Shown here: one piece after another, positions 1-64,000 of the stretch
Numbering within the stretch: position 1 is the stretch's first letter
How the letters are laid out: every line of letters begins with the position of its first letter
NCBI RefSeq assembly: GCF_012926615.1
Contig: NZ_JABBNU010000010.1
Span: 114,629-178,628, forward strand
Source: Marinigracilibium pacificum
GTDB lineage: Bacteria > Bacteroidota > Bacteroidia > Cytophagales > Cyclobacteriaceae
Length of the DNA: 64,000 nucleotides
Reading direction: 5' to 3'
The notes under the pieces: generated by a model
Told to the model about the DNA's origin: nothing
Database searches by the model: none
Seen by the model: the letters and a program-made list of their open reading frames with translations, nothing else
Position numbers and translations under genes: made by a program

Positions 1-249
1 CTAGAGTTTATTTCCTTTAGTAACGAATAATCATTCAATTCATTATTAACATTAAAATTCTCTAATGAATAAGTATATATCTGGGAATTTACCTTTTGAA
101 CTTTCTTTTTACCTATAAAAGTAAGTTCTGCCTTTGCCTTCGCTTCTGATTTCTGATTAGTGTAGAAATCTTGACCTATACCCGTAATATTTTGTAAACC
201 CTTAAATAATAATTTATCCGGACGAAGAAATAATTTTGATTTCATACTA
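1..249 (-). CDS. partial CDS (N-terminal ~83 aa; continues past window start), unknown function
   Basis: ATG at 247-249 on minus strand with open frame to window edge (MKSKLFLRPDKLLFKGLQNITGIGQDFY...). No recognisable motif. Confidence 0.3.
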
Positions 250-657
250 AAAGTTTTCATGTATCCAATAAATGCTATTGTGATATACTATATACATAGC
301 TTAAATACTTATAAACTAAAGTATAAATCTAAAAAAACATACCAAAAAAATCAGTTACTCCTGGTTAAGGAAATTTTTTAATGCAAAATACCAATTAATT
401 TCTTTACATTTAATTTCAACCTACACTTATAATACAAAAAGCTAATATTAACAGATTATTAGTTTTACATTTTTACATCTTAGTATATTAAATTTTCCTT
501 GGATTGCAATAAAGACTCTACCGGATTAAAATTTATCCAATCTTTCTTAAACTCATTTAAAATTCAACCAGCAAAAATTCGATTTATATTAATCAAGTGT
601 CTACGATAATGTATAATTTGGATGACTATTACTCTATTAGCTTATATCTACCAACCA

Positions 658-1830
658 ATGATAATACATAATTCAATTTTTATTATTCTCTTTTTCTTTA
701 GTTTGAATGCCATCGGACAGGAGATCGCTACTGTTAAGTCAGAAGTAATTCATTCTGAAATTTTAAATCAGGATAGGGAGATATTGATATACCTTCCTTT
801 TGGGTATAATGAAAATACTTATTCCCATTATGACGTAATCTATGTGTTTGATGCTCAAAACAGAGAACTATTTGATTATGTTCACTCCGTCCCTGGTTTC
901 TTAAATAATACTGGACGATCATTCATAGTAGTTAGTATAACATCATCATATTATGAAGAAACGGATTATGCAAGAAATCATGATATGCTTCCTCCTCCAC
1001 GATATACAGAGCCATCAGAGTTTTATGGTGGATACTCCGGAAATGCTGATAACTTTATTTCATTCGTTGAAAAAGAAGTTATCAACCACATTGAGTCAAA
1101 ATATCGAACATTAGGTAATAGACTAGCAATTGGTCACTCATTAAGTGCATCACTCATTCTTTATTCCTTGATCTCTAAAACTGGATTGTTTGATGATTTT
1201 ATTGCTGTTTCACCCAACCTGGCCTATGACAAAGAAAGACTGGCTGAAGACCTGATAAACTTTAATTATTCAAAATTACAAAGCCCTACTTTTATCTATA
1301 CAAGCCAGGCGAATGAAGGAATTAATTACTGGAAAGAATGGAAACCTGCATTTGAGAAAGTGAGTACATTTCTTTCTGATTCTTCCAGAAAGAACATCAT
1401 TTATTATCACAAATCATTTCCAGATAATAATCATTGGAATACCTATATTTCAAGCATAAATGAAGGTTTGAGGCTTTATCTGGACTTTTATAGCAAAAAT
1501 TATATTTCCAGGTTGTCAAATGAAACAATTCCATTAACCATTCAAGTGACCGTTCCAAATAAAGAAGATTCTGTATATATAACTGGTAATCAGGAATCAC
1601 TGGCAAATTGGACGCCTGGTCAAATATTGCTTAGTCATAAATCTGATTTGGTAAGAGAAATAACTGTAAAAGTTAAAATACCTGTGGAATTTAAAATAAC
1701 AAGGAATAAAGACTGGATGACTGAAGCCTACATTAGAGGCAATGAATTCATGGGTAACATTTCAATCATTGATAAAAATATAAACACTATAAAATTAGAA
1801 GTGCTTGATTGGAATGATTTGATGGAGTGA
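658..1830 (+). CDS. secreted esterase (PF00756-like alpha/beta hydrolase) with C-terminal CBM20-like carbohydrate-binding domain
   Basis: Signal peptide MIIHNSIFIILFFFSLNAIGQ. GHSLS nucleophile elbow. C-terminal ~100 aa resembles a starch-binding CBM20 fold (LTIQVTVP...YITGNQESLANWTP...EFKITRNKDW). ORF track start 622 is probably upstream of the true start at 658. Confidence 0.6.
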   Translation: MIIHNSIFIILFFFSLNAIGQEIATVKSEVIHSEILNQDREILIYLPFGYNENTYSHYDVIYVFDAQNRELFDYVHSVPGFLNNTGRSFIVVSITSSYYEETDYARNHDMLPPPRYTEPSEFYGGYSGNADNFISFVEKEVINHIESKYRTLGNRLAIGHSLSASLILYSLISKTGLFDDFIAVSPNLAYDKERLAEDLINFNYSKLQSPTFIYTSQANEGINYWKEWKPAFEKVSTFLSDSSRKNIIYYHKSFPDNNHWNTYISSINEGLRLYLDFYSKNYISRLSNETIPLTIQVTVPNKEDSVYITGNQESLANWTPGQILLSHKSDLVREITVKVKIPVEFKITRNKDWMTEAYIRGNEFMGNISIIDKNINTIKLEVLDWNDLME

Positions 1831-1896
1831 TATGATAATAATAATCATAAGCCAGGTAATTATTGCTATTTAAAAAGTACACATAAGGCTAAATAA

Positions 1897-1928
1897 GAAA
1901 AGCACCGGAAATTCATCTGGTGCTTTTC
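1897..1928. terminator. bidirectional rho-independent terminator between convergent genes
   Basis: Hairpin AAAGCACC-ggaaattcatct-GGTGCTTT flanked by A-run and T-run. Confidence 0.6.
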
Positions 1929-1951
1929 TATAAATGAATAATAAGTTGATT

Positions 1952-4099
1952 TTATTTTTTAATAAATCTCTTAACGATCAAATTCTCGTCAGTCATTATA
2001 TGCAAAGTATAAATCCCTCCTTTTAGTGATTGTACATCAAAACTAACAACTTTATCTATATCATAATTGTTAATTTTCTTGATCATTTTTCCTTCTAAAT
2101 TGTAGATTTCAATAGAAAACTCAGATTCTATAAATCCTGAAGGCAATTTCACAGATATTCGATCTAATACAGGGTTTGGATAAACAATAGTATTTTCAGT
2201 CAATAGATCATCAATACCTGTAATCAAATCATCATTTACATCTAATAAATTAATGGTAATTATTGCTTCATCGAAATTGAAGACTTCACCATCTGAAACC
2301 TCGATTGTTAAAGTAAATGAGGTAGTCTGCTCATAATCCAAGGCTTCAGGGTTATTTACTAATAACTGATTACCTTCAATTCTAAACGTACCATTGTCAT
2401 TTCCATTGGTTATCTGGAAAGTTAAATCATCATTTTCAGGATCTGAGGCAGATAATTCTCCAATTAAGGAATTAGCTTCGGAATTTTCATTTATTGTGAA
2501 AGTAGCATCTTCAATAGTAGGAACTTCATTAATATTTAATACGTCAATAGTAATAGTTTCCTCAATCGTATTAACTTCATCAGTTATCTCAACTACTAAA
2601 GTAAACTGAGTGCGAGATTCATAATCAATAGCAGCAGTATCAATAACTATAATTTTTCCCTGATTATCAATTGTAAATGAATTACCAATATTACCAGATT
2701 TAATTGTATAAGTCAGATAATCCCCTTCCGGATCTTTATAATAAAGGTACTCGACAATATGGTCAGGTAACGGATTTTCATAAACCTGAAATGCTGTAGG
2801 TCCATCAAGAACAGGAGCTTCATTTATATCTCTAACATTTATTTGAAATGTTCTAAAATAACTGGCACCTTTGTTATCAACAGTTTTCACATAAATATCA
2901 TAAACGAAATCATCTTCCCAATCTGTTGAAACATTGATTATCAATTGATCTCCATCGATAGTAAATAAAGAATTATCTTTATCCATTATACCATCACCCT
3001 CTACAAGAAAATATTCATGAGTATCTTCAACATCTGCATCAACAGTTGTGAATGTCCCAATTACTGCACCAACTGAATTATTCTCATCAATAACAGTATT
3101 TGAAAGATTGATATCAGTTGGAACTGAATTTTGAATTTCAAATGTATTTAAATCATTGTGATAAGTCGTGGTAAAGAATCCTGTATAACCAAAACCAAAA
3201 TAAGCTTTGGAATCTATAACAAATGAAATACCATTTGGCCTTGAATCAGAAGAGGCTATATTGAAAATATCTCCCTCGCTAGTAACATTATTGGTAAAAG
3301 GATCATATTTCACCACTGTTTTCTTATTACCATATGCAATATAAGCTTCTCCAGCCAGAACAAATGATGAGGCATCATTTATACCTAATGAATAATCTGC
3401 GAATACCTTTTCAGTCCATTTACCAGTAGACGGATCAAACTCTTGCACATCGCTGTATTGGAAAGTCCCCCCGTCATATGAAACTCCACCGATTAAGTAA
3501 CCTTTGCCGTTTAATGCAAAACCTGTTGCTGATTGTCTTGGATCACCAGAAAAAGCACTTGTTTGACTCCATTGGTTGGTTGCTGGATCATATACCCAAA
3601 AATCACCTAACGGCCCGTCAGTTCCTCTTCCGGTTCCGACATAGGCTTTACCATCAATTACAAAAGCAACTGCACTGTTACGAGCTACTCCACCAAAATC
3701 AGCGATTGAAGTCCATTCGTTATTTACAGGATCATACTTGTAAAAATCTTTAAGGTAATTTCTAGATTCATCTGAACCTAGCCCAACATAAGCATACCCA
3801 TCGATAACAAAACTTACAGCAGACCTTCTGGCTACACCAGGAAAATCGGTCATTTGAGTTGTGTTATTGGTTGTAGGATCAAATTTCCACAAATCCTTGT
3901 AGTAGGTAACACTTCCGCTATTACCCAATCCGATATATCCATATTCTCCTATTGAAAAAGAAATGGCATAGGCCCTACCGGCTATATCAGTAAGAGTTAC
4001 AGATTCAGCTTGTTGATTGGTATTTGAGGCAAACGTTTGGGTTGAAAAATAATTTAGTAAGAATGATTGAAATAAAAATAATAGTAAAAGTTTCTTCAT
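1952..4099 (-). CDS. T9SS-secreted protein with Kelch/galactose-oxidase-like beta-propeller repeats, cadherin-like repeats and Por/T9SS C-terminal sorting domain
   Basis: N-terminal signal peptide. Repeated G(Y/K)AYVG(L/T)G blades. DxNDxxP cadherin-like motifs (DINEAPV, NINEVPT, DVNDD). C-terminus IYPNPV...IYNLEGKMI typical of T9SS CTD. Confidence 0.7.
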   Translation of the reverse strand: MKKLLLLFLFQSFLLNYFSTQTFASNTNQQAESVTLTDIAGRAYAISFSIGEYGYIGLGNSGSVTYYKDLWKFDPTTNNTTQMTDFPGVARRSAVSFVIDGYAYVGLGSDESRNYLKDFYKYDPVNNEWTSIADFGGVARNSAVAFVIDGKAYVGTGRGTDGPLGDFWVYDPATNQWSQTSAFSGDPRQSATGFALNGKGYLIGGVSYDGGTFQYSDVQEFDPSTGKWTEKVFADYSLGINDASSFVLAGEAYIAYGNKKTVVKYDPFTNNVTSEGDIFNIASSDSRPNGISFVIDSKAYFGFGYTGFFTTTYHNDLNTFEIQNSVPTDINLSNTVIDENNSVGAVIGTFTTVDADVEDTHEYFLVEGDGIMDKDNSLFTIDGDQLIINVSTDWEDDFVYDIYVKTVDNKGASYFRTFQINVRDINEAPVLDGPTAFQVYENPLPDHIVEYLYYKDPEGDYLTYTIKSGNIGNSFTIDNQGKIIVIDTAAIDYESRTQFTLVVEITDEVNTIEETITIDVLNINEVPTIEDATFTINENSEANSLIGELSASDPENDDLTFQITNGNDNGTFRIEGNQLLVNNPEALDYEQTTSFTLTIEVSDGEVFNFDEAIITINLLDVNDDLITGIDDLLTENTIVYPNPVLDRISVKLPSGFIESEFSIEIYNLEGKMIKKINNYDIDKVVSFDVQSLKGGIYTLHIMTDENLIVKRFIKK

Positions 4100-4345
4100 A
4101 ATTAATTGGTTGATTGAAAAATTGAAAAGCGGTGTGAAATTAATACGTTATGATTGGAATTCAATGAGAAATAATAAAAGTATCGGATAAGTTTTACCTT
4201 TAAATTGATTAACAAACTGAATTACCGAACCGCTATTAATTAATCCTTAATCAACTATTAAAAATTCATCTTGATGTTACAAAATCTTTCTTATTTGACT
4301 ATTCTATCCCTATCTTTATCCATTATTAAACCATGAATTTAAACC

Positions 4346-5710
4346 ATGAAAATATATAATCTTTTAAGCTACTCTTGGTTAGCAATGGCCATCTTGTTTT
4401 CATGTAATCAACAAGAGGATAGTAATACTTCCAAAGAGAGCTCAAAAAATAAGGTTACAACAGAAAAAGTAACTATTGAAGATGTTGAAAGAGGTATCCG
4501 TGAAAATATTGCCGAACAAACTAAAGCTGGAAATGGCTATTTCAAATTCAGTAATGATACCACTGATTTTAGCCTCAAATTAGTTCGAGTCCATACTGAG
4601 TACTTATCAATTCTGGGTCCAAACGAGTTCTTTGCCTGCGTTGATCTGGCCACAGAAAACGGTGATGTGTATGATGTTGATTTCTTTCTTAAAGGATCTA
4701 AAGAAGACATGACGGTTACGCGTACTGACCTACATAAACTTAATGGCAAACCATATTATACATGGAAGCAATCTGAAGATAAAACCTGGAAGACTGTCCC
4801 GGTTGAGCAGGCTTCAAACAAGCTTCTAGGTGTAATTGAAGGACAGGACAACTTCTCTTTCCTATATGAAGCAACCATTCCTGAAATTGCTGATCAGGCT
4901 GAAATCTGGATTCCGGTTGCTAAAAGTGATGAGTTTCAAACCATCGAAATCAAAGCAATCGAAACTCCGGATGTTTATAAATTAATTAGCGATCCTGATT
5001 TTGATAATTCCATTTTATATATGCCTTTGGATGCCTCTCATAGCGGAAAGAAGATTACAATAGAATATCAGGTGACCAGACTGGAAAAAAGTGCGTATGA
5101 AGATTATGAAGATCCTTCAACTTATTTAAAGGCAAACAAGCTTCTTCCTATTGGTGACCGATTCTCGGTAATTGCTGAAGATGTTATTGAAAAAAAGAAT
5201 GCCTCTACCCCACTTACAAAGGCACGAGCCCTCTATGATTATGTAATTGAGGAAGTTCGATATGCCAAGCAAGGCACTTACGGTACCGGAGATGCTAATT
5301 ATGCCTGTGATTCAAAGTCTGGAAACTGTACTGAGTTCCATTCATTATTTATTTCATTAGCACGCTCCGCTGGTATTCCGGCAAGATTTGCGGTTGGTGC
5401 TGCAATTCCATCATCCAGAGTAGATGGCGGGGTTGACGGCTATCACTGCTGGGCTGAATTCTATGCTGAAGATAAATGGTGGCCTGTCGATATCAGTGAA
5501 GCTGATAAATATACAGCTCTCGCTACGTATTACTTTGGCCATCACCCGGCAAACAGAATTGAATTTAGTAAGGGAAGGGATATAAAACCTGAGATTATGC
5601 CTAATTCAGGACCAATTAACTTTCTTGCTTACCCCGTATTAGAAATAAAAGGTGAACCAGTGCGCGTTGACACTAAATTCACCTTTAACAGAAACAATTC
5701 CAGTATTTAA
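4346..5710 (+). CDS. transglutaminase-like (Cys-His-Asp core) lipoprotein
   Basis: Lipobox LFSC. GNCTEFHSLFISLARSAGIPAR (Cys) ... GYHCWAEFY (His) ... WWPVD (Asp), the transglutaminase-like cysteine protease signature. Confidence 0.7.
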   Translation: MKIYNLLSYSWLAMAILFSCNQQEDSNTSKESSKNKVTTEKVTIEDVERGIRENIAEQTKAGNGYFKFSNDTTDFSLKLVRVHTEYLSILGPNEFFACVDLATENGDVYDVDFFLKGSKEDMTVTRTDLHKLNGKPYYTWKQSEDKTWKTVPVEQASNKLLGVIEGQDNFSFLYEATIPEIADQAEIWIPVAKSDEFQTIEIKAIETPDVYKLISDPDFDNSILYMPLDASHSGKKITIEYQVTRLEKSAYEDYEDPSTYLKANKLLPIGDRFSVIAEDVIEKKNASTPLTKARALYDYVIEEVRYAKQGTYGTGDANYACDSKSGNCTEFHSLFISLARSAGIPARFAVGAAIPSSRVDGGVDGYHCWAEFYAEDKWWPVDISEADKYTALATYYFGHHPANRIEFSKGRDIKPEIMPNSGPINFLAYPVLEIKGEPVRVDTKFTFNRNNSSI

Positions 5711-5719
5711 AACCAGATA

Positions 5720-5995
5720 TTACTCTGAGTCTCCGTCATCATCTGATGATGGATGCTCACCTTCTGGGTGTTCTCCTTCAGGATGCTCACCTGCCGGATG
5801 TTCCTCATGAGTGCTATCTGATGAATGTTCGTGATCATCTGAATGATGCTCCGTTGACTCCTCAACTTGCTCTGTAACATCATCAGTATCGCTAGACTCT
5901 TCCTTAGCTGTTCCGCAAGAACCTAAAGTTATCACCATAAAAAATGCCATAGCCAAAAGACTAGTGCTTAATGATTTGAATTTTTTAGTAATCAT
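5720..5995 (-). CDS. small His/Glu-rich lipoprotein with tandem EHP(E/A)G repeats (putative periplasmic metal-binding)
   Basis: Lipobox LGSC. C-terminal EHPAGEHPEGEHPEGEHP repeats plus HHSDDHEHSSDSTHEEH. Confidence 0.5.
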   Translation of the reverse strand: MITKKFKSLSTSLLAMAFFMVITLGSCGTAKEESSDTDDVTEQVEESTEHHSDDHEHSSDSTHEEHPAGEHPEGEHPEGEHPSSDDDGDSE

Positions 5996-6120
5996 AAAAA
6001 TATATTAAGGTTTAAATTCAATTGTGATTGCAATTTATAATATAAATATAAAAAAGTAATTCATTAAATCAATAGCAAAGCATTCTTCACATAATTGAAA
6101 ATCATTGTATGAGTCCAAAA

Positions 6121-6825
6121 TTAACTAATCAGCTTATTGATTTGGCTTTTATAGGTCTGCCCGATTGGAATTTTAAACTCCCCAATAAAAATTTGGTTCC
6201 CATCAATTTTTTCTATCATTGGGACAGCTATCAAATACGATTTATGTACTCTCAAAAACTCAAATGGAGCTAATTCTGATTCATAATATGAAATTTTTTC
6301 ATGGCTGATAATCATATCATTATCCAGATGAATTTTAACATAATTACCATAAGCTTCGACAAATAATATGTCTTTTACATTTACTTGATGATACTTTTTA
6401 TCACTTTTAATAAACATCCTGGAATCACTATTCCTAATTTCTTCTGATATAACAGGAGATTTTTGTGAGGGTATATCTTTTGTTGCTTTATTTATTGCCT
6501 GAACCAACCTGTCAAAACTAAATGGCTTTAATAGGTAATCAACTACGTTTAATTCGTACCCTTCCAAAGCATATTCTTTATAGGCTGTAGTAACAATTAC
6601 CTTTGGTGGTGAGGATAATGTTCTTAAAAAATCAAAACCACTTAATTTAGGCATGTTAATATCTAAAAATATAATATCGACATGAACCCCACTATTCAAT
6701 AATTGAATAGCCTCCATTGCACTATAACAATGTCCTACAATTTTTAAATGAGGTAACATCCCACAAAATTCTTCTATCAGATCATGGGCTAATGGTTCGT
6801 CATCTATTATTAAATATTTTATCAC
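6121..6825 (-). CDS. LytTR-family response regulator (REC + LytTR DNA-binding domain)
   Basis: IIDDEPLA...DIIFLDINMP receiver motifs. C-terminal LytTR domain (VKIHLDNDMI...FLRVHKSYLIAV). Confidence 0.85.
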   Translation of the reverse strand: MIKYLIIDDEPLAHDLIEEFCGMLPHLKIVGHCYSAMEAIQLLNSGVHVDIIFLDINMPKLSGFDFLRTLSSPPKVIVTTAYKEYALEGYELNVVDYLLKPFSFDRLVQAINKATKDIPSQKSPVISEEIRNSDSRMFIKSDKKYHQVNVKDILFVEAYGNYVKIHLDNDMIISHEKISYYESELAPFEFLRVHKSYLIAVPMIEKIDGNQIFIGEFKIPIGQTYKSQINKLIS

Positions 6826-7952
6826 TCTTTAAAGATGGTTAATTCAGCTCGGTAAATATTATTCTCTGTCAAAGATTTTAATTCATGGTTATCCGGATAT
6901 ATCAACTTCAACCTTTTTCTCAAATTTTCTAATCCGATTCCTTGCTGTCGATTTCCATTTTCAGGTTTTTCAAAGTTGTTTTCAATAATAAACTTGAAAT
7001 ATTCAGTATTAGACTCTAATTCAAGGTTTATAAATGCGTCTTCTGAAATAGTTTCCACACCATGCTTAAATGCATTTTCAAGTAAAATAATAAATAACAA
7101 TGGTGCTATTTTATCCGGTGAATCAATATCAACATTAAAATTTATATCAACTTGCTTATGATATCTGATCTTATGAAGGTCAATATAGTTTTTTAAATAC
7201 TCTACTTCATCCTCTATGGGTACAAGCTCCTTTTTTCCCTCATAAATTGTATACCGCATCATATCTGATAATTTCAAAACTACTTCTGGTGCTTCATCTG
7301 ATTTTTTAACTGTAAGTGAATAAAGATTATTCAACGTATTGAAAAAGAAATGTGGGTTAACTTGTGATTTTAGTAAAGCCAGCTCTGCTTTTGTTTTTTC
7401 TGCCTTCAACGTTCGCAACCAGACCCATTGCTCATAAATCCATAATAATATAAATACCGGTATCGGAATCAACATATACATCAGTGCCAATTGCTTCTTT
7501 TCAATCTGGTAAACAGAAAAACTATCAGAAAACAACCTTACAAATGCCCAATATGAAAACGCTAATACATAAATCCCGATAATGTAGTATTTGTATTTCC
7601 CAAAAAAACTGGGAAATAACAGACTACTGACACCAATCCAGAAGGTAATCAATAAGAAAATTGTCACCGGATTATCCGGAATATCTATCCACGAATCGAT
7701 TATAATAAGAAAAACTAAAAGTAAACCAAATCCTAAAAATTTAAGCACAGCGGTCTTTCGCCTTTTTAATTGTTTAAAATGATATATCGGAAGGGAGATT
7801 ATTAACCACCACACCACAAATAAAATTATGTTTACTTCTACCTCATCAAAGTCTATAATAATAAATCCAATAGCCTCGAGAATGATAGCAAGTATAATGG
7901 TTACCAAAAGGCCATAAAAAAATGGGCGTACCTGATTTATCAATTTAGTCAT
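6822..7952 (-). CDS. membrane sensor histidine kinase (PF06580 His_kinase/LytS-like) partnered with LytTR regulator
   Basis: Six or seven N-terminal TM helices. NPHFFFNTLNNLYSL phospho-acceptor motif. HATPase C-terminus. 4-nt overlap (ATGA) with downstream RR. Confidence 0.8.
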   Translation of the reverse strand: MTKLINQVRPFFYGLLVTIILAIILEAIGFIIIDFDEVEVNIILFVVWWLIISLPIYHFKQLKRRKTAVLKFLGFGLLLVFLIIIDSWIDIPDNPVTIFLLITFWIGVSSLLFPSFFGKYKYYIIGIYVLAFSYWAFVRLFSDSFSVYQIEKKQLALMYMLIPIPVFILLWIYEQWVWLRTLKAEKTKAELALLKSQVNPHFFFNTLNNLYSLTVKKSDEAPEVVLKLSDMMRYTIYEGKKELVPIEDEVEYLKNYIDLHKIRYHKQVDINFNVDIDSPDKIAPLLFIILLENAFKHGVETISEDAFINLELESNTEYFKFIIENNFEKPENGNRQQGIGLENLRKRLKLIYPDNHELKSLTENNIYRAELTIFKE

Positions 7953-8158
7953 GCTTCAAAATTATGATTTAGGTAGGATTGACCTAATTATTTTGATGTA
8001 ATGGTTCATTTTTTATTTGAACTCATCATTTATTTAGTCAAATCCCTTTACACATCCTTTCCACTAATTACATCCTCAATCCATAGAGGTTGGTCATATT
8101 AATTTTTACTGATTCATCTCCCCTCCTAAATTCAATTTCAATCAAGCTAAAATTAATT
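7953..8158. promoter_or_regulatory. divergent intergenic region between sensor kinase operon and ABC/M1 operon (putative shared promoter/LytTR target region)
   Basis: About 200 bp AT-rich spacer between divergently transcribed operons. No motif verified. Confidence 0.3.
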
Positions 8159-9046
8159 ATGAACACTCTTGAAATATCAAATTTATCAAAAACCTACCCT
8201 AACGGTGTTAATGCTCTATCCAATATATCATTATCAATTTCAAATGGAATGTATGGTTTACTCGGAGCAAATGGAGCCGGTAAGTCTACTTTAATGCGTA
8301 CAATCGCCACTTTACAGCAGCCTAACTGCGGATCAATCAAATTTAATGGAATAAATAGTATCGATAACCCACAATCACTAAGGTCTCAATTAGGATACTT
8401 GCCCCAGGAATTTGGTGTTTACCCCAAAGTTTCCACTTTGAAATTACTTGACCATATAGCGATTTTAAAAGGTATACTTAATAAAAATGAGCGAAAACAA
8501 CAAATTGAGGCTTTGTTGGTAAAAACAAATTTATATCAACATCGAAAGAAATCTGTATTTACTTTTTCAGGCGGAATGAAACAACGATTTGGCATAGCCC
8601 AGGCCTTATTGGGAGATCCAAAACTTATTCTCGTTGATGAGCCAACTGCGGGTCTGGACCCCGAGGAAAGAAACCGGTTTTTAAACCTGTTAAGTGAAAT
8701 TGGAGAAAATGTCATAGTAATACTTTCGACACATATTGTTGAAGATGTTCACTCCTTATGTTCCAGGGTAGCAATATTAGATAATGGCGCTATTATCAAG
8801 GAAGGAAAGCCAAATGATTTGGTAAATGAATTAAATGGCAAAATCTGGATTAAAAAAATAGATAGATTTCAAAGGTCAGCACCCAATATAAATGGATTCA
8901 TTTCTTCAAGAGTTATAGGTGGTGAAACTTTGGTCAGGATAAATTCAAATTCATTTCCCGGATCTGATTACTCCCCGGTAGCCCCTTCCCTCGAAGATGT
9001 CTTTTTCACTACTAAAAACAATTCAAAGACACCTCAAAATCGATAA
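8159..9046 (+). CDS. ABC transporter ATP-binding protein (ABC-2 exporter type)
   Basis: Walker A GANGAGKST. Signature FSGGMKQR. Walker B ILVDEPTAGLD. H-loop. Start taken at MNTLEIS (ORF track start 8090 is likely too far upstream). Confidence 0.85.
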   Translation: MNTLEISNLSKTYPNGVNALSNISLSISNGMYGLLGANGAGKSTLMRTIATLQQPNCGSIKFNGINSIDNPQSLRSQLGYLPQEFGVYPKVSTLKLLDHIAILKGILNKNERKQQIEALLVKTNLYQHRKKSVFTFSGGMKQRFGIAQALLGDPKLILVDEPTAGLDPEERNRFLNLLSEIGENVIVILSTHIVEDVHSLCSRVAILDNGAIIKEGKPNDLVNELNGKIWIKKIDRFQRSAPNINGFISSRVIGGETLVRINSNSFPGSDYSPVAPSLEDVFFTTKNNSKTPQNR

Positions 9047-9049
9047 GAT

Positions 9050-12000
9050 ATGCTATCAAACCTGATTAAATTTGAATTTTATTACCAAAGAAAGCAATTA
9101 ACATTAGTTGTTTTATCTCTGGTATTCATGCTTATTGGTTTACGTTTGGGCAGCCAGGGATTTTCTCCTGCTGATGTAAACTATGATTCATTTTACCAAA
9201 TTGGTTATATAACCGGAATCATGACACTGGGAATCCCCTTTATAGTTATGTTCTTTACAATCAGCGGTATAATTAGAGATAAAAAGCACCATTTTGAACA
9301 AATCATTTATAGTACATCTGTAAATAAGTCCCAATATTTCTTCAGCAGATTATCAGGAATACTTGTTTTTAGCATATTATGTTTTAGTCCATTTCTGATT
9401 GGCTTTTATCTGGGCACATTTTACCCTGGCTTAGATCCTGAAAAAATTTCCGGTTTCAATTTCTATAGCTATTTCAGCAATTGGTTCATTTTTATAATTC
9501 CGAATGTATTCATTTGCACTGCATTTATATTTACTGTATCACTTTTAAGCAAAAATGCTTTAGCTACATATGTAACAGGAATTTTGATCTATGCTATTTA
9601 TATGATGAGCTCATTAGTATTGAATTCACCAATAATGGCCCAATCAATACCTTCAACTCCTGAAGGACTCATGATTGCATCATTGGCTGATCCGTTTGGT
9701 CTGGCTGCCTTCTTTGAACAAACTCAATATTGGACTCCTTTTCAAAAAAATAATCAACCGATACAGTTCGTAGGATTCTTATTATGGAACAGAGTGATCT
9801 GGTTACTCATATCCATTGTGATTCTATATGTGGGCTACAATTATTTCTCATTTCGAAAAATCAATAAGAAATCTAAAAGAAATAAAATCAAAACAGAGCC
9901 AATTCCAAGTGTATCTTATAATTCGGTTTCACCAAACCAGTCGTTAATGATGAAATTTCTGATTATGAAATCTTTAATCAAATCAGATTTAAGCTTCATT
10001 TTCAGAAACCTGCCATTTATAGGAATTATGATAATCTGGGTAACTATGGTGATCGCAGAAAACTATGCCAGAATTGTTGATGGAGGGGAATATAACAATA
10101 GTATGTACCCAACAACTAGTCTTTTAATTGGTCATTTCACAAACATCCTGACATTTATATCACTTATATTGATCGTTTTTTATAGTGGAGAATTAGCCTG
10201 GAGAAATAAGGAAAGCAAAATAAATGAAATTATTGATTCAACACCTGTTTCAAACTATCAGATATTCATTTCCAAGCTTATAGTCTTAATAAGCCTGCCT
10301 TTTTCATTAATTCTTTCAGGAATAATCTTATCAATTTGCTTTCAATTATATCTGGGTTTTTATGAATTTAAATTGCCCCTTTATCTTTCAACATTTTATT
10401 TTTATGGTTTAAGACTATTATTCTATTGTTTTTTGGCGATATTTATAACGCAGTTAGTGTCAAAAAAATATCTGGCAATCGGAATCACAGCTGTTTTAAT
10501 AATACTTTTTGGAAGTTTTCCTGAGTACATAGGTATTAATACTCCACTTTTAAAGCTAGGTCTGGCCCCTATACCATCATATACCAATTTAAATGGCTTT
10601 AGTATTTCCTCCGAAGCTTTTCATTATTATGCCTGGTACTGGATATCTTTTGGATTACTCCTGTCAATTATTGCGTTTCAATTATTAAACCGAGGATATT
10701 CATCTTTAAAATTCCGGTTTTCGAGTATCAAATGGAATAAAAATCGACGGGTATTTAGCATTCTGGTAATAATTAGCTTTGTGGCCTCTGCAACAACAAT
10801 TCACTATCAGGTAAATATCAAGAACAAATACCTTTCAGTTACTGACATACTTGATCGAAAGGAACAGTATGAAAGAAAATTTAAACAATACGACAGCTTG
10901 AAAAGATTGAATCATCAGTCATGGAAAACAGTTATTGACCTGTACCCTACCGAACATCGTTATTCCGTAAAAGCCAAACATCAATTACAAAATAAGAATG
11001 AAGTCCCGGTTTACAAGGCTTTTATTAACGAACGCACAAAACTTTCTCATCTGGAGATTGAAAGAGGTTTGATTACCGATTATGATTCAATCCATGGCAC
11101 CTACATAATAGAGTTCAGGGATGGAATTTTACCTGGCGAAATAATTACCATGGAATATGCTTTGGAAAAAACATCCACTGGTTTCGATCCTGATAGATCA
11201 ATAATTGAAAATGGTAGCTACATCACTTTCAGGGATTTTGAACTAATGCTAGGATATAGTAGTTCCAAAGAAATAGAAAATGCCTTTGAACGAAAAAAGC
11301 GAGGTTTACCAGCAAAATTGACTATCCATGGAGATGAGCATCTTATAACCAGTGAGAGTAATGTTGAAAAAATCCCTTTTGAAACAATTATTTCTACTGA
11401 GGATGATCAAACAGCTATTGGCCCCGGAGATTTAATTAATCAATGGACAAGCAATGGAAGAAATTATTATCAATATAAAACTCCAGTTAAAGTAATTCCA
11501 ACTGTAGGTTATTTTTCAGCTAGGTATGGTTCACAAATGGATAATCACAGGGGAATTTCTATCGAACTATTTTATCATCCTGAACATGTCTATAATATTG
11601 ACCTTATTGAAGAAAGCGTAAAGCATACATTGGATTATTGCCTTGATAATTTTGGTCCTTACCCTTTTGATCATATTAGAATTGCCGAAATACCGGGACA
11701 TTGGCCTTTTGGTGGATTTAGCCATCCTGGAACAATCAGTATGGTTGAGGATCGCCTGTATTTAGTTGATGTCAGAAATACAGAGACCTTCAATCTGGTA
11801 GCCAAACGTACAATTCATGAGGTGGCTCATCAATGGTGGGGAGGTATTTTGACACCTAAAATTGTTGAGGGAGGTTCAATTTTCGTAGAAGGTTTTGCAA
11901 AATATACTGAGTCGGTAGTTATAGAAAAAATGTATGGCAAAGGAGCAAGCTGGCAGATTGCAAAAACAGCAAATGACACTTATTTCAAAGGTAGAGCTTA

Positions 12001-12601
12001 TTCAACTAAACCAGAGCCTCCAATTTATCTGGAAAACAATGAATCTTATCTGGCTTATGGTAAGCATTACACTGTCTTGATGGCAGTCAGAGAATTAATT
12101 GGTGAAAATAAGGTTAACCAGGCGATGAAAACTTTAATTGACAGACATCGAAATAATAATGGCCTTAATTTGATATCAATTGAATTAATCGATGAACTTT
12201 ATAAAGTCACTCCTTCAGAATATCATAGTTTAATAGATGACTGGTTCAAAAAGACAATCCGATATGATCTCTCTATAAAAAGTTCAGATGTAAATAAACT
12301 TTCTGATGGAAGATATGAAGTCACTATAGACGTTTCTGCACATCGATATGAAACATTAGATACCGGAGAAGAAAAGAAGATAAAAATCAGCGAACCAATT
12401 CCGGTTGGTTTATTCACTAAACACCCTTCATTGGTGTCAAACGATCAGGATATCTTATATTTTGAGTCCGAAACAATTATTGAAGGTGAGCAGAAAATGA
12501 AGATAATTGTTAATGACAGGCCTGAATTCATATCTATTGATCCGTATGGAGCACGATCTGACAAAAACATGTTTGATAATTTAATAAAAGTATCAGAATA
12601 G
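9050..12601 (+). CDS. ABC-2 type permease (~13 TM) fused to C-terminal M1-family zinc aminopeptidase domain
   Basis: N-terminal ~590 aa polytopic membrane region. C-terminal ~600 aa carries HEVAHQWWG (HExxH) followed by VEGFAKYTE, the M1/gluzincin zinc-ligand pattern. 4-nt gap to ABC ATPase indicates an operon. Confidence 0.75.
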   Translation: MLSNLIKFEFYYQRKQLTLVVLSLVFMLIGLRLGSQGFSPADVNYDSFYQIGYITGIMTLGIPFIVMFFTISGIIRDKKHHFEQIIYSTSVNKSQYFFSRLSGILVFSILCFSPFLIGFYLGTFYPGLDPEKISGFNFYSYFSNWFIFIIPNVFICTAFIFTVSLLSKNALATYVTGILIYAIYMMSSLVLNSPIMAQSIPSTPEGLMIASLADPFGLAAFFEQTQYWTPFQKNNQPIQFVGFLLWNRVIWLLISIVILYVGYNYFSFRKINKKSKRNKIKTEPIPSVSYNSVSPNQSLMMKFLIMKSLIKSDLSFIFRNLPFIGIMIIWVTMVIAENYARIVDGGEYNNSMYPTTSLLIGHFTNILTFISLILIVFYSGELAWRNKESKINEIIDSTPVSNYQIFISKLIVLISLPFSLILSGIILSICFQLYLGFYEFKLPLYLSTFYFYGLRLLFYCFLAIFITQLVSKKYLAIGITAVLIILFGSFPEYIGINTPLLKLGLAPIPSYTNLNGFSISSEAFHYYAWYWISFGLLLSIIAFQLLNRGYSSLKFRFSSIKWNKNRRVFSILVIISFVASATTIHYQVNIKNKYLSVTDILDRKEQYERKFKQYDSLKRLNHQSWKTVIDLYPTEHRYSVKAKHQLQNKNEVPVYKAFINERTKLSHLEIERGLITDYDSIHGTYIIEFRDGILPGEIITMEYALEKTSTGFDPDRSIIENGSYITFRDFELMLGYSSSKEIENAFERKKRGLPAKLTIHGDEHLITSESNVEKIPFETIISTEDDQTAIGPGDLINQWTSNGRNYYQYKTPVKVIPTVGYFSARYGSQMDNHRGISIELFYHPEHVYNIDLIEESVKHTLDYCLDNFGPYPFDHIRIAEIPGHWPFGGFSHPGTISMVEDRLYLVDVRNTETFNLVAKRTIHEVAHQWWGGILTPKIVEGGSIFVEGFAKYTESVVIEKMYGKGASWQIAKTANDTYFKGRAYSTKPEPPIYLENNESYLAYGKHYTVLMAVRELIGENKVNQAMKTLIDRHRNNNGLNLISIELIDELYKVTPSEYHSLIDDWFKKTIRYDLSIKSSDVNKLSDGRYEVTIDVSAHRYETLDTGEEKKIKISEPIPVGLFTKHPSLVSNDQDILYFESETIIEGEQKMKIIVNDRPEFISIDPYGARSDKNMFDNLIKVSE

Positions 12602-12618
12602 ATCTTTAAAAAAATCAA

Positions 12619-12652
12619 CTAAGGCATCATTTGGGTGCCTTAGTTAGTTTTA
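12619..12652. terminator. rho-independent terminator (convergent gene pair)
   Basis: Hairpin CTAAGGCA-tcatttggg-TGCCTTAG followed by a T-rich tract. Confidence 0.5.
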
Positions 12653-12901
12653 CCCAATTCTAGACTCAGAATACAGGTCATATGCTGCAATTAATGACTC
12701 CCTTCCGGTAGATTCCCCATAAGGTTCATACTGGCTAATTTTATCTCTTGATTCAGCATATACTGGCTTATAAACCATGTCAGCTTCATCCCAGATGATA
12801 AGCATGAAATGATAACTCAGTTTGCTTAAACGGCCTTCTTCCAACCAGTTATCAAATTGTTCTTCATCAAGTGATTTTGGAAACCCCGCACCGTCAAACA
12901 T
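12650..12901 (-). CDS. hypothetical small protein
   Basis: 83-aa ORF with no recognisable motif. Confidence 0.35.
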   Translation of the reverse strand: MFDGAGFPKSLDEEQFDNWLEEGRLSKLSYHFMLIIWDEADMVYKPVYAESRDKISQYEPYGESTGRESLIAAYDLYSESRIG

Positions 12902-12975
12902 ATCAATAATATTTATCTAATAATAATTGACCGAAAATTAGAAATAACCACAATATCGAGCAACAAATATTATAT

Positions 12976-13635
12976 CTAAATCAAATTATCATTCTGAGTC
13001 ATAATTAAAGAATCTAACTCCTCATTTAACTTCATAGCCTTTTTATATAAATAAATATGAGCATCTAACTCATTAATACTGAATATGAAATAATTTTTGA
13101 TTAATAAATTACCATCTATGGAACTGATTGCTTCACCTTTTTCATAATCAATTTGATTAACAATTAAAGGAAAGTAATTTTCATCAAGTGCCTGTAAATG
13201 ATTTTGTTGAGCTTCATCAATTACATTATATAGTTTGTATAATCTGGTTAGCTTTCTTTTAAGTGAAAGGTCAGTTATTAGCTTCAAATCACCACTATTA
13301 ATCATAGACCTGTAGGTAATATCATTCGGTGTAAAAAAATAATAATTGCCGATTTCCATAGCATACATAACTAGAGAATCAATAGATACAGTTGGCTTTT
13401 GATACAATTGTGAAGCCCTGATCATATTTTCCTGCTTACTTATACTATTACTGATATTTTTCTCTAAAAGTGAACGGTCTTCCTCTAGTTCATTTAAAAA
13501 TTCCCTGTAATAACCATTTAAAATATCTCTTTCTTTTTTTGAATCTGCCTGTGTGTTAAGCCAGAATGCAATTGATACACCAACAATTACAATTAATAAT
13601 TCGATTAGGTAATTGAAAATTTTACTTTTATTCAT
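12976..13635 (-). CDS. hypothetical membrane-anchored protein (single N-terminal TM, coiled-coil-rich)
   Basis: N-terminal helix LIELLIVIVGVSIAFWL. Remainder hydrophilic. No catalytic motif. Confidence 0.45.
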   Translation of the reverse strand: MNKSKIFNYLIELLIVIVGVSIAFWLNTQADSKKERDILNGYYREFLNELEEDRSLLEKNISNSISKQENMIRASQLYQKPTVSIDSLVMYAMEIGNYYFFTPNDITYRSMINSGDLKLITDLSLKRKLTRLYKLYNVIDEAQQNHLQALDENYFPLIVNQIDYEKGEAISSIDGNLLIKNYFIFSINELDAHIYLYKKAMKLNEELDSLIMTQNDNLI

Positions 13636-13731
13636 TCCAATGATCGTGATTTACAAATAAAATATACTTTAATTTTACCAACCACGATAAATAATTTTAA
13701 AAATTCTTGGCCTTAAATCAATTATTGAAGG

Positions 13732-13986
13732 TTATCTGTCAATCCAGGCTATTTTCACAATTTCATCAGTATCAATCCTGAACTCTCCAAATCTTGAAGA
13801 TCCATTTACAGTAATTGCCGGTGGCAGGGCTGGTACAACTAAGCCATCATACTCGATTTTTTCTGTGCCTTCAACTTCATGGCTAGCCAGCCAGACATCA
13901 ATAACACTTCCATTCTTCTTTATTATCTGCAATCTGGAGCCAATCGGAACCTTTTCAATAGATTTTTTTACTTCTTCCTGTGTCAT
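13732..13986 (-). CDS. hypothetical small protein
   Basis: 84-aa ORF. No motif. Confidence 0.35.
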   Translation of the reverse strand: MTQEEVKKSIEKVPIGSRLQIIKKNGSVIDVWLASHEVEGTEKIEYDGLVVPALPPAITVNGSSRFGEFRIDTDEIVKIAWIDR

Positions 13987-14052
13987 GTTTTTATTATCAG
14001 AACTAATAATTCCTGGCTGTTGTTTTAATAAATTTACTCAGACTATCAGGAA

Positions 14053-14712
14053 TCAACCTGGTAATCTCTTCCTTATCCACTTAATCTGACCATTATGATT
14101 TGACTCATGTTCGCATACATGAAACCACTTACAATAATTATTTGTGGGCCCCCAATACCAATCTTCGTCTACAGCCAAAAGCCAATCATCATCCCTTCTT
14201 TTGAATTCATCAATAGTATTTTGTCTCACTTCAGTAAGAATATCTATATAATAAGTAAGCTTATGTCCATTAATCTTATTTCTGGCAGTTTCCCCTAAAT
14301 TCATTGCGACATCCCATTGATCTTTAATCTCCTGATCCCAGGTACCCCATTTCATATTATCGAATGTATTCAATTGATAATACCTTTCTGTAGCCGCCAA
14401 ATGCAATAACATGGCTCCAATTGAATTCGAATCTTTATCAAAATGAAAATCCAGCTGGTCTTCGTTTAATTCCTTTACAGAATTTAAGACTGCACCTCTC
14501 ATCCAGTTCATCATTGAATACATTGAACCTATATGAGGAGAAAATCCTTCCTTTGGACCAATGATATTTACATTATCAGGATCAAAATTATTGGCCTTAT
14601 CATCACTCTTAGCAAACATATTTAGAGGAAAGGAAGCCAAAGACATTGTTAAGACTCCGGTTGATGTCATCATAAATTTCCTTCTGGAAACTGAACTGTT
14701 ATTTTTTTTCAT
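14053..14712 (-). CDS. DinB/YfiT-like (DinB_2) metal-dependent protein with twin-arginine-like signal
   Basis: SRRKFMMTSTGVLT twin-arginine-like N-terminus. HLAATERYY ... CEHESNHNGQI resembles the DinB_2 His triad. Confidence 0.5.
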   Translation of the reverse strand: MKKNNSSVSRRKFMMTSTGVLTMSLASFPLNMFAKSDDKANNFDPDNVNIIGPKEGFSPHIGSMYSMMNWMRGAVLNSVKELNEDQLDFHFDKDSNSIGAMLLHLAATERYYQLNTFDNMKWGTWDQEIKDQWDVAMNLGETARNKINGHKLTYYIDILTEVRQNTIDEFKRRDDDWLLAVDEDWYWGPTNNYCKWFHVCEHESNHNGQIKWIRKRLPG

Positions 14713-15009
14713 GTTGGTGTGGTTTGTTAAAATTTAAAATACAAAAATTATTACCATTACAGTTAGTATAATTGGAGAAAATGGTAGAGAAGTTCACCGT
14801 AAACTCTTGTTTTATGAATTTGATAATATTTTAATTATCAGAATGTTATAGATTGCAAAAAAAATAATCAGAAGAACTGACAACCATCATACTTAAAAAA
14901 AGTATAAGTATTGAATGATTGCCAGAGGATTCCAACTCATTTTAGTCCTCTTTTATTGAAATTTGTTTAATACTAAACTCCCTCAACTTTCGAGGAAAAC
15001 TTCCTTATT

Positions 15010-16224
15010 GTGACTAAAGAAAGAAAAGACCACTTATTACTGATATTGATTCTGGGATTGTTGACAACTGTTGGTCCTTTTTCTATCGATATGTATTTAC
15101 CTGCTTTTGGTGACATAGCTAAAGGTTTAAATACTGACATAAGTCGGGTTCCTCTGACACTTTCCAGTTTCTTTATTGGTTTAGCAATCGGTCAATTAAT
15201 CTATGGTCCTGTATTAGAAAAGTATGGAAGGAAGAAGCCTATCTACACCGGGATGTTGATTTATGTATTAGCCAGTATAGGTTGTGCATATTCAACAAGT
15301 CTCAACGAAATGATTGTTTTCCGGTTTTTCCAGGCATTGGGAAGTTGTGCCGGGTTAGTTTCTGCCAGAGCTATTGTCAGAGACCTGTTTAAAGGGAAAA
15401 TGGTTGCCAAGGTATTTTCAACCTTAATAATGGTTGTTGCTATATCGCCTATTATTGCTCCTACAGCTGGGGGATTATTAAATACATATTTTGGGTGGCA
15501 ATCTGTATTCATCGTCTTGGCAATTACCTCGGTTTTAATACTTATAGGAGCAGTAATTGTTCTTCCGGAGTCAAATTCGGGCAACAAAGCATATTCACTA
15601 AATATATTATCAGTTTTCAAAAATTATGGAAAGGTAATTAGCCATCCTGTATTCATTATCAATGCTTTGACTGGTGCAATCGCTTACTCAGGATTATATG
15701 CCTATTTGAGTGGTTCCCCACAGCTTTATATGGATATTTTGGGTTTAACAGAGCAGCAATATGGATGGATATTCGCATTAATTGCCTCTGGCTTAATTGC
15801 AGCAACTCAATTAAATAACAGATTCCTGAGAAAAAGGAATATGGATCATATAATAAAGAATGCTTTAACTGCTCAATGTATAATTGGAATCATTCTTTTA
15901 TTGGTTACGATGTTTATGGAACCAAACTTATACATTAATATAGCACTGATATTTAGTTTCTTATTATTCTTAGGATTTATATTTCCGAATGCATCAGCGC
16001 TATCACTTGAACCCATGGGACATATGGCCGGAAATGCCTCTGCATTGATGGGTGCTATTCAAATGGTGGTTGGTGCCGGAGCCTCAGCTCTTGTCGGATT
16101 ATTTGACACCAATGCTTACCTTCCAATGACTGTAATAATGGGAGTTTGCCCCGCAATTGCTCTCGGACTATTTTTATATGGTCATAAAATAGTTTTTCCA
16201 AATCTGGCTAGCCAAAGTAATTAA
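15010..16224 (+). CDS. MFS transporter, Bcr/CflA drug-resistance subfamily
   Basis: 12 TM. N-terminal LGLLTTVGPFSIDMYLPAFGDIA characteristic of Bcr/CflA. GxxxD(R/K)xGRK motif (YGRKKPIY). Confidence 0.8.
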   Translation: MTKERKDHLLLILILGLLTTVGPFSIDMYLPAFGDIAKGLNTDISRVPLTLSSFFIGLAIGQLIYGPVLEKYGRKKPIYTGMLIYVLASIGCAYSTSLNEMIVFRFFQALGSCAGLVSARAIVRDLFKGKMVAKVFSTLIMVVAISPIIAPTAGGLLNTYFGWQSVFIVLAITSVLILIGAVIVLPESNSGNKAYSLNILSVFKNYGKVISHPVFIINALTGAIAYSGLYAYLSGSPQLYMDILGLTEQQYGWIFALIASGLIAATQLNNRFLRKRNMDHIIKNALTAQCIIGIILLLVTMFMEPNLYINIALIFSFLLFLGFIFPNASALSLEPMGHMAGNASALMGAIQMVVGAGASALVGLFDTNAYLPMTVIMGVCPAIALGLFLYGHKIVFPNLASQSN

Positions 16225-16234
16225 TAATATTGAA

Positions 16235-16825
16235 TCAAAAATTCCCTTTGATAATATCATCATCAGTATCAAACTTCATGTCTTCACCTGAAGATATAAT
16301 TTGATACTTATCTTTTTCAATTAGGATATATTTATACTCATTGCCCCAGTAATCTGTGATCCAGTTTTTCCTTACAGGCTTTGCACTGGCAAATTTTATA
16401 TAGTCTTCAGGATATGAATTGTTTCTTGAATAATACCTTTCCAGTCCACCGGTAATTTCGTCCATTTCATTTATCGTATTCTTCTCATTGAAGTATACAT
16501 TTTCTGAAATTCCTAACCCTGATGAAATTGTTGAGTAACCTATTACGAAAAATACTGGTATTATTAAAAATAAAAGGATAAAAGTAAACCCTATTCCTTT
16601 CAATGCAGCGGCATTACCATCTCGATTTTTTATAATAAAAAACAAATCAACCAAAGACCAGATTAAAATAACTCCTGCAGTGACATATAAATAAAACCCT
16701 TCTAAAAGTAGAAAAGCCAATGCAAGTAAGGCTACCATAAAAATGCCTTTTAACACCTTTTTAACAATGATTTGTCCAAGACCAGGGATTACTAATGAAA
16801 GTAAAAATGGCAAAATGTATTTCAT
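16235..16825 (-). CDS. polytopic membrane protein with C-terminal GspG-like (T2SS pseudopilin) domain
   Basis: C-terminus YPEDY...AKPVRKNWITDYWGNEYKYIL...ISSGEDMKFDTDDDIIKGNF parallels the GspG core (YP...DPWGNxY...SLGxDG...DI). N-terminus has 3-4 TM helices instead of a prepilin leader. Confidence 0.45.
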   Translation of the reverse strand: MKYILPFLLSLVIPGLGQIIVKKVLKGIFMVALLALAFLLLEGFYLYVTAGVILIWSLVDLFFIIKNRDGNAAALKGIGFTFILLFLIIPVFFVIGYSTISSGLGISENVYFNEKNTINEMDEITGGLERYYSRNNSYPEDYIKFASAKPVRKNWITDYWGNEYKYILIEKDKYQIISSGEDMKFDTDDDIIKGNF

Positions 16826-17357
16826 AAAAAATCAGTTGATAATGACTAAAAAACTATTGTCTTCAAATTCCGGATCAATAATACATAATTAAAAGTTTAC
16901 TTTCAAAAGTGAATAAAAAAGTAATTCCTAAAACCTACTCTAAAATGAATCTGACTTAACAACAGATTTATCCCAATATGTTGTCTCTCCGTTTGTCAAA
17001 GGTATTGGTTAGAATTATACATTTTTATGGCTTAATTATATTCCCGCTCTCAACTGAAAATGGATCCCCTATTCCCGACATTTTGTTTTTACATGAAATA
17101 TTTAAACCTGAAATATCATTGTTCTTATTTTTTCGGTTATAAGTAAACATCAGCAAAGCTACCTCCAAACGCTTTTATTAAACTAAATGATAGAATATCA
17201 TATTAACCCACATATTAAGTATTCTAAATATAAAGAGGTAATTTAGCTATTCAATTTTATAAAGAACCTTAAATAATAATAGTTATGACTTGTCATCATA
17301 GAAGATTATAAATAATTTTGAATAAACGTTCTTTACTTGATTTCTTAATCAAAAGTG

Positions 17358-17565
17358 ATTGCGGTTCCCTCCAATTTGATTGGTAGGGATTAAAAGGGAA
17401 TTCATGTGACCGGATTATTTCCGGAATTCATGAGCTGACGCGCAACTGTGATTCTGACCTTTACAATTTATTTGTAATAAGATGTTATTATCTTGATGCC
17501 ATTGTACAATTATCAAATGTATGAGAAGGCTGATAATAATCAGATAAGCCAGGAGACCTGCCATA
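17358..17565 (+). ncRNA. cobalamin (AdoCbl) riboswitch
   Basis: AAAAGGGAAttcatGTGaccggattatttccggAATtcatGAGCTGACGCGCAACTGTga is nearly colinear with the E. coli btuB leader core (AGGGAATCCAGTGCGAATCTGGAGCTGACGCGCAGCGG). 3' B12-box AAGCCAGGAGACCTGCC at ~17547-17563. Confidence 0.85.
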
Positions 17566-17707
17566 ATCCACCTAATATTTTAGGAATTGACATTACTTTC
17601 GCGATTTAGAGTAATTAATGCTGTTCACCAAAACATCTTGAACAACCATTTTCTTTCTCTTAAAAGTAATGTGAAGTTAGGCTAAGAGCTTTATAAAAAG
17701 CTTAATT

Positions 17708-18184
17708 ATGACCTATATTAACATCCCCAGAATCCCACTTCATTGCTGGGATATTATTTCTTTAATGGAGGCAGTCCGTAGAAACGAAAAATCTAAGGAT
17801 TTAAATGCTTTAACACAATTAAAATCTAAATTAAGATGGAAATCAAACCCAGAAAAACTCCTGAGATCCCACTATCATGCGATTGTCCTGACTGATTACA
17901 AATTAAATATACATTGGGTAAATCAGGGATTTACCAAAATGACAGGATATAATTCTAAAGAGATCATCGGTAATACTCCTGCAATGTTTCAAGGAAGATT
18001 AAGCCTAAGGTCAACAAACAAAAAAATTCGAAGACAACTTTCAACTGGCAAACCTTTTACCGAGAGAGTGATCAACTACAAGAAAAATGGCCAGATCTAT
18101 ACCTGTGAATTAAACATTTTTCCTCTTCGAAATAAGAATAATCAAGTATCTCACTTTTTAGCATTAGAAAAAGAAATCTTATGA
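17708..18184 (+). CDS. stand-alone PAS-domain protein
   Basis: 158 aa. AIVLTDYKLNIHWVNQGFTKMTGYNSKEIIGNTPAMFQG...KNGQIYTCELNIFPL is a typical PAS S-box. No output domain. Confidence 0.6.
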   Translation: MTYINIPRIPLHCWDIISLMEAVRRNEKSKDLNALTQLKSKLRWKSNPEKLLRSHYHAIVLTDYKLNIHWVNQGFTKMTGYNSKEIIGNTPAMFQGRLSLRSTNKKIRRQLSTGKPFTERVINYKKNGQIYTCELNIFPLRNKNNQVSHFLALEKEIL

Positions 18185-18567
18185 CATTGACAAATAGAAT
18201 AAATAATTGTAGAACAAGCATCTTCAAAGCGGTATTTCCTTCAACCACAAATCACTATGATACCTTATTCGGAGGAACAGCTATGCAATTAATGGATGAA
18301 GTAGCTTTTATCACGGCAACCCGTTTTAGCCGTCAAAAAATGGTAACTGTAAGCAGTGATAAAATTGATTTCACCAAACCCATACCTGCCGGAACCTTTG
18401 TAGAACTTGTTGGAAATGTGGTAAAAGTCGGAACTAGTAGCTTAAAAATTGAAGTTGATGTTTTTATCGAAGAAATGTATTCGGAAAAACGAGAATCAGC
18501 CATTAAAGGACTATTTACTTTCGTTGCAATTGATGATGATAAAAAGCCAACTAAGCTTAATTATTAG
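18181..18567 (+). CDS. acyl-CoA thioesterase (hotdog fold, YciA/BFIT-like)
   Basis: HYDTLFGGTAMQLMDEVAFITATRF...VTVSSDKIDFTKPIPAG matches the 4HBT/acyl-CoA hydrolase pattern. ATGA overlap with the PAS gene. Confidence 0.7.
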   Translation: MTLTNRINNCRTSIFKAVFPSTTNHYDTLFGGTAMQLMDEVAFITATRFSRQKMVTVSSDKIDFTKPIPAGTFVELVGNVVKVGTSSLKIEVDVFIEEMYSEKRESAIKGLFTFVAIDDDKKPTKLNY

Positions 18568-19829
18568 CTTACAGTATGAATTTTATCTGAAGCATCGATC
18601 AAATTGAGGATTTCATTATCGTAATCCTCTTTTTTCATGTTCTCGGATATTGTTACGGCCTTTTCCTTATATGATGCATTTAACATTAAACCTAATATTT
18701 TCGGCTCCAGTTTTTCAGGAGTAATTTTCCCTATTTTGTCACCTTTTGGACCTGCTCCGGCATCATATATCAACTTATTCCATAAGAATTGATCAATGAT
18801 ATGTGGAATAATTAACGTTGGACATCCAAACTTCAATCCCATGTGGGTAGTTCCTGAGCCTCCATGATGTATTACCGCATAAACCTTTTTAAAAATCCAG
18901 TCATAGGGTATTTCCGAAACAAAATGAAACAAATTATGGTCGTAAAAACCTGGTTCAACTAATCCTCCGGAAGCCGTATTAAATATGGCTGGAATGTTAT
19001 TCTTTGCTAATACATCCATAAAAATCTTCGTTTTCTTTTCAGGCTCAGGGTTGGTCATGCTTCCAAACGTTATGAACAATATCTTTTTATGGTTATTTAA
19101 GAAATCTATCAATTTAGTATCCGGCTCCCAGTCAGATTTAGATTTTCGTTGTCGATAACCAAGCACTTTTATCTTTTCATTATTTTCAATTTTAAATAAC
19201 TGAGGGGAAATTGAATAAATAAGACTGCGGTTTTTTAGAATGGACTTTACTTGATTTTTATTGATTCTTTTTTCGCCCACCCATTTCAAAGAGGTCATAA
19301 TAGTTTGCAATAACCCAAACTCTGCAATCTTAAATGTCATTTTATTCAAAAACTCACCATAGTTACTATTAAATGCTAAATGGGTATGTCCTTTAACATA
19401 ATGCAGATAAGGTACCGGACTGACCATAATTGTACTTCCAGGTTTTTTAATTTCCCAAATAACAGGGTATAATGTCTTCGGGTGATAAACTATTTTATCA
19501 GGGTTTATCTCATTAATCACATCAATCTGATCCTGAAACATTTTCTTGTTAATCTCTCTACTTACTTTAGCTAGTTTTATATATGACCTGATTTTATTGA
19601 CCTGATTCAAATCACTTCCCATAACTGACTTGCCTAAATCAGAATCCAGTAATTCTATAAATTCAGGCCCAAGAGTTTCAAACCTCATATTAGAATTAAC
19701 CACTAAATCTCTGAATTGCTCCGGAAATAAACATGTAACATTATATCCCCTGGTAACAAGCAAATCTCCTATTGCTAAAAATGGCTCTATATCACCTCTG
19801 GATCCTATCGCAGTTAGTAGTATTTTCAT
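18564..19829 (-). CDS. GT1-family UDP-glycosyltransferase (MGT/UDPGT-like)
   Basis: MKILLTAIGSRGDIEPF N-terminus. C-terminal AVIHHGGSGTTHMGLKFGCPTLIIPHIIDQFLW UDPGT signature. Confidence 0.8.
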   Translation of the reverse strand: MKILLTAIGSRGDIEPFLAIGDLLVTRGYNVTCLFPEQFRDLVVNSNMRFETLGPEFIELLDSDLGKSVMGSDLNQVNKIRSYIKLAKVSREINKKMFQDQIDVINEINPDKIVYHPKTLYPVIWEIKKPGSTIMVSPVPYLHYVKGHTHLAFNSNYGEFLNKMTFKIAEFGLLQTIMTSLKWVGEKRINKNQVKSILKNRSLIYSISPQLFKIENNEKIKVLGYRQRKSKSDWEPDTKLIDFLNNHKKILFITFGSMTNPEPEKKTKIFMDVLAKNNIPAIFNTASGGLVEPGFYDHNLFHFVSEIPYDWIFKKVYAVIHHGGSGTTHMGLKFGCPTLIIPHIIDQFLWNKLIYDAGAGPKGDKIGKITPEKLEPKILGLMLNASYKEKAVTISENMKKEDYDNEILNLIDASDKIHTVS

Positions 19830-19962
19830 GTGAGATTAAGGTATAAACTATCTATTAATTGTCACAAATAAAACTATATAAATATTAAGCCATCTATATA
19901 AAATACCTTTCAACGACATTTTGCATTTGTTAAATTCACTTTCAACTTAAATAGCAACCAAT

Positions 19963-20697
19963 ATGAAGTTAAATCAGGAATATATATCAACTATTGAGCT
20001 GGAACATCAACTCTGGAAATTACGAATGAGTCAATCGCCTTCTTTGATAAATAAAGCAACTAAAGATCTCCAGCATAAAATCAATACACTTATTCCCGAC
20101 AAAGTTCATGATGTCATTACCAAAGCTATAAAAGAGATAACACGAGCGGTAATATTCGGAGCTGAGTACTCTACATTCAAGCAAAGAAATTTTGCCACAC
20201 TTTCCGATGCCGAACTTTTTGCTCAAAAAAGAATTGATTTCTACGCATCCTCTTCAGCAGCCGAAGGAGCAATTACCGGTTTTGGTGGCTTTATTTCCGG
20301 GTTAGCAGACTTTCCTCTTTGGCTATCACTAAAAATGAAAATGTTATTTGAATTAGCTAACAGTTATGGATATGACATCACAGATTATAAGGAGCGTTTG
20401 TATATTCTTCATATCTTTCAATTAACATTTTCAAGCCAAAAAAACCGTAATAAGCTATTTGAAATCATGAAAAACTGGGAAGAAAATTCTGAAACTCTCC
20501 CTGCTGACATTAATGACTTTGACTGGAAAACGTTCCAACTTGAATATCGTGATTTTATTGACCTGGCAAAGCTAATTCAGTTAATCCCTGGCGTTGGGGC
20601 CATAGCAGGTGCATATGTTAATCACAAATACACCAAAATGCTGGGACGATATGCTATGAATGCCTACCGTATGCGACTAGACATCATGGGCACCTGA
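19963..20697 (+). CDS. EcsC-family protein
   Basis: AAEGAITGFGGFISGLADFPLWLSLKMKMLFELANSYGYD...IPGVGAIAGAYVNHKYTKMLG resembles EcsC (PF12787). Confidence 0.45.
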   Translation: MKLNQEYISTIELEHQLWKLRMSQSPSLINKATKDLQHKINTLIPDKVHDVITKAIKEITRAVIFGAEYSTFKQRNFATLSDAELFAQKRIDFYASSSAAEGAITGFGGFISGLADFPLWLSLKMKMLFELANSYGYDITDYKERLYILHIFQLTFSSQKNRNKLFEIMKNWEENSETLPADINDFDWKTFQLEYRDFIDLAKLIQLIPGVGAIAGAYVNHKYTKMLGRYAMNAYRMRLDIMGT

Positions 20698-20925
20698 ATA
20701 TGAAGGATCTGTCTCATACATTTCATCTATTTGATTTTTATACTTTTCTTCAATTACTCTTCTTTTTAATTTAAGTGTCGGTGTTAATTCTGCTTCATGC
20801 CCATTTGATTGCATAAAAGTCCATGGAATTGAAATGAGCTTAAATTTTTTAATCTTTTCTGTATGACTAAGACCTTCATTTACCTTGGAAACGATTTCAT
20901 GGTAATGATCTATCACTCTGGGCAA
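20677..20925 (-). pseudogene. remnant: C-terminal ~70 aa of an AMP-dependent acyl-CoA synthetase (FadD-like)
   Basis: NGHEAELTPTLKLKRRVIEEKY is the conserved extreme C-terminus of long-chain acyl-CoA ligases. No upstream AMP-binding domain. Confidence 0.6.
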
Positions 20926-21188
20926 TTGAATAATATCAGATAATTAACTGCAAAACAACAAAGAGCTGTCATCATCCTCCAGACCGCTAATGATATACTT
21001 ACAATATTAACCCTGTTGCTTTTATCAGCCCGTCGTGCTAATGTAATTCCGAGAATTACATAGAAAAAAGCAAATGCAAGTCCTGTTAATAAACCCAATT
21101 GTGTATCTGACAGACCTAATTCCAGCTTAACAGACTCCTGAAGAATCACAAGTATTTTGCCGATCAATAAAACCAAAAATATAAACAC
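20913..21188 (-). pseudogene. remnant: N-terminal ~90 aa of an MFS transporter
   Basis: LGLSDTQLGLLTGLAFAFFY...LARRADKSNRVNI (MFS motif A) then a premature stop after about 3 TM. Confidence 0.6.
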
Positions 21189-21261
21189 CAGTCAGAGCTA
21201 ATAAAATATACTTTTTATACCCTTTACTATAACTTTCACGGCTGATAGTTGCTTCTATGGT

Positions 21262-21440
21262 TTCCATATTTATAAGTCAGGGGAAAGGATTAAGTCTGGT
21301 TTGCTCAGATGAAGAGTTATCAAACACCCGCTTGTCTATATCATAAATAAAAACAGAAAAACCACTGATAGCAGCCCGAAGACCAATACGTGTCCCCATT
21401 GTACCGCCCCCTAGAATTGTCACAGTTTTAATTTCATTTG
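21262..21440 (-). pseudogene. remnant: N-terminal NAD-binding segment of a 3-hydroxyacyl-CoA dehydrogenase
   Basis: Hand-translated MITDPNEIKTVTILGGGTMGTRIGLRAAISGFSVFIYDIDK (Rossmann GxGxxG of HADH/FadB N-terminus), then divergence and a stop at ~59 aa. Not in the ORF track (below length cut-off). Confidence 0.5.
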
Positions 21441-21458
21441 GATCAGTTATCATAATTA

Positions 21459-22523
21459 TTACTTTAAATGACTAATACGTTTATACTCAATTGCCCGATA
21501 AGCGGTATCAGCGCATCCCTCCAAAACGAATTTCAGCTGAGCAAAACGAGGATCTTTCGTCAGTCCTTTCTTGTATCTGGCATAAATTTGCTGAACGATT
21601 ACACCTATTTTAAAAAGTCCGAAGACATAGTAAAACAGAATATCATCAACATTTCTTCCAGTTTGATCAGCATAATGATCAACAAACTCCTGCCTTGTCA
21701 GATTACCGGGTAACCAGGTCAGGTTATATTTCAGCGCCGGATTGTCATCGGCTTCAGCCCAGTAGCCTAATGAGGTTCCTACATCCATAAGCGGGTCACC
21801 AATAGTGGCCATTTCCCAATCCAGAATTGCCATTATCGAAGTGAGGTCATCAGAATCTAAAACAAGATTATCGTACTTAAAATCATTATGGATCAACGTC
21901 GGGTTTTCATATTCCGGAATCTGATCATTCATCCATTCGGAAACAAAATTCATTTTAGGAATATCATCTGTTTCTGCAGCAAAATATCGTTTTATCCACC
22001 CTTTTACCTGTCTGACATTGTAGCCTTCAGGTTTACCTAATGTTTCCAACCCATCTATTAATGGTAATCCATGTAGTTCCACCATTTTATTGACAGTATT
22101 GATCGAAAGGTTTTTCATTACAGAAGAACTAAGATTCAATCCTTCAGGTGGTTTACTCCTAAGAATCACACCTTTTACCCTCTCCATTATGTAGAATGGC
22201 GCACCGATAACATTCTCATCCTCACAATAAAGAACTGGTTTTGGTACATAAGAATATTTTTTCATCAAAAGCGAAAGAACTTTAAATTCTCTTCCCATAT
22301 CATGAGCAGATTTGATGTTTGCTCCTATAGGAGGTCTTCGCATCACGTATTCTTTGCCATTGCAAATAAGAAGATAAGTTAAATTTGAAAAGCCGCTGGG
22401 AAATTGCTTCACTTCAAAATTATCTACAGATAGTTCCGAATGTGATTCTAAATAGTCCTTCAGACTTGAAAAATCAGTCTGTACAGTAATTTCCCCTGCA
22501 TGATCTAAGTGAGATCCACTCAT
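21459..22523 (-). CDS. phosphotransferase-family (APH-like) kinase associated with acyl-CoA dehydrogenase
   Basis: Catalytic HNDFKYDNLVLD and DWEMATIGDPLMD motifs. 4-nt overlap with upstream ACAD gene. Confidence 0.7.
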   Translation of the reverse strand: MSGSHLDHAGEITVQTDFSSLKDYLESHSELSVDNFEVKQFPSGFSNLTYLLICNGKEYVMRRPPIGANIKSAHDMGREFKVLSLLMKKYSYVPKPVLYCEDENVIGAPFYIMERVKGVILRSKPPEGLNLSSSVMKNLSINTVNKMVELHGLPLIDGLETLGKPEGYNVRQVKGWIKRYFAAETDDIPKMNFVSEWMNDQIPEYENPTLIHNDFKYDNLVLDSDDLTSIMAILDWEMATIGDPLMDVGTSLGYWAEADDNPALKYNLTWLPGNLTRQEFVDHYADQTGRNVDDILFYYVFGLFKIGVIVQQIYARYKKGLTKDPRFAQLKFVLEGCADTAYRAIEYKRISHLK

Positions 22524-23731
22524 ATTTTCTTCGAATTAAATCCATAATCTTTTAAAATACTTCTGGCCAATGATGCTTTATGCACTTCATCGGGTCCATC
22601 ATAAATTCTTGCTGCCCGCTCATGACGATACCAATGGGAAATGATCGAATCATCAGTCATTCCCAGAGCACCATGGGTCTGTAGTGCTTTATCTAATACT
22701 TCGAGCATAATATTGGCAACAAAAAATTTGATTGCGGATATTTCATGTCTGGCACTTTTAGACCCTTCCTGATCAATTTTGTATGCTGCATGCAATACAG
22801 AATACCGCGCAGCATTGATTGACGCCCTGCTTTCTGCTATCCAATTTTGAATTGTCTGCTTATGAGCAAGGCATGTATCACCACCTAATGATCTGGACAC
22901 TGCTCGTTTACACATCAAATCCAATGATCGCTCTGCTATCCCTATCCATCGCATACAATGATGTATCCGGCCTGGACCTAATCGTTGTTGTGCCAGCATA
23001 AATCCAGCTCCTTCTTCTCCAATAAGGTTTTCTACCGGCACCCTGCAATTTTCATATCTGATTTCAGCATGACTACTGTGTCCTTCTCCCGCTTCACCCA
23101 TAATTGGTATATTTCTCAACAAGTTAAAACCCGGATTATCAGTAGGGACAATGATCATACTTGCTCTTTTGTATGGTGATTCTTCTGGATTAGTTACCGC
23201 CATTACAATGGCAAAAGCAGACCCGTCAGCAGCAGTTGTAAACCATTTGTTTCCATTGATCACATACTCATTCCCTTCCTTCTTAGCGATTGTTCCCATA
23301 TTTACCGGATTAGACCCGGCAAACTCAGGTTCGGTCATTGAGAAACAAGAACGGATATTACCATGAATAAGGGGTTCAAGATATTTTTCTTTTAATTGAT
23401 TCGTGGCATATTTACTCATCAACTCAATATTTCCTATATCGGGAGCCTGGCAATTCAGGCAATAATGCCCATGTACAGTTCTTGCCAGCAGTTCACTTAC
23501 CTGGGCAAATTCTACCAGATTCAACCCTGCTCCGCCTTCATCTTCAGGCAAATAAGGCGTCCAGATACCTAACTTTTTAGCAAGAGCTCGTTTTTCATTC
23601 AAAACTGCCTCAACCTCAAAAAAAGGCTTACTCAAAAATTCTGCTTCAAGAGGTATCAGTTCCTCTTCTACGAAAGCTTTAACCTTGGGATAGATCCTTT
23701 TCAATCTATCGGTTGCGAATATATCTACCAT
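22520..23731 (-). CDS. acyl-CoA dehydrogenase (ACAD10/11-like)
   Basis: CFSMTEPEFAGSNP...NGNKWFTT...IYDGPDEVH are ACAD family hallmarks. Confidence 0.8.
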   Translation of the reverse strand: MVDIFATDRLKRIYPKVKAFVEEELIPLEAEFLSKPFFEVEAVLNEKRALAKKLGIWTPYLPEDEGGAGLNLVEFAQVSELLARTVHGHYCLNCQAPDIGNIELMSKYATNQLKEKYLEPLIHGNIRSCFSMTEPEFAGSNPVNMGTIAKKEGNEYVINGNKWFTTAADGSAFAIVMAVTNPEESPYKRASMIIVPTDNPGFNLLRNIPIMGEAGEGHSSHAEIRYENCRVPVENLIGEEGAGFMLAQQRLGPGRIHHCMRWIGIAERSLDLMCKRAVSRSLGGDTCLAHKQTIQNWIAESRASINAARYSVLHAAYKIDQEGSKSARHEISAIKFFVANIMLEVLDKALQTHGALGMTDDSIISHWYRHERAARIYDGPDEVHKASLARSILKDYGFNSKKI

Positions 23732-23753
23732 TTCAACCTATTTTAAATGAGCA

Positions 23754-24521
23754 TTAAATTACATATCCACCATCAGCCACATAAACACCCCCGGTACAAA
23801 ATGAAGATGCTTCCGAAGCAAGAAACAATGCCAAACCAGCAATATCTTCCGGTTCTGCTACCTTTGGCAGTGCTTGTTTAGCCATTACATGGTCAAAAGT
23901 CTTTTTATCCTCAAGCAGAGCAGCACTAAATTTGGTCTTAACCAGTCCGGGACAAATCACATTGCATCGTACATTTGCTCGTCCCCATTCACGCGCCATA
24001 ACCTTTGTTAAAGCAATTAAAGCCGACTTTGAAACGCTATATAGACCCAAACCGGGTCCGGGGGTAATTCCTTCGATACTACTGATATTGATAACCGAGC
24101 CTCCACCCCGTGATTTCATAGAATCATACGCTTTACGCGCCAATTCAAACGGACCTTTAACATTTACATCCATTATTTTATCAAATATCATACTGTCAAC
24201 ATCTTTAATTGGCCCATATGCCGGATTTATCGCTGCATTATTAACTACGATATCGATACCACCATAAACCTCTCTGGTTTTTTCAACAAGCTGATCGATT
24301 TGTTGCATATCACCCATGTGAGCTGCAATTCCGATCGCTTCGAATCCCTGCTTTTTTAATTCATCGGCAACTTCATCAACAGCTTCTTGTTTCCTGCTTG
24401 AAATCACTACTTTGGCACCATTCATTGCGAGAATTTGCGCGATTGCAAGTCCAATACCCTTGCTCGCTCCGGTTACAATAGCAACCTTATCTGTCAGATT
24501 GAATGTATTATTATCTTTCAT
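23754..24521 (-). CDS. SDR-family oxidoreductase
   Basis: VAIVTGASKGIGLAIA (TGxxxGxG). NNAA. YSVSKSAL (YxxxK). Confidence 0.85.
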   Translation of the reverse strand: MKDNNTFNLTDKVAIVTGASKGIGLAIAQILAMNGAKVVISSRKQEAVDEVADELKKQGFEAIGIAAHMGDMQQIDQLVEKTREVYGGIDIVVNNAAINPAYGPIKDVDSMIFDKIMDVNVKGPFELARKAYDSMKSRGGGSVINISSIEGITPGPGLGLYSVSKSALIALTKVMAREWGRANVRCNVICPGLVKTKFSAALLEDKKTFDHVMAKQALPKVAEPEDIAGLALFLASEASSFCTGGVYVADGGYVI

Positions 24522-24649
24522 GTTTTAAAATTTGACTACGAGTCAATTTATTAAAATAGATAATCATTTACAACTTATTTTTAACAACTTATTATACTGA
24601 AATTGAATAATTTACGAGGTTTTATTATTTTTGACTAAAAGTCGATTAT

Positions 24650-25303
24650 ATGGCCACAAATAAAAGACAACAAAAAGAAGAGATTATCATAAATGCAGCT
24701 GAAAAAGTCTTTTTCAGCCAAGGATATTCTCAAGCCCGAATGGAAGATGTAGCAAAAGAAGCCGGCATGAGTAAAGCTTCATTGTATTTCTATTTCTCCA
24801 GTCGTGAAGAGATCTATCTAGCTATTACTATGCGGGCTCTGGAGCTTTTGATCAATTCTTACTACAAATCTATCGCCGACACAAAAGATGGTAATGGATT
24901 TGATACTGTAATGGCTACTTTTAAGGCTTACCTCTCATTCAGTGAAAATCATTTTCATTATCACGAAGCTCTCTTCGATTATATGTCGATGGTGAGAAAT
25001 GATTTTAAAGATTTCAATAAGGACCTTGAAAGCAGTATTTACTTCCTCAAACTTAAAGACATGCATAATTTGCCTTTAGAGATAGTAGTAAAAGAGATTG
25101 ATAAAGGAAAACAAGATGGTTCCATTACAAACCCTTCACCTTCAAGTATGATGTACCTGACTAGCTGGGCATTAATTGCAGGTTACATAAAACTTCAATA
25201 CTATGGCGACAAGAAAAGAAAGAGCATTTATAAAGTAAATAGCGACGAATGGAAAAATTACATCATAAACATGGCTGAAATAATGCTTAAAAAACCAAGT
25301 TAG
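24650..25303 (+). CDS. TetR-family transcriptional regulator
   Basis: N-terminal HTH ARMEDVAKEAGMSKASLYFYFSSREEIY. Confidence 0.8.
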   Translation: MATNKRQQKEEIIINAAEKVFFSQGYSQARMEDVAKEAGMSKASLYFYFSSREEIYLAITMRALELLINSYYKSIADTKDGNGFDTVMATFKAYLSFSENHFHYHEALFDYMSMVRNDFKDFNKDLESSIYFLKLKDMHNLPLEIVVKEIDKGKQDGSITNPSPSSMMYLTSWALIAGYIKLQYYGDKKRKSIYKVNSDEWKNYIINMAEIMLKKPS

Positions 25304-25400
25304 AGTGAAATTTTACATGGCATCTATTTCTTTATGACTACCTTCTGGCAGATCAGAATTTGTTAAAAAGCGATCTACTTTCTGGTATTTATTGAACCTA

Positions 25401-25856
25401 TTAATTCATCAGCATTATATTCCAGATTGCGGTACAAGCTGGTTTTTCAACATCTTTGATTTCAACGATACAACTCCATGTTACATGAATGCCTTTTCCA
25501 TCCCTTTTTTCGACATCATCAATTTTAGCCTTCAACCGTATCTGATCACCGGATCTCACCGGATGAGGAAATCTTATTTTTTCAAATCCATAATTAATCC
25601 CCATGGAAATATCTTCAACTTGTAATACTTCCTTCATCAAACTTGAAAGCATAGAAAGTGATAAAAACCCATGGGCGATAGTCCTTTTAAATGGTGATTG
25701 CTCCTTTGCCTTATCAGGATCAACATGGATCCACTGGTGGTCATCAGTAGCATCAGCGAATATATTTATTCTGTCCTGATTGATTTTAACCCAGAGCGAA
25801 GGCGTTAATTCCTCATTGATCAGTGACTTAATATCTTTTAATTTAACTACCCTCAT
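25401..25856 (-). CDS. MaoC-like (R)-specific enoyl-CoA hydratase/dehydratase (hotdog)
   Basis: FADATDDHQWIHVDPDKAKEQSPFKRTIAHGFLSLS is the MaoC dehydratase signature. Confidence 0.8.
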   Translation of the reverse strand: MRVVKLKDIKSLINEELTPSLWVKINQDRINIFADATDDHQWIHVDPDKAKEQSPFKRTIAHGFLSLSMLSSLMKEVLQVEDISMGINYGFEKIRFPHPVRSGDQIRLKAKIDDVEKRDGKGIHVTWSCIVEIKDVEKPACTAIWNIMLMN

Positions 25857-26839
25857 CCTTTACCCATTTCAATGACTACTTTCCCTTTGACATTTCTTGA
25901 AATGATTTCTTCCAAGGCCAAAGAAGCTTCTTTCAATGGATAAATTTGATGTATTCTTGGTTTAAGCCTTCCGGTAGCCAACATGGTGAGTAGTTCTTTA
26001 GAGTTTTGGAAATTCTGCTTTGGAAACTTTGTAGCAAAATTGCCCCAGAACACTCCCCTGATATCACAACTTTTTAGTAGCGGTAGATTTAAAAGAATTT
26101 CAGGGATTTTACCCGATGCAAATCCAACCACCAACAACCTTCCCTCCCAGGCACTTGCTCTTAACGCAGCCTCAGTATATTTACCACCAACAGGATCATA
26201 GATCACATCTGCACCTTTTCCATCAGTCAATTCTTTAATGCGTGTTTTCAGATCTTCAGTGGAATAATTAATCGTTTCATGGGCTCCATATTCTTTACAA
26301 ATCTCTAATTTTTGATCTGACGAAGCAGCTGCAATTACATTGCAGCCCATCAATCTACCAAGTTCTACAGCAGCCAGTCCAACTCCTCCGGCTGCGCCTA
26401 AAACAACCAACGACTCTCCTTCTTTCACCATCGCCCTGTCTTTCAGTGCATGGTAAGATGTGCCATAAGCCATCATAAAAGATGCAGCAACCGGAAAATC
26501 TATATTTGGAGGTAATTTAAAGCAATGAGTTGCCGGTATCACAATTCGTTCGGCGAAACCTCCGGTTTGAGTAAAACCAAATATTCTGTCTCCAACCTCC
26601 AGATGATTCACGTTTTCACCTTTCTCCAAAACAACTCCGGCTATATCACTACCCGGAATAAAAGGTAATTCAGGCTTGACCTGATATAACCCCTGAATGA
26701 TCAAGGTATCCGGAAAATTCACTCCACAAGCTTTAATTTCTATCAATACTTCATTTTCTGAAGGAGATTCAGGATCTGAAATTTCTTCAAACTTTAAAGT
26801 CGAAGGCGGACCAAAACTATTACAACGAATTGCTTTCAT
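25853..26839 (-). CDS. NADPH:quinone oxidoreductase / MDR-family zinc-type alcohol dehydrogenase-like
   Basis: GAAGGVGLAAVELGRLMG Rossmann motif. MDR fold. ATGA overlap with the MaoC gene. Confidence 0.8.
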   Translation of the reverse strand: MKAIRCNSFGPPSTLKFEEISDPESPSENEVLIEIKACGVNFPDTLIIQGLYQVKPELPFIPGSDIAGVVLEKGENVNHLEVGDRIFGFTQTGGFAERIVIPATHCFKLPPNIDFPVAASFMMAYGTSYHALKDRAMVKEGESLVVLGAAGGVGLAAVELGRLMGCNVIAAASSDQKLEICKEYGAHETINYSTEDLKTRIKELTDGKGADVIYDPVGGKYTEAALRASAWEGRLLVVGFASGKIPEILLNLPLLKSCDIRGVFWGNFATKFPKQNFQNSKELLTMLATGRLKPRIHQIYPLKEASLALEEIISRNVKGKVVIEMGKG

Positions 26840-26953
26840 AAAAACATTAATTACTTCAGTTCAAAAACTCTTTTAAAATAGCCTGATAATTTATCAACTA
26901 CAACTTCTTTATTTTCAACATCGATCCCGGCAAGAATCTTAGCCAACCTTTTT

Positions 26954-27172
26954 TTATATTCCAGCTGCATGAGTGGTATTAGCAATAAAAACAATTGCAC
27001 CTACTAGGGCAGTTCCGTCATCAGTGTCACAAATACGTCCTTGAATGATAGTCTGGGCATGTATATCAAAGAATGATAACAGCATTAGAATTGCTACCTG
27101 ATTTTGAATCTTTAATAATTGGTTTTTCAAATCATGTTGGGTTGATAACGTGTTCAAATTAAAATATACCAT
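26954..27172 (-). pseudogene. remnant: N-terminus of a TonB-dependent (SusC-like) receptor
   Basis: Signal peptide then QTIIQGRICDTDDGTALVGAIVFIANTT resembling the CarboxypepD_reg-like N-terminal domain. ORF stops after 72 aa. Confidence 0.35.
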
Positions 27173-27551
27173 GTTCCAATCTTAATATAAGTCATTGATT
27201 TTCCGGACGTTTCCAATTAATTGAAAGATTTTTTAAAATTTTATTGATGTATATAACAAGAAAGGCAGAATTATTATCTGAATAATGAGAAATTACACAA
27301 ATACATATTAATAGATTTTATTCTTTAGGGTAAAACAAGAGGAATATAAGAGAGAATAAATACAATTTACAAATAGCTTGAGCTGCTATGTTAATTTCAA
27401 TTAAAATTATTAAAGGAAAATCAGGAAGCACCAATCATATCCAAAAAAGCAATAAAGTAACCTTTAAACTCTTTTATGTTAAAAGTTATTTTTAATCAAA
27501 TCAATAGAATTGATTTTCTCAATAATTAGTTGAATTCATATAAAATCGCAA

Positions 27552-27836
27552 TTACACAAGATCAAATGCAAGAGCAAATCGATACAGCTCCATTACATTC
27601 CGAACAGCTAATTTTCTGTTAATATTTTTTCTGTGTTGCTCAACCGTTGACCTACTAATAAATAATTGATCAGAAATATCTTTGTTATTTAAACCGTCGA
27701 TTACCAGTTCAATTATTTCCTTCTCTCTGGGAGTCAATTTTTGAAACTGATTAATATGACTTAGCCTAAACTCTTCCTGTTTAATTATTCTCCTTATCTT
27801 ATGATCTAACGGATTAGCATAAATTGTACTTCTCAT
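27552..27836 (-). CDS. stand-alone LuxR-type HTH transcriptional regulator (no receiver domain)
   Basis: LTPREKEIIELVIDGLNNKDISDQLFISRSTVEQHRKNINRKL is a LuxR/GerE HTH. Only 94 aa. Confidence 0.6.
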   Translation of the reverse strand: MRSTIYANPLDHKIRRIIKQEEFRLSHINQFQKLTPREKEIIELVIDGLNNKDISDQLFISRSTVEQHRKNINRKLAVRNVMELYRFALAFDLV

Positions 27837-27980
27837 AGTTGACAGATAGATTCGTTTAACTTATGATGTAACCCCTTACATAGTAGAATTGAGGATATAT
27901 TTATTCAATTTACAAAATGATCTACAAAAAATTAAATTTATTATTAACAAATCACCATGAATTAGAATAATTATTTCTTC

Positions 27981-29090
27981 TTAATTAACATCAGGACTTA
28001 TAAACAAGTAACTATACCAATACCAATTATTATTGCGATCGGGAACTGTAATCGTAAATAAAACTCTTCGTCTATTTACGATTAATTCTTTGGGCTGAAT
28101 AATAACTCTAACCAAACCTTTATCATTAATACTTATCTGTGATTTACATTCACTACCCTGAATAAAACATTGTAATCGATCAATTATTAATTCACCCTTA
28201 TCAAATAAAACCTCAAGTTTCTGATCACTCTGGTCTTCTAAATCAAACAATAATGGAGATCCTTCTAAAATCTTTAATGGACTCATATTAGCTTTCTGAG
28301 CAAACCCCGATATATCTCCATAACTATCTGTCATTGGAAACCTTGGACAAATAAATTTGTCAGAATTTGAATGAATAACACCCGAGTTTTGCGCTGCAGC
28401 ACCAATAAATCCTAATTTCTTTATGATCGCTTTCATTTTTAAATCAAGCTCACCATATGGATAAGCGAATACTTTTGGCGATCTACCTAACTCATCTTTA
28501 ATTATGGACTGAGATAATTTCACCTCCTCTTCAAACTTCAAATGACGTTCATGAATTGGCAAGTTTAAAAAGTACTGATGAGAATGGGTATGATTCCCTA
28601 TTTCGACACCCCTTTTATTAACTTCTTTTATTTCAGTCCATGACATATAATCATCTTTACCTATTGTCGAAGTATTAATAAAAAGTGTAGCTGGGACTTT
28701 ATATTTAATTAATAGCGGAAAGGCATTCTTATAAAAACTTTTATACCCATCATCGATTGTTATAACTGCCACCTTATTTTCTGGTAAATCATTTTTTAAA
28801 TAATCTACTGCTTCAGAAAATGTTAACAACTTAAAATTATTCTCAGTTAAATACTTCAGATGACTCTCAAAACTCTCTATCGAAATATTCGTAGAAGGAA
28901 ACCTTTTGTCTCCAAATCGATGATATACAAATGACACCACCTCTTTTTCTGAATTTTGAACAATTGAATCTGTTTTTTCTTTCTTCCCTTCTTTTTCTGA
29001 TTCACTTCCACATGAAAACAACATGCATAAACATAAAAGTGCTACCAAATAACTATTCAAAAAACTCGGGATCGATTTGATAATTATCAT
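27981..29090 (-). CDS. polysaccharide deacetylase (NodB-homology) lipoprotein
   Basis: Lipobox LFSCGS. TIDDGYKS and HTHSH NodB motifs. Start ambiguous (29114/29105/29090). Overlaps the 3' end of the upstream glucosaminidase gene. Confidence 0.7.
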   Translation of the reverse strand: MIIIKSIPSFLNSYLVALLCLCMLFSCGSESEKEGKKEKTDSIVQNSEKEVVSFVYHRFGDKRFPSTNISIESFESHLKYLTENNFKLLTFSEAVDYLKNDLPENKVAVITIDDGYKSFYKNAFPLLIKYKVPATLFINTSTIGKDDYMSWTEIKEVNKRGVEIGNHTHSHQYFLNLPIHERHLKFEEEVKLSQSIIKDELGRSPKVFAYPYGELDLKMKAIIKKLGFIGAAAQNSGVIHSNSDKFICPRFPMTDSYGDISGFAQKANMSPLKILEGSPLLFDLEDQSDQKLEVLFDKGELIIDRLQCFIQGSECKSQISINDKGLVRVIIQPKELIVNRRRVLFTITVPDRNNNWYWYSYLFISPDVN

Positions 29091-29838
29091 ACTTTGTAAA
29101 GTCATTCTGTTCAATCATTCGTTTCAACTGATTAATATAAGCCATTCTCCGCTCTGAATATTTGGAAAGATGAGGAAGAAGATCATTGACATTTTTATTA
29201 TTCAACCTGATTTTTCTAAACTCTTTATACGCGAAAGACCTTCCAATTGTAGCAAAATAATCTTCTATAGAGCCTGCAGGTGTTTCATATTTCCTAAGGT
29301 AAACATTTGAACTTTCGGCCTTGATCCGAGGTTCGGTTTTATCGTATGACCACACTCCAAATAGATTATTTGCCTCTTGAAAAAACCTGGAAGACCCCCA
29401 CCCACTTTCCACAGCAGCCTGGGCTAGTACAATACTATTAGGATGAGTTTCCATTCTAACAATTAAATCTTGGATACTATCCGCTCCAAACTTCACTTGC
29501 TGTTCTTTCACAAAAAGTGAGTCCTCTTCATCCCAATCTTCCTTATCTAACAAATCGACAACTTTATTTTTATCAGTCAAAATCTGATGCTTGACGACTA
29601 GTATGGCTGGTAGGATAATATCTACAAATTTAGTTTTTGATTCATCAACAGGAAGAGAATCAAGCCCGGTAATATTTGTATATAAAACCGGCTTTACTAA
29701 TGAATCTTCGATGTGGATGACATCCTCTAAAGATCTCAACTCTATCTTTGTAATAATCGGGACCTTGTTACGCTTACAACTTCCGATAATTAAAACGCAA
29801 CCTATTAATATCAACAAGTATTTATTTTTATAACTCAT
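29053..29838 (-). CDS. glucosaminidase-domain protein (mannosyl-glycoprotein endo-beta-N-acetylglucosaminidase-like)
   Basis: LAQAAVESGWGSSRFFQEANNLFGVW matches the PF01832 core. N-terminal signal/lipobox IGSC. Confidence 0.7.
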   Translation of the reverse strand: MSYKNKYLLILIGCVLIIGSCKRNKVPIITKIELRSLEDVIHIEDSLVKPVLYTNITGLDSLPVDESKTKFVDIILPAILVVKHQILTDKNKVVDLLDKEDWDEEDSLFVKEQQVKFGADSIQDLIVRMETHPNSIVLAQAAVESGWGSSRFFQEANNLFGVWSYDKTEPRIKAESSNVYLRKYETPAGSIEDYFATIGRSFAYKEFRKIRLNNKNVNDLLPHLSKYSERRMAYINQLKRMIEQNDFTKYDNYQIDPEFFE

Positions 29839-29900
29839 TTGTTATGAGAACATCATTTAATAATAAGTGAAGTAAACGAATTTAAACCTGGAAAATTATT

Positions 29901-29928
29901 AAAAGAGGACAGAATATGTCCTCTTTTC
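29901..29928 (-). terminator. rho-independent terminator downstream of rtcB
   Basis: AAGAGGACAtattctGTCCTCTT hairpin followed by a T-run on the minus strand. Confidence 0.55.
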
Positions 29929-29990
29929 TATACAAAAACATAGTTTGAAACTTAGAAATAACAAGCCACAAAAGTAAACCAAGAAAACTT

Positions 29991-31406
29991 TCAATCTTCT
30001 TCTCTAAACTTTTTATCACCACACATTCTAACAATTCTTGGTTGGAATGTTCCTAAGACTTCAACCAGGTCTTTTTGAGATTCCATCACCGCATGAATAT
30101 TTTTATATGCCATTGGTGCTTCATCAAGTCCCGAGCCAATTACTTCAACACCAGCATTAGAAATATACTTGCTAACATTTTCAGGATTGAGAGTACTTTT
30201 AGCTTTTGTTCTTGACATTACCCTTCCTGCTCCATGAGACGCAGAATTAACAGAATCATTATTACCTTTTCCACGGACAATAAATCCAGGCTCCGTCATT
30301 GTTCCAGGAATAATTCCAAGCACTCCCTTTCCTGCAGGCGTTGCCCCTTTACGATGAACTATAACCTCATTTCCTTCGGCATCTTTTTCCTTCCATGCAA
30401 AATTATGATGGTTTTCGATCATAGCTACAGGATTAGCCCTTAATCCCACTGCCATTCGTTCATGAATTTGATGATGACAAGCAGAGGCATAATCTCCTGC
30501 CAGATTCATTGCCAACCAATACTCCTGCCCTTCCTCGGTGTCAAGGTCTAGCCATGCCAAATGTTTTGCTTCCTTCGGCAGATCACATTTAGCCATTGCA
30601 AGTTTAGTATAGTGATTAGCTATTGCAGCTCCCATTCCCCTTGATCCTGAATGAGAAAGCACAGCCAAATATCTGCCTTTAGGGAGGTTTAGCTCATTAT
30701 CTGCTGACTCAATAGTAGTAACTCCAAACTCAACGAAGTGGTTTCCACCTCCTGAAGAACCGATCTGAGAAGCTGCTTTATCCTTTAGTTTTCTGATTAT
30801 GTCAATTTCATTAAAAAGGCTATTTTCCAAAACCTCATGATCCTTCGGATTTTTAAATGTATCTCTACCAAATCTGGCATTATTGATCAACATGTTCTTT
30901 AAATCACTACTTCTTTCATCAATTATGGATTCAGAAATATCAAAAATTGACATACACATTCTACAACCAATATCAACACCAACTCCATAAGGAATCACAG
31001 CATTCTCAGTAGCCAAAACACCACCTATTGGCAGTCCATAACCTTGATGTGCATCAGCCATTAATGCGCCTGCCTTAGCTATTGGTAATCTCATGGCTAT
31101 TTCCATTTGGCTTAATGCCCCTTCTTCAATACCATCTGCTCCATATACTTTATATGGATCCGGGGTATCTTTTAGTTGCAATACAAGATCAACAGGCTTT
31201 AGTAATTCACTTGCTGCATCCATAAACCTCTTATCATCAAGATATTTAACAGGATTATTTTTGAGATCAATTAATAAATTCTCTACTTCATTTTCTGAGA
31301 GTTCAAAATTAGGTGAGTTCAATGCTTTTAATAACTCACCCACAACCTTCCCCTCTGGAAAGCCCAATCTCAAAATCCTATCTCCGGTAATTTTTATATT
31401 TTCCAT
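29991..31406 (-). CDS. rtcB: RtcB RNA 3'-phosphate/5'-OH ligase
   Basis: Length 471 aa. GVGVDIGCRM, HQGYGLPIGG, NHHNFAW and ASHGAGRVMSR metal/GMP-His motifs. Confidence 0.9.
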   Translation of the reverse strand: MENIKITGDRILRLGFPEGKVVGELLKALNSPNFELSENEVENLLIDLKNNPVKYLDDKRFMDAASELLKPVDLVLQLKDTPDPYKVYGADGIEEGALSQMEIAMRLPIAKAGALMADAHQGYGLPIGGVLATENAVIPYGVGVDIGCRMCMSIFDISESIIDERSSDLKNMLINNARFGRDTFKNPKDHEVLENSLFNEIDIIRKLKDKAASQIGSSGGGNHFVEFGVTTIESADNELNLPKGRYLAVLSHSGSRGMGAAIANHYTKLAMAKCDLPKEAKHLAWLDLDTEEGQEYWLAMNLAGDYASACHHQIHERMAVGLRANPVAMIENHHNFAWKEKDAEGNEVIVHRKGATPAGKGVLGIIPGTMTEPGFIVRGKGNNDSVNSASHGAGRVMSRTKAKSTLNPENVSKYISNAGVEVIGSGLDEAPMAYKNIHAVMESQKDLVEVLGTFQPRIVRMCGDKKFREED

Positions 31407-31445
31407 TTTTGATTTCTTAAAAATAGCACCCTAAAACAGGGCACT

Positions 31446-32555
31446 CTATTTATCTAATTTTACTCCTGAAAAGATTGCTTTTAACTGGTCGATCATTTGA
31501 CCATTGCCATTAAGGCTAATCTCTCCTACTTTTTCTGCTATTTTCTCTACATATTCCATCTCCTTCAACTTAAATAGCATTTCATTTTCCTCCATTAGCT
31601 TTGCTGTATTAAGCAAGCTTCTGGTTGAAGCGGTTTCTTCTCTTCTAGTAATCACGTTTGCCTGAGCTTGTTTTTGAGCTACAAGAACCTGATTCATGAT
31701 AGTTTTCATTTCACCCGGTAAAATCACATCTCTTAATCCACCACCTTTTACTTCAATACCAAGTTCCATTACTTTCGTCTCCAGAAAATTAAAGACATAT
31801 CTTGAAATATTATCACGATCTTCAAGCAACTGATCTAAAGTCATTGAGCCTATGTACTCACGTAACGCAAACTGGATAAGGACATAAAATTGCTTCTCAA
31901 AATCCTTGTTATCAACCAACGCTTTACTAATATCAATCACCTTATATTGAACATAAAAACTCACACGCAAGGAAGCTTTGTCCTTTGTAAGAATTTCTTG
32001 ACCGGAAACTTCCATTTGTTGCTGTCTTAAATCTACTTTAGATACACTAACATCAACTGAGTTCTTCCAGAAATAATACTCTCCAGGAGTAAGCACTTTT
32101 ATTGCTTTTCCATTTAAAAATAATATACCATTTTCGAATGACTCAATCTTTGAGACTCTTATATAAGGTACTAATTCTGATCGCTTCAAGGCCAGAAGTT
32201 CTATTTCTTCCTCTATTTCTGTTTTAGTAAGATCGATAACTTTGAAGTTATATTCAATAAGTCCTTTCCAAAAGGCATATCTACCAGGTTTTAAGACCTC
32301 TGTAAAATTTCCGTTTTCATATTTTAATACGATTTGGTTATCTCCTACATTTATCAAATGTATAAGCTCAATTATTGAAGACTCATTTAAGTATAACTCC
32401 AATGGTTCTACAGGATTAAATCTTCTGGTAAGGTCATACTGCTCAACTGACTCACCAAATGCAAGCCAATGTGCACCACGACTGATTACCCGTTGGAAAT
32501 CACCTTTTTTAAATATTAAACCAATTTTACCTGCATTAATTCTAATCCTTTTCAT
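31446..32555 (-). CDS. SPFH/band-7 domain protein with N-terminal triple repeat
   Basis: C-terminal SPFH core (ALREYIGSMTLDQLLEDRDNIS...). N-terminal three copies of a G-x-(Y/H)-x-FWK motif. 40-bp gap to rtcB on the same strand. Confidence 0.75.
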   Translation of the reverse strand: MKRIRINAGKIGLIFKKGDFQRVISRGAHWLAFGESVEQYDLTRRFNPVEPLELYLNESSIIELIHLINVGDNQIVLKYENGNFTEVLKPGRYAFWKGLIEYNFKVIDLTKTEIEEEIELLALKRSELVPYIRVSKIESFENGILFLNGKAIKVLTPGEYYFWKNSVDVSVSKVDLRQQQMEVSGQEILTKDKASLRVSFYVQYKVIDISKALVDNKDFEKQFYVLIQFALREYIGSMTLDQLLEDRDNISRYVFNFLETKVMELGIEVKGGGLRDVILPGEMKTIMNQVLVAQKQAQANVITRREETASTRSLLNTAKLMEENEMLFKLKEMEYVEKIAEKVGEISLNGNGQMIDQLKAIFSGVKLDK

Positions 32556-32838
32556 GATTATATAGTTTAAAATAAAAAATTCTTTAAAGAAGAAAGTATC
32601 ATTGCTGTTCCTCCAGATACTGTGGATTTAAGATTTCCTTTTATTTTTTGTAATCTGATTTTAAAAAGAGGACCATTACCTTCCAGAAATTTGAGAAGGA
32701 TCAGGCTGTCTGAATAAAAGCAGGTCACCTAAAAGTTTGGGATAACCTAAAATCAGGACACTACCCGGATTGCTCATACTGATCGAAATCAAATACAAGC
32801 TGGAACTTTCAATGATACTTTCAGCAAATTGTAATAAA

Positions 32839-32881
32839 TCGGATCCTAAGTCCGGCGTGCTACCAATTACACTACCCTAAG
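32839..32881 (-). pseudogene. tRNA fragment: 5' half of a tRNA-Leu(TAG)-like gene (acceptor, D-arm, anticodon arm; no T-arm or 3' end)
   Basis: Minus strand CTTAGGG-TA-GTGT-AATTGGTA-GCAC-G-CCGGA-CTTAGGA-TCCGA. D-stem/loop with GG and a U33/anticodon-TAG loop, but no matching 3' half downstream. Confidence 0.45.
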
Positions 32882-32882
32882 T

Positions 32883-32950
32883 GATGATTAGGAGTGGGAT
32901 TCGAACCCACAATTCAAGGGTTTGTTGCTATACCGCTTAGCTACATAATG
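32883..32950 (-). pseudogene. pseudo-tRNA (D-arm and canonical T-arm present; acceptor stem does not pair; anticodon loop non-canonical)
   Basis: Minus strand CATTATG-TA-GCTA-AGCGGTA-TAGC-...-GTGGG-TTCGAAT-CCCAC-TCCTAATC. Confidence 0.45.
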
Positions 32951-32955
32951 TATTA

Positions 32956-32990
32956 CATAATGGAGGGATTCGAACCCTCGTACACAAACA
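32956..32990 (-). pseudogene. tRNA 3'-end fragment (tRNA-Ser-like T-arm CGAGGGTTCGAATCCCTC + CATTATG)
   Basis: Canonical T-arm with no upstream D/anticodon arms. Followed by 8-nt direct repeat ACATTATG shared with the adjacent pseudo-tRNA. Confidence 0.4.
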
Positions 32991-33156
32991 AATGGTGGGA
33001 ATCATTTTTGCCAAAACACAGCATATCCTTACGGATACTATGGAGCCATACAGAGACTCTCATCAGGTTATTTTGGTTATATATTCCCTTCGCTTTTCAC
33101 TCTGTGAAAAGATCTTTAGTGCTGAAAGCACAATATTTTATCAAAGAACAATCTTG

Positions 33157-33240
33157 TGGGGAAGACAGGAATCGAACCTGCTCAGCCATAAAGCACCGGA
33201 TTTACAGTCCGGCCCAACTCTCCATCTTTGGCGCTTCCCC
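33157..33240 (-). tRNA. tRNA-Tyr (anticodon GTA), type II with long variable arm
   Basis: Minus strand GGGGAAG-CG-CCAA-AGATGGAGAG-TTGG-G-CCGGA-CTGTAAA-TCCGG-(14-nt variable arm)-GCAGG-TTCGATT-CCTGT-CTTCCCC-A. All stems pair. Confidence 0.85.
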
Positions 33241-33386
33241 TTTTCATAACCCCTCTGCCATTTGCAGAGGGGGCTTCTTAATTCGGGATGCTTTTATCCC
33301 GTTTGATATTTCAAAAGTCAGCACCTACTGCGCAATGTTTTTGCGTAATAAATATTATTTTCATTTTTTTATAAAAAAAATTATTT

Positions 33387-34997
33387 ATGCCTGTAACAAG
33401 AAATGCCCTAATCAGATACAAAACCATTGATAATTGCCTTAGAAACAGACAAAAAAGATGGACTTTGGATGATTTAATTAATGTCTGCTCTGAAGCATTA
33501 TATGAATTTGAAGGAATTGATAAAGGTGTTAGTCGTCGAACTGTGCAAATGGATATTCAAATGATGCGCAGTGAAAAACTTGGTTATAATGCGCCCATCA
33601 TTGTAGTAGACAGGAAGTATTACACTTATAAAGATCCCGAATACTCGATCACTAATATTCCATTGACAGATAAAGACCTGAACAAACTCACAGAAGTGAC
33701 AAATATTTTAAAACAATTTAAAGGGTTTTCGCATTTCAAAGAATTATCAGGAATGGTACAAAAGTTGGAAGACAAGATACATGTATCCAAAACAAATGAG
33801 CATCCAATTATTGATCTTGAGAAAAATGAAAATTTAAAAGGTTTAGAATATATTGATCCGGTTTATAAAGCAATTCTTAATAAAAAATCACTTTCACTGG
33901 AATATCAATCATTTAAGGCCAGAAAGGCAAATACGTTTAAATTCCATCCGGCATTATTGAAGGAATTTAGAAATCGTTGGTTCGTTTTAGGAAAAAGAAA
34001 TCAAAACTCAGGATATGTCCTTTTAGCGTTAGACCGAATCAATAGTCTAGAAATAGGCGAAACAAGCTGCATTAACTTTGATCAAAATGAAATAGCCAAC
34101 TATTTCAAGCATGTGATAGGTGTGAGCACCGGCGGAATATTGCAAGAAGTAATTTTGTTAGTTGATCATAGTAATGCTCCTTATGTATTAACAAAGCCTA
34201 TTCACCACAGTCAAGAGGTAATAAACATATCTGATGAAGGAGTAACAATAAAATTAAATGTCCAGCTAAATTTTGAATTAGAAAGGGAGATCTTAGGTTT
34301 TGGAGATCGAATGAAAGTAATTTCTCCTCCCCGGTTAAGATCAATTATAAAACAACGGTTAAATCATGCTATTGATTTATATACTACGGAGTTAAATGAA
34401 CAAAAGCTTCACAATTATAAACCACGATTAGAGCACAAAGGATCTATAATCACAAATTATGTATTCAGTCGTAAAGAGATAGGTCAAATAGGAAGAATAA
34501 TTCAGTATTACCAAAACACCAAAACACCAAAACTGAAAAATATTGATAATTTAATTGATGAAATCCCTGATCTGACCAAAATAATTTTAAACTTCAATTT
34601 GAAAAGAATAATAGAGTCTATTTCTGAAAAATGGGAAATCTGTAATACTTATTTAAACTTAAAACCAGAAACAACAACAGATAAAATAAAGTGGCATCAA
34701 GATCAAATTATATATAAATATGAGGATGCTATAGATAAGATATTCACCATTTTTATTCATCTGGATGAAGTAAATATTGAAAATGGATGTTTATCAATAA
34801 TTCAAGGATCACATAAACAAGTTCATACAAAAGAGAAAATTGAAATCATATCTTCGAGTAGTATTCCTTCAAACTGTGAAGTAAATGCAGGAGGAATTCA
34901 AATTGTGAAGTCTGGAATAATTAGAAGATATAATAGTTCTGAAATTAACCGTATCAGAAGGACAATTCGAATTGACATAAAAGAAGTTGACGATTAA
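33387..34997 (+). CDS. WYL-domain transcriptional regulator (HTH-WYL-WCX, PafBC-like) fused to C-terminal PhyH-like (phytanoyl-CoA dioxygenase-fold) domain
   Basis: N-terminal wHTH (VSRRTVQMDIQMMRSEKLGYNAPIIV). WYL core (FRNRWFVLGKR...LALDRINSLEI). C-terminal KWHQD ... ENGCLSIIQGSHK PhyH-like motifs, but the distal His position appears to be Tyr (IIRRYNSSEINR). Confidence 0.65.
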   Translation: MPVTRNALIRYKTIDNCLRNRQKRWTLDDLINVCSEALYEFEGIDKGVSRRTVQMDIQMMRSEKLGYNAPIIVVDRKYYTYKDPEYSITNIPLTDKDLNKLTEVTNILKQFKGFSHFKELSGMVQKLEDKIHVSKTNEHPIIDLEKNENLKGLEYIDPVYKAILNKKSLSLEYQSFKARKANTFKFHPALLKEFRNRWFVLGKRNQNSGYVLLALDRINSLEIGETSCINFDQNEIANYFKHVIGVSTGGILQEVILLVDHSNAPYVLTKPIHHSQEVINISDEGVTIKLNVQLNFELEREILGFGDRMKVISPPRLRSIIKQRLNHAIDLYTTELNEQKLHNYKPRLEHKGSIITNYVFSRKEIGQIGRIIQYYQNTKTPKLKNIDNLIDEIPDLTKIILNFNLKRIIESISEKWEICNTYLNLKPETTTDKIKWHQDQIIYKYEDAIDKIFTIFIHLDEVNIENGCLSIIQGSHKQVHTKEKIEIISSSSIPSNCEVNAGGIQIVKSGIIRRYNSSEINRIRRTIRIDIKEVDD

Positions 34998-35086
34998 GTA
35001 CAACAATTAACCTTAAAATTCAATTTCAATGAACCGTTTAAAAAACAATATTATTATATTTGTCCGCTTTATTTTACTTAAATATC

Positions 35087-35794
35087 ATGGGAAGAGCATT
35101 TGAATTCAGAAAAGCGCGTAAGTTCAAGCGCTGGGGCCAGATGGCTAAGACCTTTACCCGTATCGGTAAAGATATTGTAATTGCAGTTAAAGCCGGTGGA
35201 CCTGACCCGGATACAAACTCAAGGCTACGTGCAATCATGCAAAACGCCAAGGCAGCCAATATGCCTAAAGATAATGTTGAGAGAGCAATAAAAAGAGCTT
35301 CCTCAAAAGAACAGGGCGATTATAAAGAAGTATTATTTGAAGGTTATGCACCTCATGGAATAGCTATTCTTGTTGAAGCTGCTACTGATAATAATAACCG
35401 TACTGTTGCCAATGTACGTAGCTACTTCAATAAATGTGATGGTAGCCTGGGCACTTCAGGATCGGTTGAATTCATGTTCGATCACAACTGCCATTTCAAG
35501 ATAAATAAAGAAGGCATCGACATTGAAGAGTTAGAACTTGAGCTAATTGATTTTGGTGCAGAAGAAATCTTTGATGAAGAAGACGGAGTAATGGTTTATG
35601 GATCCTTTGAAAGCTTTGGAGCTATCCAGAAAGCTCTGGAAGAAAAAGGTATCGAGATTATCTCTTCGGGCTTTGAACGTATCCCTACAGTTACGAAAAG
35701 TCTATCAGAAGAAGAAGCTGCAGATGTAGAAAAGCTATTAGAAAAATTTGACGATGACGATGACGTTCAAAACGTCTATCACAATATGGTTTAA
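35087..35794 (+). CDS. yebC: YebC/PmpR-family DNA-binding regulatory protein
   Basis: MGRAFEFRKARKFKRWGQMAKTFTRIGKDIVIAVKAGGPDPDTNSRLRAI is highly characteristic of YebC/TACO1. ORF track start 35060 is likely upstream of the true start. Confidence 0.85.
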   Translation: MGRAFEFRKARKFKRWGQMAKTFTRIGKDIVIAVKAGGPDPDTNSRLRAIMQNAKAANMPKDNVERAIKRASSKEQGDYKEVLFEGYAPHGIAILVEAATDNNNRTVANVRSYFNKCDGSLGTSGSVEFMFDHNCHFKINKEGIDIEELELELIDFGAEEIFDEEDGVMVYGSFESFGAIQKALEEKGIEIISSGFERIPTVTKSLSEEEAADVEKLLEKFDDDDDVQNVYHNMV

Positions 35795-35817
35795 ATAGAA
35801 ACCAAAGAAATAATAAA

Positions 35818-35845
35818 GGTGCTGAGATTTCAGCGCCTTTTTTTT
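35818..35845 (+). terminator. rho-independent terminator after yebC
   Basis: GGTGCTGAgatttcAGCGCC followed by TTTTTTTT. Confidence 0.7.
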
Positions 35846-36323
35846 ATAGCATTATTAACTCATCAATTTCCCGTTGATAATCAGCTTGTAAATCCTCGTG
35901 AAGTTTTTTATTGACTTTGATTATCCTGTTTAAAAGCCTCTCATACATATTAAAAATCACTGTATATCCCCTCAAGTCAATTCTTGAATCTTTCATGGAT
36001 TTGGCAAAGTAGATGAGAACCTCGATCTCTGTTTGCTTATCTCCCGAATATCTAATGTATTTATTAAGGTTTCTCTGAACTTTTTGCAGGCTCTTCTTCG
36101 CATAATATAGATGTGTCTGATTTATTGAATCAAACTCATCATCAATTTCTTCTTTGATTAGCTCGATATAACCTTGCTCATTATGAGACTCAAATAAAAG
36201 GTAGGTCAATAATTCTTTATTCTCTTTCTTAAACCTTGCTAATCGCAGGCAGATATCAAATAGTTCCTGAGGATCGCGATAGCTTAGCTCCCCTTTTAGC
36301 TGGGCCATTGTTGCTGCTTTCAT
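35844..36323 (-). CDS. hypothetical cytoplasmic protein, downstream partner of the large membrane protein
   Basis: 159 aa. 40-bp gap after the 1388-aa gene on the same strand. No motif. Confidence 0.45.
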   Translation of the reverse strand: MKAATMAQLKGELSYRDPQELFDICLRLARFKKENKELLTYLLFESHNEQGYIELIKEEIDDEFDSINQTHLYYAKKSLQKVQRNLNKYIRYSGDKQTEIEVLIYFAKSMKDSRIDLRGYTVIFNMYERLLNRIIKVNKKLHEDLQADYQREIDELIML

Positions 36324-36362
36324 TTAATAAAGATAATTATCTTTTATAAAAGACAATTAAAT

Positions 36363-39300
36363 TTAACTGCTTGGTTTTAACAACCCTCCTATTCTAGGAA
36401 GGATAGCAAAAATTGCTGCCATCGAACTGATTAATGCATTTATATCACTTAAGAAACTAACTTCACCAAAGCCTATAAACACTACCAAACTGAATATTAA
36501 AATTATCAACACAGACGATGTTGTACTCCAGGTCCCCCCTTCTCTTTTCTCAAGCTCCCTAGCTAAAGCCTCATCGCTATCCACATTTGAAAGGACAAAA
36601 TTTGCAAAGCTCTCATTCATTAATCTTAAGGATGAATCATACACCAAGATTCCTTTATGAAGCAGATCAATGATGCCATCTACATTATTGGTATTTACAA
36701 ATTTATCTTTGGCTATATCATAAACTGTATATCTCTCTTCTTTGGAGAGTGAATTCCAAATTGAAAAATAATAAGGGTAAACTATCTCCTGGATCAAAAG
36801 AATAATTTGATCATCAGGTATATTTGGATTCCTCCTCCTTTTATCTTTCTCCAAAACCTCCTTGAGCTTTATTAAATATTTCCCATTATTTAGCTCATGT
36901 TCGTATATATTATCGATATTTTCAAGGTGTTTATTCCCTTCATACTCAAATGGTATTGTAAGTCGATAAAAACCTCCCAAAAGATGTAGCCAACGTTTAT
37001 AATCAGTTCGATAACGAAATAAGACTTCTTGCTTTTCAACTTTTGCTTCTTTCTTAAGCCGCATCACCTCTTCCACACTTTGCATGGATACTTCATAAAA
37101 ATTGAAAATTTTAGATGGGCTAATTTCTGAGGAGATAATTACCCTGATATGTGGATTGTCTGTTAAACAACTTAATAAATCTAATTTGATTTTATTAAAC
37201 TCATAATCATTGAACCCCAATTCAAAATGTTCAATATATACATAAATGATATCAATATTTCTGTCTTCACAAGGATCCTTAAGACATGATACAAGACCTT
37301 TTATAGCATTTTCGGGAGCAATCGCAATTTTATTCCAAAATGATATTGAATAATAATCTATTTCATTTTTACCATCCTCATTCTTATTATCGTCACCAGA
37401 CGCTAAACCTACTCCTTCAATCTTATTTTTAATATCCAGGAAATCAATATTAATAAATGATTGATTAAAATCATCTCTCAATTTATTTCTGATAACAAAC
37501 AAATGAGATGCGTTTACTCCATTTAAAAAAATGTTATTAAATGAACTCTCATCGAGAGGAGATTTTTTTAGCTTATCAATCAAAAATTGACCAATTGAAT
37601 CAAGATTATTGATAGGAACCAAATTTTTCGCATATGATTTATATCGAAAACCATATATTTTAAATATGGAATATCTAATGATTAAAAATATACCAAATAA
37701 AAATATGCCACAGAGAATGATATAATAAACCCAATTATAATTTTCATAGAATATTCTTCCTCTTAATAGTGAAATACCAATACTATTAGTAATGGTGTTT
37801 TTCTTATTTGAAGAATTGCTCTCTTTTAAATATGCAGATGTGTTAAATCCATAATCATTAAACTCTACTCTAATTGTTGAATATAACTCCTTAAAGAGCG
37901 AGTCAGAAACTGAATTCACCCCTGAATACTGGATTTTTTTAGGTATTACTAATTCATGAAACCCCGTACTTGCCATTTCTTCAACAAACCTTTTTGCTTC
38001 ATATACTGTATAGTCTCCAATGAGATTAGAATTTAAATTTCGGTATTGTTTTAACTTTTGGTTTGCCCATCCATTATTTTGTGCTTCAAGATTAGTTTTA
38101 TTTGCTGCGAAAAGTATTTCAGCTTCGATTTGATTACTTATTGAATAAAAAATCAATGTTGGGACTACAGAAATCAAAACAATAAAGCTGAATAAATAGG
38201 AAATATATACATTATATGAATTTTTTATATGCTTATTTTTTTTCGTTCTCTTATACACTAAAAAAAGAACTGCAACTCCAAAATATATCAAGTAAAGACC
38301 CAAATCAATTAATTCATATGATTGACCTAATATCATAACCTTTACTAATATGAAAAAGGCATAAATACTTCCCAAGATCATTAATAAATATCGCGCCTTT
38401 ATAAACGATGAGTTTCTGAAGAAAATTCGCTTATGAAAAGGGGCATTTGGAACTAATAAAACATAATGAATTATGATTGTTGTCGTAGTATTAATTATTA
38501 AATCAAGAAACAGAATAACAGGCTGATGCACAAACAACCACAAAGTCAGATTCAAAATGATTACACTGAGATTAATTAATATTAGATTTAAATAAATAGG
38601 TTTAACAACATTAACATCTTCAAGCTGCGGTCTTAGCCAATTAAATGAAAATACCTGCAACTTCAACATTGATCCTTTATGATTAAAAAAATAAAGCAAA
38701 TAATACACCACAAGCAAAATCATAAAGAAGAGAAATTGAAATACGAAAGTTGTCGATAATATTATACTCTTAGGAGAGTTGACATAATCACTACTAATAA
38801 ATGTGGCTAAAAATAAACCTTCAATCTCAGGAATACTTTTTACAAATACAAAATGATACTTACCATGATATTCAGTAATCAGATTTATTCCACTTTTCGA
38901 ACCTTCAATTCTGTGGATATTAAAATCTGCCTCATCAATAAAATTTTCATTCAGATTCCTCGATATATCAGAATGAAAAATCGTTCTTCCAGTATTGTCA
39001 AAAACACAATATCCATACCCTGGCTCTACAATAGGCTCCATTAATGTTGCAGATGAGAAACTAGTAGCTATCATGCTACTTTCACTTACTTCTCTTCCAA
39101 ATCCTATCTCATAATTACCGTCTGTTACAGACCTTATTGATTCCAGATAATAATCATCTTTGTATCTGAATCCACTATCGGTAAAAGGACCTGATACATA
39201 ATTTCGATGCTTTAAATTTGGAACGGTTACCGGGTTCACTTCGCTTGAAAAAACTAAATAAGGAGTTCCTGTTCTATCTGCTTTGAAAACAGCATTGAAA

Positions 39301-40529
39301 TAACTAAAAGGACTATCCTTAGACACCTCTTTAGGAATTTTCCATGCATATTTAAATAAATTATTATTGCCTTTAACTAAATGTATATCAGGTATCCTAG
39401 CTAAACTTAAACTATCAAATAAATCTAAATTCTTTGAGGCATTATCTAATTCTTTATACAATTGTGTAGTAATCTTATTATAAAGTAATTCCAAATTTTT
39501 ATCCTGAGCTTTCTTCTCATTAATTAAATGGTCTATGAGAAATATTGAAATCAATACCAACAATGAACCAGCAAATAATACAGATATACCTGAAAATAAA
39601 ATATCCCTTATATACAGTCTCTCAAAAGTACTCATTACTCTAAGCTTGATTAATGGTAGCCCAATGAGTAAAAGTATTACTCCGATGACTGCAATTGTAA
39701 GAAACTGTACAGACACCTGTCTTTTGGAGTTATTCATTTTTTCGTCATCAACAAACCCTGACAAAATAACCTCCTCATTTCCACTAACTTCAATTCTTGT
39801 ATTAAAGGTTAGGTATTTTGATGCCCCCAGATCAACCTTAAATACTTCTTTGTTTTTCAATAACCCTAAGGAATCTCCAAAAGACAATATGCTACCTCCA
39901 GGTCGATTTGAGTAAAGCACATTTTGATTACTACCGTCAATCTGTGATATTAAAATAAAATCAAATACGTCTTTTCTTTCAATAAGATCAGACTTAAATA
40001 ACTTATTATAATTAATAAAACTGAATACTATAATTGGAATATTAGATATATTTTTCTTCTTAGATTCTAACAGCCTATCATATTTTATCTTTATACTATC
40101 CTCTTTGATAAGCCTAATTATTTCATCTGATTTATTAATTTTTTCTATATAAATTAGTTGTAACTGCTCATTTCCAAAATGAGCGTATTTATTTATCAAA
40201 TCTTTAGTATCATCAATTCCCTTCTCAGAATTAACTGATGTATATAGTAATATACCATTTATACCAAAACCAACATTAATATCACTATAGGTTAGATTAT
40301 TATCAGTCATTCCTTTGGTAAAAGAATTTTTTAACCTAGTCTCAAATATCCTTTTATTACCTTCAATTACCTGATGGAAATTTCTACTCATTTGAGTTAG
40401 CACCCTGAAATTATCATTTATTATTTCACGTTCTTTATCTTTTACAAAGACTAGAAAGTAATACATGAATACTAATGATACCAGTAATACTGTTGTAATA
40501 ATCACCCAACCTTTATTTGATATTTTCAT
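36363..40529 (-). CDS. large (1388 aa) polytopic membrane protein of unknown function
   Basis: N-terminal TM, then ~250 aa hydrophilic, 2-3 TM, ~250 aa hydrophilic (Cache-like sensor?), a cluster of ~8 TM (aa ~590-960), a ~380 aa hydrophilic domain and two C-terminal TM. No Walker, HK, GGDEF, EAL or other recognisable catalytic motifs. Confidence 0.6.
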   Translation of the reverse strand: MKISNKGWVIITTVLLVSLVFMYYFLVFVKDKEREIINDNFRVLTQMSRNFHQVIEGNKRIFETRLKNSFTKGMTDNNLTYSDINVGFGINGILLYTSVNSEKGIDDTKDLINKYAHFGNEQLQLIYIEKINKSDEIIRLIKEDSIKIKYDRLLESKKKNISNIPIIVFSFINYNKLFKSDLIERKDVFDFILISQIDGSNQNVLYSNRPGGSILSFGDSLGLLKNKEVFKVDLGASKYLTFNTRIEVSGNEEVILSGFVDDEKMNNSKRQVSVQFLTIAVIGVILLLIGLPLIKLRVMSTFERLYIRDILFSGISVLFAGSLLVLISIFLIDHLINEKKAQDKNLELLYNKITTQLYKELDNASKNLDLFDSLSLARIPDIHLVKGNNNLFKYAWKIPKEVSKDSPFSYFNAVFKADRTGTPYLVFSSEVNPVTVPNLKHRNYVSGPFTDSGFRYKDDYYLESIRSVTDGNYEIGFGREVSESSMIATSFSSATLMEPIVEPGYGYCVFDNTGRTIFHSDISRNLNENFIDEADFNIHRIEGSKSGINLITEYHGKYHFVFVKSIPEIEGLFLATFISSDYVNSPKSIILSTTFVFQFLFFMILLVVYYLLYFFNHKGSMLKLQVFSFNWLRPQLEDVNVVKPIYLNLILINLSVIILNLTLWLFVHQPVILFLDLIINTTTTIIIHYVLLVPNAPFHKRIFFRNSSFIKARYLLMILGSIYAFFILVKVMILGQSYELIDLGLYLIYFGVAVLFLVYKRTKKNKHIKNSYNVYISYLFSFIVLISVVPTLIFYSISNQIEAEILFAANKTNLEAQNNGWANQKLKQYRNLNSNLIGDYTVYEAKRFVEEMASTGFHELVIPKKIQYSGVNSVSDSLFKELYSTIRVEFNDYGFNTSAYLKESNSSNKKNTITNSIGISLLRGRIFYENYNWVYYIILCGIFLFGIFLIIRYSIFKIYGFRYKSYAKNLVPINNLDSIGQFLIDKLKKSPLDESSFNNIFLNGVNASHLFVIRNKLRDDFNQSFINIDFLDIKNKIEGVGLASGDDNKNEDGKNEIDYYSISFWNKIAIAPENAIKGLVSCLKDPCEDRNIDIIYVYIEHFELGFNDYEFNKIKLDLLSCLTDNPHIRVIISSEISPSKIFNFYEVSMQSVEEVMRLKKEAKVEKQEVLFRYRTDYKRWLHLLGGFYRLTIPFEYEGNKHLENIDNIYEHELNNGKYLIKLKEVLEKDKRRRNPNIPDDQIILLIQEIVYPYYFSIWNSLSKEERYTVYDIAKDKFVNTNNVDGIIDLLHKGILVYDSSLRLMNESFANFVLSNVDSDEALARELEKREGGTWSTTSSVLIILIFSLVVFIGFGEVSFLSDINALISSMAAIFAILPRIGGLLKPSS

Positions 40530-40743
40530 AGAAATTATTGGGGTATTTAATAAAATATAATCGTTATACTATTAAACATTTGTCTCTAGTTTTAAAGTAA
40601 TCATAACAATAGTTAATAGTAGGTATTAACAATATAGCAAAATTCTCGTATTAGAATAACGGTTAAGGATATATTTAACAGGTAATTATCAATAAATAAG
40701 AGCAAGACGAGACAAATGCATTACTGTATTAAACATAAATCTA

Positions 40744-41424
40744 TTAATCTGTTAAAAATTCAACTGCCATTTGAATATGTAAATTGGTAGTTGATAAAGT
40801 TGGTATATCAATATTATCATCTTTAAGTAGTAAAGGCAACTCTGTACAGCCCAATATCATCCCTTCTGCACCTCTCTTCCTTAATTCCTCCATTTGATTA
40901 TTATAAAAATCTCTGGCTTCTTTGGAAAATACTCCCCTCGTAAGCTCTTTTGAAACATAGTAATGACTCTTTTCAAGTGAGTGTCCTTCTGGAATTATTA
41001 CCTCAATTCCATATTTCCTCTTTAAATAACCTGAGATAAAGTCTCCGGTCATTGTTGGTTTGTTCCCAAGTAATCCCAGCACCTTCAATCCCTGATTTTT
41101 AGCTTCCAGACCAATTGCATCTCCAATATGTAATATCGGAATGCTAATTTTTGGTTGAACATACTCATATACCAAATGTGGGGTATTGGCGCAAATAATT
41201 ATTCCATCGGCGCCGTCGTGTTCCAATTGATGTGAAATTTTTAGATACCTGGACTTGATCTTGTCAATATCCATCCCCCTCATTAATTCGATATTGATAC
41301 TATACAAAATAAGCTCAGGATTACCCTGAGAGCCGATAATTTCAGATACCCTTCTATTTATTTCCTGATAATACTCAACTGTTGAGTACCATGATGTTCC
41401 TCCTATCATCCCGAGTGTTTTCAT
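40744..41424 (-). CDS. aspartate/glutamate racemase-family protein
   Basis: MKTLGMIGGTSWYSTVEYYQEINRR N-terminus. Second-half Cys motif GCTELPLL. Confidence 0.8.
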   Translation of the reverse strand: MKTLGMIGGTSWYSTVEYYQEINRRVSEIIGSQGNPELILYSINIELMRGMDIDKIKSRYLKISHQLEHDGADGIIICANTPHLVYEYVQPKISIPILHIGDAIGLEAKNQGLKVLGLLGNKPTMTGDFISGYLKRKYGIEVIIPEGHSLEKSHYYVSKELTRGVFSKEARDFYNNQMEELRKRGAEGMILGCTELPLLLKDDNIDIPTLSTTNLHIQMAVEFLTD

Positions 41425-41483
41425 AGTATTTAATTTATTACTAATAGTTCACTTTTAAAGTGATTTAACACACATAATTTTAA

Positions 41484-41915
41484 ATGTTACTTAACTATAT
41501 TGTAGCTTTAAATATGATTGAAGAAAAGCTCCAATATAGAAATATCAGACCAACAGCAATGCGTATATTGGTTCTAAAGCAATTACTTGACAGTGATTCT
41601 GCAATGAGTCTTTCTGATCTTGAAGAATCACTTGAAAACGCAGATAAAGCAACTCTTTACCGTACTCTTAAAAAATTTGAAGAAAATCAACTTATCCATA
41701 GCATCGACGATGGCTCCGGATCACTAAAATATGCTCCTTGCAATGAAAATTGTAACTGCGAAACAAATGACCAGCATGTCCATTTTCATTGTGAATCATG
41801 CCAAAAAACCTATTGCATAACAAATATTGGTATTCCTAATCTAAACCTGCCAAAAGGATTTATTCCATCATCAGCTAACATGGTCTTTAAAGGAAACTGT
41901 TCTTCATGTTCATGA
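41484..41915 (+). CDS. Fur-family (Fur/Zur-like) metalloregulator with C-terminal Cys/His cluster
   Basis: RPTAMRILVLKQLLDS...LYRTLKKFEENQLI winged helix. C-terminal CNENCNC...HFHCESCQKTYC. True start may be at 41514. Confidence 0.7.
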   Translation: MLLNYIVALNMIEEKLQYRNIRPTAMRILVLKQLLDSDSAMSLSDLEESLENADKATLYRTLKKFEENQLIHSIDDGSGSLKYAPCNENCNCETNDQHVHFHCESCQKTYCITNIGIPNLNLPKGFIPSSANMVFKGNCSSCS

Positions 41916-41958
41916 ACTTTGCAATCTGGTTGCAATTCTTTTTTTGTACATTTGAATT

Positions 41959-42267
41959 GTGAAGATAATTGCACACATATTGATTGCACTAACACTCATT
42001 CTTTCTTTTATCCCTTGTGATGATAGACATGATTCTCATAATGAGACTGAAGTGGCACTATATGATTCAGCAGATCACGACCATAACCAGGATGTCGAAA
42101 ACTGCTCCCCTTTATGTATTTGCAATTGTTGTCATTCACACTTAATCATCAATCAATTTAAATTCTTCCCTAAAATACAAAATTTCAATTCTGATTTTAA
42201 TTCTTTTTATTTTACCCAATTAATCGAAGGTTTTTCTGGCCTTCCACTCCAACCTCCCAGGGCATAA
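41959..42267 (+). CDS. small Cys/His-rich membrane-anchored protein preceding czcA (putative metal-binding)
   Basis: N-terminal helix. DDRHDSHNETE...DHDHNQDVENCSPLCICNCCHSH. Confidence 0.5.
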   Translation: MKIIAHILIALTLILSFIPCDDRHDSHNETEVALYDSADHDHNQDVENCSPLCICNCCHSHLIINQFKFFPKIQNFNSDFNSFYFTQLIEGFSGLPLQPPRA

Positions 42268-42332
42268 TTTACTTAATTCATTCAATCGTTTTTTAACAAT
42301 TATTCATCAAAAGATAATAATCAGATATTACT

Positions 42333-45300
42333 ATGATTAATAAAATCATTGAATTTTCTATTCATAATAAACTGGTCATTGGTTTACTAACCACCGGTAT
42401 GATTATAGCCGGCTTATGGAGCCTGACGAAGGTTCCATTAGACGCTGTTCCGGATATCACCAACAACCAGGTACAAATTATCACCCAGGCTCCCAATCTT
42501 GGTACAGAGGATATTGAACAGTTTATAACTTATCCGATCGAAATTGAAATGGCAAACCTGCCGGGAGTACTGGAAATCAGGTCTATATCAAGGTTCGGAT
42601 TATCGCTGGTAACTCTTGTATTCGAAGATGATATGGAAACATACCTCCCCCGACAGCTTGTCTCTGAAAAGTTAATAGCAGTATCCAAAGAAATTCCGGA
42701 AGGATTCGGAAAGCCGGATATCGGACCTATATCAACAGGATTAAGTGAAATTTATCAGTATACACTCAGTGTTGATCCAAAGTTCAAGGATAAATACTCT
42801 ATTACTGAGCTTAGGACTATACAAGACTGGATTATCAAAAGGCAAATGGCAATGGTTCCGGGAGTTGTTGAAGTCAATGCCTTTGGTGGAAAGATCAAGC
42901 AATATGAGGTTTCCGTTGATCCTGAAGAGCTTAAATCTATTGGCCTGACTATTACAGATATATTTACAGCTCTGGAAGAAAACAATCAAAATACCGGTGG
43001 AGCCTATATTGAAAAAGATCATCAGGCGAATTTTATCCGTGGAGAAGGACTTGCCCGAAGTTTATCAGACATTGAAAATATCGTGATAAAAAATATCGGG
43101 GGAATTCCGATTACTATCAAGGACATCGCTCAGGTAAAATTTGGTCATGCAATAAGATATGGTGCCCTTACTAAAAATGGAAATGGAGAAACTGTTGGTG
43201 GCATGATCTTGATGCTCAAAGGAGCAAATTCAAATAAGGTAATTGAGGCAGTAAAAGATAGAATGGATGAAATTCAACGTTCATTACCTGAAGGAATCAC
43301 AATTGAGCCATTTCTTGATCGTAGCGAACTAATTTCAAACACAACAAGTACTATAAGCAGAAACCTAATCGAAGGTGCCTTGATTGTCATTTTCATTCTG
43401 GTTTTACTTTTGGGCAACTGGCGCGGAGGACTTATTGTAGCTTCTACCATTCCCCTTTCCCTCCTTTTTGCATTTATTCTTATGAATGTATTCGATGTCT
43501 GGGCAAATTTGATGAGTCTTGGAGCAATCGATTTTGGTATTATCGTTGACGGAGCAGTTATAATTGTAGAGGGTACAGTTTTTCTTCTTCACCAAAAAAT
43601 CTTAAACAAGAATACCCTCAATAAGGAAGAAAGAAACAAGACAGCCTACGAAGCTTCAAGTAAAATGATGAATGCGGCTTTCTTTGGCCAGCTAATTATC
43701 CTGATCGTGTTTATACCGATCCTGGCATTGGAAGGTGTGGAAGGAAAAATGTTCCAGCCGATGGCATTAACTTTTATGTTTGCCATGATTGGAGTTATGT
43801 TACTTTGTCTCACATACGTCCCTATGATGTCTTCTTTATTTCTTAGGGTAAAACAAAATGAAAAACCCTCTTTTGGAGACAAAATCGTAACATTTTTAGA
43901 AAAAAAGTATGAACAAGCCTTAACGAAAGCATTAAAAATACCTGGGTTTATTATTGGAGTTGCAATTTCTCTGTTAGTAATATCTGTATTACTGTTTTCA
44001 CGCATGGGTGGAGAGTTTATACCTCAATTAGATGAAGGAGACATTGCTTTTCATATCATTTTAAAACCCGGAAGTTCATTGACTGAATCTGTTAAAGCAT
44101 CAACGAAAGTTGAGAAAATATTACTTGATAATTTTCCGGAAATTGAACAAGTAATTTCAAGGTTTGGTGTTGCTGATGTTCCGACAGATCCAATGCCAAT
44201 GGACATTGCCGATTGTTTTATTATTCTAAAACCAAAAGATGAATGGGTTTCGGCCAAATCAAAAGAGGACCTGATCAACAAGATCAAAGAAAAGATTGAA
44301 ATAATCCCTGGTCTGACATACGAGTTTACACAACCTATCGAAATGAGGTTCAACGAGTTAATTACCGGAGTTAGAGAGGATATTGCTGTAAAACTATATG
44401 GTGAAGATCTGGAACTACTAGCCTCTAAAGCCGAAGAAATGGGGAAAATTATTTCGTCTATTGATGGTGTCGGGGATATGCGTGTAGAAGCAACAAGTGG
44501 ACTTCCACAGATAACTATTAACTATAATCGATCGAAATTAGCTCAATACGGCATCAATATAGATGAAGTTAATACGACAATTCAAACTGCCTTTGCAGGA
44601 CGTGAAGCCGGTGTAATTTTCGAAGGTGAAAAACGGTTTGACCTGGTTGTCAGGCTTAATGAAAAGAACCGGCAGAATATTGATGACATTAAAAATCTGT
44701 ATATCAACCTTCCTAATGGGTCGCAAATTCCTTTAAAGGAAGTAACAACAATAAGTTACCAGCCAGGCCCCATGCAGATAAGTAGAGATAATACAAATAG
44801 AAGAGTTTATGTTGGTATTAATGTCAGAGGAAGGGATATAAAATCATTAGTTGAAGAAATAAAAGCTACACTAAACGACCGTCTTGACCTGCCACCTGGA
44901 TACTACATTCGGTATGGTGGTGCGTTTGAAAACTTCGACAGAGCTTTTAAAAGACTAAAGTTGGTTGTCCCGATTGCACTGATTTTAATCTTCATTTTAA
45001 TCTTCTTTGCTTTAAATTCCATGAAGCAGACTTTCATGATTTATGGAGCGATTCCAATGGCTGCAATTGGAGGAATACTAGCTCTCTGGCTTAGAGATAT
45101 GCCTTTTAGTATATCTGCAGGAGTTGGATTTGTGGTGCTTTTTGGTGTGGCAGTTCTGAATGGACTCGTTCTTATAAGCAGCTGGAATGAAATAAAGACA
45201 AGCGAAAGCTTTAACCTAACAGAGAGAATCATGGTTGGTACCAAAAGAAGAATAAGACCAATTTTATTAACAGCATTGACTGATATTCTTGGATTCTTGC

Positions 45301-46664
45301 CAATGGCAATCTCAAAAGGTTCCGGTGCTGAGGTGCAACGACCATTGGCAACTGTAGTTATCGGAGGAATGATCAGTGCAACTCTACTAACTCTATTTGT
45401 ACTTCCTATTCTTTATCAATGGCTCGAAAAGAAATATTCTTTCAATAAAAAGACTACACTTTTAAGTATTGCTGTGATTATGCTATTTATTAATCCACTT
45501 ACTATAAAGGCTCAGGATTCTGACTCACTGTATCAAATTAGTCTGGATTCAGCAATAAACAGGGCAATACAATTATATCCTGAAATTAAGTCATCTAGAA
45601 TGGAAATTGACAAACAGGAATCTCTCAAGAAAACAGCCTGGGAGCTTGGTAACACTCAGTTTTATACTGCCGGAGAAGAAATTGGCAATAATCAGGACGG
45701 TGTAACTACTGTATTTGGAATTCAGCAGCAAAACATTAATATCTTTGGAGTTCCTTCCAAATCAAAGCTACAAACAAAGCAAATCAACTTTGCTGAAGCA
45801 GCATTGGAACTATCATCCAGACAAATCGAGTTAGAAGTTAAACAGCAGTATATCAGATTGTTTAGATCAATCAAAGTATTGAATCTTTACAATTCACTTG
45901 ACTCAGTATTTAATGAATTCGAAAGAGCTGCCAAAATCAGGTATGAAACCGAAGAATCATCTCGATTGGAATACCTCGCAGCTGTAAATCAGGCAAAACA
46001 AATAAAGATCCAAAAAGATCAAAGGCTTTATGACCTGATGATTGAGCTTTCAAAATTCAATCTCTGGATGGTAAGTGACACCATTTTTACAGTGCAAACA
46101 CAAATTATCGAACAAAGTAATGATATCTTGACTGGTCAGGTCATTCCGAATGATCATCCAATACTAAATCTGGCAAGAAAAGAAAATGAAGTTGCAGAAC
46201 AGCAGGTAAATACACTACGTGCTGATTTACTACCCAAATTAAATGTTCAATATGGCTGGCAGGAGATTAACAATCAGTCAGGATTTTACCAGTATCAATT
46301 TGGTCTTTCAATTCCTCTGTTTTTTATGCAGAATAGTGGTAAAATTCAAGCTGCAAAAATCAGCCAGCTACAGACTGAACAAAATCTGGTTCAAAAAGAA
46401 ATGGAACTTACTACCACCCTTTCTGCATCATACAATGAATTTCTAAAATGGAAAAGGTCCTGGGAATATTACAATGATGAAGCTCTGGAATTAGCTGAGG
46501 AGCAATTCAATGGGGCTGTATTGTCATATCGTGAAGGTGCAATTGATTATGTAGCCTTTTTACAAAATATACAAAGTGCCATTTCAATAGAAATAGATGC
46601 CTGGAATGCATATGAAATGTATATGACATCAAAATTCAAGGTTGAATATTTATTGAACAAATAA
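42333..46664 (+). CDS. czcA: CzcA/CusA-family heavy-metal efflux RND pump fused to a C-terminal TolC/CzcC-like outer-membrane factor domain
   Basis: First ~1040 aa: 12-TM HME-RND (VPLDAVPDITNNQVQI, AIDFGIIVDGAVIIVEG). Last ~400 aa is coiled-coil rich with OEP-like heptads after an extra signal-like segment (SIAVIMLFINPLTIKAQD). Confidence 0.75.
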   Translation: MINKIIEFSIHNKLVIGLLTTGMIIAGLWSLTKVPLDAVPDITNNQVQIITQAPNLGTEDIEQFITYPIEIEMANLPGVLEIRSISRFGLSLVTLVFEDDMETYLPRQLVSEKLIAVSKEIPEGFGKPDIGPISTGLSEIYQYTLSVDPKFKDKYSITELRTIQDWIIKRQMAMVPGVVEVNAFGGKIKQYEVSVDPEELKSIGLTITDIFTALEENNQNTGGAYIEKDHQANFIRGEGLARSLSDIENIVIKNIGGIPITIKDIAQVKFGHAIRYGALTKNGNGETVGGMILMLKGANSNKVIEAVKDRMDEIQRSLPEGITIEPFLDRSELISNTTSTISRNLIEGALIVIFILVLLLGNWRGGLIVASTIPLSLLFAFILMNVFDVWANLMSLGAIDFGIIVDGAVIIVEGTVFLLHQKILNKNTLNKEERNKTAYEASSKMMNAAFFGQLIILIVFIPILALEGVEGKMFQPMALTFMFAMIGVMLLCLTYVPMMSSLFLRVKQNEKPSFGDKIVTFLEKKYEQALTKALKIPGFIIGVAISLLVISVLLFSRMGGEFIPQLDEGDIAFHIILKPGSSLTESVKASTKVEKILLDNFPEIEQVISRFGVADVPTDPMPMDIADCFIILKPKDEWVSAKSKEDLINKIKEKIEIIPGLTYEFTQPIEMRFNELITGVREDIAVKLYGEDLELLASKAEEMGKIISSIDGVGDMRVEATSGLPQITINYNRSKLAQYGINIDEVNTTIQTAFAGREAGVIFEGEKRFDLVVRLNEKNRQNIDDIKNLYINLPNGSQIPLKEVTTISYQPGPMQISRDNTNRRVYVGINVRGRDIKSLVEEIKATLNDRLDLPPGYYIRYGGAFENFDRAFKRLKLVVPIALILIFILIFFALNSMKQTFMIYGAIPMAAIGGILALWLRDMPFSISAGVGFVVLFGVAVLNGLVLISSWNEIKTSESFNLTERIMVGTKRRIRPILLTALTDILGFLPMAISKGSGAEVQRPLATVVIGGMISATLLTLFVLPILYQWLEKKYSFNKKTTLLSIAVIMLFINPLTIKAQDSDSLYQISLDSAINRAIQLYPEIKSSRMEIDKQESLKKTAWELGNTQFYTAGEEIGNNQDGVTTVFGIQQQNINIFGVPSKSKLQTKQINFAEAALELSSRQIELEVKQQYIRLFRSIKVLNLYNSLDSVFNEFERAAKIRYETEESSRLEYLAAVNQAKQIKIQKDQRLYDLMIELSKFNLWMVSDTIFTVQTQIIEQSNDILTGQVIPNDHPILNLARKENEVAEQQVNTLRADLLPKLNVQYGWQEINNQSGFYQYQFGLSIPLFFMQNSGKIQAAKISQLQTEQNLVQKEMELTTTLSASYNEFLKWKRSWEYYNDEALELAEEQFNGAVLSYREGAIDYVAFLQNIQSAISIEIDAWNAYEMYMTSKFKVEYLLNK

Positions 46665-46671
46665 TCCAAAA

Positions 46672-47871
46672 ATGAAAACAATGAAAATCTCTATAAAAAT
46701 ACTTTTTCTTCTAATGATTATCTTGAATTTATCATGTAATGAAGACCATAAGCATGCAGATGAGCATGGACATTCACACGAAGAAAATGAATCAAAGGAA
46801 GAAAATGAAGTTCATCTTTCACTTCAACAGTTCAAAGCACTAAACCTTACAATTGACTCGATACAATATAGAAATATGTCTTCGTATGTTGAATCTAATG
46901 GTCAATTGGAAGTCCCCCCTCAAAACGAGGCAAAAGTAACTGCTATCATTGGTGCTAACATTACTTCAATTAAAGTTATTGAGGGTGATGAAATAAAAAA
47001 GGGCCAAATTTTAGCCTACCTGAGTCACCCTGATTTGATTCAATTACAAACAGAGTATCTGAACAACTGGAATAAACTTGAGTACATAAAAAATGAATAT
47101 GATCGTCAGGAGAAGTTATATCAGGAAAATGTAGGTTCGGGAAAAGAATTCCAGAAAATCAAAGCTGAATATCAGGCTGCAAAAGGAAATCTGAAAGGTC
47201 TAGAAGCCCAGCTAAAGCTTTTAGGACTAAATCTGGACTACATCAGAAATGAGAATATATATGAAACGGTTGCAGTCAGAAGTCCGATACAAGGATCTGT
47301 CAGGTACGTAGAAGTAAAAACCGGGCAGTATGTTTCTCCACAAACAGTAATGTTTGAAATCGTAAACATTGACCACATCCATGCTGATCTGATGGTATTT
47401 GAAAAGGATGTTCACAAGGTAAAAAAAGGTCAAAAGGTATTGTTTTCAATTGAATCTATACCTAACAAAGAGCTTTCTGCAACTGTTTATTCAGTCGGAA
47501 GGTCATTCGAACAAGATCCAAAAGCAATTCACCTGCATGCAGAAATTGAAAACAAACAAGGTTTACTAATCCCTGGAATGTATGTACGAGGAAGAATTTT
47601 GACCGGAAATAATGATACACCTGCTATTCCCGAGGATGGATTAGTTCGAGATGGAAATAAGTATTTCATATTCACTGCAGAAAAAGAAAGTACAAATGAA
47701 CATGAAGAATGGCATTTTAAACCTGTTGAGGTTATCCCTGGAACGAAAGATAAAGGATGGGTAAGTATCGAGTTTGTTTCCAGAATTCCGGCGGAAACCC
47801 TGATAGTTCTTGATAATGCATATTACCTGATGGCCGAAATGAATAAAAGTGAAGCCGGACATAGTCACTAA
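46672..47871 (+). CDS. czcB: RND efflux membrane-fusion (periplasmic adaptor) protein with His-rich termini
   Basis: HlyD/CzcB-like barrel-sandwich motifs. N-terminal DHKHADEHGHSHEE and C-terminal EAGHSH. Confidence 0.75.
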   Translation: MKTMKISIKILFLLMIILNLSCNEDHKHADEHGHSHEENESKEENEVHLSLQQFKALNLTIDSIQYRNMSSYVESNGQLEVPPQNEAKVTAIIGANITSIKVIEGDEIKKGQILAYLSHPDLIQLQTEYLNNWNKLEYIKNEYDRQEKLYQENVGSGKEFQKIKAEYQAAKGNLKGLEAQLKLLGLNLDYIRNENIYETVAVRSPIQGSVRYVEVKTGQYVSPQTVMFEIVNIDHIHADLMVFEKDVHKVKKGQKVLFSIESIPNKELSATVYSVGRSFEQDPKAIHLHAEIENKQGLLIPGMYVRGRILTGNNDTPAIPEDGLVRDGNKYFIFTAEKESTNEHEEWHFKPVEVIPGTKDKGWVSIEFVSRIPAETLIVLDNAYYLMAEMNKSEAGHSH

Positions 47872-47887
47872 CCATAACCATTCAACC

Positions 47888-48259
47888 ATGATAAATATTC
47901 ATACCAGAATGCCCAAAAAGCTTATTCCTTACTTTGAAAAGGAAATAACACTGTATACGGCTTTAAAAGCAGAAAACAAATTGCAAGAAGCCTGGACTCA
48001 CCTGGAGAATGCACATGTTATAGGGCAAGCGTACCCTTGGCAACATACTTATGCTCATTGGAAGATGCTTGAATTTGGATTCTATATTAAGGATACCAAA
48101 GAAATAATAGGACAACTACCAAGGTTATTTGTCGGAGGAGTAAAATCATTCGTTAGAATAATTCCTACAGGTAATACTGGTGGGGCTAATATTTCTCCGT
48201 TGAAAAAATTACCAATCAAAAAGGAAATTATTGATACCTTTAATAGTGTAAGAGACTAA
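47888..48259 (+). CDS. DUF3703-domain protein (commonly linked to czc loci)
   Basis: AWTHLENAHVIGQAYPWQHTYAHWKMLEFGF matches DUF3703. Start chosen at MINIHTRM; ORF track start 47849 overlaps czcB. Confidence 0.55.
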   Translation: MINIHTRMPKKLIPYFEKEITLYTALKAENKLQEAWTHLENAHVIGQAYPWQHTYAHWKMLEFGFYIKDTKEIIGQLPRLFVGGVKSFVRIIPTGNTGGANISPLKKLPIKKEIIDTFNSVRD

Positions 48260-48263
48260 ATAT

Positions 48264-49157
48264 ATGGCACATAATCATCACCATCATGAACATGAACCAA
48301 AAAGTTTTGGTAAAGCCTTTGCGATTGGTATTGTGTTAAACACACTTTATGTAGCCATTGAGGCATTCTACGGGTTTGCGGTAGGCTCTTCCGCATTACT
48401 TGCAGATGCCGGTCATAATGCATCGGATGTCTTTAGTTTGATCCTAGCCTGGGTAGCAATTTGGATAGCTGAAAAAAAGCCTTCCGGACAATACACATTC
48501 GGACTAAGAAAGACTACCATTCTGGCATCAATGTTTAATGGTTTACTTATCATTGGTGCAGCCGGATTTATCCTAGTTGATGCTATTCAGAAGTTTAAAA
48601 ATCCTGTAGAAATTCCAGGAAACACGTTAATGATTGTTGCCGGAATTGGAATAATTATTAACACAGGTACAGCCTTGTTATTTATGAAGGGTCAGCATGA
48701 TTTGAATATCAAGGGTGCTTTTTTACATATGGCGGCTGATGCGGCCGTTACATTGGGAGTTCTTATTGGAGGGTTGGTAATGAAGTTTACCGGAGCTTAT
48801 TGGGTAGATCCTACATTAAGTATAATCATTGTAGTTGTCATACTGTATGGTGCATGGCAATTACTATCAGATTCAATCAAACTAGCAGTAGATGCAGTAC
48901 CTAATCATATTGATTATAACGACGTTCATACAATGCTTAAAGAGCTCAATGGTGTTGAAGATGTCCATGATCTGCATATCTGGGCAATGAGTACTACAGA
49001 AACGGCACTTACGGTACACCTTGTCATACCTGAAGGTTGTGAAGATGAGTACATATTCAAAATCAGAAATGAATTAAAAGAGAAATTTGGTATTGATCAT
49101 ACCACTTTACAGATTGAAAAGACTTTTGATGATGATGAATACAGGGAGAAGATATAA
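48264..49157 (+). CDS. czcD: cation diffusion facilitator (CzcD-like) transporter
   Basis: MAHNHHHHEHE N-terminus. 6 TM. HNASDVFS / HMAADAAV metal-site motifs. C-terminal cytoplasmic domain. Confidence 0.85.
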   Translation: MAHNHHHHEHEPKSFGKAFAIGIVLNTLYVAIEAFYGFAVGSSALLADAGHNASDVFSLILAWVAIWIAEKKPSGQYTFGLRKTTILASMFNGLLIIGAAGFILVDAIQKFKNPVEIPGNTLMIVAGIGIIINTGTALLFMKGQHDLNIKGAFLHMAADAAVTLGVLIGGLVMKFTGAYWVDPTLSIIIVVVILYGAWQLLSDSIKLAVDAVPNHIDYNDVHTMLKELNGVEDVHDLHIWAMSTTETALTVHLVIPEGCEDEYIFKIRNELKEKFGIDHTTLQIEKTFDDDEYREKI

Positions 49158-49197
49158 AAAAAAAAGGCTGGTTATCATCTAACCAGCCTTTTTTTAT
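49156..49197. terminator. bidirectional rho-independent terminator
   Basis: A-run + GGCTGGTTA-tcatc-TAACCAGCC + T-run between convergent czcD and hydrolase genes. Confidence 0.7.
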
Positions 49198-49208
49198 ATT
49201 AGGTATTC

Positions 49209-50063
49209 TTAATTAAATACGTCATTTAAAAGGTTTTTCAATTCCTCCCATGATTTAGTATCTGCTTCTTCATTATAAGCTAAAGGAATATCAAATTTCT
49301 GACCTAAAGAATCAGCACCTTTATTTGTAAAGGCATGTGTAGCCCCTGGATACTCAATGTACTTATAATCTGCTCCAATGCTATCCATCGCGCTTTTAAA
49401 GTTATTAACTGATTTAGGTGGAATCATAGGATCTGCCCCTCCATTACAAACCAATACTTTTGCTTTCAATGATTCGTTAGGCATAATCGGTAACTGAACA
49501 CCACTATGAAATGCTGCAACAGCATCAAGATCTTCACCTGCATTTGCCATTGTTAAAACAACACTTCCTCCAAAGCAATAACCAATAGCTGCAATTTTTG
49601 TAGAATCAACCTTAGGGTGTGATTTCAGCAACTTCATAGCTGCTTCAAATCTTTCCTTGGCCATATCGATATTACTCATTACCATACCTGCAAATTTTCC
49701 TGCATCACCAGGGTGCTCAGCTTGTTTTCCATCACCGTACATATCAACAGCAATAGCAGCATATCCCAATTCTGCCAGTTTATCGGCACGCATTCTAACA
49801 TAATCATTGTGTCCCCACCATTCATGTACTATGATAACACCAGGTCTGGTTCCATCAATACTTTCATCATAAGCTACATATCCTACCATCTCAGTAGAAT
49901 CAGTACTATATCTAACTTCCTCTCCAACAACAGATGATACATTCTCAACCATCTCTTCATTTGAAGAAGTTTCTTCCTCTTGTTTTTCTTCAGTCTTTGA
50001 TCCACAGGCATTAATAAACACCAGCAGACATAAAAGACCAGTGAAATGAGTTATAAGTTTCAT
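49209..50063 (-). CDS. dienelactone-hydrolase-family lipoprotein
   Basis: Lipobox INACGS. VIIVHEWWGHNDYVR...GYCFGGS DLH signature. ORF track start 50138 is probably upstream of the true start. Confidence 0.75.
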   Translation of the reverse strand: MKLITHFTGLLCLLVFINACGSKTEEKQEEETSSNEEMVENVSSVVGEEVRYSTDSTEMVGYVAYDESIDGTRPGVIIVHEWWGHNDYVRMRADKLAELGYAAIAVDMYGDGKQAEHPGDAGKFAGMVMSNIDMAKERFEAAMKLLKSHPKVDSTKIAAIGYCFGGSVVLTMANAGEDLDAVAAFHSGVQLPIMPNESLKAKVLVCNGGADPMIPPKSVNNFKSAMDSIGADYKYIEYPGATHAFTNKGADSLGQKFDIPLAYNEEADTKSWEELKNLLNDVFN

Positions 50064-50142
50064 AAGTAAATAAGTTGTGTTTATTATAATATTCAATTTA
50101 ATATATTTATTTGAAAGTAATTCAAGGATAATTCTCATTCTT

Positions 50143-51198
50143 TTAATCTATTATCCAACCTTCCATTCTTGCATGTTCAATAGCCTGATGGGAATCTTTC
50201 ATTAATAAAAAGGGAACATCGATCTCCTGTGCCATCTTTGTTACTTCATCACTTCTATCTTCAGTATGAACATCCCTGATATAAATTGCTAAAATCCTGT
50301 CTGGATAATCTTTCCAGACTTTAAAATATATCTCCGGATCATGTTGCCCGCTATCTCCAATCAAAATGAATTTTAGCTTTGGATAAATATCCATGATCCT
50401 TTCAATATTTGATATTTTATATGGTTCTGAATCTTCCCTTATCCATTGCTCCTTATCTATTCCCAGATCCCTCAATATAAATGGTGCTTTGGGTATATTA
50501 TGATGCTCACAAAAACTTATCAGCATATCATATAAATTATAAGAACTTCCGGAAACGAAAAAAAGTGGATTTTTAAAATTTTGGATAAGCTTATGATACA
50601 ACTCACTAACACCCTCAAATGGAGTTCGAGAAGGAGCATCATTTGATATCATTGTTATAATGCGCTTGATAGAATGCATCGCATCTGATACAATTATCGT
50701 ATCATCAACATCAGAAATTATCCCAAAAGGGTTATCCTGTTCACAAATTAGTATCTCTCCGGTAGTTTTTTTCTCATATTCCAGATCAAATGGCATATCT
50801 GTGATCTCAAGATTCACCGGATGCCATCCATTTTTGAGGTGGGTTGAATTTAATCCATCAAACTCAAGAGTAAAATACCCCTCATTATCGCTTATTGTGG
50901 TACACTCTATTCCATAAAACTCTCCTTTTATAGTTACTCCCGGGATTTCATCGCTTTCATAACGCTTCCAGGTTTTTTTGAGATTTGTCCAAAATGAATC
51001 AGGAAGCTCATTTTTGTCATGTATGATTGGTTCTTTTTCAAGAATTCTCCCATGAATTCGAGCTTTTTTCTGATTGCCAAAACCACGATAAGGATAAATG
51101 AATACCAGATCAAATAAGTTTAATTTTTCTTTAACCTGATATTGAAATTTGTCAACACCATCCTCTGTTGCCCTGATAATCCTTTTAAATATTCCCAT
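50143..51198 (-). CDS. App1-family phosphatase (DUF2183; HAD-like DxDxT)
   Basis: ISDVDDTIIVSD and LIGDSGQHDPEIY. Confidence 0.65.
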   Translation of the reverse strand: MGIFKRIIRATEDGVDKFQYQVKEKLNLFDLVFIYPYRGFGNQKKARIHGRILEKEPIIHDKNELPDSFWTNLKKTWKRYESDEIPGVTIKGEFYGIECTTISDNEGYFTLEFDGLNSTHLKNGWHPVNLEITDMPFDLEYEKKTTGEILICEQDNPFGIISDVDDTIIVSDAMHSIKRIITMISNDAPSRTPFEGVSELYHKLIQNFKNPLFFVSGSSYNLYDMLISFCEHHNIPKAPFILRDLGIDKEQWIREDSEPYKISNIERIMDIYPKLKFILIGDSGQHDPEIYFKVWKDYPDRILAIYIRDVHTEDRSDEVTKMAQEIDVPFLLMKDSHQAIEHARMEGWIID

Positions 51199-51345
51199 TG
51201 GTATTAATTGATTATTCTTACTTCAAGTTTGATATTAAAATGAGTCTTGTATCTATCCTGAATTAGACTTAAACATAAATTAGTCTTTTAATGAAGTAAA
51301 TCCACATATAGAATTAAGTTTTAATGTGAAGTGACTATAAATAGA

Positions 51346-51372
51346 AAAAGACAGGGAAACCCTGTCTTTATA
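51346..51372 (-). terminator. rho-independent terminator after DUF779 gene
   Basis: AAAGACAGGGtttCCCTGTCTTT followed by a T-run on the minus strand. Confidence 0.6.
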
Positions 51373-51446
51373 AACATAGAATAGACTTGAAATCTGTCTT
51401 TACAACTTTGAACTACTTATATTGTTTTAAAATTTTATTAAAAAAA

Positions 51447-51821
51447 TTATAATTCTCCATTTTTCTTCAAAGTATTGATTTCATCCTCAGTGAATAATCG
51501 TGACCTGATAATGAATCTTACTCCCATAGGAATTTCCAGAGAAAAGCTTGAGCCACGCCCCTTGGTAACATCAAGAGTCAAATGGGTATGCTTCCAATAC
51601 TCGTATTGATCTTTTGACATATAAAAGGGGCAATCTTCTATTCTCCCAAGCAAAATATCGCTTTCACCTGTTTTAAAATCGCCATCTTCAAAACACATTG
51701 GTGAGGAACCATCACAGCAACCACCACTTTGATGAAACATCAATGGACCAAACCTTTCTTTTAGTTCATCAATAACTTCAACAGCTTCATCTGTTATTCC
51801 TATCTTTTCTACCTTAGTCAT
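51447..51821 (-). CDS. DUF779-domain protein (ALDH-associated)
   Basis: FHQSGGCCDGSSPMCF motif. Immediately downstream of ALDH. Confidence 0.7.
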   Translation of the reverse strand: MTKVEKIGITDEAVEVIDELKERFGPLMFHQSGGCCDGSSPMCFEDGDFKTGESDILLGRIEDCPFYMSKDQYEYWKHTHLTLDVTKGRGSSFSLEIPMGVRFIIRSRLFTEDEINTLKKNGEL

Positions 51822-51905
51822 TTTATTAGGTTTTCTTAATAAATCAAAAGAAGAGAAGGCAAAATGCCTTCCCTAACTTTCACTTACCACGCGATAACCC
51901 GCATT

Positions 51906-53429
51906 CTAAAAGAATCCCAACTTCTTTTTGTCATATGAAATCAACATATTTTTAGTATTTCGATAATGATTAAGCATCATTTTATGAGTTTCACGTCCAA
52001 AACCTGATTTCTTATACCCTCCAAATGGTGCATGTGCAGGATAAGCATGATAACAATTTACCCACACTCTTCCCGCTTTGATTGCTCTTGGCATCTGATA
52101 AATCTCATGCGCATCACGAGTCCATAAACCGGCTCCGAGACCATATAATGTATCATTCGCTATTTCAATAGCTTCATCCATGTCTTTAAAGGTTGTAACA
52201 CATGTTACCGGTCCGAAAATTTCTTCCTGAAATACACGCATTTTATTGTGCCCTTTAAAGATAGTCGGCTCGATATAGTATCCATTAGCAAGATCATCAC
52301 CCAACTCGGCTTTCTTACCACCACATAATACCTCTGCTCCTTCTTGTTTTCCGATGTCCAGATAAGAAAGTATTTTCTCGAATTGATCATTAGAAGCTTG
52401 TGCTCCCATCATGGTATCTTCACCAAGAGGATGTCCCATTTTGATTGCTTTGGTTCTTTCAACCACCCGTTCCATAAATTTGTCATAAATTGATTCATGA
52501 ACGAGAATCCTTGAAGGACAAGTACAAACCTCACCCTGATTTAGTGCAAACATTACCGCTCCTTCAATACACTTGTCAAAGAAATCATCGTCAGCATCCA
52601 TTACACTTGGCATAAATATATTTGGAGATTTACCACCAAGCTCCATTGTTACCGGTATCAAATTTTCTGAAGCGTACTGCATAATCAGCCTTCCTGTAGT
52701 AGTTTCTCCCGTGAATGCCACTTTGGCTATCCTTGAAGAGGTTGCTAGTGGTTTCCCGGCTTCTGGTCCATAACCAGTAACAATATTAATTACTCCATCA
52801 GGTACAACATCCTTAATAAGATCCATTAATACCATAATACTTGTTGGAGTTTGCTCAGCTGGTTTTACTACAGTACAGCAGCCAGCAGCCAGGGCAGGAG
52901 CAATTTTCCACGTTGCCATTAGTAAAGGAAAATTCCACGGAATAATTTGCCCGACAACTCCCAGAGGTTCTTGCAGATTAATACTCACCGTATTAGGATC
53001 ATGCTCTGAAATTGTAGACTCATCTGATCTGATTACACCAGCAAAATATCTGAAATGATCTACACACAGAGGCAAGTCAGCAGCTCTTGTTTCCCTTAGT
53101 GCCTTACCGTTATCAATGGTCTCAACTCTTGCAAGTTGTTCCAGGTTTTCTTCAATTATATCTGCGATATCAAGTAATACTTTTGCTCGTCCGGCGGCAG
53201 ATGTGGTAGACCAGCCAGGAAATGCTTTATGAGCAGCATCTAATGCTTTTTCAACATCATCCTTGTTTCCTCTGGCTGCCCGTGTAAAAGCTTCGCCATC
53301 AATCGGACTTATGTTATCAAAATATTCTCCGCTGGAAGGAGCTACCCACTTCCCTCCTATAAAATGATCATAATGTGGCTTAAATTGTGGTCTGTCGACT
53401 ACTTTTTGTTTTTCAGTTACAGTTTTCAT
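51906..53429 (-). CDS. NAD(P)-dependent aldehyde dehydrogenase
   Basis: ELGGKSP, catalytic Cys region [16 protein letters not shown]. Confidence 0.9.
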
Positions 53430-53573
53430 GTTTAAGGATTTTAGAATTAAATATCAAAATATCCTTTATTAACACATCAAATGCTTTGCTGTAAGTCCAA
53501 ACCAGTATTCTTTAAGTCTTAAATATTCAGAAAATCAAAATAATATTCCGATATTTATAGTAAGTCATGGAGA

Positions 53574-54542
53574 TTGCTCAAAACTTCCCTGATTAAAAAT
53601 ATTACACTTAACCCACAACCCGTGAAGAAATATCAACCAGAGAATTTTAGTCTCAGGGATGGAAAATCCCTACTCACCCTGGTCGAGAACCGAACAGCTT
53701 ATTCATTTGATTCTTGCGAATTAAATCTGTTTGAAACTCATCAAAAAGAGAAAAATATTAATCTGGTATTTGATCACTTTGTTTTCACCAGTATGATTTC
53801 AGGTAAGAAGGTAATGACTTTACCTGATAAGCCTTCTTTTGATTACCTGCCCGGAGAATCTGTTATACTTCCACCCGGAGAATTAATGAATATCGATTTC
53901 CCGGTTGCTGATATGGATAATCCAACAAAATGCATTGCTCTTACAATTGCCGATGAGGTGATAATTGATACAATAAATAAACTACAGGAACTTCACCCAA
54001 GACATGAAACCTGGGGAAGTTGGGAAATAGACCCTGCGTTATTTCACCTCAATAATAACCGGGAACTGGCAGATACTATCAATAGGATTGTCAGAATCAC
54101 TAAAAGTGAAAAGGGTAAGGTGAAGGATATTATGATAGATCTGACTCTTAAGGAAATGCTGGTCAGGCTAATGCAAACTCAAGCAAGAGTTGTTTTGGAG
54201 TCATCTTATGACCTGCTAGCTGGAAACAATAGCCTGGCAGCAGCTATTCAATATATCAAACAAAATTTGTGTAATACACTAGATCTAAATAAGGTTGCAG
54301 ACATAGCCTGTATGAGTAGAGCATCATTTTTTAAGAAGTTTAAGGAAGTTACCGGGTTAACACCTGCTCAATATATTCTAAAAGAGCGTATCAAATTAGC
54401 CAAAAGTGACCTAAGAGACAGCTCAAGATCAATAACATCGGTGTGTTTTTCATCAGGATTCGAAAATCTTTCACATTTTATTAAAGCTTTTAAACAAGAA
54501 ACGGGATTAACGCCAAAAACCTGGCAAACCTCTCAGACTTAA
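53574..54542 (+). CDS. AraC-family transcriptional regulator
   Basis: C-terminal double HTH (ASFFKKFKEVTGLTPAQYILKERIKLAKSDL). Confidence 0.8.
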   Translation: MLKTSLIKNITLNPQPVKKYQPENFSLRDGKSLLTLVENRTAYSFDSCELNLFETHQKEKNINLVFDHFVFTSMISGKKVMTLPDKPSFDYLPGESVILPPGELMNIDFPVADMDNPTKCIALTIADEVIIDTINKLQELHPRHETWGSWEIDPALFHLNNNRELADTINRIVRITKSEKGKVKDIMIDLTLKEMLVRLMQTQARVVLESSYDLLAGNNSLAAAIQYIKQNLCNTLDLNKVADIACMSRASFFKKFKEVTGLTPAQYILKERIKLAKSDLRDSSRSITSVCFSSGFENLSHFIKAFKQETGLTPKTWQTSQT

Positions 54543-54554
54543 TTTTTTGATTTC

Positions 54555-55265
54555 ATGAAAATAATCAACCTGATATCCGGACCCCGGAATATCTCAACTG
54601 CATTAATGTATTCATTTGCTCAAAGAAAGGACACAAAGGTAATTGACGAACCTTTGTATGGATATTACCTTACTACCACGGGACTTGATCATCCAGGTCG
54701 TGAGGAAATAATCGCTTCTATGGACTGTAATCCTGACTCAGTAATTGGATCTCTTTTGAATGATAATGGAAAGAATATTCTCTTTGTTAAAAATATGGCT
54801 AAGCATCTTGTTGGTCTAAATACTGATTTCATGTCGAAAATGATAAATGTATTTTTGATCAGGGAGCCTTCACATATTATCACTTCATTCTCAAAGGTTG
54901 TTGAGAAAATTCCGGAAGAAGAAATCGGTTATGGATATTCATTGAAACTCTATAATCAACTGGTAAATGAAGGTCAAAAGCCAATCGTAATTGATTCAGG
55001 TACCGTTTTAAAAGATCCTGAAACTATGTTGCCAAAAATATGTGAAGCATTAGAAATTCCATTTGACAAATCGATGCTCTCCTGGAACCCCGGTCCAAGA
55101 CCTGAAGATGGATGCTGGGCTAAATACTGGTATGCCAATGTTCATAAAAGCAATGGACTGATGCAAAAGTCAGAGCAGCCTAAACAAGTACCAGAAAAAT
55201 ATCAACAGCTTTATACAGAAGCCTCAAAATATTATAACGAACTTTTTAAACATGCTATAAAGTAA
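54555..55265 (+). CDS. sulfotransferase-like P-loop protein (tentative)
   Basis: N-terminal ISGPRNISTALMY resembles a PAPS-binding 5'-PSB loop. Otherwise weak. Confidence 0.35.
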   Translation: MKIINLISGPRNISTALMYSFAQRKDTKVIDEPLYGYYLTTTGLDHPGREEIIASMDCNPDSVIGSLLNDNGKNILFVKNMAKHLVGLNTDFMSKMINVFLIREPSHIITSFSKVVEKIPEEEIGYGYSLKLYNQLVNEGQKPIVIDSGTVLKDPETMLPKICEALEIPFDKSMLSWNPGPRPEDGCWAKYWYANVHKSNGLMQKSEQPKQVPEKYQQLYTEASKYYNELFKHAIK

Positions 55266-55267
55266 TT

Positions 55268-56170
55268 ATGCTACAACAATACAATCCAAAAAATGAAAAC
55301 ATTAAAGTCTGGGTAGGTGACAGACTTTTTGACCGTCATGAAGCAAAAGTTTCTGTGTTTGACAGTATCGTACAAGGTGGTGACGGTGTATGGGAAGGAC
55401 TCAGAGTTTATGACAATCATGTGTTTTGTCTTGACAAACATCTGGAACGATTAGAATATTCGGCCAAGGCACTAGCTTTTGATCACATTCCTGAAAGAGA
55501 TTATATCAAAAAAGCTATTTTTGAGACTCTGAAGGCAAACAGGATGTTTAATGAAACTCATATCAGGCTTACCCTGACCAGAGGTGAAAAAGTGACTTCA
55601 GGAATGGATCCCCGGCTAAACTCTAAAGGTTCAAACTTAATAGTTTTGGCTGAGTGGAAACCTTTAGTTTATGATAACAAAAATGGGATTCGGGTTATTA
55701 CCTCAGCGATACAAAGAAACTCTCCAAGACATCTGGATAGTAAAATCCATCATAATAATCTACTAAATAACATTCTTGCGAAGGTACAGGCTAATTTTGC
55801 AGGTGTTGATGCAGCAATTATGCTCGACACCCAGGGATTTGTTTCAGAGTTAAATGACACCAACCTGTTTATGGTTCATAAAAATGTAATTTATACTCCA
55901 CATGCTGATGCATGCCTGCCGGGCATTACACGAGGTCTTGTTATTGAGGTAGCAAAAGCTTCAGGAATTGACATTATAGAAAAAAACCTGACCGTTAATG
56001 AATTTTATAATGCCGATGAAGTATTCTGCACGGGAACGATGGGAGAATTGACTCCCCTTCATGAAATTGATGGTAGACCGGTTGAAAACAAAACCGGAAG
56101 TAACCTCAGAAGCCTTATCCACGAGAAGATCCACGAGAAGATCTATGAGTTAGGTGAAAAGATTTCTTAA
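55268..56170 (+). CDS. class IV (fold-type IV PLP) aminotransferase (BCAT / D-aa aminotransferase / ADC-lyase family)
   Basis: ERLEYSAKAL, ETHIRLTLTRG, EVFCTGTMGELTPLHEIDGR. 3-nt gap after the upstream gene. Confidence 0.75.
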   Translation: MLQQYNPKNENIKVWVGDRLFDRHEAKVSVFDSIVQGGDGVWEGLRVYDNHVFCLDKHLERLEYSAKALAFDHIPERDYIKKAIFETLKANRMFNETHIRLTLTRGEKVTSGMDPRLNSKGSNLIVLAEWKPLVYDNKNGIRVITSAIQRNSPRHLDSKIHHNNLLNNILAKVQANFAGVDAAIMLDTQGFVSELNDTNLFMVHKNVIYTPHADACLPGITRGLVIEVAKASGIDIIEKNLTVNEFYNADEVFCTGTMGELTPLHEIDGRPVENKTGSNLRSLIHEKIHEKIYELGEKIS

Positions 56171-56538
56171 TGCCTTTCAAGAAACTCTCTGATCATCTGT
56201 GTCTGCATCTGGCTTACAAACGGATGATCGGGGGCTTTATTCAATAAAACCAGTGTATACGCAAATTTAGATAGTTTCCAGTCGTGGGATACTGTATGAT
56301 TATCCTCATCAGAGATATAATACTTCATAAAGTGCTCTTCGACTGGAATTCCACTATTCATACATACTTGTATTGCTTTAAATATTGCTTCATTAATATC
56401 ATTTGAAAGTTCCTTTCCTGTCAGTTTAATTATTGAAGAAGCATTAAATGATAATCCTTTTTCTCGTATTGCATTTTCAAACCTGTGAAAAGCAGGATTT
56501 GAATTTTGATTTCCATAATTTGTTATTTCGTAAATCAT
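56167..56538 (-). CDS. hypothetical protein
   Basis: 123 aa, no motif. 4-nt convergent overlap with the aminotransferase. Confidence 0.4.
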   Translation of the reverse strand: MIYEITNYGNQNSNPAFHRFENAIREKGLSFNASSIIKLTGKELSNDINEAIFKAIQVCMNSGIPVEEHFMKYYISDEDNHTVSHDWKLSKFAYTLVLLNKAPDHPFVSQMQTQMIREFLERH

Positions 56539-56558
56539 CGGTCAGGTTTTTCTTTTAA

Positions 56559-57491
56559 TTACACAAACTGTTTATTGAAGCTAGCTCTAAGATTTTTAAC
56601 CATTTCTTTTTGTTCATCATTTAACTTTTCAGGAAGCTTAGCTTTTATCCGGACATACAAATCACCATGTCCTTTTCCATTATATTCGGGCATTCCCTTG
56701 CCTTTTAACCTTAGTGTTTTATCATTTTTAGTACCTTCAGGAATTTTGATTTTGATTTTCCCTGTAAAAGAGTCTATTTCTACATCACCGCCTAATAGTA
56801 ATGTAAACACATCAATTTCCTGATCCATGTACAGGTCATCACCTTTACGATCGTAACCCTTCTGCTCACTTACATTTACTTTCAGCAGCACATTCCCTCG
56901 TTTTCCTGTCGGACCAGGTTGTCCTTTTCCTTTAATTCTTAGCTTTAAGCCATCATAAGCACCGGGCTTAATTTTAACTTTGATTTTTTCCGGACCAATA
57001 TTTACAATTCGTTCCGTACCGTGGTAAGCTTCATATAAAGAAATACTCAACTCACCTGATAAATCGTTTCCGGGTATATCATTAGCACCTCCAAATCCCG
57101 ACTGCCTGCGTCCTGACCTTCTTCCTCCGCCAAAAAAAGCTTCGAAGAAGTCAGAAAAACCACCTCCGCCAAAAAACTCTGAAGGATCGCCCTGATATTG
57201 GTAGTTAAAGCCACCTTGTCCGAAAGGCCCTCTAGCAGCATTAGGGTCATAACCAGCATTTTGATATTGCTTCCAGTTTTTCCCCAGCTTATCATATTGC
57301 TCTCGCTTTTTAGGATCTCCTAAAACTTCATTTGCCTCACTGATCTCCTTAAACTTATCCTCAGCTGTTTTATCACCCGGGTTTTTATCAGGGTGATATT
57401 TTACTGCAAGCTTTCTGTAAGCCTTCTTGATTTCTTCTTGAGAAGCCTTTTTATCTACCCCAAGTATATCGTAATAATCCTTATAATCCAT
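56559..57491 (-). CDS. DnaJ-domain co-chaperone lacking zinc finger (CbpA-like)
   Basis: J-domain [33 protein letters not shown]. Gly/Phe-rich linker. DnaJ C-terminal domains. No CxxCxGxG repeats. Confidence 0.8.
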
Positions 57492-57527
57492 CTAATTTGC
57501 TTTACCTTAAATTTACTCAATATCATA

Positions 57528-57553
57528 AAAAAACGGACTACTATTGTCCGCTC
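57528..57553 (-). terminator. rho-independent terminator after hsp20
   Basis: CGGACaatagtaGTCCG followed by TTTTTTT on the minus strand. Confidence 0.6.
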
Positions 57554-57615
57554 TTTCTACTGATAAACATCAGTTACTTAAGAGAAATCCGGAAGCTAAC
57601 ACCTCCGGATTTCAA

Positions 57616-58062
57616 TTATAAAATGTCAATTGACTTTGGTGTTTTTGGCTTAGATTCTTCCCTTTTTGGAACATGAATATCCAAAACACCATGATTATAA
57701 GAAGCTTTGATCTTTTCGCCATCAGCTGATTCAGGCAGAGTGAATTTCCTCATAAAAGATGAGTATTTGAATTCACGACGAGTATAATTATCCTCATTTA
57801 CTGTGTCTTCATGCTCTGCATCTGACGAAATAGTTAAAATATTATCTTCTAACTCGATCTTAAAGTCTTCTTTTTTCTTGCCTGGAGCAGCTAATTCAAT
57901 AGTATAGCTCTCCTTATCTTCCTTAACATTGACTTTAGGAAGAGATTCGGTACCTGTTCTCATAAAGTCTCCTACTCCCCAGCCCCTATCATGGCTAAAG
58001 AAATCATCAAACAAATTGTCTAATGCAGGAAACATGTCCTTTTTTGTTCTAATAAGTGTCAT
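57616..58062 (-). CDS. Hsp20/alpha-crystallin small heat-shock protein
   Basis: ACD core ...YTIELAAPG...ILTISSD...GVLDIHVPK. Confidence 0.8.
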   Translation of the reverse strand: MTLIRTKKDMFPALDNLFDDFFSHDRGWGVGDFMRTGTESLPKVNVKEDKESYTIELAAPGKKKEDFKIELEDNILTISSDAEHEDTVNEDNYTRREFKYSSFMRKFTLPESADGEKIKASYNHGVLDIHVPKREESKPKTPKSIDIL

Positions 58063-58240
58063 GGCTAGCTGGCTTTAGTTTAACATTCATTTCAATTGAA
58101 TTACTACAAAAACAGTTCCAGTCAAACATATGCTTAACCAAAGAGACAAAATGTCATAAAACACTATTATCCAATTCCTTACATAGAAAAATTGACAGGT
58201 TTTCAAGGATAAAATCAATTAATTCCTGACAGGTTTTCAC

Positions 58241-59179
58241 CTATCGGCGGACTACCCCAATATGCATTAAAGCATCACCTTGATGAACAATCGGATCATG
58301 GTTTAACCCAATAACATAACCGGTGACGGGTGACTTTACTTTAAGTGAAAAATCACCAAATGGGTCAAAGATATTTCCTACAATCTGGTTTTTATTTACC
58401 GAATCACCATACCTAACTTTTGAAAGAAATATCCCTGAATTTCCAGCCCTGATCCAGGAAGAGTTTTTTATAATTCTATTTTCATATAATGGGTCTACAT
58501 ATTCATCAGTCATTCCTAACATATTCATCATCCTGATAGTTCCATTAACCCCTTCCTCAATTGCAAACTCATCAAACCTGGATGATTCGCCTCCTTCATA
58601 AACAATAATATGTTTTCCCTCCCTGGCTACAGATTTTCTAAGTGAATTTGGTCGATATGCACTGTCAAGAGTAAATGGTGCATGAAATGCATCTGCAAGT
58701 TTTTGATTTGTAGGATCACTAAGCTTACACCTTACTTGCGGATAATTTGTTCTATCCGAGCCGCCAGTATGAAAATCAATACCATAATCAATTAAAGGAA
58801 TTACTTCCTTCATTAAATAGTAAGCTATTCTTGAAGCTAGTGAACCATTCTTATTTCCAGGAAATGATCTGTTAACATCTTTTCCATCAGGTACATAACG
58901 CGAAAAATGAATAAACCCATAAATATTGATTATCGGAATACATATCACAGCTCCAGCTTTACATTTATGAATATTGCGCTCCATTATCCGGCGTATTATT
59001 TCAACCCCGTTTATTTCATCGCCATGTAATCCACCAGTTAATAACAAAACAGGACCTGGATTTGGTGACTTATAGGTGGTAATTGTTATATCGATAGGAG
59101 AATGTGAAGGTAGCTTGGCTATGTTAATATCTACCTTTATTTCTTCACCGGGAATTAATGGAATACTGTTAAACTTCAT
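58241..59179 (-). CDS. succinylglutamate desuccinylase/aspartoacylase (AstE/AspA) family zinc hydrolase
   Basis: LLLTGGLHGDEINGVEIIRRI zinc-binding motif. Downstream HTGGS. Confidence 0.75.
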   Translation of the reverse strand: MKFNSIPLIPGEEIKVDINIAKLPSHSPIDITITTYKSPNPGPVLLLTGGLHGDEINGVEIIRRIMERNIHKCKAGAVICIPIINIYGFIHFSRYVPDGKDVNRSFPGNKNGSLASRIAYYLMKEVIPLIDYGIDFHTGGSDRTNYPQVRCKLSDPTNQKLADAFHAPFTLDSAYRPNSLRKSVAREGKHIIVYEGGESSRFDEFAIEEGVNGTIRMMNMLGMTDEYVDPLYENRIIKNSSWIRAGNSGIFLSKVRYGDSVNKNQIVGNIFDPFGDFSLKVKSPVTGYVIGLNHDPIVHQGDALMHIGVVRR

Positions 59180-59312
59180 AAGTGCTTTTCAGTTTTACTA
59201 TGAAATAAATCAATTTAGAGTTTGAAGTTAACAAAATGTAATATTAAATGGATGGTCAAATTAATGTTTGTAAGTTTACAATTAATCTTTTAACGAAATC
59301 AATATACCAATA

Positions 59313-59954
59313 ATGAAATATTCACTGCCTGTAATAGTCATATTAATTTTAATAGGTCTGACCGGCTTTAATCTATCAAATTCAAATCATAAAATAATTG
59401 AGAGTGATACTTCTTTTGTATTTATAGAAAACCTTTCTGATGACTTTATGTATGATATGCGGTATGCAACAGAAGATAATTTCATCAATAAAAAAGTATA
59501 TGATTGTGATAAGTGTATGATTCGTAAAGAGGTTGCAATGGCACTGATTAATGCGAACAGAGAGTTTATGAAACTCGGTTATAAGATTAAATTTTATGAT
59601 TGTTATCGCCCACTGGATGTCCAAAAGGAAATGTGGAAAATCTATCCTAAGCCCGGATATGTGGCAAACCCCTATAATGGCGGTTCTATTCATAACCGAG
59701 GCGGTGCTGTAGACCTTACTTTAGTGGATATGGAAGGAAATGAAATAGCTATGGGTACAGATTTTGATTACTTCGGAAAGAAAGCTAATCATACCTTTCA
59801 AGATCTTCCTGAGAACATAATAAGTAATAGAAAATTACTGAAGTCGATAATGCTTAAGCATGGGTTTAAGCATATAAACACAGAATGGTGGCATTACAAT
59901 TATACCAATGCCAGGCAATACCCTATTTCTAACACCAAAACCAAATGTGATTAA
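59313..59954 (+). CDS. D-alanyl-D-alanine dipeptidase (VanX/DdpX-like, M15D)
   Basis: YDCYRP, SIHNRGGAVDLTLVD, EWWHY zinc/catalytic motifs. Confidence 0.75.
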   Translation: MKYSLPVIVILILIGLTGFNLSNSNHKIIESDTSFVFIENLSDDFMYDMRYATEDNFINKKVYDCDKCMIRKEVAMALINANREFMKLGYKIKFYDCYRPLDVQKEMWKIYPKPGYVANPYNGGSIHNRGGAVDLTLVDMEGNEIAMGTDFDYFGKKANHTFQDLPENIISNRKLLKSIMLKHGFKHINTEWWHYNYTNARQYPISNTKTKCD

Positions 59955-59957
59955 CAT

Positions 59958-60266
59958 ATGAGTAAGTTGCAAAACAACACTATTGAAATAGGCTCGGCAG
60001 TTAGGTTACCCAATACTGAAAAATCTATTACACTTTTTACTACCATCGATGATAAAATTCATATTGATATTTTATCTGAAAAAACTCCCGACCTGCCTTT
60101 TAAGCTTTTAATGTCAAGTCTGAAGAATAATGATCAATTGAAGAAAGCTAAAGATCTTATCATCATCTCTCATAAAGGAAAAGAAATTGCTAAAATCGAA
60201 AAAGGTGAGTTCAAAATTACTAAACTAAACTTCTTTCTTAAATTATTCTTTAAAAGCCTTTTCTGA
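59958..60266 (+). CDS. hypothetical small protein
   Basis: 102 aa. 3-nt gap after the dipeptidase gene. No motif. Confidence 0.35.
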   Translation: MSKLQNNTIEIGSAVRLPNTEKSITLFTTIDDKIHIDILSEKTPDLPFKLLMSSLKNNDQLKKAKDLIIISHKGKEIAKIEKGEFKITKLNFFLKLFFKSLF

Positions 60267-60268
60267 TC

Positions 60269-61252
60269 CTATTGATTTTTTATTTGCTTTGGTAGTATCC
60301 CGAATTCTTTTCTAAAAGCAGTAGTAAAATGGCTTAAATTACTATAACCTATCATTCTACCGGCTTCGGAGACATTATATTTATTTGTTTCAATCCAATG
60401 ATAGGCTTTTTTCAATTTCACCTTTCTAATATATTTACCAACACTGGTATCAAGGTTATCGGAGAAGGTTCTTTTCAGCTTTGCCGGACTTACCGATAAT
60501 TGCTTAGCAAGACCTTCCACCGTAATTACATCATTATATTTTTCATTAATTATCTGAATGGCATTGTTTAATAAATCATTACTTAAATCATTAAATTTTA
60601 GATTTCTAAAATCAAAGTCATTTAGAAAATCAAAATATAATGCCAGTACCTGATCAATCTTTGATTTTAGTAGTGGGTAATTCCTGTTTCCATCTGAAAC
60701 ATCTATTAAGATCGAATGAATTATCTCAAATATATTCAGCTGAACTTTACTCCCGAGGTATAATTTATCTCTGGAAGTCAGTAAATAAATCACGTCATCC
60801 TTCAAATTCATCAATTCAATGAAATTTCTTTGAATATATGACTGATCAATAACAATTGAAAAGTTCTGATGATCCTGATCTTCCAAATATTTAAACTCAC
60901 AATCAAGGTAGGAATTAGATAATAGAACATTAAAACTATCAGATTCCAGTTCGCCTATATTAGACTTTACCTTTGGCAAATACAATATTTCATGACTACC
61001 CTTAAGATGAAAATCTATCTGTATTAAAAACCTGTTATTATCACTTGTGCGAAGTACCGCCAGGGGTTCTTTAAAATTGAATTTGTTATACATAAAAGAT
61101 AACTCTGGCGTCAGATTAAACTTATAGGTAAAACCATCAATATCATCTTGATTAGATTGCATACAATGATCCTCCCAATAGCAATCAAATTTGTCACTTA
61201 ATTTATTGCAAAGATCATGAAAATGGTCGATCTGATATTTAATAAAATTCAA
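60269..61252 (-). CDS. AraC-family transcriptional regulator
   Basis: C-terminal HTH LAKQLSVSPAKLKRTFSDNLDTSVGKYIRKVKLKKAYHWI. Confidence 0.75.
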   Translation of the reverse strand: MNFIKYQIDHFHDLCNKLSDKFDCYWEDHCMQSNQDDIDGFTYKFNLTPELSFMYNKFNFKEPLAVLRTSDNNRFLIQIDFHLKGSHEILYLPKVKSNIGELESDSFNVLLSNSYLDCEFKYLEDQDHQNFSIVIDQSYIQRNFIELMNLKDDVIYLLTSRDKLYLGSKVQLNIFEIIHSILIDVSDGNRNYPLLKSKIDQVLALYFDFLNDFDFRNLKFNDLSNDLLNNAIQIINEKYNDVITVEGLAKQLSVSPAKLKRTFSDNLDTSVGKYIRKVKLKKAYHWIETNKYNVSEAGRMIGYSNLSHFTTAFRKEFGILPKQIKNQ

Positions 61253-61276
61253 AGTCGGTTTTAAGGGTTATATTAT

Positions 61277-62182
61277 CTATAATAAATCCTTGAGCGCATG
61301 ACGCACATTATTAAATTTAAATTTAAAATTGCAATAATTCAATTTATTAGATACTACTCTTCTACTTTTTAACACTAGTTCTGTCTCAGTTCCAATTAAT
61401 AAAGCACCAAAACCTAGCAACTTTTCTCCTTGTGGTATCCCAAATGGGACTTTCATAATACCCCTGATTGTATTCATCAATTCAAAATTGGTAACAGGGC
61501 ACGGTGCAGCTATATTAATAACACCTTTTAAATCACTATGTTCTAAAATAAAACTTATTGCCCGGCAAAAGTCCTCCTCATGAATCCAGCTGACAAATTG
61601 ATCTCCACTACCATGTTTTCCACCTAAACCAAATTTTACTAAAGTTTTGATAGGAATTAATGCCCCGCCATTTTTACCTAAAACTATGGAGGTACGCAAA
61701 ATCACTTTTCTTGTCTTAGGTAAGGTAAAACTATTAAACTCTAACTCCCATTTTCTGCAAACATCAACAGAAAATCCCTCACCAATTATACCGGTATCTT
61801 CAGTATTAGCTTGATGATATGAATCTGCATAAATAGTGGCTGATGAACTATTCATCCAAACTTTCGGAGGATTCACACATTTAGATATCGCCCTGCCCAA
61901 AAGATTCGTAGGAATGATTCTGGTAGTATAAATTAATGATTTATTATGTTCATTGTATCGGCAGTTTACTGATTTTCCGCATAAGTTTATTACTGCCTCT
62001 GCTCCTTCTAGTATTTCGGTCCATCTGCCAAGAGACTGACCATCCCAATATACATATTTGAACTTATCAGATATTTCTACAGACCTGGTTAAAATATACA
62101 CATCAAATCCAGCATTATATAAGTATTTAGAAAGTAATCTTCCCAAAAACCCGGTTCCTCCGGCAATTACTATTTTACGCAT
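61277..62182 (-). CDS. YfcH-like NAD-dependent epimerase/dehydratase family protein (TIGR01777)
   Basis: MRKIVIAGGTGFLGRLL Rossmann N-terminus. DUF1731-like C-terminus. Confidence 0.75.
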   Translation of the reverse strand: MRKIVIAGGTGFLGRLLSKYLYNAGFDVYILTRSVEISDKFKYVYWDGQSLGRWTEILEGAEAVINLCGKSVNCRYNEHNKSLIYTTRIIPTNLLGRAISKCVNPPKVWMNSSSATIYADSYHQANTEDTGIIGEGFSVDVCRKWELEFNSFTLPKTRKVILRTSIVLGKNGGALIPIKTLVKFGLGGKHGSGDQFVSWIHEEDFCRAISFILEHSDLKGVINIAAPCPVTNFELMNTIRGIMKVPFGIPQGEKLLGFGALLIGTETELVLKSRRVVSNKLNYCNFKFKFNNVRHALKDLL

Positions 62183-62546
62183 GACGGTAAGTTTTAAATG
62201 TTAAATACCAATGAGATAGAGCTGCAATCGAGCAGTTTATAATGTAGAAAGGAAAGATATAATTGTCCTTAAAATTTCTAATTCCAATTAAATCAATAAG
62301 ATAATTACACAGTGGAATAGAAATTAAAATTAGAGTTGCATACAAAAAATATCTGATCCAGCCTTTTGAACGATAATATTGGCTAAAACTAAACCACATT
62401 CCACTCAGGAATTGAGTAAATCCCAAAGGCATCGCCAATAGCATAACATATACCAGAATTTCAACATTAAATATGGAAGCCAGCAAGAGCATTATGATAA
62501 TGCTAAACTGAAATAATTGTAGGTAGAAGTTAATTTTAATCATCAT
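62175..62546 (-). CDS. small membrane protein (3-4 TM), unknown function
   Basis: Hydrophobic helices. 8-nt overlap with the downstream epimerase gene. Confidence 0.4.
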   Translation of the reverse strand: MMIKINFYLQLFQFSIIIMLLLASIFNVEILVYVMLLAMPLGFTQFLSGMWFSFSQYYRSKGWIRYFLYATLILISIPLCNYLIDLIGIRNFKDNYIFPFYIINCSIAALSHWYLTFKTYRHA

Positions 62547-62601
62547 AATTTCAATAGTTTCATTACTTTCAAAATTTATTGAAACTTTAAAACAAATTTT
62601 T

Positions 62602-63099
62602 TTAAAGTTTCGTTAGAAGCTTAAGAAACCAGCTTTTGTCAGATCTGATAAACATATCAAGAACTGAATCTGCTTTCCCTGAAAATGAAGCAATCTCGGA
62701 AGTCATTTTTTTAAACTCATCCTCCTGGGCTGATCCTTCACTTTCAATACTTTTTAATTCATTCATGGTATTTAAGATAGGCGTTAACTCCCTTTTACGT
62801 CTTTCTGCACTAATCTTTCTCGCTATTTCCATTATATCTTTAATAGCTTTGAAGTATTCTCTCCTCTCTCCTGGTATATGATCCTTATAAACCAATCCCC
62901 AATCAATTAAAGCCCGGATATTCATATTGGCATTACCACGTGATATTTTTAATTCTTCCATTATATCCTCGGCAGATAATGCTTCCGGTGAAATAAGAAG
63001 TAGTGCATGAATCTGAGCCATAGTCCGATTGATTCCCCAGTCTGAGCCTAGTGCTCCCCAGGTATGTATAAACTTCGATTTTGCTTCTTCAAATTTCAT
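62602..63099 (-). CDS. GbsR/MarR-like transcriptional regulator
   Basis: HTWGALGSDWGINRTMAQIHALLLISPEALSAEDIMEELKISRGNANMNIRALIDWGLV is GbsR-family. True start likely MKFEEAK (ORF track start 63189). Confidence 0.65.
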   Translation of the reverse strand: MKFEEAKSKFIHTWGALGSDWGINRTMAQIHALLLISPEALSAEDIMEELKISRGNANMNIRALIDWGLVYKDHIPGERREYFKAIKDIMEIARKISAERRKRELTPILNTMNELKSIESEGSAQEDEFKKMTSEIASFSGKADSVLDMFIRSDKSWFLKLLTKL

Positions 63100-63195
63100 A
63101 ATGCTAATGTAAAACAAAAATTCATAACTTTCAAAAGTTATTGAAAGTTTTAGCAAAAATAAATGAGAGACCAATTGATAGCCTCCCATTTAACC

Positions 63196-63999
63196 TTATT
63201 TAAAATATATTTCGTGCATCCATAAAAGTCCATCGGGTGAAAATGCTTCCCTAATAGCATCTTTATGATATTTTACTGTTTTACCAGAAGTAGAACTATT
63301 ATAATAACCTGAGCTATATGCTTTTTGATCCCACTTGCCATAAGGGTCATGGACAGTATAGTAAGTTCCATCAAAACCCAGAAACACCATTACATGACCA
63401 TAGCTAGTTGTATAACCATGAGCAATAACTGGCTTGCCTTCTTTCAAAAGCTGATTTAATCTGGTCAGGGATCCTTTGGTTGTACCACTTACTCTTACAT
63501 TCAAACCAAAATAAGAAGCTTCCGAATTGAATATCGATTCAAGTCCGGGTACAGTCTGACCTTTATCCGTACCCCCATAGTTATCTGAAATTTCATCAGG
63601 CGAAGTATTTCCTCCGTAATAATTGATAACCATAGCTACAGATGTATTTTGGCATGATCCATACGGATTATAATCATTATTCAATTGATAAAAATACGGC
63701 ACACCTTTTATGTATCCTGTACTGTTTAAATCTGTAACTCTATTGTTATTAACTATTTGTGAAACTTTTCCTTCAAGGGTCAAAATTTGATAAATAGCCA
63801 TTACAGTTTCTGCTCTTGAAGCATTCCTTAGTGGATCTAGAGTTGTTAAAGTCGGGTAATTAGCAATCAATTTACTTTTTGCAGCCCTGGCCACAGCTTT
63901 TCTAGCCCAGGTTGGAATCTTGGTATAATCTGTAAAATAATTAAGAACTGATTCATTAGCATTTGTTAATCCATTATGACTAGCAAGTGCTATAAGCAT
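63196..63999 (-). CDS. partial CDS: C39-like (papain-fold) peptidase domain protein; N-terminus lies beyond window end
   Basis: YQLNNDYNPYGSCQNTSVAMVINYYG catalytic-Cys region. Downstream HGYTTSYGHVMVFLG His region. ORF open to the window edge. Confidence 0.5.
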   Translation of the reverse strand: MLIALASHNGLTNANESVLNYFTDYTKIPTWARKAVARAAKSKLIANYPTLTTLDPLRNASRAETVMAIYQILTLEGKVSQIVNNNRVTDLNSTGYIKGVPYFYQLNNDYNPYGSCQNTSVAMVINYYGGNTSPDEISDNYGGTDKGQTVPGLESIFNSEASYFGLNVRVSGTTKGSLTRLNQLLKEGKPVIAHGYTTSYGHVMVFLGFDGTYYTVHDPYGKWDQKAYSSGYYNSSTSGKTVKYHKDAIREAFSPDGLLWMHEIYFK

Positions 64000-64000
64000 C

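Follow-up and report, generated by a model that had tools for sequence, protein, structure and literature searches.

A large bacterial family of ABC-2 permeases fused to an M1-fold zinc peptidase, examined from a Marinigracilibium pacificum locus

In the 64,000-nucleotide stretch of the Marinigracilibium pacificum genome analysed here (the window), one gene encodes a type V (ABC-2) ATP-binding-cassette machine that carries both membrane domains on a single polypeptide and runs on into a periplasmic M1-fold zinc peptidase (Table 1). The protein belongs to a very large family, with roughly 1000 clusters at 50% identity and members in at least 402 species, which is labelled "aminopeptidase" although the defining motif and lid domain of M1 aminopeptidases are both absent. 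That the family is named in databases was already known; new here are the loss of the GXMEN motif and the lid, the likeness to type V transporters and the restriction of a two-component link to particular clades. The reading we tentatively prefer, and consider quite possible, is that the protein and its ATPase couple ATP-driven extraction or expulsion of membrane-associated peptides to the cleavage of those peptides. If this coupling is true, the system would be the first in which an ABC-2 pump carries a zinc peptidase on its outer face, and would give the Gram-negative envelope a new way to detoxify or clear peptides.

Table 1. Features of the peptidase–transporter locus and its surroundings, numbered from the first nucleotide of the window; promoter boxes and the operator role of the repeats are putative.
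Feature	Residues	Position (nt)	Strand	Basis or remark
Acidic His-rich lipoprotein, 91 aa		5720..5995	-	lipobox LGSC, EHPEGEHPEGEHP repeats; outside the system
Response regulator, receiver and LytTR DNA-binding domain, 234 aa		6121..6825	-	Pfam
Histidine kinase, 376 aa, PF06580 and ATPase domain		6822..7952	-	Pfam
Shared divergent control region		7953..8158	.	near-gapless alignment with 11 orthologous intergenic regions
Bacteroidota-type -7 box TAATTTTG		7957-7964	-	abuts kinase start codon
Direct repeats, 22 bp period		7991-8012, 8013-8034, 8035-8056		two clear units and a weaker third
-7-like box TAAATTCA		8127-8134		24 nt ahead of ATPase ATG
ABC ATPase, 295 aa from ATG 8159		8159..9046	+	ABC_tran E 5e-30 (Pfam)
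Fusion gene, 1183 aa		9050-12601	+	two 6-TM ABC-2 halves, TM13, periplasmic M1-fold zinc peptidase
First ABC-2 membrane half, TM1-6	1-267	9050..9850	+	Pfam, hydropathy, AlphaFold helices
Second ABC-2 membrane half, TM7-12	300-546	9947..10687	+	homologous to first half
TM13	564-591	10739..10822	+	takes chain across membrane into periplasm
M1-fold zinc metallopeptidase	592-1183 and stop codon	10823..12601	+	
Peptidase beta domain I	621-842			
Peptidase catalytic domain II	850-1067			
Zinc site H923-E-x-x-H927...E947		11816-11890	+	
Peptidase beta-sandwich domain III	1070-1180			

The fusion reported in the initial annotation is real. An identical protein is present at NCBI for M. pacificum, more than 340 full-length homologues have lengths of 1182-1192 aa, and full-length relatives are collinear over residues 1 to ~1180 in at least 402 species, which makes it vanishingly improbable that an assembly or frameshift artefact has joined two genes. 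As had been expected, ABC-2 and M1 matches co-occur in one protein, with ABC2_membrane_3 (residues 52-260, 34.1 bits against a cutoff of 31.6) and Peptidase_M1 (residues 856-1065, 58 bits against 27.7) both above their Pfam cutoffs, and ABC2_membrane_4 matches residues 326-485 at 21.8 bits, under its cutoff of 27. The peptidase domain forms 978 clusters at 50% identity (E <= 1e-30), is almost confined to proteins of ~1190 aa and occurs across Bacteroidota, Proteobacteria, Acidobacteriota, Gemmatimonadota, Myxococcota and other phyla, so the architecture is not the uncommon one it was taken for. Many members, including relatives at 45-67% identity with the same length and domain order, bear the standard RefSeq/UniRef name "ABC transporter permease/M1 family aminopeptidase", and the M. 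pacificum protein is a member of this named family with no differing feature. The name is a domain description only; a literature search found no paper, experimental or otherwise, on any fusion member, and the family appears to be uncharacterised, as the initial annotation held, with no published function, substrate or structure. NCBIfam has no fusion-specific model and gives only a weak pepN match (36.6 bits).

Hydropathy gives 13 hydrophobic helices, with which the AlphaFold helices concur, and the K/R counts of the successive loops alternate (3/0/5/1/1/1/11/1/4/1/2/1/7), which fits an N-terminus inside and residues 589-1183 outside, in agreement with the ~13 helices and periplasmic peptidase proposed earlier. 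The last crossing, TM13, has its hydropathy peak at residues 568-586, coincides with an AlphaFold helix and follows a loop containing 7 K/R. The membrane part has the properties of an ABC-2 permease, namely six helices per half, an inside N-terminus and short helices in the outer TM5-TM6 loop, and its structural likeness is to Rv1217c, NosY and PmtD, which have the type V ABC fold. Rv1217c, of the mycobacterial efflux pump Rv1217c-Rv1218c (PDB 8k1m-8k1p; ~13% identity), differs in having neither a 13th helix nor a peptidase, while NosDFY (NosY) and the phenol-soluble modulin exporter PmtCD have 6-TM homodimer permeases and separate partner proteins, again with no peptidase. A cytoplasmic R-D/E...E-I...T-P loop is conserved after the second helix of each half, and invariant-residue analysis of the fusion family identifies the periplasmic TM5-TM6 loop (D214-P-F-G...W228...N234, with D214, P215, F216, W228 and N234), on the peptidase side, as the most conserved element of the membrane domain.

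The ATPase translation carries Walker A (GANGAGKST), signature (FSGGMKQR), Walker B (LILVDEPT) and H-loop (STH) motifs, and its closest NCBIfam models are DrrA and GldA, both under their cutoffs. The mechanical ORF begins at TTG 8090, and the start shared by orthologues is the downstream ATG. In 76 of 79 loci the gene immediately preceding the fusion gene encodes an orthologue of this ATPase, supporting it as the cognate partner of the fusion permease; its position was annotated correctly, though the gap between its stop codon and the fusion gene is 3 nt and not 4. Two ATPase copies would presumably serve one tandem permease, binding its two halves.

The peptidase has both the fold and the above-cutoff score of an M1 enzyme (Pfam PF01433, MEROPS M1). 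Its zinc motif, comprising HEVAHQWWG at residue 923 and the Glu of EGFAKY at residue 947, aligns with those of ERAP1/2 and PepN, and Y1003 aligns with the catalytic Tyr of ERAP1 "SYDKG" and PepN "VYEKG". The zinc ligands and general-base Glu (H923, E924, H927, E947) show no variation in any of the 79 sequences, nor do the whole HEVAHQWW stretch, Y1003 and K1005 in this set drawn from many phyla, and HExxH, E947 and Y1003 remain invariant in 42 representatives at 24-44% identity. From these conserved residues the enzyme is predicted to be catalytically intact, and such invariance over diverse sequences makes a pseudo-peptidase role, binding without catalysis, highly improbable for the M1 domain.

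Where the domain departs from classical M1 aminopeptidases is in substrate anchoring and closure. The initial annotation had made its M1 assignment depend on a conserved GAMEN/HExxH-E fold, GAMEN together with HExxH-E; the latter holds, with the M1 fold, while the former does not, as PepN G261-A-M-E-N is aligned to G889-F-S-H-P and the GAMEN of ERAP1 to the same GFSHP. Most family members have AQSFP in this slot, and no acidic residue occurs there in any of the 79. In classical M1 aminopeptidases the GXMEN Glu anchors the free N-terminus (the alpha-amino group) of the substrate. A helical lid domain IV is likewise missing: in the AlphaFold model the catalytic domain is followed by a single beta-sandwich, aligned to PepN domain III, and the chain ends at residue 1183. 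With anchoring Glu and lid both absent, the term "aminopeptidase" is unproven. The loss of the GXMEN Glu is nevertheless no proof of lost aminopeptidase activity, since the invariant E880 or E900 might substitute for it; the PepN profile alignment begins at PepN residue 146, so that E121 of PepN domain I falls outside it. Set against Escherichia coli PepN, ERAP1/2, IRAP, LTA4H and the two-domain Deinococcus radiodurans M1 enzyme (PDB 6a8z), the fusion peptidase has GFSHP for GXMEN, a spacer one residue longer (HExxH-X19-E for the usual X18), a periplasmic location and a covalent tether to a 13-TM ABC-2 body.

These differences also bear on one functional account, an ordinary nutritional periplasmic aminopeptidase that became membrane-anchored by chance, with an ABC-2 part that exports something unrelated or only anchors. 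The RefSeq label "M1 family aminopeptidase" would agree with it, and M1 enzymes often act in peptide catabolism. We consider it very unlikely, because one helix suffices to anchor a protein, yet 12 more, an ATPase with intact motifs and the coupling loops are kept in ~1000 clusters, and because the Glu of classical aminopeptidases is missing.

In the extraction and cleavage mechanism that we prefer, the ATPase cycle would act on hydrophobic or amphipathic peptides in the inner membrane, possibly membrane-active antimicrobial peptides, lipopeptides or envelope-derived peptides, extracting or expelling them, and the transporter would pass them to the tethered, open-cleft peptidase, where cleavage would make their removal irreversible. 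An enzyme without the N-terminal anchor may cut as an endopeptidase, or may accept substrates whose N-termini are blocked. The obligate ATPase pairing, the conserved active site, the lost anchor and lid, the conserved TM5-TM6 loop and the overall architecture and topology argue for this mechanism, as do the two-component link, the shared hydrolase partners, the candidate operator and the NatK/NatR precedent described below. It is weakened by the lack of any substrate hint among neighbouring genes, by the majority of members having no linked regulator, by the null PADLOC result for the fusion protein, and by the top single structural match for one membrane half being NosY, whose machine is believed to act on a periplasmic partner and not to pump a solute.

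The NosY match fits a mechanotransmission model, in which the ATP cycle in the ABC-2 body would shift the tethered peptidase or control access to its open cleft, with the membrane part in place of lid domain IV and nothing crossing the membrane, with NosDFY and FtsEX-type systems, which act on periplasmic partners, as models. This model is unlikely in our judgement, given that likeness to the true efflux pumps Rv1217c, ABCG2 and PmtD is equally strong, and that the active two-domain enzyme 6a8z has an M1 fold without domain IV and hence without an external gate.

Export with maturation is a further alternative, whereby an endogenous peptide or protein would be exported and its leader or N-terminus trimmed by the fused peptidase, in the manner of peptidase-containing ABC transporters and M1 lanthipeptide peptidases. 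The tethering of the peptidase on the exit side and the presence of the M1 lanthipeptide peptidase EryP (7v9p, 7v9n) among the structural matches are consistent with such a role. It is distinctly unlikely, however, as the operon consists of the ATPase and fusion genes only and, across 80 genome loci representing many phyla, no precursor or biosynthetic gene is conserved beside them. All-against-all ORF clustering of these 80 loci found no neighbour conserved across clades except the ATPase, and no conserved neighbour gene pointing to a substrate. Antisense ORFs seen in high-GC genomes within this set are artefacts. Membership of an anti-phage defence system was rejected, as PADLOC matched neither the fusion protein nor the kinase or regulator and gave only generic ATPase matches for the ATPase.

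Gene positions in the initial annotation were accurate, and the kinase and LytTR regulator genes are indeed divergent from the ABC operon, overlapping each other by 4 nt. The pair is of the LytS/LytTR type, with a regulator combining Response_reg (E 2e-20) and LytTR (E 5e-18) domains and a kinase matching His_kinase PF06580 (94 bits, E 6e-27) and, weakly, HATPase_c_5, whose translation shows NPHF, ENAFKHG and GIGLENL motifs. Against NCBIfam the regulator reaches 116 bits for BtsR (cutoff 246) and 107 bits for LytR (cutoff 375); the pair is a separate subfamily of the LytSR/BtsSR/YpdAB superfamily, short of LytR or BtsR orthology. By hydropathy the kinase is membrane-embedded, with six TM helices and every loop of 12 residues or fewer; a Pfam scan and hydropathy revealed no extracellular peptide-binding or periplasmic sensor domain, and Pfam no 5TMR-LYT or GAF match. 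The earlier description of a "peptide-sensing-type" system is not supported for a LytS/BtsS-type kinase of this build.

In the close clade, kinase orthologues (E 1e-104 to 1e-139) stand in divergent orientation to the ABC operon, and kinase and regulator orthologues together adjoin that operon in ~20 genome loci. A regulator orthologue follows the kinase gene in all 76 metagenome loci with room for it. A divergent gene can be recognised in 70 kinase-anchored metagenome loci, and in 52 of these the ATPase gene is present, whether or not the fusion gene is in view. A dedicated two-component partner is confined to Bacteroidota and Balneolaceae; a linked regulator is missing in most members, including those of Proteobacteria and Acidobacteriota and many Bacteroidota. 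LytTR control, as first proposed, is therefore upheld as a conserved partnership in those two groups and not as a general property, and, with most members having no linked regulator, a housekeeping role fits at least as well as inducible defence. In Bacteroidota, the kinase, having no external sensor domain, might read a membrane or envelope signal, possibly via the transporter itself, and the regulator would then switch on both divergent promoters.

The intergenic alignment is compatible with such shared control, as the 22-bp-period repeats (unit 1 consensus TTGAyaAACA..T.TTTT; unit 2 A.gAACA.......TTTTTT) are conserved and positioned between the two putative promoters, and we infer that they are candidate LytTR operators. 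For the ABC promoter, a -7 box at ~8085-8094 was considered and rejected, the box conserved in the alignment being that listed in Table 1. A scan for sigma-70 promoters and terminators, which is ill-suited to Bacteroidota, gave counts no higher than shuffle expectation.

Close relatives of the kinase/regulator pair adjoin other partners, namely PF00144 serine hydrolases, S41 peptidases and a TPR protein, and one of these hydrolases opens the ABC operon in loci L004 and L013 and in five metagenome loci. That this clade recurs next to other hydrolases of the periplasm suggests envelope peptide hydrolysis as a common output, and together with the LytTR link the recurrence provides a testable handle on the many uncharacterised LytTR systems of Bacteroidota. 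A bolder version of the extraction mechanism, which we regard as rather doubtful, is that the family constitutes a new class of envelope machine, powered by ATP, of an "extract-and-destroy" kind. Its type V body would pull out and feed membrane-embedded peptides, e.g. antimicrobial peptides, lipopeptides or N-blocked signal-peptide remnants, to a lidless M1 peptidase acting as an endopeptidase or as an exopeptidase tolerant of blocked N-termini, and the Bacteroidota kinase would read transporter activity (flux sensing) and tune a small regulon of periplasmic hydrolases (M1-ABC, PF00144, S41).

Parts of this arrangement have counterparts in known systems. Peptidase-containing ABC transporters (PCATs) likewise have a peptidase covalently fused to an ABC transporter; theirs, the C39 domain, is a cysteine peptidase that sits in the cytoplasm at the N-terminus of a type IV exporter whose ATPase is part of the same chain. 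The fusion described here has no C39 match in Pfam; its peptidase is a zinc enzyme that follows a type V permease at the C-terminus and lies in the periplasm, and its ATPase is a separate protein. Bce-type antimicrobial-peptide modules and NatK/NatR-NatAB similarly have a two-component system beside an ABC pump and a kinase with no external sensor domain. Bce systems use FtsX-type permeases and OmpR-type regulators. In Bacillus subtilis, NatK/NatR is listed as a LytTR-family system controlling the ABC-2 pump NatAB (Table 7 of PMC6530121; Ogura 2007 as cited in PMC3498285). NatAB carries no peptidase and is described as a sodium extrusion pump.

The remaining gene that had been assigned to the two-component operon, encoding the His-rich lipoprotein, does exist as an ORF 125 nt downstream of the regulator gene, but its membership was rejected, the gene being absent from the 80 related loci. 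In Mangrovivirga, the closest relative, a lipoprotein homologue (L081:2047-2319) adjoins a transglutaminase-like gene, and two unrelated genes lie between it and the regulator.

The genes proposed in the initial annotation between 6121 and 12601 were recovered as ORFs in the same arrangement, and the observation of an ABC ATPase and an ABC-2 permease/M1 fusion divergent from a LytTR pair is confirmed. The fusion gene begins 3 nt past the end of the ATPase gene, and 206 bp separate the ATPase and kinase genes. A mechanical ORF call starts the ATPase at TTG 8090 (318 aa); this start was set aside for ATG 8159, because orthologous regions align up to that codon, and the 23 extra codons (8090-8158) overlap the conserved promoter region.

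Features of the locus: genes and control elements (nt of the window) and parts of the fusion protein (residues)
Feature	Position	Strand	Remarks
Secreted protein	1952-4099	-	715 aa
Transglutaminase-core protein	4346-5710	+
His-rich lipoprotein	5720-5995	-	acidic; lipobox LGSC
Response regulator	6121-6825	-	234 aa, receiver/LytTR
Histidine kinase	6822-7952	-	376 aa, PF06580; 4-nt overlap with regulator gene
Conserved box CAAAATTA	7957-7964		reverse complement TAATTTTG
Direct repeats	7991-8056		two clear, third weaker; 22-bp period; consensus TTGAyaAACA..T.TTTT
-7-like box, conserved	8127-8134
ABC ATPase	8159-9046	+	295 aa
Fusion gene	9050-12601	+	1183 aa
Small ORF	12650-12901	-	83 aa; no Pfam match
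ABC2_membrane_3	residues 52-260		Pfam 34.1 bits, cutoff 31.6 (passed)
ABC2_membrane_4	residues 326-485		Pfam 21.8 bits, cutoff 27 (not passed)
Linker helix	residues 597-614		AlphaFold model
Beta domain	residues 621-842		AlphaFold model
Thermolysin-like catalytic domain	residues 850-1067		AlphaFold model
Peptidase_M1	residues 856-1065		Pfam 58 bits, cutoff 27.7 (passed)
Beta-sandwich	residues 1070-1180		AlphaFold model; last element before chain end

An identical protein is present in NCBI as "M1 family aminopeptidase [Marinigracilibium pacificum]", with more than 340 homologues, which among the 120 matches listed are 1182-1192 aa long and align over 99-100% of their length, and when one genome per species was scanned, at least 402 species had a relative; together these rule out an artefactual fusion. 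The relatives span Bacteroidota, Balneolaceae, Acidobacteriota, Gemmatimonadota, Alpha-, Beta- and Gammaproteobacteria, Myxococcota and Cloacimonadota. When the periplasmic domain alone (residues 589-1183) was searched against 1.84 billion representatives, 978 clusters matched at E <= 1e-30, and since the best matches are nearly all ~1180-1210 aa long and aligned at residues ~590-1190, fusion to an ABC-2 body is the normal state of this M1 subfamily. With at least 402 species and 978 clusters, the architecture is not the uncommon one that had been supposed. Many homologues carry the RefSeq-type name "ABC transporter permease/M1 family aminopeptidase", so the architecture is already catalogued by name and hence not new to databases; its function is unexplored, and literature searches found no published paper on the ABC-2/M1 fusion, in agreement with its earlier description as functionally uncharacterised. 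The family differs from every characterised ABC-peptidase combination. Six relatives of the periplasmic domain (protein matches P0140, P0153, P0161, P0163, P0192 and P0253) are only ~600-660 aa long, with the match beginning near the N-terminus; these could be stand-alone single-anchor peptidases from split genes, or fragments from short contigs.

Hydropathy gives 13 helices, and because the K/R counts of the loops alternate cleanly (3/0/5/1/1/1/11/1/4/1/2/1/7), the N-terminus is predicted inside and residues 589-1183 outside, which in this diderm organism is the periplasm, where the initial annotation had placed the peptidase from an odd helix count. The membrane part is of the type V (ABC-2) fold. 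Homology between its halves, 2-271 and 306-551, was shown by hhalign (probability 97.6%, E 4e-12). Among solved structures the closest by Foldseek, using a model of residues 1-600, is Rv1217c (579-585 columns aligned), in which two ABC-2 halves are likewise joined in a single chain; the whole fusion protein was modelled by AlphaFold with pLDDT 83 and pTM 0.78. The cytoplasmic loop past the second helix is conserved in both halves (R76-D77...E-I...T-P and W384-R-x-[KR]...E-I-I-D-[AS]-T-P), and we infer that these loops are coupling elements for two ATPase copies, the ATPase retaining intact Walker A, signature, Walker B and H-loop motifs. The best-conserved element of the membrane part is the periplasmic-side TM5-TM6 loop (D214, P215, F216, W228, N234).

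Foldseek matched the peptidase to IRAP, ERAP1/2, PepN and the lanthipeptide peptidase EryP (E ~1e-19, ~600 columns), and the family profile aligned with residues 146-501 of E. coli PepN, i.e. part of domain I and domains II and III. Whereas classical M1 enzymes have a helical lid, domain IV, the fusion peptidase lacks it. H923, E924, H927, Q928, W929, W930, E947, Y952, Y1003 and K1005 are invariant in 79 diverse sequences, and the domain is a zinc peptidase under strong selection; with the zinc site intact, a pseudo-peptidase is hardly credible. In the GXMEN slot the fusion protein has GFSHP, close-clade members have G-[FQMA]-A-x-[PS] and most of the family has AQSF[PA]; PepN and ERAP1 bind the free N-terminus through a glutamate (E264 in PepN) whose counterpart is His892 here and Phe in most members. 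The earlier label of M1 aminopeptidase therefore stands as to fold and zinc site; aminopeptidase specificity is unproven, and the name is at odds with the missing exopeptidase features. A nutritional aminopeptidase, merely anchored by the permease, is accordingly improbable. Invariant E880 and E900 might compensate for the lost glutamate. Among the charged or polar positions that are invariant in the periplasmic domain, some of R748, Q787, E880, E900, Y978, R982, E989 and K1005 may replace that glutamate or bind a substrate carboxylate.

The ATPase is an obligate partner: among 80 genome loci examined, its gene lies directly upstream of the fusion gene in 76 of 79, as expected of the cognate ATPase first proposed. 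One locus (L034:713-5307) has the order swapped, with the ATPase gene downstream. No further gene beside the two is conserved across clades among the 80 loci, and this absence of any conserved precursor gene weakens a role in export and maturation of an endogenous product, which we consider rather doubtful.

The two-component link is clade-specific but reciprocal. An orthologous divergent pair is present in 17 of 19 close-clade members (>= 34% identity; Flavobacteriaceae, Cytophagales, Saprospiraceae, Balneolaceae; kinase E 1e-104 to 1e-139), and a more distant pair occurs in Pedobacter, Larkinella, Chitinophaga and one Balneolaceae genome; among the 80 genome loci, those of Proteobacteria, Acidobacteriota and many other Bacteroidota lack a linked pair, so that a divergent LytTR pair marks the close clade but not the family at large. 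With the kinase as query, 80 metagenome loci (46-58% identity to the window kinase) were recovered, and the regulator follows the kinase in all 76 with room for it. In ten, nothing recognisable precedes the kinase gene, in most cases because the upstream sequence runs out; in the other 70, the divergent gene is the ATPase, followed by the fusion gene if the contig reaches that far (47), a PF00144 serine hydrolase followed by the ATPase and fusion genes (5), a PF00144 gene alone, in many cases where the contig ends (9), an S41 peptidase, as a rule together with a WD40 gene (6), or a TPR protein of 646 aa (3). The PF00144 "beta-lactamase"-family partners carry DUF3471. Between promoter region and ATPase gene, on the ABC strand, related locus L004 has a PF00144 gene (4189-5859) and L013 an S41 peptidase gene (4279-5538). 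These hydrolase partners suggest that the targets of this kinase/regulator clade are periplasmic hydrolases, the ABC-M1 machine most frequently, forming a LytTR regulon in marine Bacteroidota.

The membrane part of the kinase consists of six TM helices joined by loops of at most 12 residues, and the protein has no external, 5TMR-LYT or GAF domain. A peptide sensor of the AgrC or ComD type is thereby excluded, and the peptide-sensing type of system first suggested is not borne out. Orthology to LytS or BtsS was also rejected.

With hardly a gap, 11 orthologous regions can be aligned to the 206 bp between the kinase and ATPase genes; the fusion proteins of those genomes show only 40-51% identity. 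On the minus strand, TAATTTTG fits the Bacteroidota -7 consensus TAnnTTTG; it abuts the kinase start codon at a distance of only 4 nt, a placement conserved in the 11 regions, and the mRNA for kinase and regulator may have little or no leader. LytTR-type operators are typically tandem repeats two helical turns apart, and by analogy the direct repeats form a candidate operator at which the regulator would bind.

As a tentative proposal, possible but short of probable, the ATPase cycle would pull out or expel membrane-associated peptides and hand them on to be cut by the open, tethered peptidase; in Bacteroidota some membrane or envelope signal would switch the module on via the LytTR system. 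Mechanotransmission to the peptidase, as in NosDFY, is an unlikely rival. Analogies are offered by PmtCD, an ABC-2 pump exporting peptides, and by Rv1217c, a tandem efflux pump. For LytTR control of an ABC-2 pump the analogue is NatK/NatR, a LytTR-family system described as controlling NatAB (PMC6530121; Ogura 2007 as cited in PMC3498285). The initial interpretation as a whole is partly supported.

The His-rich lipoprotein ORF, with its EHPEGEHPEGEHP repeats, is real, but the claim that the operon carries it failed, and it was rejected as a system member: none of the 80 genome loci has a homologue, and in Mangrovivirga (fusion protein 67% identical) two genes, one AMP-binding and one DUF2807, lie between the homologue and the regulator. 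It matches NCBIfam "acidic lipoprotein LytA" weakly (19.9 bits, cutoff 110). The Mangrovivirga homologue adjoins a transglutaminase-like gene (the two together at L081:675-2319), a pairing also seen in the window, and the lipoprotein may be a metal-binding partner of the transglutaminase-core protein. The 83-aa ORF, convergent on the fusion gene, is absent from related loci other than Mangrovivirga, where two 83-aa genes occupy the same position (L081:11608-12243). By eye, the translation of the 715-aa protein shows Kelch-like and cadherin-like repeats and a C-terminal tail resembling a type IX secretion sorting signal.

Follow-up and report, generated by a model that had tools for sequence, protein, structure and literature searches.

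New aspects of B12 biology, among them transporters, B12-binding proteins of the cell surface and isozymes that work without B12, have repeatedly come to light through the genes behind cobalamin riboswitches. The textbook targets of repression by these riboswitches are the genes for MetE, class I ribonucleotide reductase and BtuB-type receptors. In cobalamin riboswitches, the bound ligand stabilizes a kissing interaction between the loops L5 and L13 together with the P13 helix, and in almost all of them expression is then turned off. In a transcriptome paper on Flavobacterium psychrophilum, a riboswitch is mentioned only ahead of a TonB-dependent transporter. Within the searchable literature, which covers few subscription journals, we found no paper combining a riboswitch, B12, a PAS domain and metE, or a cobalamin riboswitch with a thioesterase and a PAS domain; those in which riboswitch, cobalamin and PAS domain occur together appear, by title and abstract, to deal with other subjects.

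Here we describe a cobalamin riboswitch from Marinigracilibium pacificum, a member of the Cytophagales (family Flammeovirgaceae), that stands directly ahead of a gene for a PAS-domain protein and a gene for a thioesterase. The locus lies within a stretch of 64,000 nucleotides (GCF_012926615.1, NZ_JABBNU010000010.1:114629-178628), hereafter the window. A sequence-only reading had proposed an AdoCbl-type riboswitch in the leader of these two genes, and a cmscan search of the whole window confirmed it: the Rfam family RF00174 matched with 75.2 bits (gathering score, 31.5; E = 1e-16), and the match spans model positions 1 to 189 of 189 and is not truncated. The only other Rfam match in the 64 kb was a tRNA. 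The aptamer begins 13 nt before position 17358, at which the leader had been taken to start. The features of the locus, counted from the first letter of the window, are as follows.

17290-17320, + strand: candidate Bacteroidota-type promoter by consensus match (TTG at 17290-17292, 20-nt spacer, -7 box TAATTTTG at 17313-17320)
17345-17579, + strand: cobalamin riboswitch aptamer RF00174, long form with P6 extension, by Rfam covariance model
17438-17443, + strand: L5 loop ACGCGC, proposed kissing-loop partner, within GCTGACGCGCAACTGT, a motif conserved in relatives
17546-17562, + strand: B12 box AAGCCAGGAGACCTGCC (J6/3), an exact match to the same box in relatives
17587-17604, + strand: P13 5' strand (TTG-ACATTACTTT) followed by the L13 motif CGCGA, by conserved block and minimum-free-energy fold
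17617-17661, + strand: weak terminator-like hairpin (17617-17650) and U-rich tract (17649-17661) within the P13 insertion, by minimum-free-energy fold
17663-17686, + strand: P13 3' strand (AAAGTAATGT-GAA) and conserved block GTGAAGTTAGGCTAAG, by alignment with relatives
17708-18184, + strand: 158-aa LOV-like PAS protein without the photoactive cysteine, WP_169683530.1 (PAS_9, E = 3e-15)
18181-18567, + strand: 128-aa hotdog acyl-CoA thioesterase, YciA-like, WP_169683532.1 (4HBT, E = 3e-17)

Both motifs quoted in the sequence-only reading are present in the leader, namely GGGAA...GAGCTGACGCGCAACTGT, whose 3' end falls at 17449, and the B12 box. The description of the genes was equally accurate: a 158-aa PAS protein and a YciA-like thioesterase, joined by an ATGA overlap, had been called noncanonical targets, and both proteins fall outside the metE, nrd, btuB and cob families. 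Each is an exact match to its M. pacificum database entry. The two open reading frames share 4 nt, with the sequence ATGA, and from this arrangement the thioesterase is predicted to be translationally coupled to the PAS gene. A convergent glycosyltransferase gene closes the unit at 18564. Further downstream, the gene-fragment scars that had been remarked on are real and consist of three fragments on the - strand (20677-21453): a C-terminal piece of an AMP-binding protein and N-terminal pieces of an MFS protein and a 3HCDH protein.

“Stand-alone PAS” was a correct label for the first protein and can now be sharpened to a cysteine-less LOV-like domain. Using a profile of 58 family members, we found that the closest solved relatives are LOV domains, with YtvA first (1e-21), followed by CagFbFP and the phototropins. 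The AlphaFold2 model of the window protein (mean pLDDT, 92.6; pTM, 0.82) consists of a PAS core preceded by an N-terminal helix of 30 residues, and when this model was searched with Foldseek, every top match was a LOV domain, the best with an rmsd of 1.3 Å over 102 residues. The family is large, with at least 446 clusters recovered by profile search at E ≤ 1e-10, and among the 120 matches listed, a generic PAS-domain label was given wherever a name was supplied. Its members have their own N-terminal motif, PLxCWD, and 17 residues are invariant across the 58 sequences; because of this invariance and the mean pLDDT of the model, we conclude that the PAS gene is under selection.

The family departs from LOV domains within the pocket. 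The position of the adduct cysteine, Cys62, is occupied by proline in 57 of the 58 members, and the window protein reads GNTPAMFQG where LOV domains have GXNCRFLQG. Asn104 of YtvA is replaced by cysteine and Gln123 by glutamate in all 58 sequences, Tyr118 is replaced by an invariant histidine, and the phosphate-binding Arg63 is unconserved, being kept in 14 of the 58 and reading alanine in the window protein. The equivalents of YtvA N94 and Q66 are retained. Among the invariant residues of the family are Cys133 (LOV N104), Glu154 (LOV Q123) and His149, and the window protein itself has M in place of F93 and F in place of L94, two pocket positions that hardly vary in the family. We considered membership among the LOV/YtvA photoreceptors and rejected it, since the cysteine that defines them is replaced, as are two residues that contact the flavin. 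The score of the window protein against the YtvA-family model (69 bits) misses the cut-off of 250. Judged by its sequence, the PAS protein is LOV-derived, with a pocket that appears to have been remodelled around invariant residues, and is not a LOV photoreceptor.

The second protein matched PF03061 (4HBT) with 63 bits against a cut-off of 20.6. YciA was the best-matching NCBIfam model, but the score of 62.2 bits lies below the equivalog cut-off of 162, and the protein is thus related but not equivalent to YciA. The best PDB matches were 2gvh and 2eis, and its PDB relatives are acyl-CoA hydrolases. The sequence-only reading had also called the module lipid-metabolic; nothing that we tested supports this label for the thioesterase.

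A single-sequence protein search with the window PAS protein returned only six metagenome homologues (40 to 52% identity). No riboswitch was found in their loci by Rfam, either at the gathering score or at E ≤ 5, and one of the six homologues directly follows cobT-cobS-cobC. Taken alone, this search suggested a one-off arrangement, a view that was overturned when genomes were scanned with the PAS family alignment. This survey used one genome per species and yielded 80 Bacteroidota species loci (approximately 0.9 Mb), mostly from Flavobacteriaceae and Cytophagales, each oriented with the PAS homologue on the + strand. Riboswitches were detected by a fuzzy B12-box search and two nhmmer profiles made from confirmed aptamers, followed by Rfam. 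Riboswitch-like sequences were present in 33 of the 80 loci, 31 of them confirmed by Rfam at the gathering score (29 RF00174 and 2 RF01689, the AdoCbl-II class) and 2 detected by nhmmer only. In the other 47 loci, no riboswitch was found within 6 kb of the PAS gene, and the 12 of these that were rechecked with Rfam were negative; B12 control is thus not an obligatory trait of this family.

Gene architectures were derived by calling and clustering open reading frames, with Pfam run on cluster representatives. Four operon types were found behind the riboswitches (loci are numbered L001 onwards).

Architecture a, riboswitch directly followed by PAS on the same strand: approximately 20 loci, mainly Flavobacteriaceae
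Architecture b, riboswitch-metE-PAS: L010, L034, L046, L049, L052 and L081
Architecture c, riboswitch-TonB-dependent receptor (btuB-like), with or without a DUF5074 lipoprotein, then PAS: L029, L031, L036 and L038
Architecture d, AdoCbl-II riboswitch-nrdB-nrdA-PAS: L065 and L074, with the thioesterase next in L065 only

The direct arrangement includes species of Algibacter, Wocania, Flavivirga, Jejuia, Hyunsoonleella and Seonamhaeicola as well as a Crocinitomicaceae metagenome-assembled genome (MAG), and the next gene is often convergent, leaving PAS as the sole regulated gene. The Cytophagales MAG UBA9432 (L016) has the order of the window, riboswitch-PAS-thioesterase. In 12 related loci, PAS is the distal gene of a metE, nrdBA or btuB-like riboswitch operon. 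The metE-PAS operon extends with the thioesterase in L010, a Flammeovirgaceae MAG and thus from the same family as the window, and in L034. In the three loci from Emticicia (L046, L049 and L052), it extends with the gene for a PF01902 protein. Including the window, the thioesterase lies directly 3' of the PAS gene in 11 loci (10 besides the window), and five of these pairs (window, L016, L034, L065 and L072) share the 4-nt overlap.

The neighbors encoded by metE, nrdBA and the btuB-like genes belong to the textbook B12-repressed set, and the PAS family therefore travels with the low-B12 genes; from its gene neighborhoods, it is a recurrent member of the Bacteroidota B12-scarcity gene set. Since the PAS gene, often with the thioesterase, is a conserved riboswitch target in 31 of the 80 species loci, these riboswitches are wired to real regulon members, and because some 20 species have PAS as the only gene behind the riboswitch, PAS is a selected target in its own right. 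The sequence-only reading had suggested looking at relatives for either the same pair behind a riboswitch or btuB in its place; the same order is found in L016, and a metE or btuB-like gene lies between the riboswitch and PAS in some of the other loci.

The leader of the window can be aligned to those ahead of metE in L010, L026 and L034 and to the one ahead of PAS in L016, through three blocks: a promoter-proximal GTTCTTTACTTGATTTCTTAATCAAAA, then TTGAC-n-CTTTCGCGA, and finally GTGAAGTT-AGC-AAG-GCTTT just 5' of the first start codon. At the DNA level, L026, a MAG, shares 83% identity with L010, and approximately 1.9 kb of metE is missing from L026. What is left corresponds to MetE residues 626 to 704 (82% identity), while the riboswitch and the PAS-thioesterase pair are intact; in L026, metE has been caught mid-deletion between the two. 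In the window, tblastn searches for remnants of metE, btuB, DUF5074 and PF01902 gave nothing better than E = 0.2, and there is no metE relic either in the 128-nt spacer between aptamer and PAS or elsewhere in the 64 kb. Because Cytophagales relatives carry metE at this position and L026 shows its deletion in place, the direct juxtaposition of riboswitch and PAS gene probably came about through loss of metE. From these alignments, the layout of the window is most likely that of an ancestral Cytophagales operon (riboswitch, metE, PAS and thioesterase) after metE was lost from this position. The reverse path, insertion of metE, is less parsimonious within the Cytophagales.

A single promoter can be proposed for the window operon. 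The -7 box at 17313-17320 is the sole TAnnTTTG on the + strand within 16800-17720, 17 of 21 related loci have the same box shortly upstream of their aptamer, and the TTG/TAnnTTTG consensus is the established one of Bacteroides and Flavobacterium promoters. No separate promoter box was found between the aptamer and PAS in the window. The transcript probably starts approximately 25 nt upstream of the aptamer, at this predicted promoter.

Downstream of the aptamer, the leader carries a conserved expression platform. The L5 sequence CGCG (17439-17442) is complementary, at the sequence level, to the L13 sequence CGCG (17600-17603), which lies inside the conserved CTTTCGCGA; the block TGAC-n6-CTTTCGCGA is kept in L010, L016, L034, L081, L033 and L011. 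P13 is formed by 17587-17599 paired with 17663-17675, that is, by the bases 5' of CTTTCGCGA with those 5' of GTGAAGTT. This helix is present in the minimum-free-energy fold of the window leader, and in the alignment it covaries across five leaders, as follows.

Window: 5' strand CAUUACUUU, 3' strand AAAGUAAUG
L010: 5' strand CCGGGCUUU, 3' strand GAAGCCCGG
L016: 5' strand CAAUGCUCU, 3' strand AGGGUGUUG
L034: 5' strand CAAUGC, 3' strand GCAUUG
L033: 5' strand UAUGCUU, 3' strand AAGCAUA

P13 is a simple hairpin in L016 and in the flavobacterial leaders, whereas in the window it encloses an insertion of 63 nt. The block GTGAAGTTAGGCTAAG, which ends approximately 20 nt ahead of the PAS start codon, aligns with its counterpart ahead of metE in L010, L026 and L034 and ahead of PAS in L016. 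The insertion contains the weak hairpin and U-rich tract listed above, and the flavobacterial leaders L011 and L018 have analogous hairpins followed by CUUCUUUAU. A generic terminator scan, which is unsuited to Bacteroidota, did not flag the hairpin at 17617-17650 and gave sigma-70 promoter and terminator signals at background. Neither a strong intrinsic terminator nor a sequestering structure could be assigned in the window leader by scan and folding, and no sequestration of a Shine-Dalgarno sequence was evident there, as expected for Bacteroidota. Judged by the folding, the output may act on termination or on translation initiation.

Together, these observations are best explained by a functional long-form B12 riboswitch that heads and regulates a PAS-thioesterase transcript, with the PAS protein belonging to a low-B12 family and the present layout originating from metE loss, a joint explanation to which we give a probability of roughly 0.8. 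Under this explanation, ligand binding would bring the CGCG of L5 into a kissing contact with the CGCG of L13; this contact would lock the conserved P13, whose 3' strand lies approximately 30 nt ahead of the PAS start, and expression of the two-gene transcript would fall. The off-switch logic is inferred by analogy with other cobalamin riboswitches. If the B12-bound switch turns expression off, PAS and thioesterase would be made under B12 scarcity.

The sequence-only reading had left a choice between a B12-responsive module and a riboswitch orphaned by the loss of its target. Part of each stands, in that PAS is a conserved B12 target and the original metE was probably lost; “orphaned” does not, given the 31 of 80 loci with the same association. 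In its strict form, the orphan scenario says that the riboswitch is decaying without metE and that PAS and thioesterase are expressed independently of B12. In its favor, relatives have metE between the riboswitch and PAS, metE is being deleted in L026, and a decayed riboswitch remnant lies upstream of the PAS homologue in L001; this remnant carries mutations in P4, L5, the B12 box and L13 alike and gives no Rfam match even at E ≤ 5. In the window aptamer, some pairs of P1 are non-canonical and one hairpin contains an insertion, the aptamer scores below most long-form relatives (75 versus 79 to 106 bits, the exception being L026 with 61), and pseudogene scars lie near by. However, it is full length, stands 44 bits over the threshold, and retains an exact B12 box and intact complementarity between L5 and L13; the expression platform is conserved up to the region of the start codon, no promoter box separates the aptamer from PAS, and in approximately 20 species PAS is the only gene downstream of the riboswitch. 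With aptamer and platform both intact and so widely conserved an association, we consider a decaying orphan unlikely in the window.

Another possibility is that PAS and thioesterase reached the 3' end of B12 operons by chance or operon drift and serve a function unrelated to B12. Over half of the PAS family loci are without a detectable riboswitch, and the neighbors of PAS are highly variable (for example, DUF2400, DUF6122 and the PF01902 protein), as would be expected of passengers. Against this, the association spans two aptamer classes, four operon types and two taxonomic classes, Cytophagia and Flavobacteriia. Moreover, all 33 riboswitch matches lie upstream of the PAS gene on the same strand, with no riboswitch HMM match downstream or on the opposite strand in the approximately 0.9 Mb of loci. 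This uniform orientation, and the roughly 20 loci in which PAS is alone behind the riboswitch, make a passenger role improbable. B12 riboswitch RNAs of Listeria and Enterococcus act in trans as short terminated RNAs, and the weak hairpin and U-rich tract at 17617-17661 could recall such a product, with expression of the two genes a by-product, but the leader runs into a block that is conserved to the first start codon of metE or PAS in relatives, no partner target is evident, and the layout is that of ordinary cis-acting metE, nrd and btuB leaders, so that this explanation is very improbable.

With a regulated PAS-thioesterase transcript as the preferred explanation, the role of the two proteins can be considered. 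Because PAS is found with metE, with nrdBA, with the receptor and DUF5074 lipoprotein, next to cobTSC and often alone, it looks like a general component of the B12-scarcity response and not the partner of one enzyme. As a hypothesis only, the PAS protein could sense a small ligand or redox state with its remodelled pocket and exert its effect through contacts with other proteins. The coupled thioesterase would then be a candidate partner, adjusting metabolism while B12-dependent enzymes idle; it could, for instance, relieve CoA trapping by freeing CoA from the acyl-CoAs that would pile up when B12-dependent acyl-CoA mutases idle. A more specific proposal, which we regard as speculative, is that the cysteine-less LOV-like protein is a dedicated effector of B12 scarcity with an unusual ligand or role, controlling partners that include the thioesterase. 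In one version, it would be a B12-independent light or redox sensor that replaces failed B12-dependent sensing or metabolism; in another, it would bind a corrinoid-related molecule (for example, a lower ligand of the benzimidazole type or a flavin derivative) through Cys133 and Glu154.

As far as the searchable literature shows, two points are new. The first is a cysteine-less LOV-like family, accompanied by a thioesterase in 11 loci, in the Bacteroidota cobalamin-riboswitch gene set; we found no paper describing this PAS family, an earlier mention in a comparative-genomics table being possible, and no report in that literature of thioesterases coupled to a PAS gene under B12-riboswitch control. 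The second is the explanation of the window's noncanonical context by a probable loss of a proximal metE. A family annotated merely as “PAS domain-containing protein” is now linked with B12 riboswitches in dozens of members of the Flavobacteriaceae and Cytophagales, abundant marine bacteria. Its proteins look like blue-light LOV sensors in which the pocket for the chromophore was rebuilt, and in a conserved manner. Should PAS prove to be a sensor or regulator whose synthesis is restricted to B12 scarcity, it would represent a protein-level signalling branch of the B12 response, and if the effector proposal holds, B12 status would be tied to PAS-domain signalling in marine Bacteroidota. The locus is also a clean example of how deletion of a proximal gene can place a riboswitch before “noncanonical” genes, which bears on how riboswitch contexts are read.

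Set beside the described systems, the riboswitch itself is ordinary and, as far as the searchable literature shows, its gene context is what is new. The window aptamer is of the same RF00174 long form, with a P6 extension, as the E. coli btuB and Bacteroidota metE leaders, and like known RF00174 riboswitches it has the full consensus aptamer, the B12 box and L5/L13 complementarity and occupies the 5' leader of a co-directional operon. It differs from them in that P13 is interrupted by the insertion and that the first regulated gene is PAS and not one for transport, for biosynthesis or for an isozyme that works without B12. The PAS family shares a single LOV-type PAS core, an N-terminal helix and the FLQG motif with the short LOV photoreceptors (the YtvA core, PpSB1-LOV, DsLOV and Meiothermus MrLOV), to which the window protein is related by Foldseek rmsd values of 1.3 to 1.5 Å and 27 to 31% identity, and the family is set apart from them by the substitutions at Cys62, Asn104, Gln123, Tyr118 and Arg63. 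The thioesterase has the 4HBT domain and the acyl-CoA hydrolase PDB relatives of YciA/ACOT-type enzymes and differs from these in being coupled to a PAS gene behind a B12 riboswitch. Finally, in the classical low-B12 operons of relatives (metE, nrdAB and btuB), the PAS gene is co-directional and distal, whereas in the window, the canonical genes are absent and the distal PAS-thioesterase module stands alone behind the riboswitch.

The window operon, in which a cobalamin riboswitch precedes a PAS gene and a thioesterase gene, is bounded at its 3' side by a convergent gene for a GT1-type glycosyltransferase (-). The last 4 nt of the thioesterase gene (+) are shared with the 3' end of this convergent gene (18564-18567), and there is therefore no space for an intergenic terminator. 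Besides the cobalamin riboswitch, we found only one Rfam or ARAGORN match in the window:

33156-33240, minus strand: tRNA-Tyr (GTA), Rfam and ARAGORN

About 2 kb from the PAS-thioesterase operon lies a cluster of pseudogene scars, consisting of three adjacent short ORFs that are pieces of larger genes:

within 20677-21453, minus strand: AMP-binding enzyme, C-terminal fragment, 82 aa
within 20677-21453, minus strand: MFS transporter, N-terminal fragment, 91 aa
within 20677-21453, minus strand: 3-hydroxyacyl-CoA dehydrogenase, N-terminal fragment, 58 aa

In L026, a metagenome-assembled genome (MAG) closely related to the Flammeovirgaceae MAG L010, metE carries an internal deletion of approximately 1.9 kb (L026 5420-5710 versus L010 3560-5920), leaving a 95-aa metE remnant flanked by an intact riboswitch and an intact PAS-thioesterase pair. 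Because L026 is itself a MAG, this deletion may be an assembly artefact.

A short riboswitch relic lies in one locus encoding a PAS homologue, L001:

L001 5750-5900, 5' of the PAS homologue: degenerate short cobalamin riboswitch, nhmmer E = 1e-4

This leader retains the promoter box TATCTTTG but carries mutations in each of P4, L5, the B12 box and the L13 motif, and no Rfam match was obtained for the interval. The element looks like a decaying riboswitch.

Several other genes adjoin the PAS homologues. A protein of about 250 aa with a PF01902 domain (Diphthami_syn_2, Dph6-like ATP-binding domain; ORF cluster of 22) is encoded near the PAS gene in many loci (L029, L036-L038, L040, L041, L043, L044, L046, L048, L049, L051-L053, L057, L058, L062 and others); its gene lies directly 3' of PAS in eight loci and was found in both orientations. 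In most Tenacibaculum loci, PAS is followed by a gene for a DUF6122 membrane protein. We know of no B12 link for either protein. Two further features were recorded in single loci:

L081 (Chryseolinea lacunae) 5724-5957, between metE and the PAS gene: Cys_rich_CWC protein, 77 aa
L072 (Bizionia myxarmorum) 11353-11479, some 5 kb 3' of the PAS homologue: Bacteroidete tryptophan peptide leader RNA, RF01692, 64.7 bits

The RF01692 leader is probably unrelated. In L002, the contig terminates in a long, almost perfect palindrome (2317-2505) that gave a MIR396 match on both strands, below the threshold for MIR396; it probably reflects either an inverted repeat or an artefact of assembly.

Riboswitches immediately 5' of PAS in Flavobacteriaceae are short, approximately 130 nt (L011-L028 and similar loci, at about 5725-5911). 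In Cytophagales the leaders are of the long type (190-235 nt). Emticicia is the exception, with short metE leaders of 135-143 nt; in that of L052, the only short form for which an alignment is shown, most of the P6 extension is missing. The Christiangramia nrd leaders are AdoCbl-II riboswitches (RF01689). With short, long and AdoCbl-II leaders represented, several aptamer subtypes are thus wired to the PAS family, and these subtypes may differ in their corrinoid selectivity.

Follow-up and report, generated by a model that had tools for sequence, protein, structure and literature searches.

To our knowledge, the sensing of RNA damage and the induction of RNA repair in bacteria are largely unknown beyond the proteobacterial regulator RtcR and the cyanobacterial regulator TrcR. 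RtcR is a CARF-AAA+-HTH sigma54 activator of the rtcBA/rsr-Y RNA operons, and its CARF domain senses damaged tRNA (PMC7790460). TrcR, an RHH repressor of Anabaena, co-regulates the trn tRNA L-array, rtcB and a slipin gene (PMC10272220, PMC8421152). An RNA-repair system consisting of a tRNA-like gene, SPFH/Band-7 and RtcB was predicted by Burroughs & Aravind 2016 (NAR 44:8525), as that work is summarized in bioRxiv 10.1101/312249, and the Aravind group cites the same paper for WYL transcription factors linked to RNA repair. DriD of Caulobacter and PafBC of Actinobacteria are wHTH-WYL-WCX activators of DNA-damage regulons whose ligand is ssDNA. PafBC reportedly acts by 'sigma adaptation', with its operator in place of the upstream promoter element. 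BrxR and CapW are WYL repressors, and their operators overlap promoters too.

The stretch of Marinigracilibium pacificum DNA analysed here (64 kb, referred to as the window) carries a regulator gene whose product is identical to the NCBI entry 'WYL domain-containing protein [Marinigracilibium pacificum]'. Divergent from it lies a unit with exactly the composition of the Burroughs & Aravind 2016 system as defined at second hand (Table 1). Our main reading, to which we assign a probability of about 0.7, is that the protein is an RNA-damage-responsive WYL regulator of this tRNA-Tyr/Y-RNA-like/SPFH/RtcB unit, that it acts via a palindrome and probably as an activator, and that it carries a vestigial oxygenase domain. 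Most likely, it controls the neighbouring RNA-repair genes through a conserved palindromic site common to its Bacteroidota relatives. In the searchable literature, which did not extend to the full text of Burroughs & Aravind 2016, neither the PhyH fusion nor the operator nor the tRNA arrays were found described.

Table 1. Features of the regulator gene and of the divergent RNA-repair unit (positions within the window; aa, residues of the regulator).
Feature	Position	Strand	Remarks
Regulator gene	33387..34997	+	536 aa; ORF confirmed
wHTH	aa ~1-100, then linker helices	+	DriD/PafBC-like by structure
WYL domain, putative ligand sensor	aa 155-223, 33849..34055	+	Pfam
WCX domain	aa 254-326, 34146..34364	+	Pfam
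Degenerate PhyH-type double-stranded beta-helix domain	aa ~335-536, 34389..34994	+	Pfam, Foldseek, family alignment
HxD ligands H437/D439	34695-34703	+	family alignment
R513, in place of distal His	34923-34925	+	family alignment
Predicted operator, inverted repeat TACTGCGCA-ATGTTTT-TGCGTAATA	33326..33350	.	9-bp arms, 7-bp T-rich spacer
-7 box of divergent unit, GACTTTTG (consensus TAnnTTTG)	33312..33319	-	
Two leader hairpins, predicted TSS to tRNA	33284-33301 and 33250-33272 (33250..33301)	-	
tRNA-Tyr(GUA)-like gene	33157..33240	-	first in divergent unit; 'band-7-associated tRNA' position
YrlA/Y-RNA-like structured ncRNA	32839..33069	-	conserved in related loci
SPFH/Band-7 protein, 369 aa	31446..32555	-	Band_7 PF01145 E 3e-32
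RtcB RNA ligase, 471 aa	29991..31406	-	RtcB PF01139 E 2e-80
Terminator-like hairpin closing RtcB unit	29901..29927	-	

The first-pass annotation had described the protein as an HTH-WYL-WCX regulator with a PhyH-like extension, and this architecture was upheld by Pfam profiles, PADLOC and comparison of the AlphaFold model with known structures. Profile searches of the WYL and PhyH regions matched both families above the curated Pfam cut-offs (WYL, PF13280, E 3.3e-10, 40.3 bits against a cut-off of 21.8; PhyH, PF05721 at aa 408-478, E 6.9e-10). The WCX domain was found by PF25583 (E 1.2e-9, 38.8 bits against a cut-off of 23.9) and was alignable to the DriD C-domain. The WYL residues that are invariant in the family (Y173, S175, F176, K192, R195, N196, R197, W198 and F199) were all kept. 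The Pfam HTH_11 match to the N-terminus was weak (E 0.44); the wHTH was identified from full-length structural alignments of 338-356 columns to DriD and PafBC, and in the AlphaFold model it consists of helices 5-19, 27-40 and 50-61 and a beta-hairpin at 71-81. This region was 95% identical to that of the sister protein and contained many invariant columns. The first ~330 aa of the model matched DriD/PafBC with Foldseek E values of 2e-14 to 5e-12, and these activators, RNAP-bound activation complexes included, were the closest solved structures, while BrxR and CapW were absent from the top 50 structural matches. The whole-model pTM was 0.55, and the interdomain geometry is uncertain.

The wHTH, WYL and WCX domains and a nearby palindrome as predicted operator are features of the PafBC/DriD/BrxR/CapW class, in which a nucleic-acid ligand of the WYL domain would switch activity. 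DriD and PafBC have the N-terminal architecture and fold of the window protein and a common stress-repair regulon logic, although the sequence similarity is marginal (E 0.02-0.6). They differ from it in that their regulon is DNA repair rather than the RNA repair proposed here, in that they lack the C-terminal PhyH-type domain, and in that the promoter type of the window regulator is the Bacteroidota -7/-33 type. Its WYL ligand is putative; theirs is ssDNA.

A tRNA-fragment hotspot had been noted beside the gene. The tRNA-like sequences were real, but they were not debris and proved to be a conserved tRNA-Tyr-like gene and a Y-RNA-like ncRNA. Their origin as integration scars was rejected because many loci have retained both, and base pairs in them have changed in a compensatory manner. 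In related loci, tRNA-Tyr was the commonest tRNA at this position. The ncRNA combined an invariant 5' motif with tRNA-like modules, namely a T-arm, a closed acceptor-like hairpin and a D-arm inside the closing stem. Its match to Rfam YrlA was below threshold, and no Rfam family reached the gathering threshold in the gap upstream of the SPFH gene at six further loci. A hammerhead ribozyme had been considered because CUGAUGAG is conserved within the ncRNA; this idea was discarded since no hammerhead match was obtained in Rfam at E<=1.

The genomes of at least 566 species, virtually all of them Bacteroidota, encoded a member of the regulator family. Synteny was sampled at those 49 loci that were full-length and had 8 kb or more of upstream sequence. 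A divergent RtcB gene was found by tblastn at 39 of these, and RtcB, SPFH/Band-7, RlaP, PrfH, Ro60 or tRNA genes or arrays were found on the divergent side at 46. Downstream of the regulator, no gene was conserved beyond lineage-level synteny. Approximately 13 family members lacked the PhyH domain altogether and used the same operator, and PhyH-less paralogues with this operator adjoined Hen1 and Rnl+PNKP repair systems. The first-pass view that the regulon is unknown and that no operon is linked to the gene is contradicted by the divergent SPFH-RtcB unit, by its conserved linkage and by the conserved operator. A survey of homologue neighbourhoods for BREX, CBASS and CRISPR, which had been suggested earlier, turned up an RNA-repair system instead: no gene of these or any other defence systems was seen to be a conserved neighbour at the family loci, where every conserved neighbour was an RNA-repair component or a tRNA. 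A role in phage defence of the BrxR/CapW type was thus rejected as highly improbable. The PADLOC WYL 'associated signalling' models did match the protein (E 8e-22), but they are generic WYL domains, and the adjoining phage-defence operon characteristic of BrxR and CapW is replaced here by RNA-repair genes and tRNAs only.

The centre of the predicted operator lies ~49 bp before the regulator ATG and ~31 bp before the predicted minus-strand TSS (~33307). It was a single site in the 64 kb, with a score of 45.5 compared to -5.5 for the runner-up. In 62 of 76 loci (chance ~0.5), the core CGCA-N7-TGCG stood no more than 400 bp before the regulator ATG, at a distance of about 49 bp, and 57 other matches all fell on the operon side and none downstream; in total, 120 matches were found compared to ~21 expected. 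In relatives, these sites preceded RtcB, SPFH, TPR, Rsr, RlaP and tRNA-array units. A profile anchored on 105 sites contained a near-invariant CAAAG, which is the minus-strand -7 box (as defined in PMC9723704), and it follows that the palindrome occupies the -33 position. A -33 TTTG was absent from the divergent promoter, where the operator fills its place. This predicted position, replacing the upstream promoter element, is the one said to be used by PafBC. The same operator probably autoregulates the regulator gene. The palindrome could be bound by another factor instead. By eye, GC-rich hairpins were seen upstream at the position equivalent to that of the leader hairpins in four other loci (L001, L007, L040 and L061). 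A scan for sigma70-type promoters found 12 compared to 22 expected, a model that is uninformative for Bacteroidota.

With regulon and operator unchanged, the protein might act as a BrxR/CapW-like repressor that covers the -33 region, both at the repair promoters and at its own, until ligand binding by the WYL domain releases it. The operator spans about -43 to -19, and sigma region 4 could be blocked by a dimer bound there. The introduction of PMC11888443 describes the WYL regulators of defence systems as repressors, the Aravind group predicts negative WYL transcription factors in other conflict operons, and TrcR, a functional analogue, is a repressor. We nevertheless regard repression as less likely: the target promoters keep the -7 box, but their transcribed strand lacks a -33 TTTG, a pattern typical of promoters that depend on an activator, and the structural comparison placed the protein with the activators DriD and PafBC and left BrxR and CapW outside the top 50.

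If it is an activator, as we prefer, the regulator would be a one-component transcription factor dedicated to an RNA-repair island of Bacteroidota. The wHTH dimer would bind the palindrome centred at ~-31 at promoters that have a -7 box and lack a -33 element, a position from which it could, in the manner of PafBC and DriD, recruit or adapt RNA polymerase. The trigger would be a nucleic-acid damage signal bound by the WYL domain; the analogy with RtcR-CARF makes fragments of RNA or tRNA its most plausible form. The regulated unit is predicted to run from the TSS at ~33307 to the terminator at ~29901 and to comprise the tRNA-Tyr-like gene, the Y-RNA-like ncRNA, SPFH and RtcB.

RtcR would be a functional analogue of such a regulator, as both are dedicated regulators divergent from an RtcB repair operon, which in the case of RtcR includes Ro/Y RNA, and RtcR has a nucleic-acid-sensing domain. 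The two have no domains in common: the window protein has WYL in place of CARF, lacks the AAA+/sigma54 module and faces sigmaA -7-box promoters, and none of CARF, sigma54-interacting AAA+ and HTH as found in RtcR gave a Pfam or NCBIfam match in it. TrcR places an inducible tRNA array, RtcB and SPFH/slipin under one regulator, as in the islands of the present family. In contrast, TrcR belongs to an unrelated protein family and is a repressor with a direct-repeat operator, and its targets are dispersed in Anabaena whereas those proposed here are clustered.

The C-terminal ~200 aa of the regulator (pLDDT about 85-93) resembled the oxygenases GriE, EctD, FtmOx1 and SnoN/K (Foldseek E ~1e-10, TM(target) 0.5-0.66). 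With EctD, GriE, FtmOx1, AviO1/EvdO and PHYHD1, the family has in common the double-stranded beta-helix fold, HxD, NG..GSH and the 2OG Arg. Unlike in those enzymes, its PhyH domain is fused to a transcription factor and carries a family-specific insert. Intact relatives, like PhyH oxygenases, matched the whole Pfam profile and have the canonical distal His. Of 120 proteins, 116 have the H and 114 the D of the HxD columns, the distal His column held H in 113 of 120, and the RR columns, which bind the 2OG C5-carboxylate, were conserved in 114 and 118. The RR pair aligned to that of the solved oxygenase 4xaa, and the distal His aligned with the 'HgSgpN' His of the same structure, which validated the column. 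The full H-x-D...H + Arg site was kept in 163 of 193 relatives (~85%), with loss of the triad in about 9-10 or more lineages, and the intact versions were basic (pI ~8.9). A complete triad had been named earlier as the sign of an active oxygenase fusion; because so many relatives retain the complete site, this applies to the family, though not to the window protein. In the ancestor, the domain would have been an intact Fe(II)/2OG oxygenase, and its association would have been specifically with islands of the RtcB type.

These findings assign a widespread regulator family to RNA-repair islands, define its regulon and supply a promoter architecture together with a predicted operator. They point to one switch in Bacteroidota to which RtcB, SPFH, Y-RNA-like RNAs and inducible tRNA arrays are all wired. 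More tentatively, and with somewhat less than even confidence, we propose that HTH-WYL-WCX(-PhyH) proteins are a previously uncharacterised, phylum-wide master regulator of Bacteroidota RNA-damage responses via one palindromic operator, in which the usually intact, unusually basic 2OG oxygenase adds a second input, enzymatic in kind, or modifies RNA in a way tied to RtcB-type repair. If so, one operator would switch on modular islands in which RNA ligases (RtcB, Pnkp/Hen1, Rnl) are combined with Ro/Y-RNA or SPFH/tRNA-like cofactors, with PrfH and RlaP, and with inducible arrays holding as many as 19 spare tRNA genes. The oxygenase fusion would be either an enzyme-regulator of the Ada kind or, like Hen1, an 'immunising' modifier of RNA that has been repaired. 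The nature of the damage signal, the role of SPFH and the tRNA-like RNAs, and the reason why a 2OG oxygenase is fused in RtcB-type islands become testable questions.

For the window gene itself the message is more modest, as it is a member with a decayed oxygenase domain. The motifs WHQD (436-439), ENGCL and GSH (474-476) were present, H437 and D439 keep the HxD ligands, and R524/R525 were kept. The distal His had been thought to be replaced by Tyr. The triad is indeed incomplete, but the substitute is R513 (Lys in the sister protein); Y515 lies two residues past the column, where the family has Ser. The degeneracy proposed for the domain was borne out by the further loss of a ~25-aa lid-like insert after HxD, of a ~15-aa C-terminal tail and of 23 of 42 family-invariant positions, and the Pfam PhyH match covered profile positions 78-152 compared to 2-213 in intact members. 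Synonymous sites between the window and sister genes were saturated (pS ~0.75-0.8), and domain-wise identity relative to intact pairs was used in place of dN/dS. The domain evolves far faster here than in intact relatives: identity to the sister in the C-terminal domain was 45%, compared to 79.8 +/- 4.1% expected for intact pairs at equal N-terminal distance; residual constraint was indicated by pN 0.36 against a saturated pS of 0.79. The Marinigracilibium/Mangrovivirga lineage has lost the distal His, insert, tail and more than half of the invariant positions of the domain.

Because of these losses, the domain is most likely catalytically dead here and no more than a structural appendage under weak constraint. 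Since H437, D439 and R525 survive, weak metal or 2OG binding may remain. A still active oxygenase, using a non-canonical third ligand (e.g. H476 or Y515) or a two-ligand site, has very little probability in our estimate. The intact HxD and 2OG-binding Arg would permit it, and non-canonical triads exist in the superfamily, as in halogenases without the carboxylate, but the Arg or Lys in the distal His column, the shrunken Pfam match and the broad loss of invariant residues argue against activity. Co-option of the domain to sense small molecules (or 2OG/metal) without catalysis and so modulate the regulator, in line with the original suggestion of a sensing module, is not favoured and appears improbable. 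It would fit the preserved fold and its high model confidence, the retained H437, D439, R524/R525, NG and GSH, the in-frame domain in two genera with pN < pS, and the persistence of degenerate versions in several lineages, not all of which were deleted. In contrast, constraint is strongly relaxed, the family-specific insert and tail are gone with the 23 invariant positions, the ~13 members without the domain manage with the same operator, and the degenerate lineages show no new common conserved pocket signature. A catalytically dead appendage remains our preferred reading, and because its oxygenase domain has decayed, the window protein would serve as a natural 'catalytic-dead' control for intact orthologues. 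A frameshift or truncation artefact behind the short C-terminus was rejected, as only 62 bp lie between the stop codon and the following gene, the internal deletion preserves the reading frame, and both features recur in the sister genus.

The ORF at positions 33387 to 34997 on the forward strand was found to be genuine, and its 536-aa product is identical in sequence to the NCBI entry 'WYL domain-containing protein [Marinigracilibium pacificum]'. When the protein was compared with Pfam, matches above the curated cut-offs were obtained for WYL (aa 155-223, E 3.3e-10), WCX (aa 254-326, E 1.2e-9) and PhyH (aa 408-478, E 6.9e-10), the last covering only positions 78-152 of the 213 in the profile. 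NCBIfam gave only a weak likeness to ectoine hydroxylase and chlorinating enzymes. In an AlphaFold2 model built from an alignment of 38 sequences, the mean pLDDT was 78, with approximately 85-93 across the WYL, WCX and C-terminal domains. Foldseek searches of the PDB matched residues 1 to approximately 330 to the WYL activators DriD (E 2e-14) and PafBC, and the last 200 residues or so to PhyH-type Fe(II)/2OG oxygenases, namely GriE, EctD, FtmOx1, SnoN/SnoK and a proline hydroxylase (E approximately 1e-10). The protein has all the testable defining features of the WYL one-component regulators and is almost certainly a wHTH-WYL-WCX transcription factor. The first-pass annotation had read this architecture correctly from the raw sequence, as both the WYL and PhyH profile matches and the structural matches demonstrate. 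PADLOC returned generic WYL models only and the conserved neighbours included no defence genes, and a role as a defence-system regulator was rejected on this basis.

The same annotation had described the gene as not flanked by an obvious defence operon and its regulon as unknown. In contrast, a divergent SPFH-RtcB unit was found upstream, with a tRNA-Tyr(GUA) gene and further tRNA-like sequence between it and the regulator (Table). At least 566 genomes, scanned as one per species and essentially all Bacteroidota, contain a relative of the regulator, and 80 loci were retrieved with 10-kb flanks. For 49 full-length loci, 8 kb or more of upstream sequence was available. Of these, 39 had a divergent upstream RtcB by tblastn, and in 46, according to ORF clustering, the divergent side carried one or more of RtcB (38 loci), SPFH, RlaP, PrfH, Ro60/Rsr or tRNA genes. 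The RtcB proteins are of two types, 50-83% and 26-29% identical to that of the window, both confirmed by Pfam. Besides RtcB and SPFH, scanning of representatives of the clustered flanking ORFs revealed two RlaP nucleotidyltransferases, PrfH (RF-1 domain), Ro60/TROVE, a TPR protein and two unannotated proteins. Papers that cite Burroughs & Aravind (2016) describe these as components of the RNA-repair systems in that catalogue. Downstream of the regulator, no gene family was conserved beyond lineage-level synteny among the flanking ORFs of the retrieved loci; the two downstream neighbours in the window lack conservation with the regulator beyond the sister genus, Mangrovivirga, and are probably unrelated to it. 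Three conserved island proteins are without functional annotation, of 193 aa (11 loci), 105 aa (7 loci) and the TPR type (20 loci); in Flavobacteriaceae, these three often occur together with PrfH.

An inverted repeat with the consensus ctAsTGCGCA-gTCTTTT-TGCGyAGTa was found to be common to the regions upstream of the regulators. Its CGCA-N7-TGCG core was present within 400 bp upstream of the ATG in 62/76 loci (approximately 0.5 loci expected by chance), centred mostly at -45 to -53 relative to the ATG. In the 1.41 Mb of loci there were 120 core matches compared to approximately 21 expected, and the 57 additional ones all lay on the operon side, none downstream of the regulator. These extra sites stand directly upstream of single repair units (RtcB, SPFH, TPR-PrfH, Rsr, RlaP pairs and tRNA arrays), and their absolute orientation is nearly always the same. 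When 105 sites were used to anchor a profile, a near-invariant CAAAG appeared 15-19 bp to one side of the palindrome; on the operon strand it reads nAnCTTTG and represents the -7 box of Bacteroidota sigmaA promoters, TAnnTTTG at -12 to -5 (PMC9723704). This spacing and the location of the -7 box place the palindrome at about -31; in the same profile the -33 TTTG element is absent from the operon strand and the palindrome occupies its place. The predicted operator of the window is the sole site in the 64 kb, with a PWM score of 45.5 (training median, 46.4) compared to -5.5 for the next best position and a shuffle maximum of 12.3. From the predicted TSS and the terminator-like hairpin, the unit would comprise leader hairpins, the tRNA-Tyr-like gene, a structured ncRNA, SPFH and RtcB. 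We consider it very likely (probability roughly 0.85) that the regulator controls this divergent tRNA/ncRNA-SPFH-RtcB unit through the predicted operator. This context, overlooked by the first-pass annotation, is the most useful outcome of the analysis, as it provides the adjacent RNA-repair unit with a regulator and a pinpointed predicted binding site.

Positions of features in the window and, with handles beginning with L, in retrieved relative loci
Feature	Position	Strand	Basis or remark
RtcB RNA ligase	29991-31406	- (opposite to regulator)	PF01139, E 2e-80
SPFH/Band-7 protein	31446-32555	- (opposite to regulator)	PF01145, E 3e-32
tRNA-Tyr(GUA) gene	33157-33240	-	First gene of RtcB unit; Rfam tRNA score 44 bits (rather low)
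Predicted operator TACTGCGCAATGTTTTTGCGTAATA	33326-33350		Window; inverted-repeat match
-7 box GACTTTTG	reverse complement of 33312-33319	-	Match to TAnnTTTG
Predicted TSS	near 33307	-	From -7 box position
Terminator-like hairpin after RtcB	29927-29901	-	Hairpin prediction
YebC/PmpR-like protein	35060-35794	+	Downstream neighbour of regulator in window
1388-aa multi-pass membrane protein	36363-40529	-	Downstream neighbour of regulator in window
tRNA arrays	L040:8166-9816, L042:2978-4994, L045:3241-5308, L032:9061-9861, L014:5968-7354	- (all)
Unannotated island proteins (examples)	L046:9329-9907, L047:7945-8262, L058:6324-6860	- (all)
PhyH-less paralogue locus	L068:2364-5154		Neighbours SPFH and Hen1
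PhyH-less paralogue locus	L076:7789-9838		Neighbours T4-type RNA ligase and PNKP kinase-phosphatase

The direction of control is less certain. The binding site of PafBC reportedly replaces the upstream promoter element ('sigma adaptation'). The equivalent placement of the palindrome, together with the presence of PafBC- and DriD-RNA polymerase activation complexes among the closest solved structures found by Foldseek, favours activation; nevertheless, repression of the BrxR/CapW type is a serious rival, and we give activation in response to an RNA-damage signal about an even chance. Two known regulators are functional parallels to it. RtcR, an activator of the CARF-sigma54 type, detects damaged tRNA (PMC7790460); TrcR of Anabaena, a repressor of the RHH type, jointly controls rtcB, a slipin gene and a tRNA array during translational stress (PMC10272220, PMC8421152). 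The regulator is not an RtcR homologue, the likeness being functional only. Aravind's group stated, citing the 2016 paper, that RNAs with cyclic-phosphate ends may be sensed by transcription factors of the CARF and WYL types, some of which regulate RNA-repair pathways (PMC9503650), so the general link between WYL proteins and RNA repair had already been predicted. The WYL-PhyH fusion, the operator, the promoter geometry and Bacteroidota tRNA arrays under such control were not found described in a literature search that covered Burroughs & Aravind (2016) through citing papers.

In 27/80 loci, tRNA genes lie between the regulator and the repair genes on the operon strand, as singletons or arrays of up to 19, the commonest being tRNA-Tyr(GUA) (16 loci) and tRNA-Pro(UGG) (15 loci). 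Ten or more loci contain a match to the tRNA-Tyr-like element of the window, and seven or more contain a match to a second block that lies between this element and SPFH (33069-32839, minus strand). In an alignment of nine copies of the second block, the 5' motif CCUGAUGAGAGUUUCUGUAUGGCUCCAUAGU is almost invariant and tRNA-like modules come after it; RNAalifold predicted 46 pairs, 30 of them with compensatory changes. The modules, a T-arm, a closed acceptor-like hairpin and a D-arm within a closing stem, resemble the tRNA-like domain of YrlA Y RNAs, and the Rfam YrlA model matched 32900-33002 weakly (25 bits compared to a gathering score of 69). The block probably represents a Y-RNA-like family of Bacteroidota that has not yet been described. 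Burroughs & Aravind, as summarised in bioRxiv 10.1101/312249, predicted a 'band-7-associated tRNA' and YrlA cofactors next to Band-7 and RtcB, a prediction that the tRNA-Tyr gene and the ncRNA fit. The 'tRNA-fragment hotspot' noted earlier beside the regulator does contain tRNA-like sequence, here seen as a tRNA-Tyr-like gene and a structured ncRNA conserved in other loci. In five repair islands (Table), the same operator is followed by arrays of 8-19 tRNA genes, which have the look of spare tRNA pools under regulation, similar to the trn L-array of cyanobacteria; such arrays seem not to have been described in Bacteroidota before. Two stable leader hairpins (33250-33272 and 33284-33301) lie between the predicted TSS and the tRNA, and GC-rich hairpins were seen by eye at the equivalent position in four relative loci (L001, L007, L040 and L061); they may be a processing signal, an attenuator or an insulator.

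All of the best 120 homologues share WYL and WCX (with PhyH) and are mostly 575-580 aa long; the window protein and its Mangrovivirga sister (532 aa) are approximately 40 aa shorter. In the alignment of these 120 the consensus is TWHQD ... HLDD..NGAL..GSH ... LLLHxS ... RRV, with the HxD residues in 116/120 (His) and 114/120 (Asp), the distal His in 113/120 and the Arg pair in 114/120 and 118/120. An intact Ekhidna member (P0008) covers the whole PhyH profile (2-213/213, E 1.6e-14), and in its alignment with the solved oxygenase 4xaa, 'lilHasS...RR' falls on 'lvHgSgpN...RR', which holds the canonical distal His and 2OG-binding Arg. The window protein retains H437, D439 and R524/R525. The first-pass annotation was right that the distal His is absent but not that Tyr replaces it, since that column holds R513 (Lys in the sister) and Y515 lies two residues further on, where the family has Ser. 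A family-specific insert of approximately 25 aa after HxD (INVxxKxExxGYxGWTKKxxxxGVxPP) and a C-terminal tail of approximately 15 aa (ELPxGLxWAE) are also absent from both proteins. Among 163 intact members, 42 positions show conservation of 95% or more, and the window protein has a substitution or deletion at 23 of these. With the distal His lost, the protein is as an oxygenase a pseudo-enzyme, and its oxygenase domain is very probably catalytically inactive. The window protein and its sister share 88% identity over residues 1-330 and 45% over the PhyH-like domain, compared to C-terminal identities of 79.8 ± 4.1% (minimum, 62.8%) in 249 intact pairs with N-terminal identities of 85-90%; judged from these values, constraint on the domain is relaxed. 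The dN/dS of this pair was not computable because synonymous sites are saturated. Three observations show that some constraint remains: pN (0.36) falls well short of pS (0.79), neither genus has a broken reading frame, and the fold is modelled with high confidence.

The degeneracy claimed by the first-pass annotation holds for the window protein but not for the family, in which H-D-H-R is complete in 163/193 unique members; its observation thus largely stands, with the residue corrected, and its interpretation in part. About 13/193 members (335-341 aa) lack the whole domain and about 15/193 are degenerate, the latter being spread over some 9-10 or more lineages with intact nearest neighbours. 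These findings show that catalytic residues, and even the entire domain, were lost repeatedly while the regulator core stayed highly conserved; the window gene is a decayed member of a WYL-PhyH fusion variant. Several degenerate members (the window protein and those of L001, L009, L021 and L056) are still paired with RtcB, indicating that the pairing can persist without catalysis. In this sample, the oxygenase fusion is associated with RtcB-type islands. The PhyH-less paralogues have the same operator, and their neighbours at two loci (Table) show that the core of the regulator serves several different RNA-ligase systems; core and operator are thus linked to RNA repair as a whole. Across orders, intact oxygenase domains show high conservation, and they are basic on average (mean net charge +5.5 ± 4.0, pI 8.9), a weak hint that the substrate is conserved and anionic, possibly a nucleic acid, rather than a variable xenobiotic. 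The one locus from a MAG labelled Bacteroidales (L072) has the degenerate triad H-P-G-K, a single case compatible with the loss of O2-dependent activity in an anaerobe.

Follow-up and report, generated by a model that had tools for sequence, protein, structure and literature searches.

The 1388-aa protein encoded in the window (the whole 64,000-nt stretch of Marinigracilibium pacificum DNA that was analysed) joins a Cache sensor, about 12 transmembrane (TM) segments and a STAND/AAA+-type module, a combination that is common to a large uncharacterised family of Bacteroidota. With slightly better than even confidence, we read the gene as coding for a one-polypeptide transmembrane receptor that would work through a nucleotide-independent STAND-like switch. 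Since neither an output domain nor an interaction partner was identified, its signalling role is suggested by analogy with other Cache proteins. The translated ORF is a 100% match to a M. pacificum protein named hypothetical / Cache domain-containing, and full-length collinear orthologues were found at 13 other genomic loci. The family comprises 3313 clusters at 50% identity, typically of 1250–1500 aa and of constant architecture, and its named members are all Bacteroidota; 109 of the 155 sampled sequences share the block layout and are 1150 aa or longer. Beyond the Cache domain no Pfam, NCBIfam or PADLOC model covers the family, and a literature search found no paper on this arrangement of Cache, membrane core and STAND-like module. 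The preliminary description of an undescribed family of multi-domain polytopic membrane proteins is borne out. It had also reckoned that remote homology might remove the novelty; the blocks do have well-known folds, but their combination is not that of a characterised family.

Table 1. Features of the 1388-aa gene and its downstream neighbour (positions refer to the window).
Feature	Residues	Position	Strand	Basis
Whole gene: Cache-sensor / polytopic membrane / STAND-like NOD / TM-hairpin protein	1–1388	36363–40529	-	ORF list, translation, orthologues
TM1	6–32	40434–40514	-	hydropathy; AF2 helix 5–73 runs on into periplasmic stalk
Extracytoplasmic block 1	33–269	39723–40433	-	AF2 secondary structure
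TM2, short cytoplasmic loop, TM3	270–337	39519–39722	-	hydropathy, conserved columns
dCache (double Cache/PDC) ligand-binding domain, extracytoplasmic	338–586	38772–39518	-	Foldseek; Pfam in relatives
Membrane core TM4–TM9	587–801	38127–38771	-	hydropathy, loop charges, conserved columns
Block 3, little conserved	802–930	37740–38126	-	topology by TM parity; low pLDDT
TM10, leading into cytoplasmic module	931–961	37647–37739	-	hydropathy; helix 9–34 of C-terminal model
Cytoplasmic linker and P-loop-type nucleotide-binding domain, five-strand alpha/beta core	962–1195	36945–37646	-
Remodelled Walker A, NNIFLNGVNASHLF	998–1011	37497–37538	-	column alignment with relatives, model
Walker B strand and [HN]FE motif, IYVYIEHFE	1095–1103	37221–37247	-	model strand 1095–1100
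Sensor-1-like strand, IRVIISS	1128–1134	37128–37148	-	model strand 1128–1134; family column hhIIhSS
Helical bundle linking nucleotide-binding domain and winged helix	1196–1250	36780–36944	-	AF2 secondary structure
Winged-helix domain	1251–1315	36585–36779	-	helix-helix-hairpin in model
Amphipathic linker and C-terminal TM11–TM12 hairpin	1316–1388	36366–36584	-	hydropathy; model helices 394–430, 433–459
159-aa gene of a very large Bacteroidota family, facultative neighbour		35844–36323	-	same-strand adjacency at 5 of 13 loci
GC-rich hairpin with T-runs on both sides		35815–35840	.	between the 159-aa gene and the convergent YebC gene

Kyte-Doolittle hydropathy places the TM segments at residues 6–32, 270–302, 307–337, 587–617, about 641–660 and about 661–693 in the first half of the protein, and at 709–737, 738–760, 771–801, 931–961, 1332–1358 and 1359–1384 in the second, leaving hydrophilic blocks at 33–269, 338–586, 802–930 and 962–1331. 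The resulting order is TM1, block 1, a TM2–TM3 hairpin, the dCache domain, six TM segments, block 3, TM10, a NOD-like module and a closing TM hairpin, so that the giant size, the roughly 12 TM segments, the C-terminal TM pair and the cytoplasmic block of about 370 aa were all described correctly from the start. The positive-inside rule agrees with this topology, with the Cache domain outside and the nucleotide-binding domain (NBD) inside; a cytoplasmic location is predicted for the N-terminus, which carries K2 and K6, and block 3 (13% identity family-wide) is predicted from TM parity to be extracytoplasmic. The TM2–TM3 region carries the motif GLPLIKLxVMSxxERLxxxD in columns conserved in A1, A4, A5 and A6, in which P292 is invariant, K295, E303 and L305 are nearly so, and D309 is invariant among closer relatives. 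On its cytoplasmic side the TM4–TM9 core presents K/R-rich loops (694–712 and 760–770) and a WLRP motif (W631, P634); AF2 confidence in this core is low (40–60).

The sensor assignment rests on the second block, whose N-terminal model matched about 50 chemoreceptor and kinase ligand-binding domains in Foldseek, among them Mlp24, PctA/B/C, McpH, TlpA and DctB (probability 1.00, target TM-score 0.5–0.66). Pfam dCache_1 was detected in 11 of 34 relatives (best E 5.3e-11), and in relative P0236 the match covers the entire TM3–TM4 block. The domain signatures R442-x-Y444 and GYGxCxFDxxGxxxFHSxxxRNLNENF were also recognised. Block 1 is laid out in the AF2 model as a stalk helix, a variable low-confidence part (71–167) and a five- to six-stranded beta module (166–261), possibly a Cache/PAS-like module in degenerate form; in hhalign, block 1 aligns weakly and co-linearly with the part of block 2 nearer the membrane, its membrane-proximal half (E=0.008). 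Residues 33–165 are the least conserved within the subfamily and the second least across the family.

The cytoplasmic NOD-like module consists of a P-loop NBD, a helical bundle and a winged helix. On the model it belongs to the AAA+/STAND structural class, an assignment at the level of the class: the strand-loop-helix, Walker B and sensor-1 strands sit where expected, the Foldseek E-values of the NBD are marginal (7e-4 to 1e-2) and the C-terminal half is modelled with moderate confidence (pLDDT 73). At motif level it was right to say that no recognisable signature (Walker, HK, GGDEF/EAL, HD or peptidase) occurs in this block, which has no Pfam or NCBIfam match and no GxxxxGK[ST]; the broader statement that the protein has no recognisable catalytic or signalling motif is not supported, as remote homology gives dCache for residues 338–586 and an AAA+/STAND-type P-loop NTPase with a winged helix for residues 962–1315. 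The canonical Walker A of relatives, hhhhGLPxSGK[ST], falls in the same column as GVNASHLF of the 1388-aa protein, where the strand-loop-helix geometry is intact (strand 1000–1003, helix from 1007 in the model) and the Lys has become Leu and the Ser/Thr Phe. As the canonical motif is replaced by the conserved GVNASHLF and its Lys is lost, this copy is predicted to be ATPase-dead. In the alignment the site is conserved rather than decayed in the subfamily, with the consensus SFNNxhhxGVNASH lacking both Lys and Ser/Thr; N998, N999 and N1006 are invariant, conservation is 90% or more at G1004, V1005, A1007 and H1009, and the Walker B and sensor-1 strands are retained. Family-wide the motif varies: among 110 representatives, 26 have it in canonical form, 25 have GK followed by a residue other than S/T and 42 lack the Lys, while [HN]FE is present in 80; residues I1099 to E1103 do not vary within the subfamily. 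With 81% identity in the subfamily and 50% family-wide, where other blocks have 13–30%, the winged helix is by far the most conserved block; it is net acidic (6 K/R versus 8 D/E, pI 5.0), and the weakest relatives share this region only. The linker and TM11–TM12 hairpin that follow are conserved across the family.

In the receptor reading that we favour, a small molecule would bind the Cache domain(s) outside the cell and the signal would travel by way of the TM core and the conserved TM2–TM3 loop in the cytoplasm to the NOD-like module, which is anchored to the membrane at both ends. The module may then change its conformation or oligomeric state, as in STAND proteins, although in this copy, a putative pseudo-NTPase, it would do so without NTP hydrolysis. 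The output would be non-enzymatic: the acidic winged helix, with its extreme conservation, and the TM hairpin next to it would either recruit a conserved partner or rearrange the membrane helices of the protein itself. Among the loci examined no neighbour was conserved family-wide, which suggests a self-contained unit. Two distant relatives sit in defence-like or mobile-looking neighbourhoods.

Of the roles first proposed, sensor, transport or defence, that of a sensor fits best. Perhaps the 12 TM helices, of which seven separate the Cache domain from the NBD, instead form a permeation pathway gated by Cache from outside and regulated by the NOD-like module from inside, which in relatives with an intact P-loop would also energise it. 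The tethering of the NBD to the membrane at both ends, the lack of an enzymatic output domain in Pfam and NCBIfam searches and the RND efflux genes near 4 of the 13 loci agree with such a transporter or channel. Nonetheless, the protein, its TM4–TM9 core included, resembles no transporter family in Pfam, NCBIfam or PDB, the TM core, with 19–25% identity, ranks low in conservation among the parts of the protein, the NBD is AAA+/STAND-like rather than ABC-like, and the loss of the P-loop in 42 of the 110 representatives speaks against energising; we regard this role as unlikely. A defence function, in which the NOD would oligomerise on a trigger and the TM helices, the C-terminal hairpin especially, would disrupt the membrane in the manner of bacterial NLR-like or Avs proteins that carry TM effectors, is quite improbable. 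PADLOC models match none of 34 members beyond noise, plasmid or phage copies were not found, and most loci lie in housekeeping surroundings, with synteny at the level of the lineage. Moreover, phage-sensing STANDs detect their trigger in the cytoplasm, but the sensor of this protein lies outside it, and this copy lacks the Walker A Lys normally needed by STAND defence proteins. The suggested association with defence is not upheld.

The adjacent 159-aa gene had been taken as a co-operonic partner. Co-transcription is plausible here, as the 39-nt gap between the two genes (36324–36362) has no terminator-like site and the hairpin after the 159-aa gene is probably a bidirectional terminator. The two genes might even form an obligate pair, with the cytoplasmic 159-aa protein as the receptor's cognate output partner, for instance docking on the winged helix; the winged helix and the 159-aa protein are both unusually conserved. 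The gene lies beside the orthologue on the same strand at 5 of the 13 loci, in three genera groups and both gene orders (it is downstream of the giant gene in Marinigracilibium, Mangrovivirga and Cyclobacterium but upstream of it in Echinicola), and the giant-adjacent copies of Cyclobacterium and Echinicola have diverged, as could be expected of specialised paralogues. Yet it is absent from the neighbourhood at the other 8 loci and adjoins none of the 6 more distant family members examined; its own family is far larger (over 8000 clusters, Bacteroidota-wide), and its members in Fulvivirga and Flagellimonas adjoin unrelated genes. Of the 5 adjacency loci, 4 moreover share an RND efflux gene nearby, so that part of the pattern can be put down to ancestral synteny. 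We consider an obligate pair to have little probability, and with adjacency at only 5 of 13 loci the 159-aa protein is at most an optional partner; under the receptor reading it could be the non-obligate partner of the winged helix and hairpin.

Some STAND proteins, such as MalT and AfsR, act as transcription factors, and the strong conservation of the winged helix would suit a membrane-tethered, Cache-controlled regulator that binds DNA (compare ORC/Cdc6 and ToxR-like one-component regulators). This is very improbable: the domain is acidic and its presumed recognition helix, VDGIIDLLHK, contains two Asp; it sits directly before a TM hairpin, in the canonical place of a NOD winged helix; and Pfam finds no HTH family. 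An artefact, whether genes joined by a sequencing frameshift or a chance non-coding ORF, is ruled out for practical purposes by collinear genes of 1260–1480 aa at the 13 loci and in 109 representatives and by a probability of about 4e-44 for 1388 open codons (0.069 stop codons per codon in the window at about 33% GC), and although the Mangrovivirga cuniculi orthologue is called as 741 + 90 + 543 aa, that assembly splits an RND pump too, so that the error is probably its own.

Compared with dCache_1 receptors (chemoreceptors PctA/B/C, Mlp24, McpH and TlpA; kinases DctB and the HK1S-Z group), the protein shares the double-Cache/PDC domain of about 250 aa placed outside the cytoplasm between two TM helices and opening with a long stalk helix, and it keeps the R-x-[WY]-[YF]-type signature and the D..G...H strand motif. 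Unlike them, it has 12 TM segments instead of 2, a second and a third extracytoplasmic block and an AAA+/STAND-like cytoplasmic part, without HAMP, MCPsignal, HisKA/HATPase, GGDEF/EAL, cyclase, kinase or phosphatase output. In a census of Cache domains (PMC4822843) the word "ATPase" occurs zero times and an AAA+/STAND-like partner class is absent.

With regard to STAND NTPases (NB-ARC/NLR, CED-4/Apaf-1, bacterial Avs/bNACHT, MalT), the module differs in being flanked by TM segments on both sides, in lacking an effector domain, in its N-terminal extracytoplasmic sensor in place of C-terminal repeats, and in the loss of Walker A, both here and in roughly 40% of the representatives; no Pfam NACHT, NB-ARC or AAA_16 match was obtained. 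The closest AAA+ proteins listed, the archaeal Arch_ATPase-type PAB2304 (2qen) and SSO1545 (2fna) and the DnaA/ORC/Cdc6 initiator clade, are soluble and have no link to membrane sensors, and sequence similarity to them is undetectable except for isolated weak AAA_14/18/22 and Bac_DnaA matches in relatives. In comparison with KAP family P-loop NTPases (for example RADAR RdrA), residues 1004–1191 contain no TM segment and the TM segments flank the domain. The iSTAND proteins of MoxR-vWA ternary conflict systems (Kaur et al. 2020, PMC7159879), frequent in Bacteroidetes and partly membrane-proximal, are defined by MoxR and vWA operons and N-terminal effector domains, unlike the 1388-aa protein, whose family has no MoxR or vWA neighbour at any locus examined, and their paper makes no mention of Cache. 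Their STAND-type module is nonetheless also predicted to be catalytically inactive, and provides a precedent for the inactive module proposed here.

The giant gene is one long open reading frame, and the chance of 1388 open codons at the base composition of the window (stop probability 0.069 per codon) is about 4e-44. Hydropathy resolves its product into about 12 transmembrane (TM) segments, four hydrophilic blocks and a C-terminal TM hairpin. On size, number of TM helices, block layout and terminal hairpin the preliminary description was therefore accurate. Neither this ORF nor the neighbouring 159-aa ORF has a Pfam or NCBIfam match. Scans of the window proteins with Pfam, NCBIfam, PADLOC and PHROGs returned nothing usable, and the family profiles A1 and A6 gave only noise against PDB sequences, except for a P-loop match to a designed ATPase (E 0.008). 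The dCache block and block 3 are predicted to lie outside the cell and the cytoplasmic block inside, because of the K/R-rich loops at 694-712 and 760-770 and TM parity (positive-inside rule); hydropathy detected no hydrophobic segment within the cytoplasmic block.

Features of the window, of related loci and of the giant protein (nucleotide positions for DNA, residue numbers for the protein)
Feature	Located on	Position	Strand	Remark
1388-aa ORF (giant gene)	window	36363-40529	(-)	from the ORF list and its translation
159-aa ORF	window	35844-36323	(-)	same strand as the giant gene, 39-nt gap
Hairpin	window	35815-35840		strong, after the 159-aa gene
536-aa protein	window	33387-34997	(+)	WYL, WCX and PhyH-type dioxygenase domain
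Fur-family regulator and DUF6660 gene	window	41484-41915 and 41959-42267		upstream of the 1443-aa RND fusion
1443-aa protein	window	42333-46664	(+)	AcrB/CzcA-type RND pump (ACR_tran, residues 5-1030) and TolC-like OEP (1274-1442) in one polypeptide
Split giant-gene orthologue and RND pump	Mangrovivirga cuniculi CP028923 (L007)	2686-6976 and 11094-14226		three ORFs each
Large upstream ORFs	Cyclobacterium L013	611-7705		same strand as giant gene
Large upstream ORFs	Cyclobacterium L017	646-7734		same strand as giant gene
Block 1	giant protein	33-269		
TM3	giant protein	307-337		
dCache block (block 2)	giant protein	338-586		between TM3 and TM4
TM4	giant protein	587-617		
Block 3	giant protein	802-930		
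Cytoplasmic block	giant protein	962-1331		
Winged helix	giant protein	1251-1315		

A concatenation of two genes through a sequencing frameshift had been considered for the ORF; it is excluded because collinear full-length orthologues are carried at 13 genomic loci. In the M. cuniculi assembly, the orthologue is called as three ORFs (741, 90 and 543 aa), and the same holds for an RND pump close by (369, 69 and 612 aa), which suggests frameshift errors of that assembly, or pseudogenisation. No paralogue of the giant gene was found elsewhere in the window. In both Cyclobacterium species two large soluble ORFs (922 aa and ~1436 aa) with no Pfam match, outside the giant family, lie directly upstream of the giant gene; a tandem paralogue was rejected there, as the upstream ORF of 1437 aa is soluble, lacks a Walker motif and is unmatched by the family HMM.

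The family to which the giant protein belongs is large and hardly annotated. When a profile of the C-terminal 464 residues was run by HMMER exhaustively over 1.84 billion cluster representatives, 3313 proteins scored E<=1e-3 or better, 979 of them E<=1e-30 or better; a word-index homologue search strongly under-reported in comparison, with 14 relatives, or 9 when a profile was used. Full-length matches are mostly 1250-1500 aa long with this module at their C-terminus, and 14 diverse members share one arrangement of TM and soluble blocks. Named members come from Echinicola, Reichenbachiella, Cyclobacterium, Roseihalotalea, Lunatibacter, Mangrovivirga, Chitinophagaceae and Niastella. In public databases the family is annotated only as “cache/PDC sensor domain-containing” or “hypothetical”, the entry 100% identical to the giant protein (from Marinigracilibium pacificum, which assigns the window to the Bacteroidota) being named “hypothetical” or “Cache domain-containing”, and more than three quarters of each family protein is covered by no Pfam or NCBIfam model.

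The absence of any recognisable signalling motif, as first described, did not hold for the N-terminal half. The AlphaFold2 model of residues 1-960 has a mean pLDDT of 63, with higher values where it is rich in beta strands. In it, TM3 extends as a long helix (307-373) into beta-rich modules with distal strands at 394-491 and proximal strands at 505-579, followed by a helix that becomes TM4; the dCache_1 trait of tandem PAS-like (PDC) modules after a long N-terminal helix is thus present in the model. Foldseek matched this model to about 50 dCache ligand-binding domains in the PDB (probability 1.00, target TM-score 0.5-0.66), among them those of the chemoreceptors Mlp24, Mlp37, PctA/B/C, CtaA, McpH, TlpA and PscC and of the sensor kinases DctB and the HK1S-Z group. 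At sequence level the giant protein has no match to Pfam dCache_1 (PF02743) at E<0.1, and its Cache membership is supported structurally, by the model. The same Pfam model matched 11 of the 34 family members scanned, at best with E 5.3e-11 and with scores of 18-26 bits among the matches listed, below the 45-bit cut-off; in one relative, P0236, it covers the whole TM3-TM4 block. Because of the Foldseek matches, the dCache_1 matches in relatives and the span seen in P0236, block 2 is taken as a predicted dCache domain, for which an extracytoplasmic placement is predicted. Block 1 starts with a stalk helix and ends with a five- to six-stranded sheet in the model, its middle part being variable and poorly modelled; it is possibly Cache-like, as hhalign aligns it weakly (E 0.008, probability 5%) with the proximal Cache module. 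Comparison of block 3 with blocks 1 and 2 revealed no similarity. A Cache-gated transporter or channel would also fit a protein with 12 TM helices; however, no transporter homology was found and the TM core is poorly conserved.

The C-terminal half tells of a remodelled nucleotide site. The model of residues 925-1388 (pLDDT 73) shows a five-stranded alpha/beta core, a helical bundle and a helix-helix-hairpin winged helix, and ends in two long helices that form the TM hairpin. In the alignment of 110 full-length representatives, the giant protein reads NIFLNGVNASHLF where many relatives read hhhhGLPxSGK[ST]. The Walker A column is canonical in 26 of these representatives, has GK followed by a residue other than Ser/Thr in 25 and K or R only in 17, and is without lysine in 42. 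The giant protein, with GVNASHLF at this column, has neither the Lys nor the Ser/Thr of GxxxxGK[ST]. P-loop geometry is nevertheless retained in the model (strand I1000-N1003, loop G1004-N1006, helix from A1007). In model and alignment a Walker B strand, I1095-E1100 within IYVYIE(1100)HFE, has an acidic end and leads into [HN]FE; D or E occupies the Walker B column in 60/110 representatives and [HN]FE occurs in 80/110. The model also provides a sensor-1-like strand (I1128-S1134). The ASCE core of AAA+/STAND proteins (strand-P-loop-helix, Walker B strand, sensor-1 strand) is therefore present, and so is the STAND order of nucleotide-binding domain (NBD), helical domain and winged-helix domain. 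The preliminary description had reported no Walker motif, which stands at the level of the motif itself, but the canonical Walker A of relatives in the same column indicates a secondary loss within a P-loop-type module. Because of this shared column and the modelled strands, the cytoplasmic block appears to be a diverged AAA+/STAND-type NOD module; class membership is supported by the fold and by the Walker motifs of the family, although the giant protein itself fails at Walker A.

Decay does not account for the loss, because residues of the remodelled site are under constraint: the GVNASH subfamily of closer relatives (~35% overall identity) shows no variation at N998, N999, N1006 or I1099-E1103, and conservation of at least 90% at each of G1004, V1005, A1007 and H1009. 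The subfamily also keeps H1291, in LLHKG, a candidate for the MHD His. The giant family goes back to active NTPases, with the giant protein predicted to be inactive; we infer that it does not hydrolyse NTP and that its remodelled site probably keeps a non-canonical role. STANDs were reportedly defined by Leipe et al. 2004 through an hhhhDD Walker B, a GxP in the helical domain and, in the winged helix, a conserved His. The clades said to be named there are NACHT, NB-ARC/AP-ATPase, MalT, SWACOS and MNS. Neither the giant protein nor 34 relatives matched Pfam NACHT, NB-ARC or AAA_16. AAA+ initiators (DnaA, ORC) score about equal to STANDs against the NBD model, so that the NBD could be placed with STAND proper or with an initiator/Arch_ATPase-like clade, the modelled fold matching both alike.

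Regarding genomic context, no gene is common to all neighbourhoods (13 orthologous loci and six more distant members). The only recurrent neighbour of the giant gene is the 159-aa family, adjacent and on the same strand in 5 of the 13 loci; it lies upstream in Echinicola and downstream in the other four (Marinigracilibium, Mangrovivirga, two Cyclobacterium species). The 159-aa protein itself has no Pfam, NCBIfam, PHROG or PDB match, yet it is a highly conserved Bacteroidota-wide protein without an assigned family model, with at least 8000 matches at 55-60% identity across Flavobacteriales, Chitinophagales and Cytophagales and the conserved motifs CLRL..FKK.NKELLTYLLFE and LHEDLQ.DY. The two genes had been described as co-operonic partners. 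Their co-transcription in the window is plausible because the gap between them holds no terminator and a strong hairpin follows the 159-aa gene; the partnership is less general, since adjacency is confined to those five loci and family members adjoin unrelated genes in Fulvivirga and Flagellimonas. The copies beside the giant gene are divergent in Cyclobacterium and Echinicola (~130 bits vs 243), and inherited synteny explains part of the adjacency, because RND efflux genes recur near four of the loci that show it. The 159-aa protein is possibly a facultative partner rather than a defining component. Promoter searches were uninformative: the Bacteroidota -7 motif TAnnTTTG had no match upstream of either gene and was counted window-wide at chance level, as were sigma-70 promoters.

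RND heavy-metal-type genes (CzcA-like pump, membrane-fusion protein, OEP) lie within about 8 kb of the gene pair in the window and at four loci of relatives (L007, L008, L013 and L017). This recurrence, seen in Mangrovivirgaceae and Cyclobacterium, may reflect ancestral synteny or a functional link. In the window itself the 1443-aa protein unusually joins an inner-membrane pump to an outer-membrane factor, a fusion that also occurs in both Mangrovivirga genomes. The 536-aa protein combines its dioxygenase domain with WYL and WCX, two modules of ligand-sensing regulators.

A defence STAND with a TM effector would fit the fold and two suggestive neighbourhoods of distant family members, which are defence-like or mobile-looking: that of P0187, a relative with an intact P-loop (L021; near PLDc_2, reverse transcriptase, two Holliday-junction-type endonuclease genes and a subtilase), and that of P0014 (L025; near a patatin gene and two tyrosine integrases). 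Against it, the sensor is predicted to be extracytoplasmic, the contexts are mostly housekeeping and the Walker A lysine is missing. Moreover, the defence association once suggested for the giant protein found no backing in PADLOC-DB v2, whose matches were noise (Cmr5, E 1.4e-3 on a TM segment; mad8, 7e-3 in one member), nor in plasmid and phage searches, where the giant family had no match.

Conservation is concentrated in the winged helix. Its identity is 81% within the subfamily, against 21-49% in other blocks and 61% in the short linker after it, and 50% across 34 diverse members, against 13-30% elsewhere; it is also the sole segment common to the weakest relatives. Its net acidic character (pI 5.0) argues for a protein-protein or intramolecular interface rather than a DNA binder, which makes a membrane-tethered transcription factor, conceivable for a winged helix, unlikely. 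The second most distinctive element is the cytoplasmic TM2-TM3 loop with the motif PLIKLxVMSxxERLxxxD.

We favour a receptor in which an extracellular ligand would bind the Cache domains. The TM core and the conserved loop between TM2 and TM3 would relay the signal to a NOD-like module that is fixed in the membrane on either side. This module would shift its conformation or its oligomeric state, which in this lineage would take no nucleotide cycle, and the conserved winged helix and the TM hairpin would deliver the output. The established part of this scheme is which domains the protein has and in what order, its topology as predicted, and what has become of the nucleotide site. No output domain of the classes recognised in PMC4822843 (MCP, HK, GGDEF/EAL, cyclase, STK, PP2C, TF) was found in the giant protein or 34 relatives. 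Perhaps the family even forms a receptor class of its own, with an extracytoplasmic Cache directly controlling a membrane-stapled NOD, whose ligand-driven oligomerisation would build a resistosome-like channel or pore from its own helices or recruit a conserved cytoplasmic partner to the winged helix; such a class would be distinct from two-component, chemotaxis, second-messenger and ECF logic, and in many of its lineages, this one among them, the NTPase would have become a pseudo-enzyme that works independently of nucleotide. We regard this extended proposal as a long shot.

What stands out is the architecture and how large the family is, while the function of the giant protein is a matter of deduction. 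It now has a defined architecture, with the GVNASH site, IEHFE, the winged helix and the TM2-3 loop as its notable residues. A family of more than 3000 clusters in which an outside-facing Cache is coupled to a NOD-like module anchored in the membrane would give bacterial transmembrane signalling a further class of output, and the active and pseudo-NTPase forms of one receptor would offer a natural series for probing the part of the nucleotide cycle in the NOD switch. NLR-type immunity and apoptosis use STAND/NOD modules as their switches, and there sensing is normally cytoplasmic.

Full-text literature searches did not retrieve any paper describing a membrane architecture of the Cache-STAND/AAA+ kind. 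Two extensive surveys of STAND-centred systems in bacteria (one of them PMC7159879) leave Cache unmentioned. Conversely, in the census of Cache, the commonest extracellular sensor in prokaryotes, the domain always comes with one of a few outputs (kinases, chemoreceptor signalling domains, cyclases, phosphatases and transcription factors), and the word “ATPase” is absent from its text (PMC4822843). A precedent for catalytically inactive STAND modules is given by the iSTAND components of MoxR-vWA systems; these ternary systems are defined by MoxR and vWA neighbours (PMC7159879), whereas no MoxR or vWA Pfam family lies near the giant gene in the neighbourhoods examined. In KAP P-loop NTPases the TM helices are inside the NTPase domain, while those of the giant protein flank it. 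The giant protein does not qualify as a member of the KAP group, of the iSTAND systems or of those in PADLOC. Its parts, dCache and an AAA+/STAND NOD, are known folds, and their combination lies outside the Cache output classes of the census (PMC4822843).
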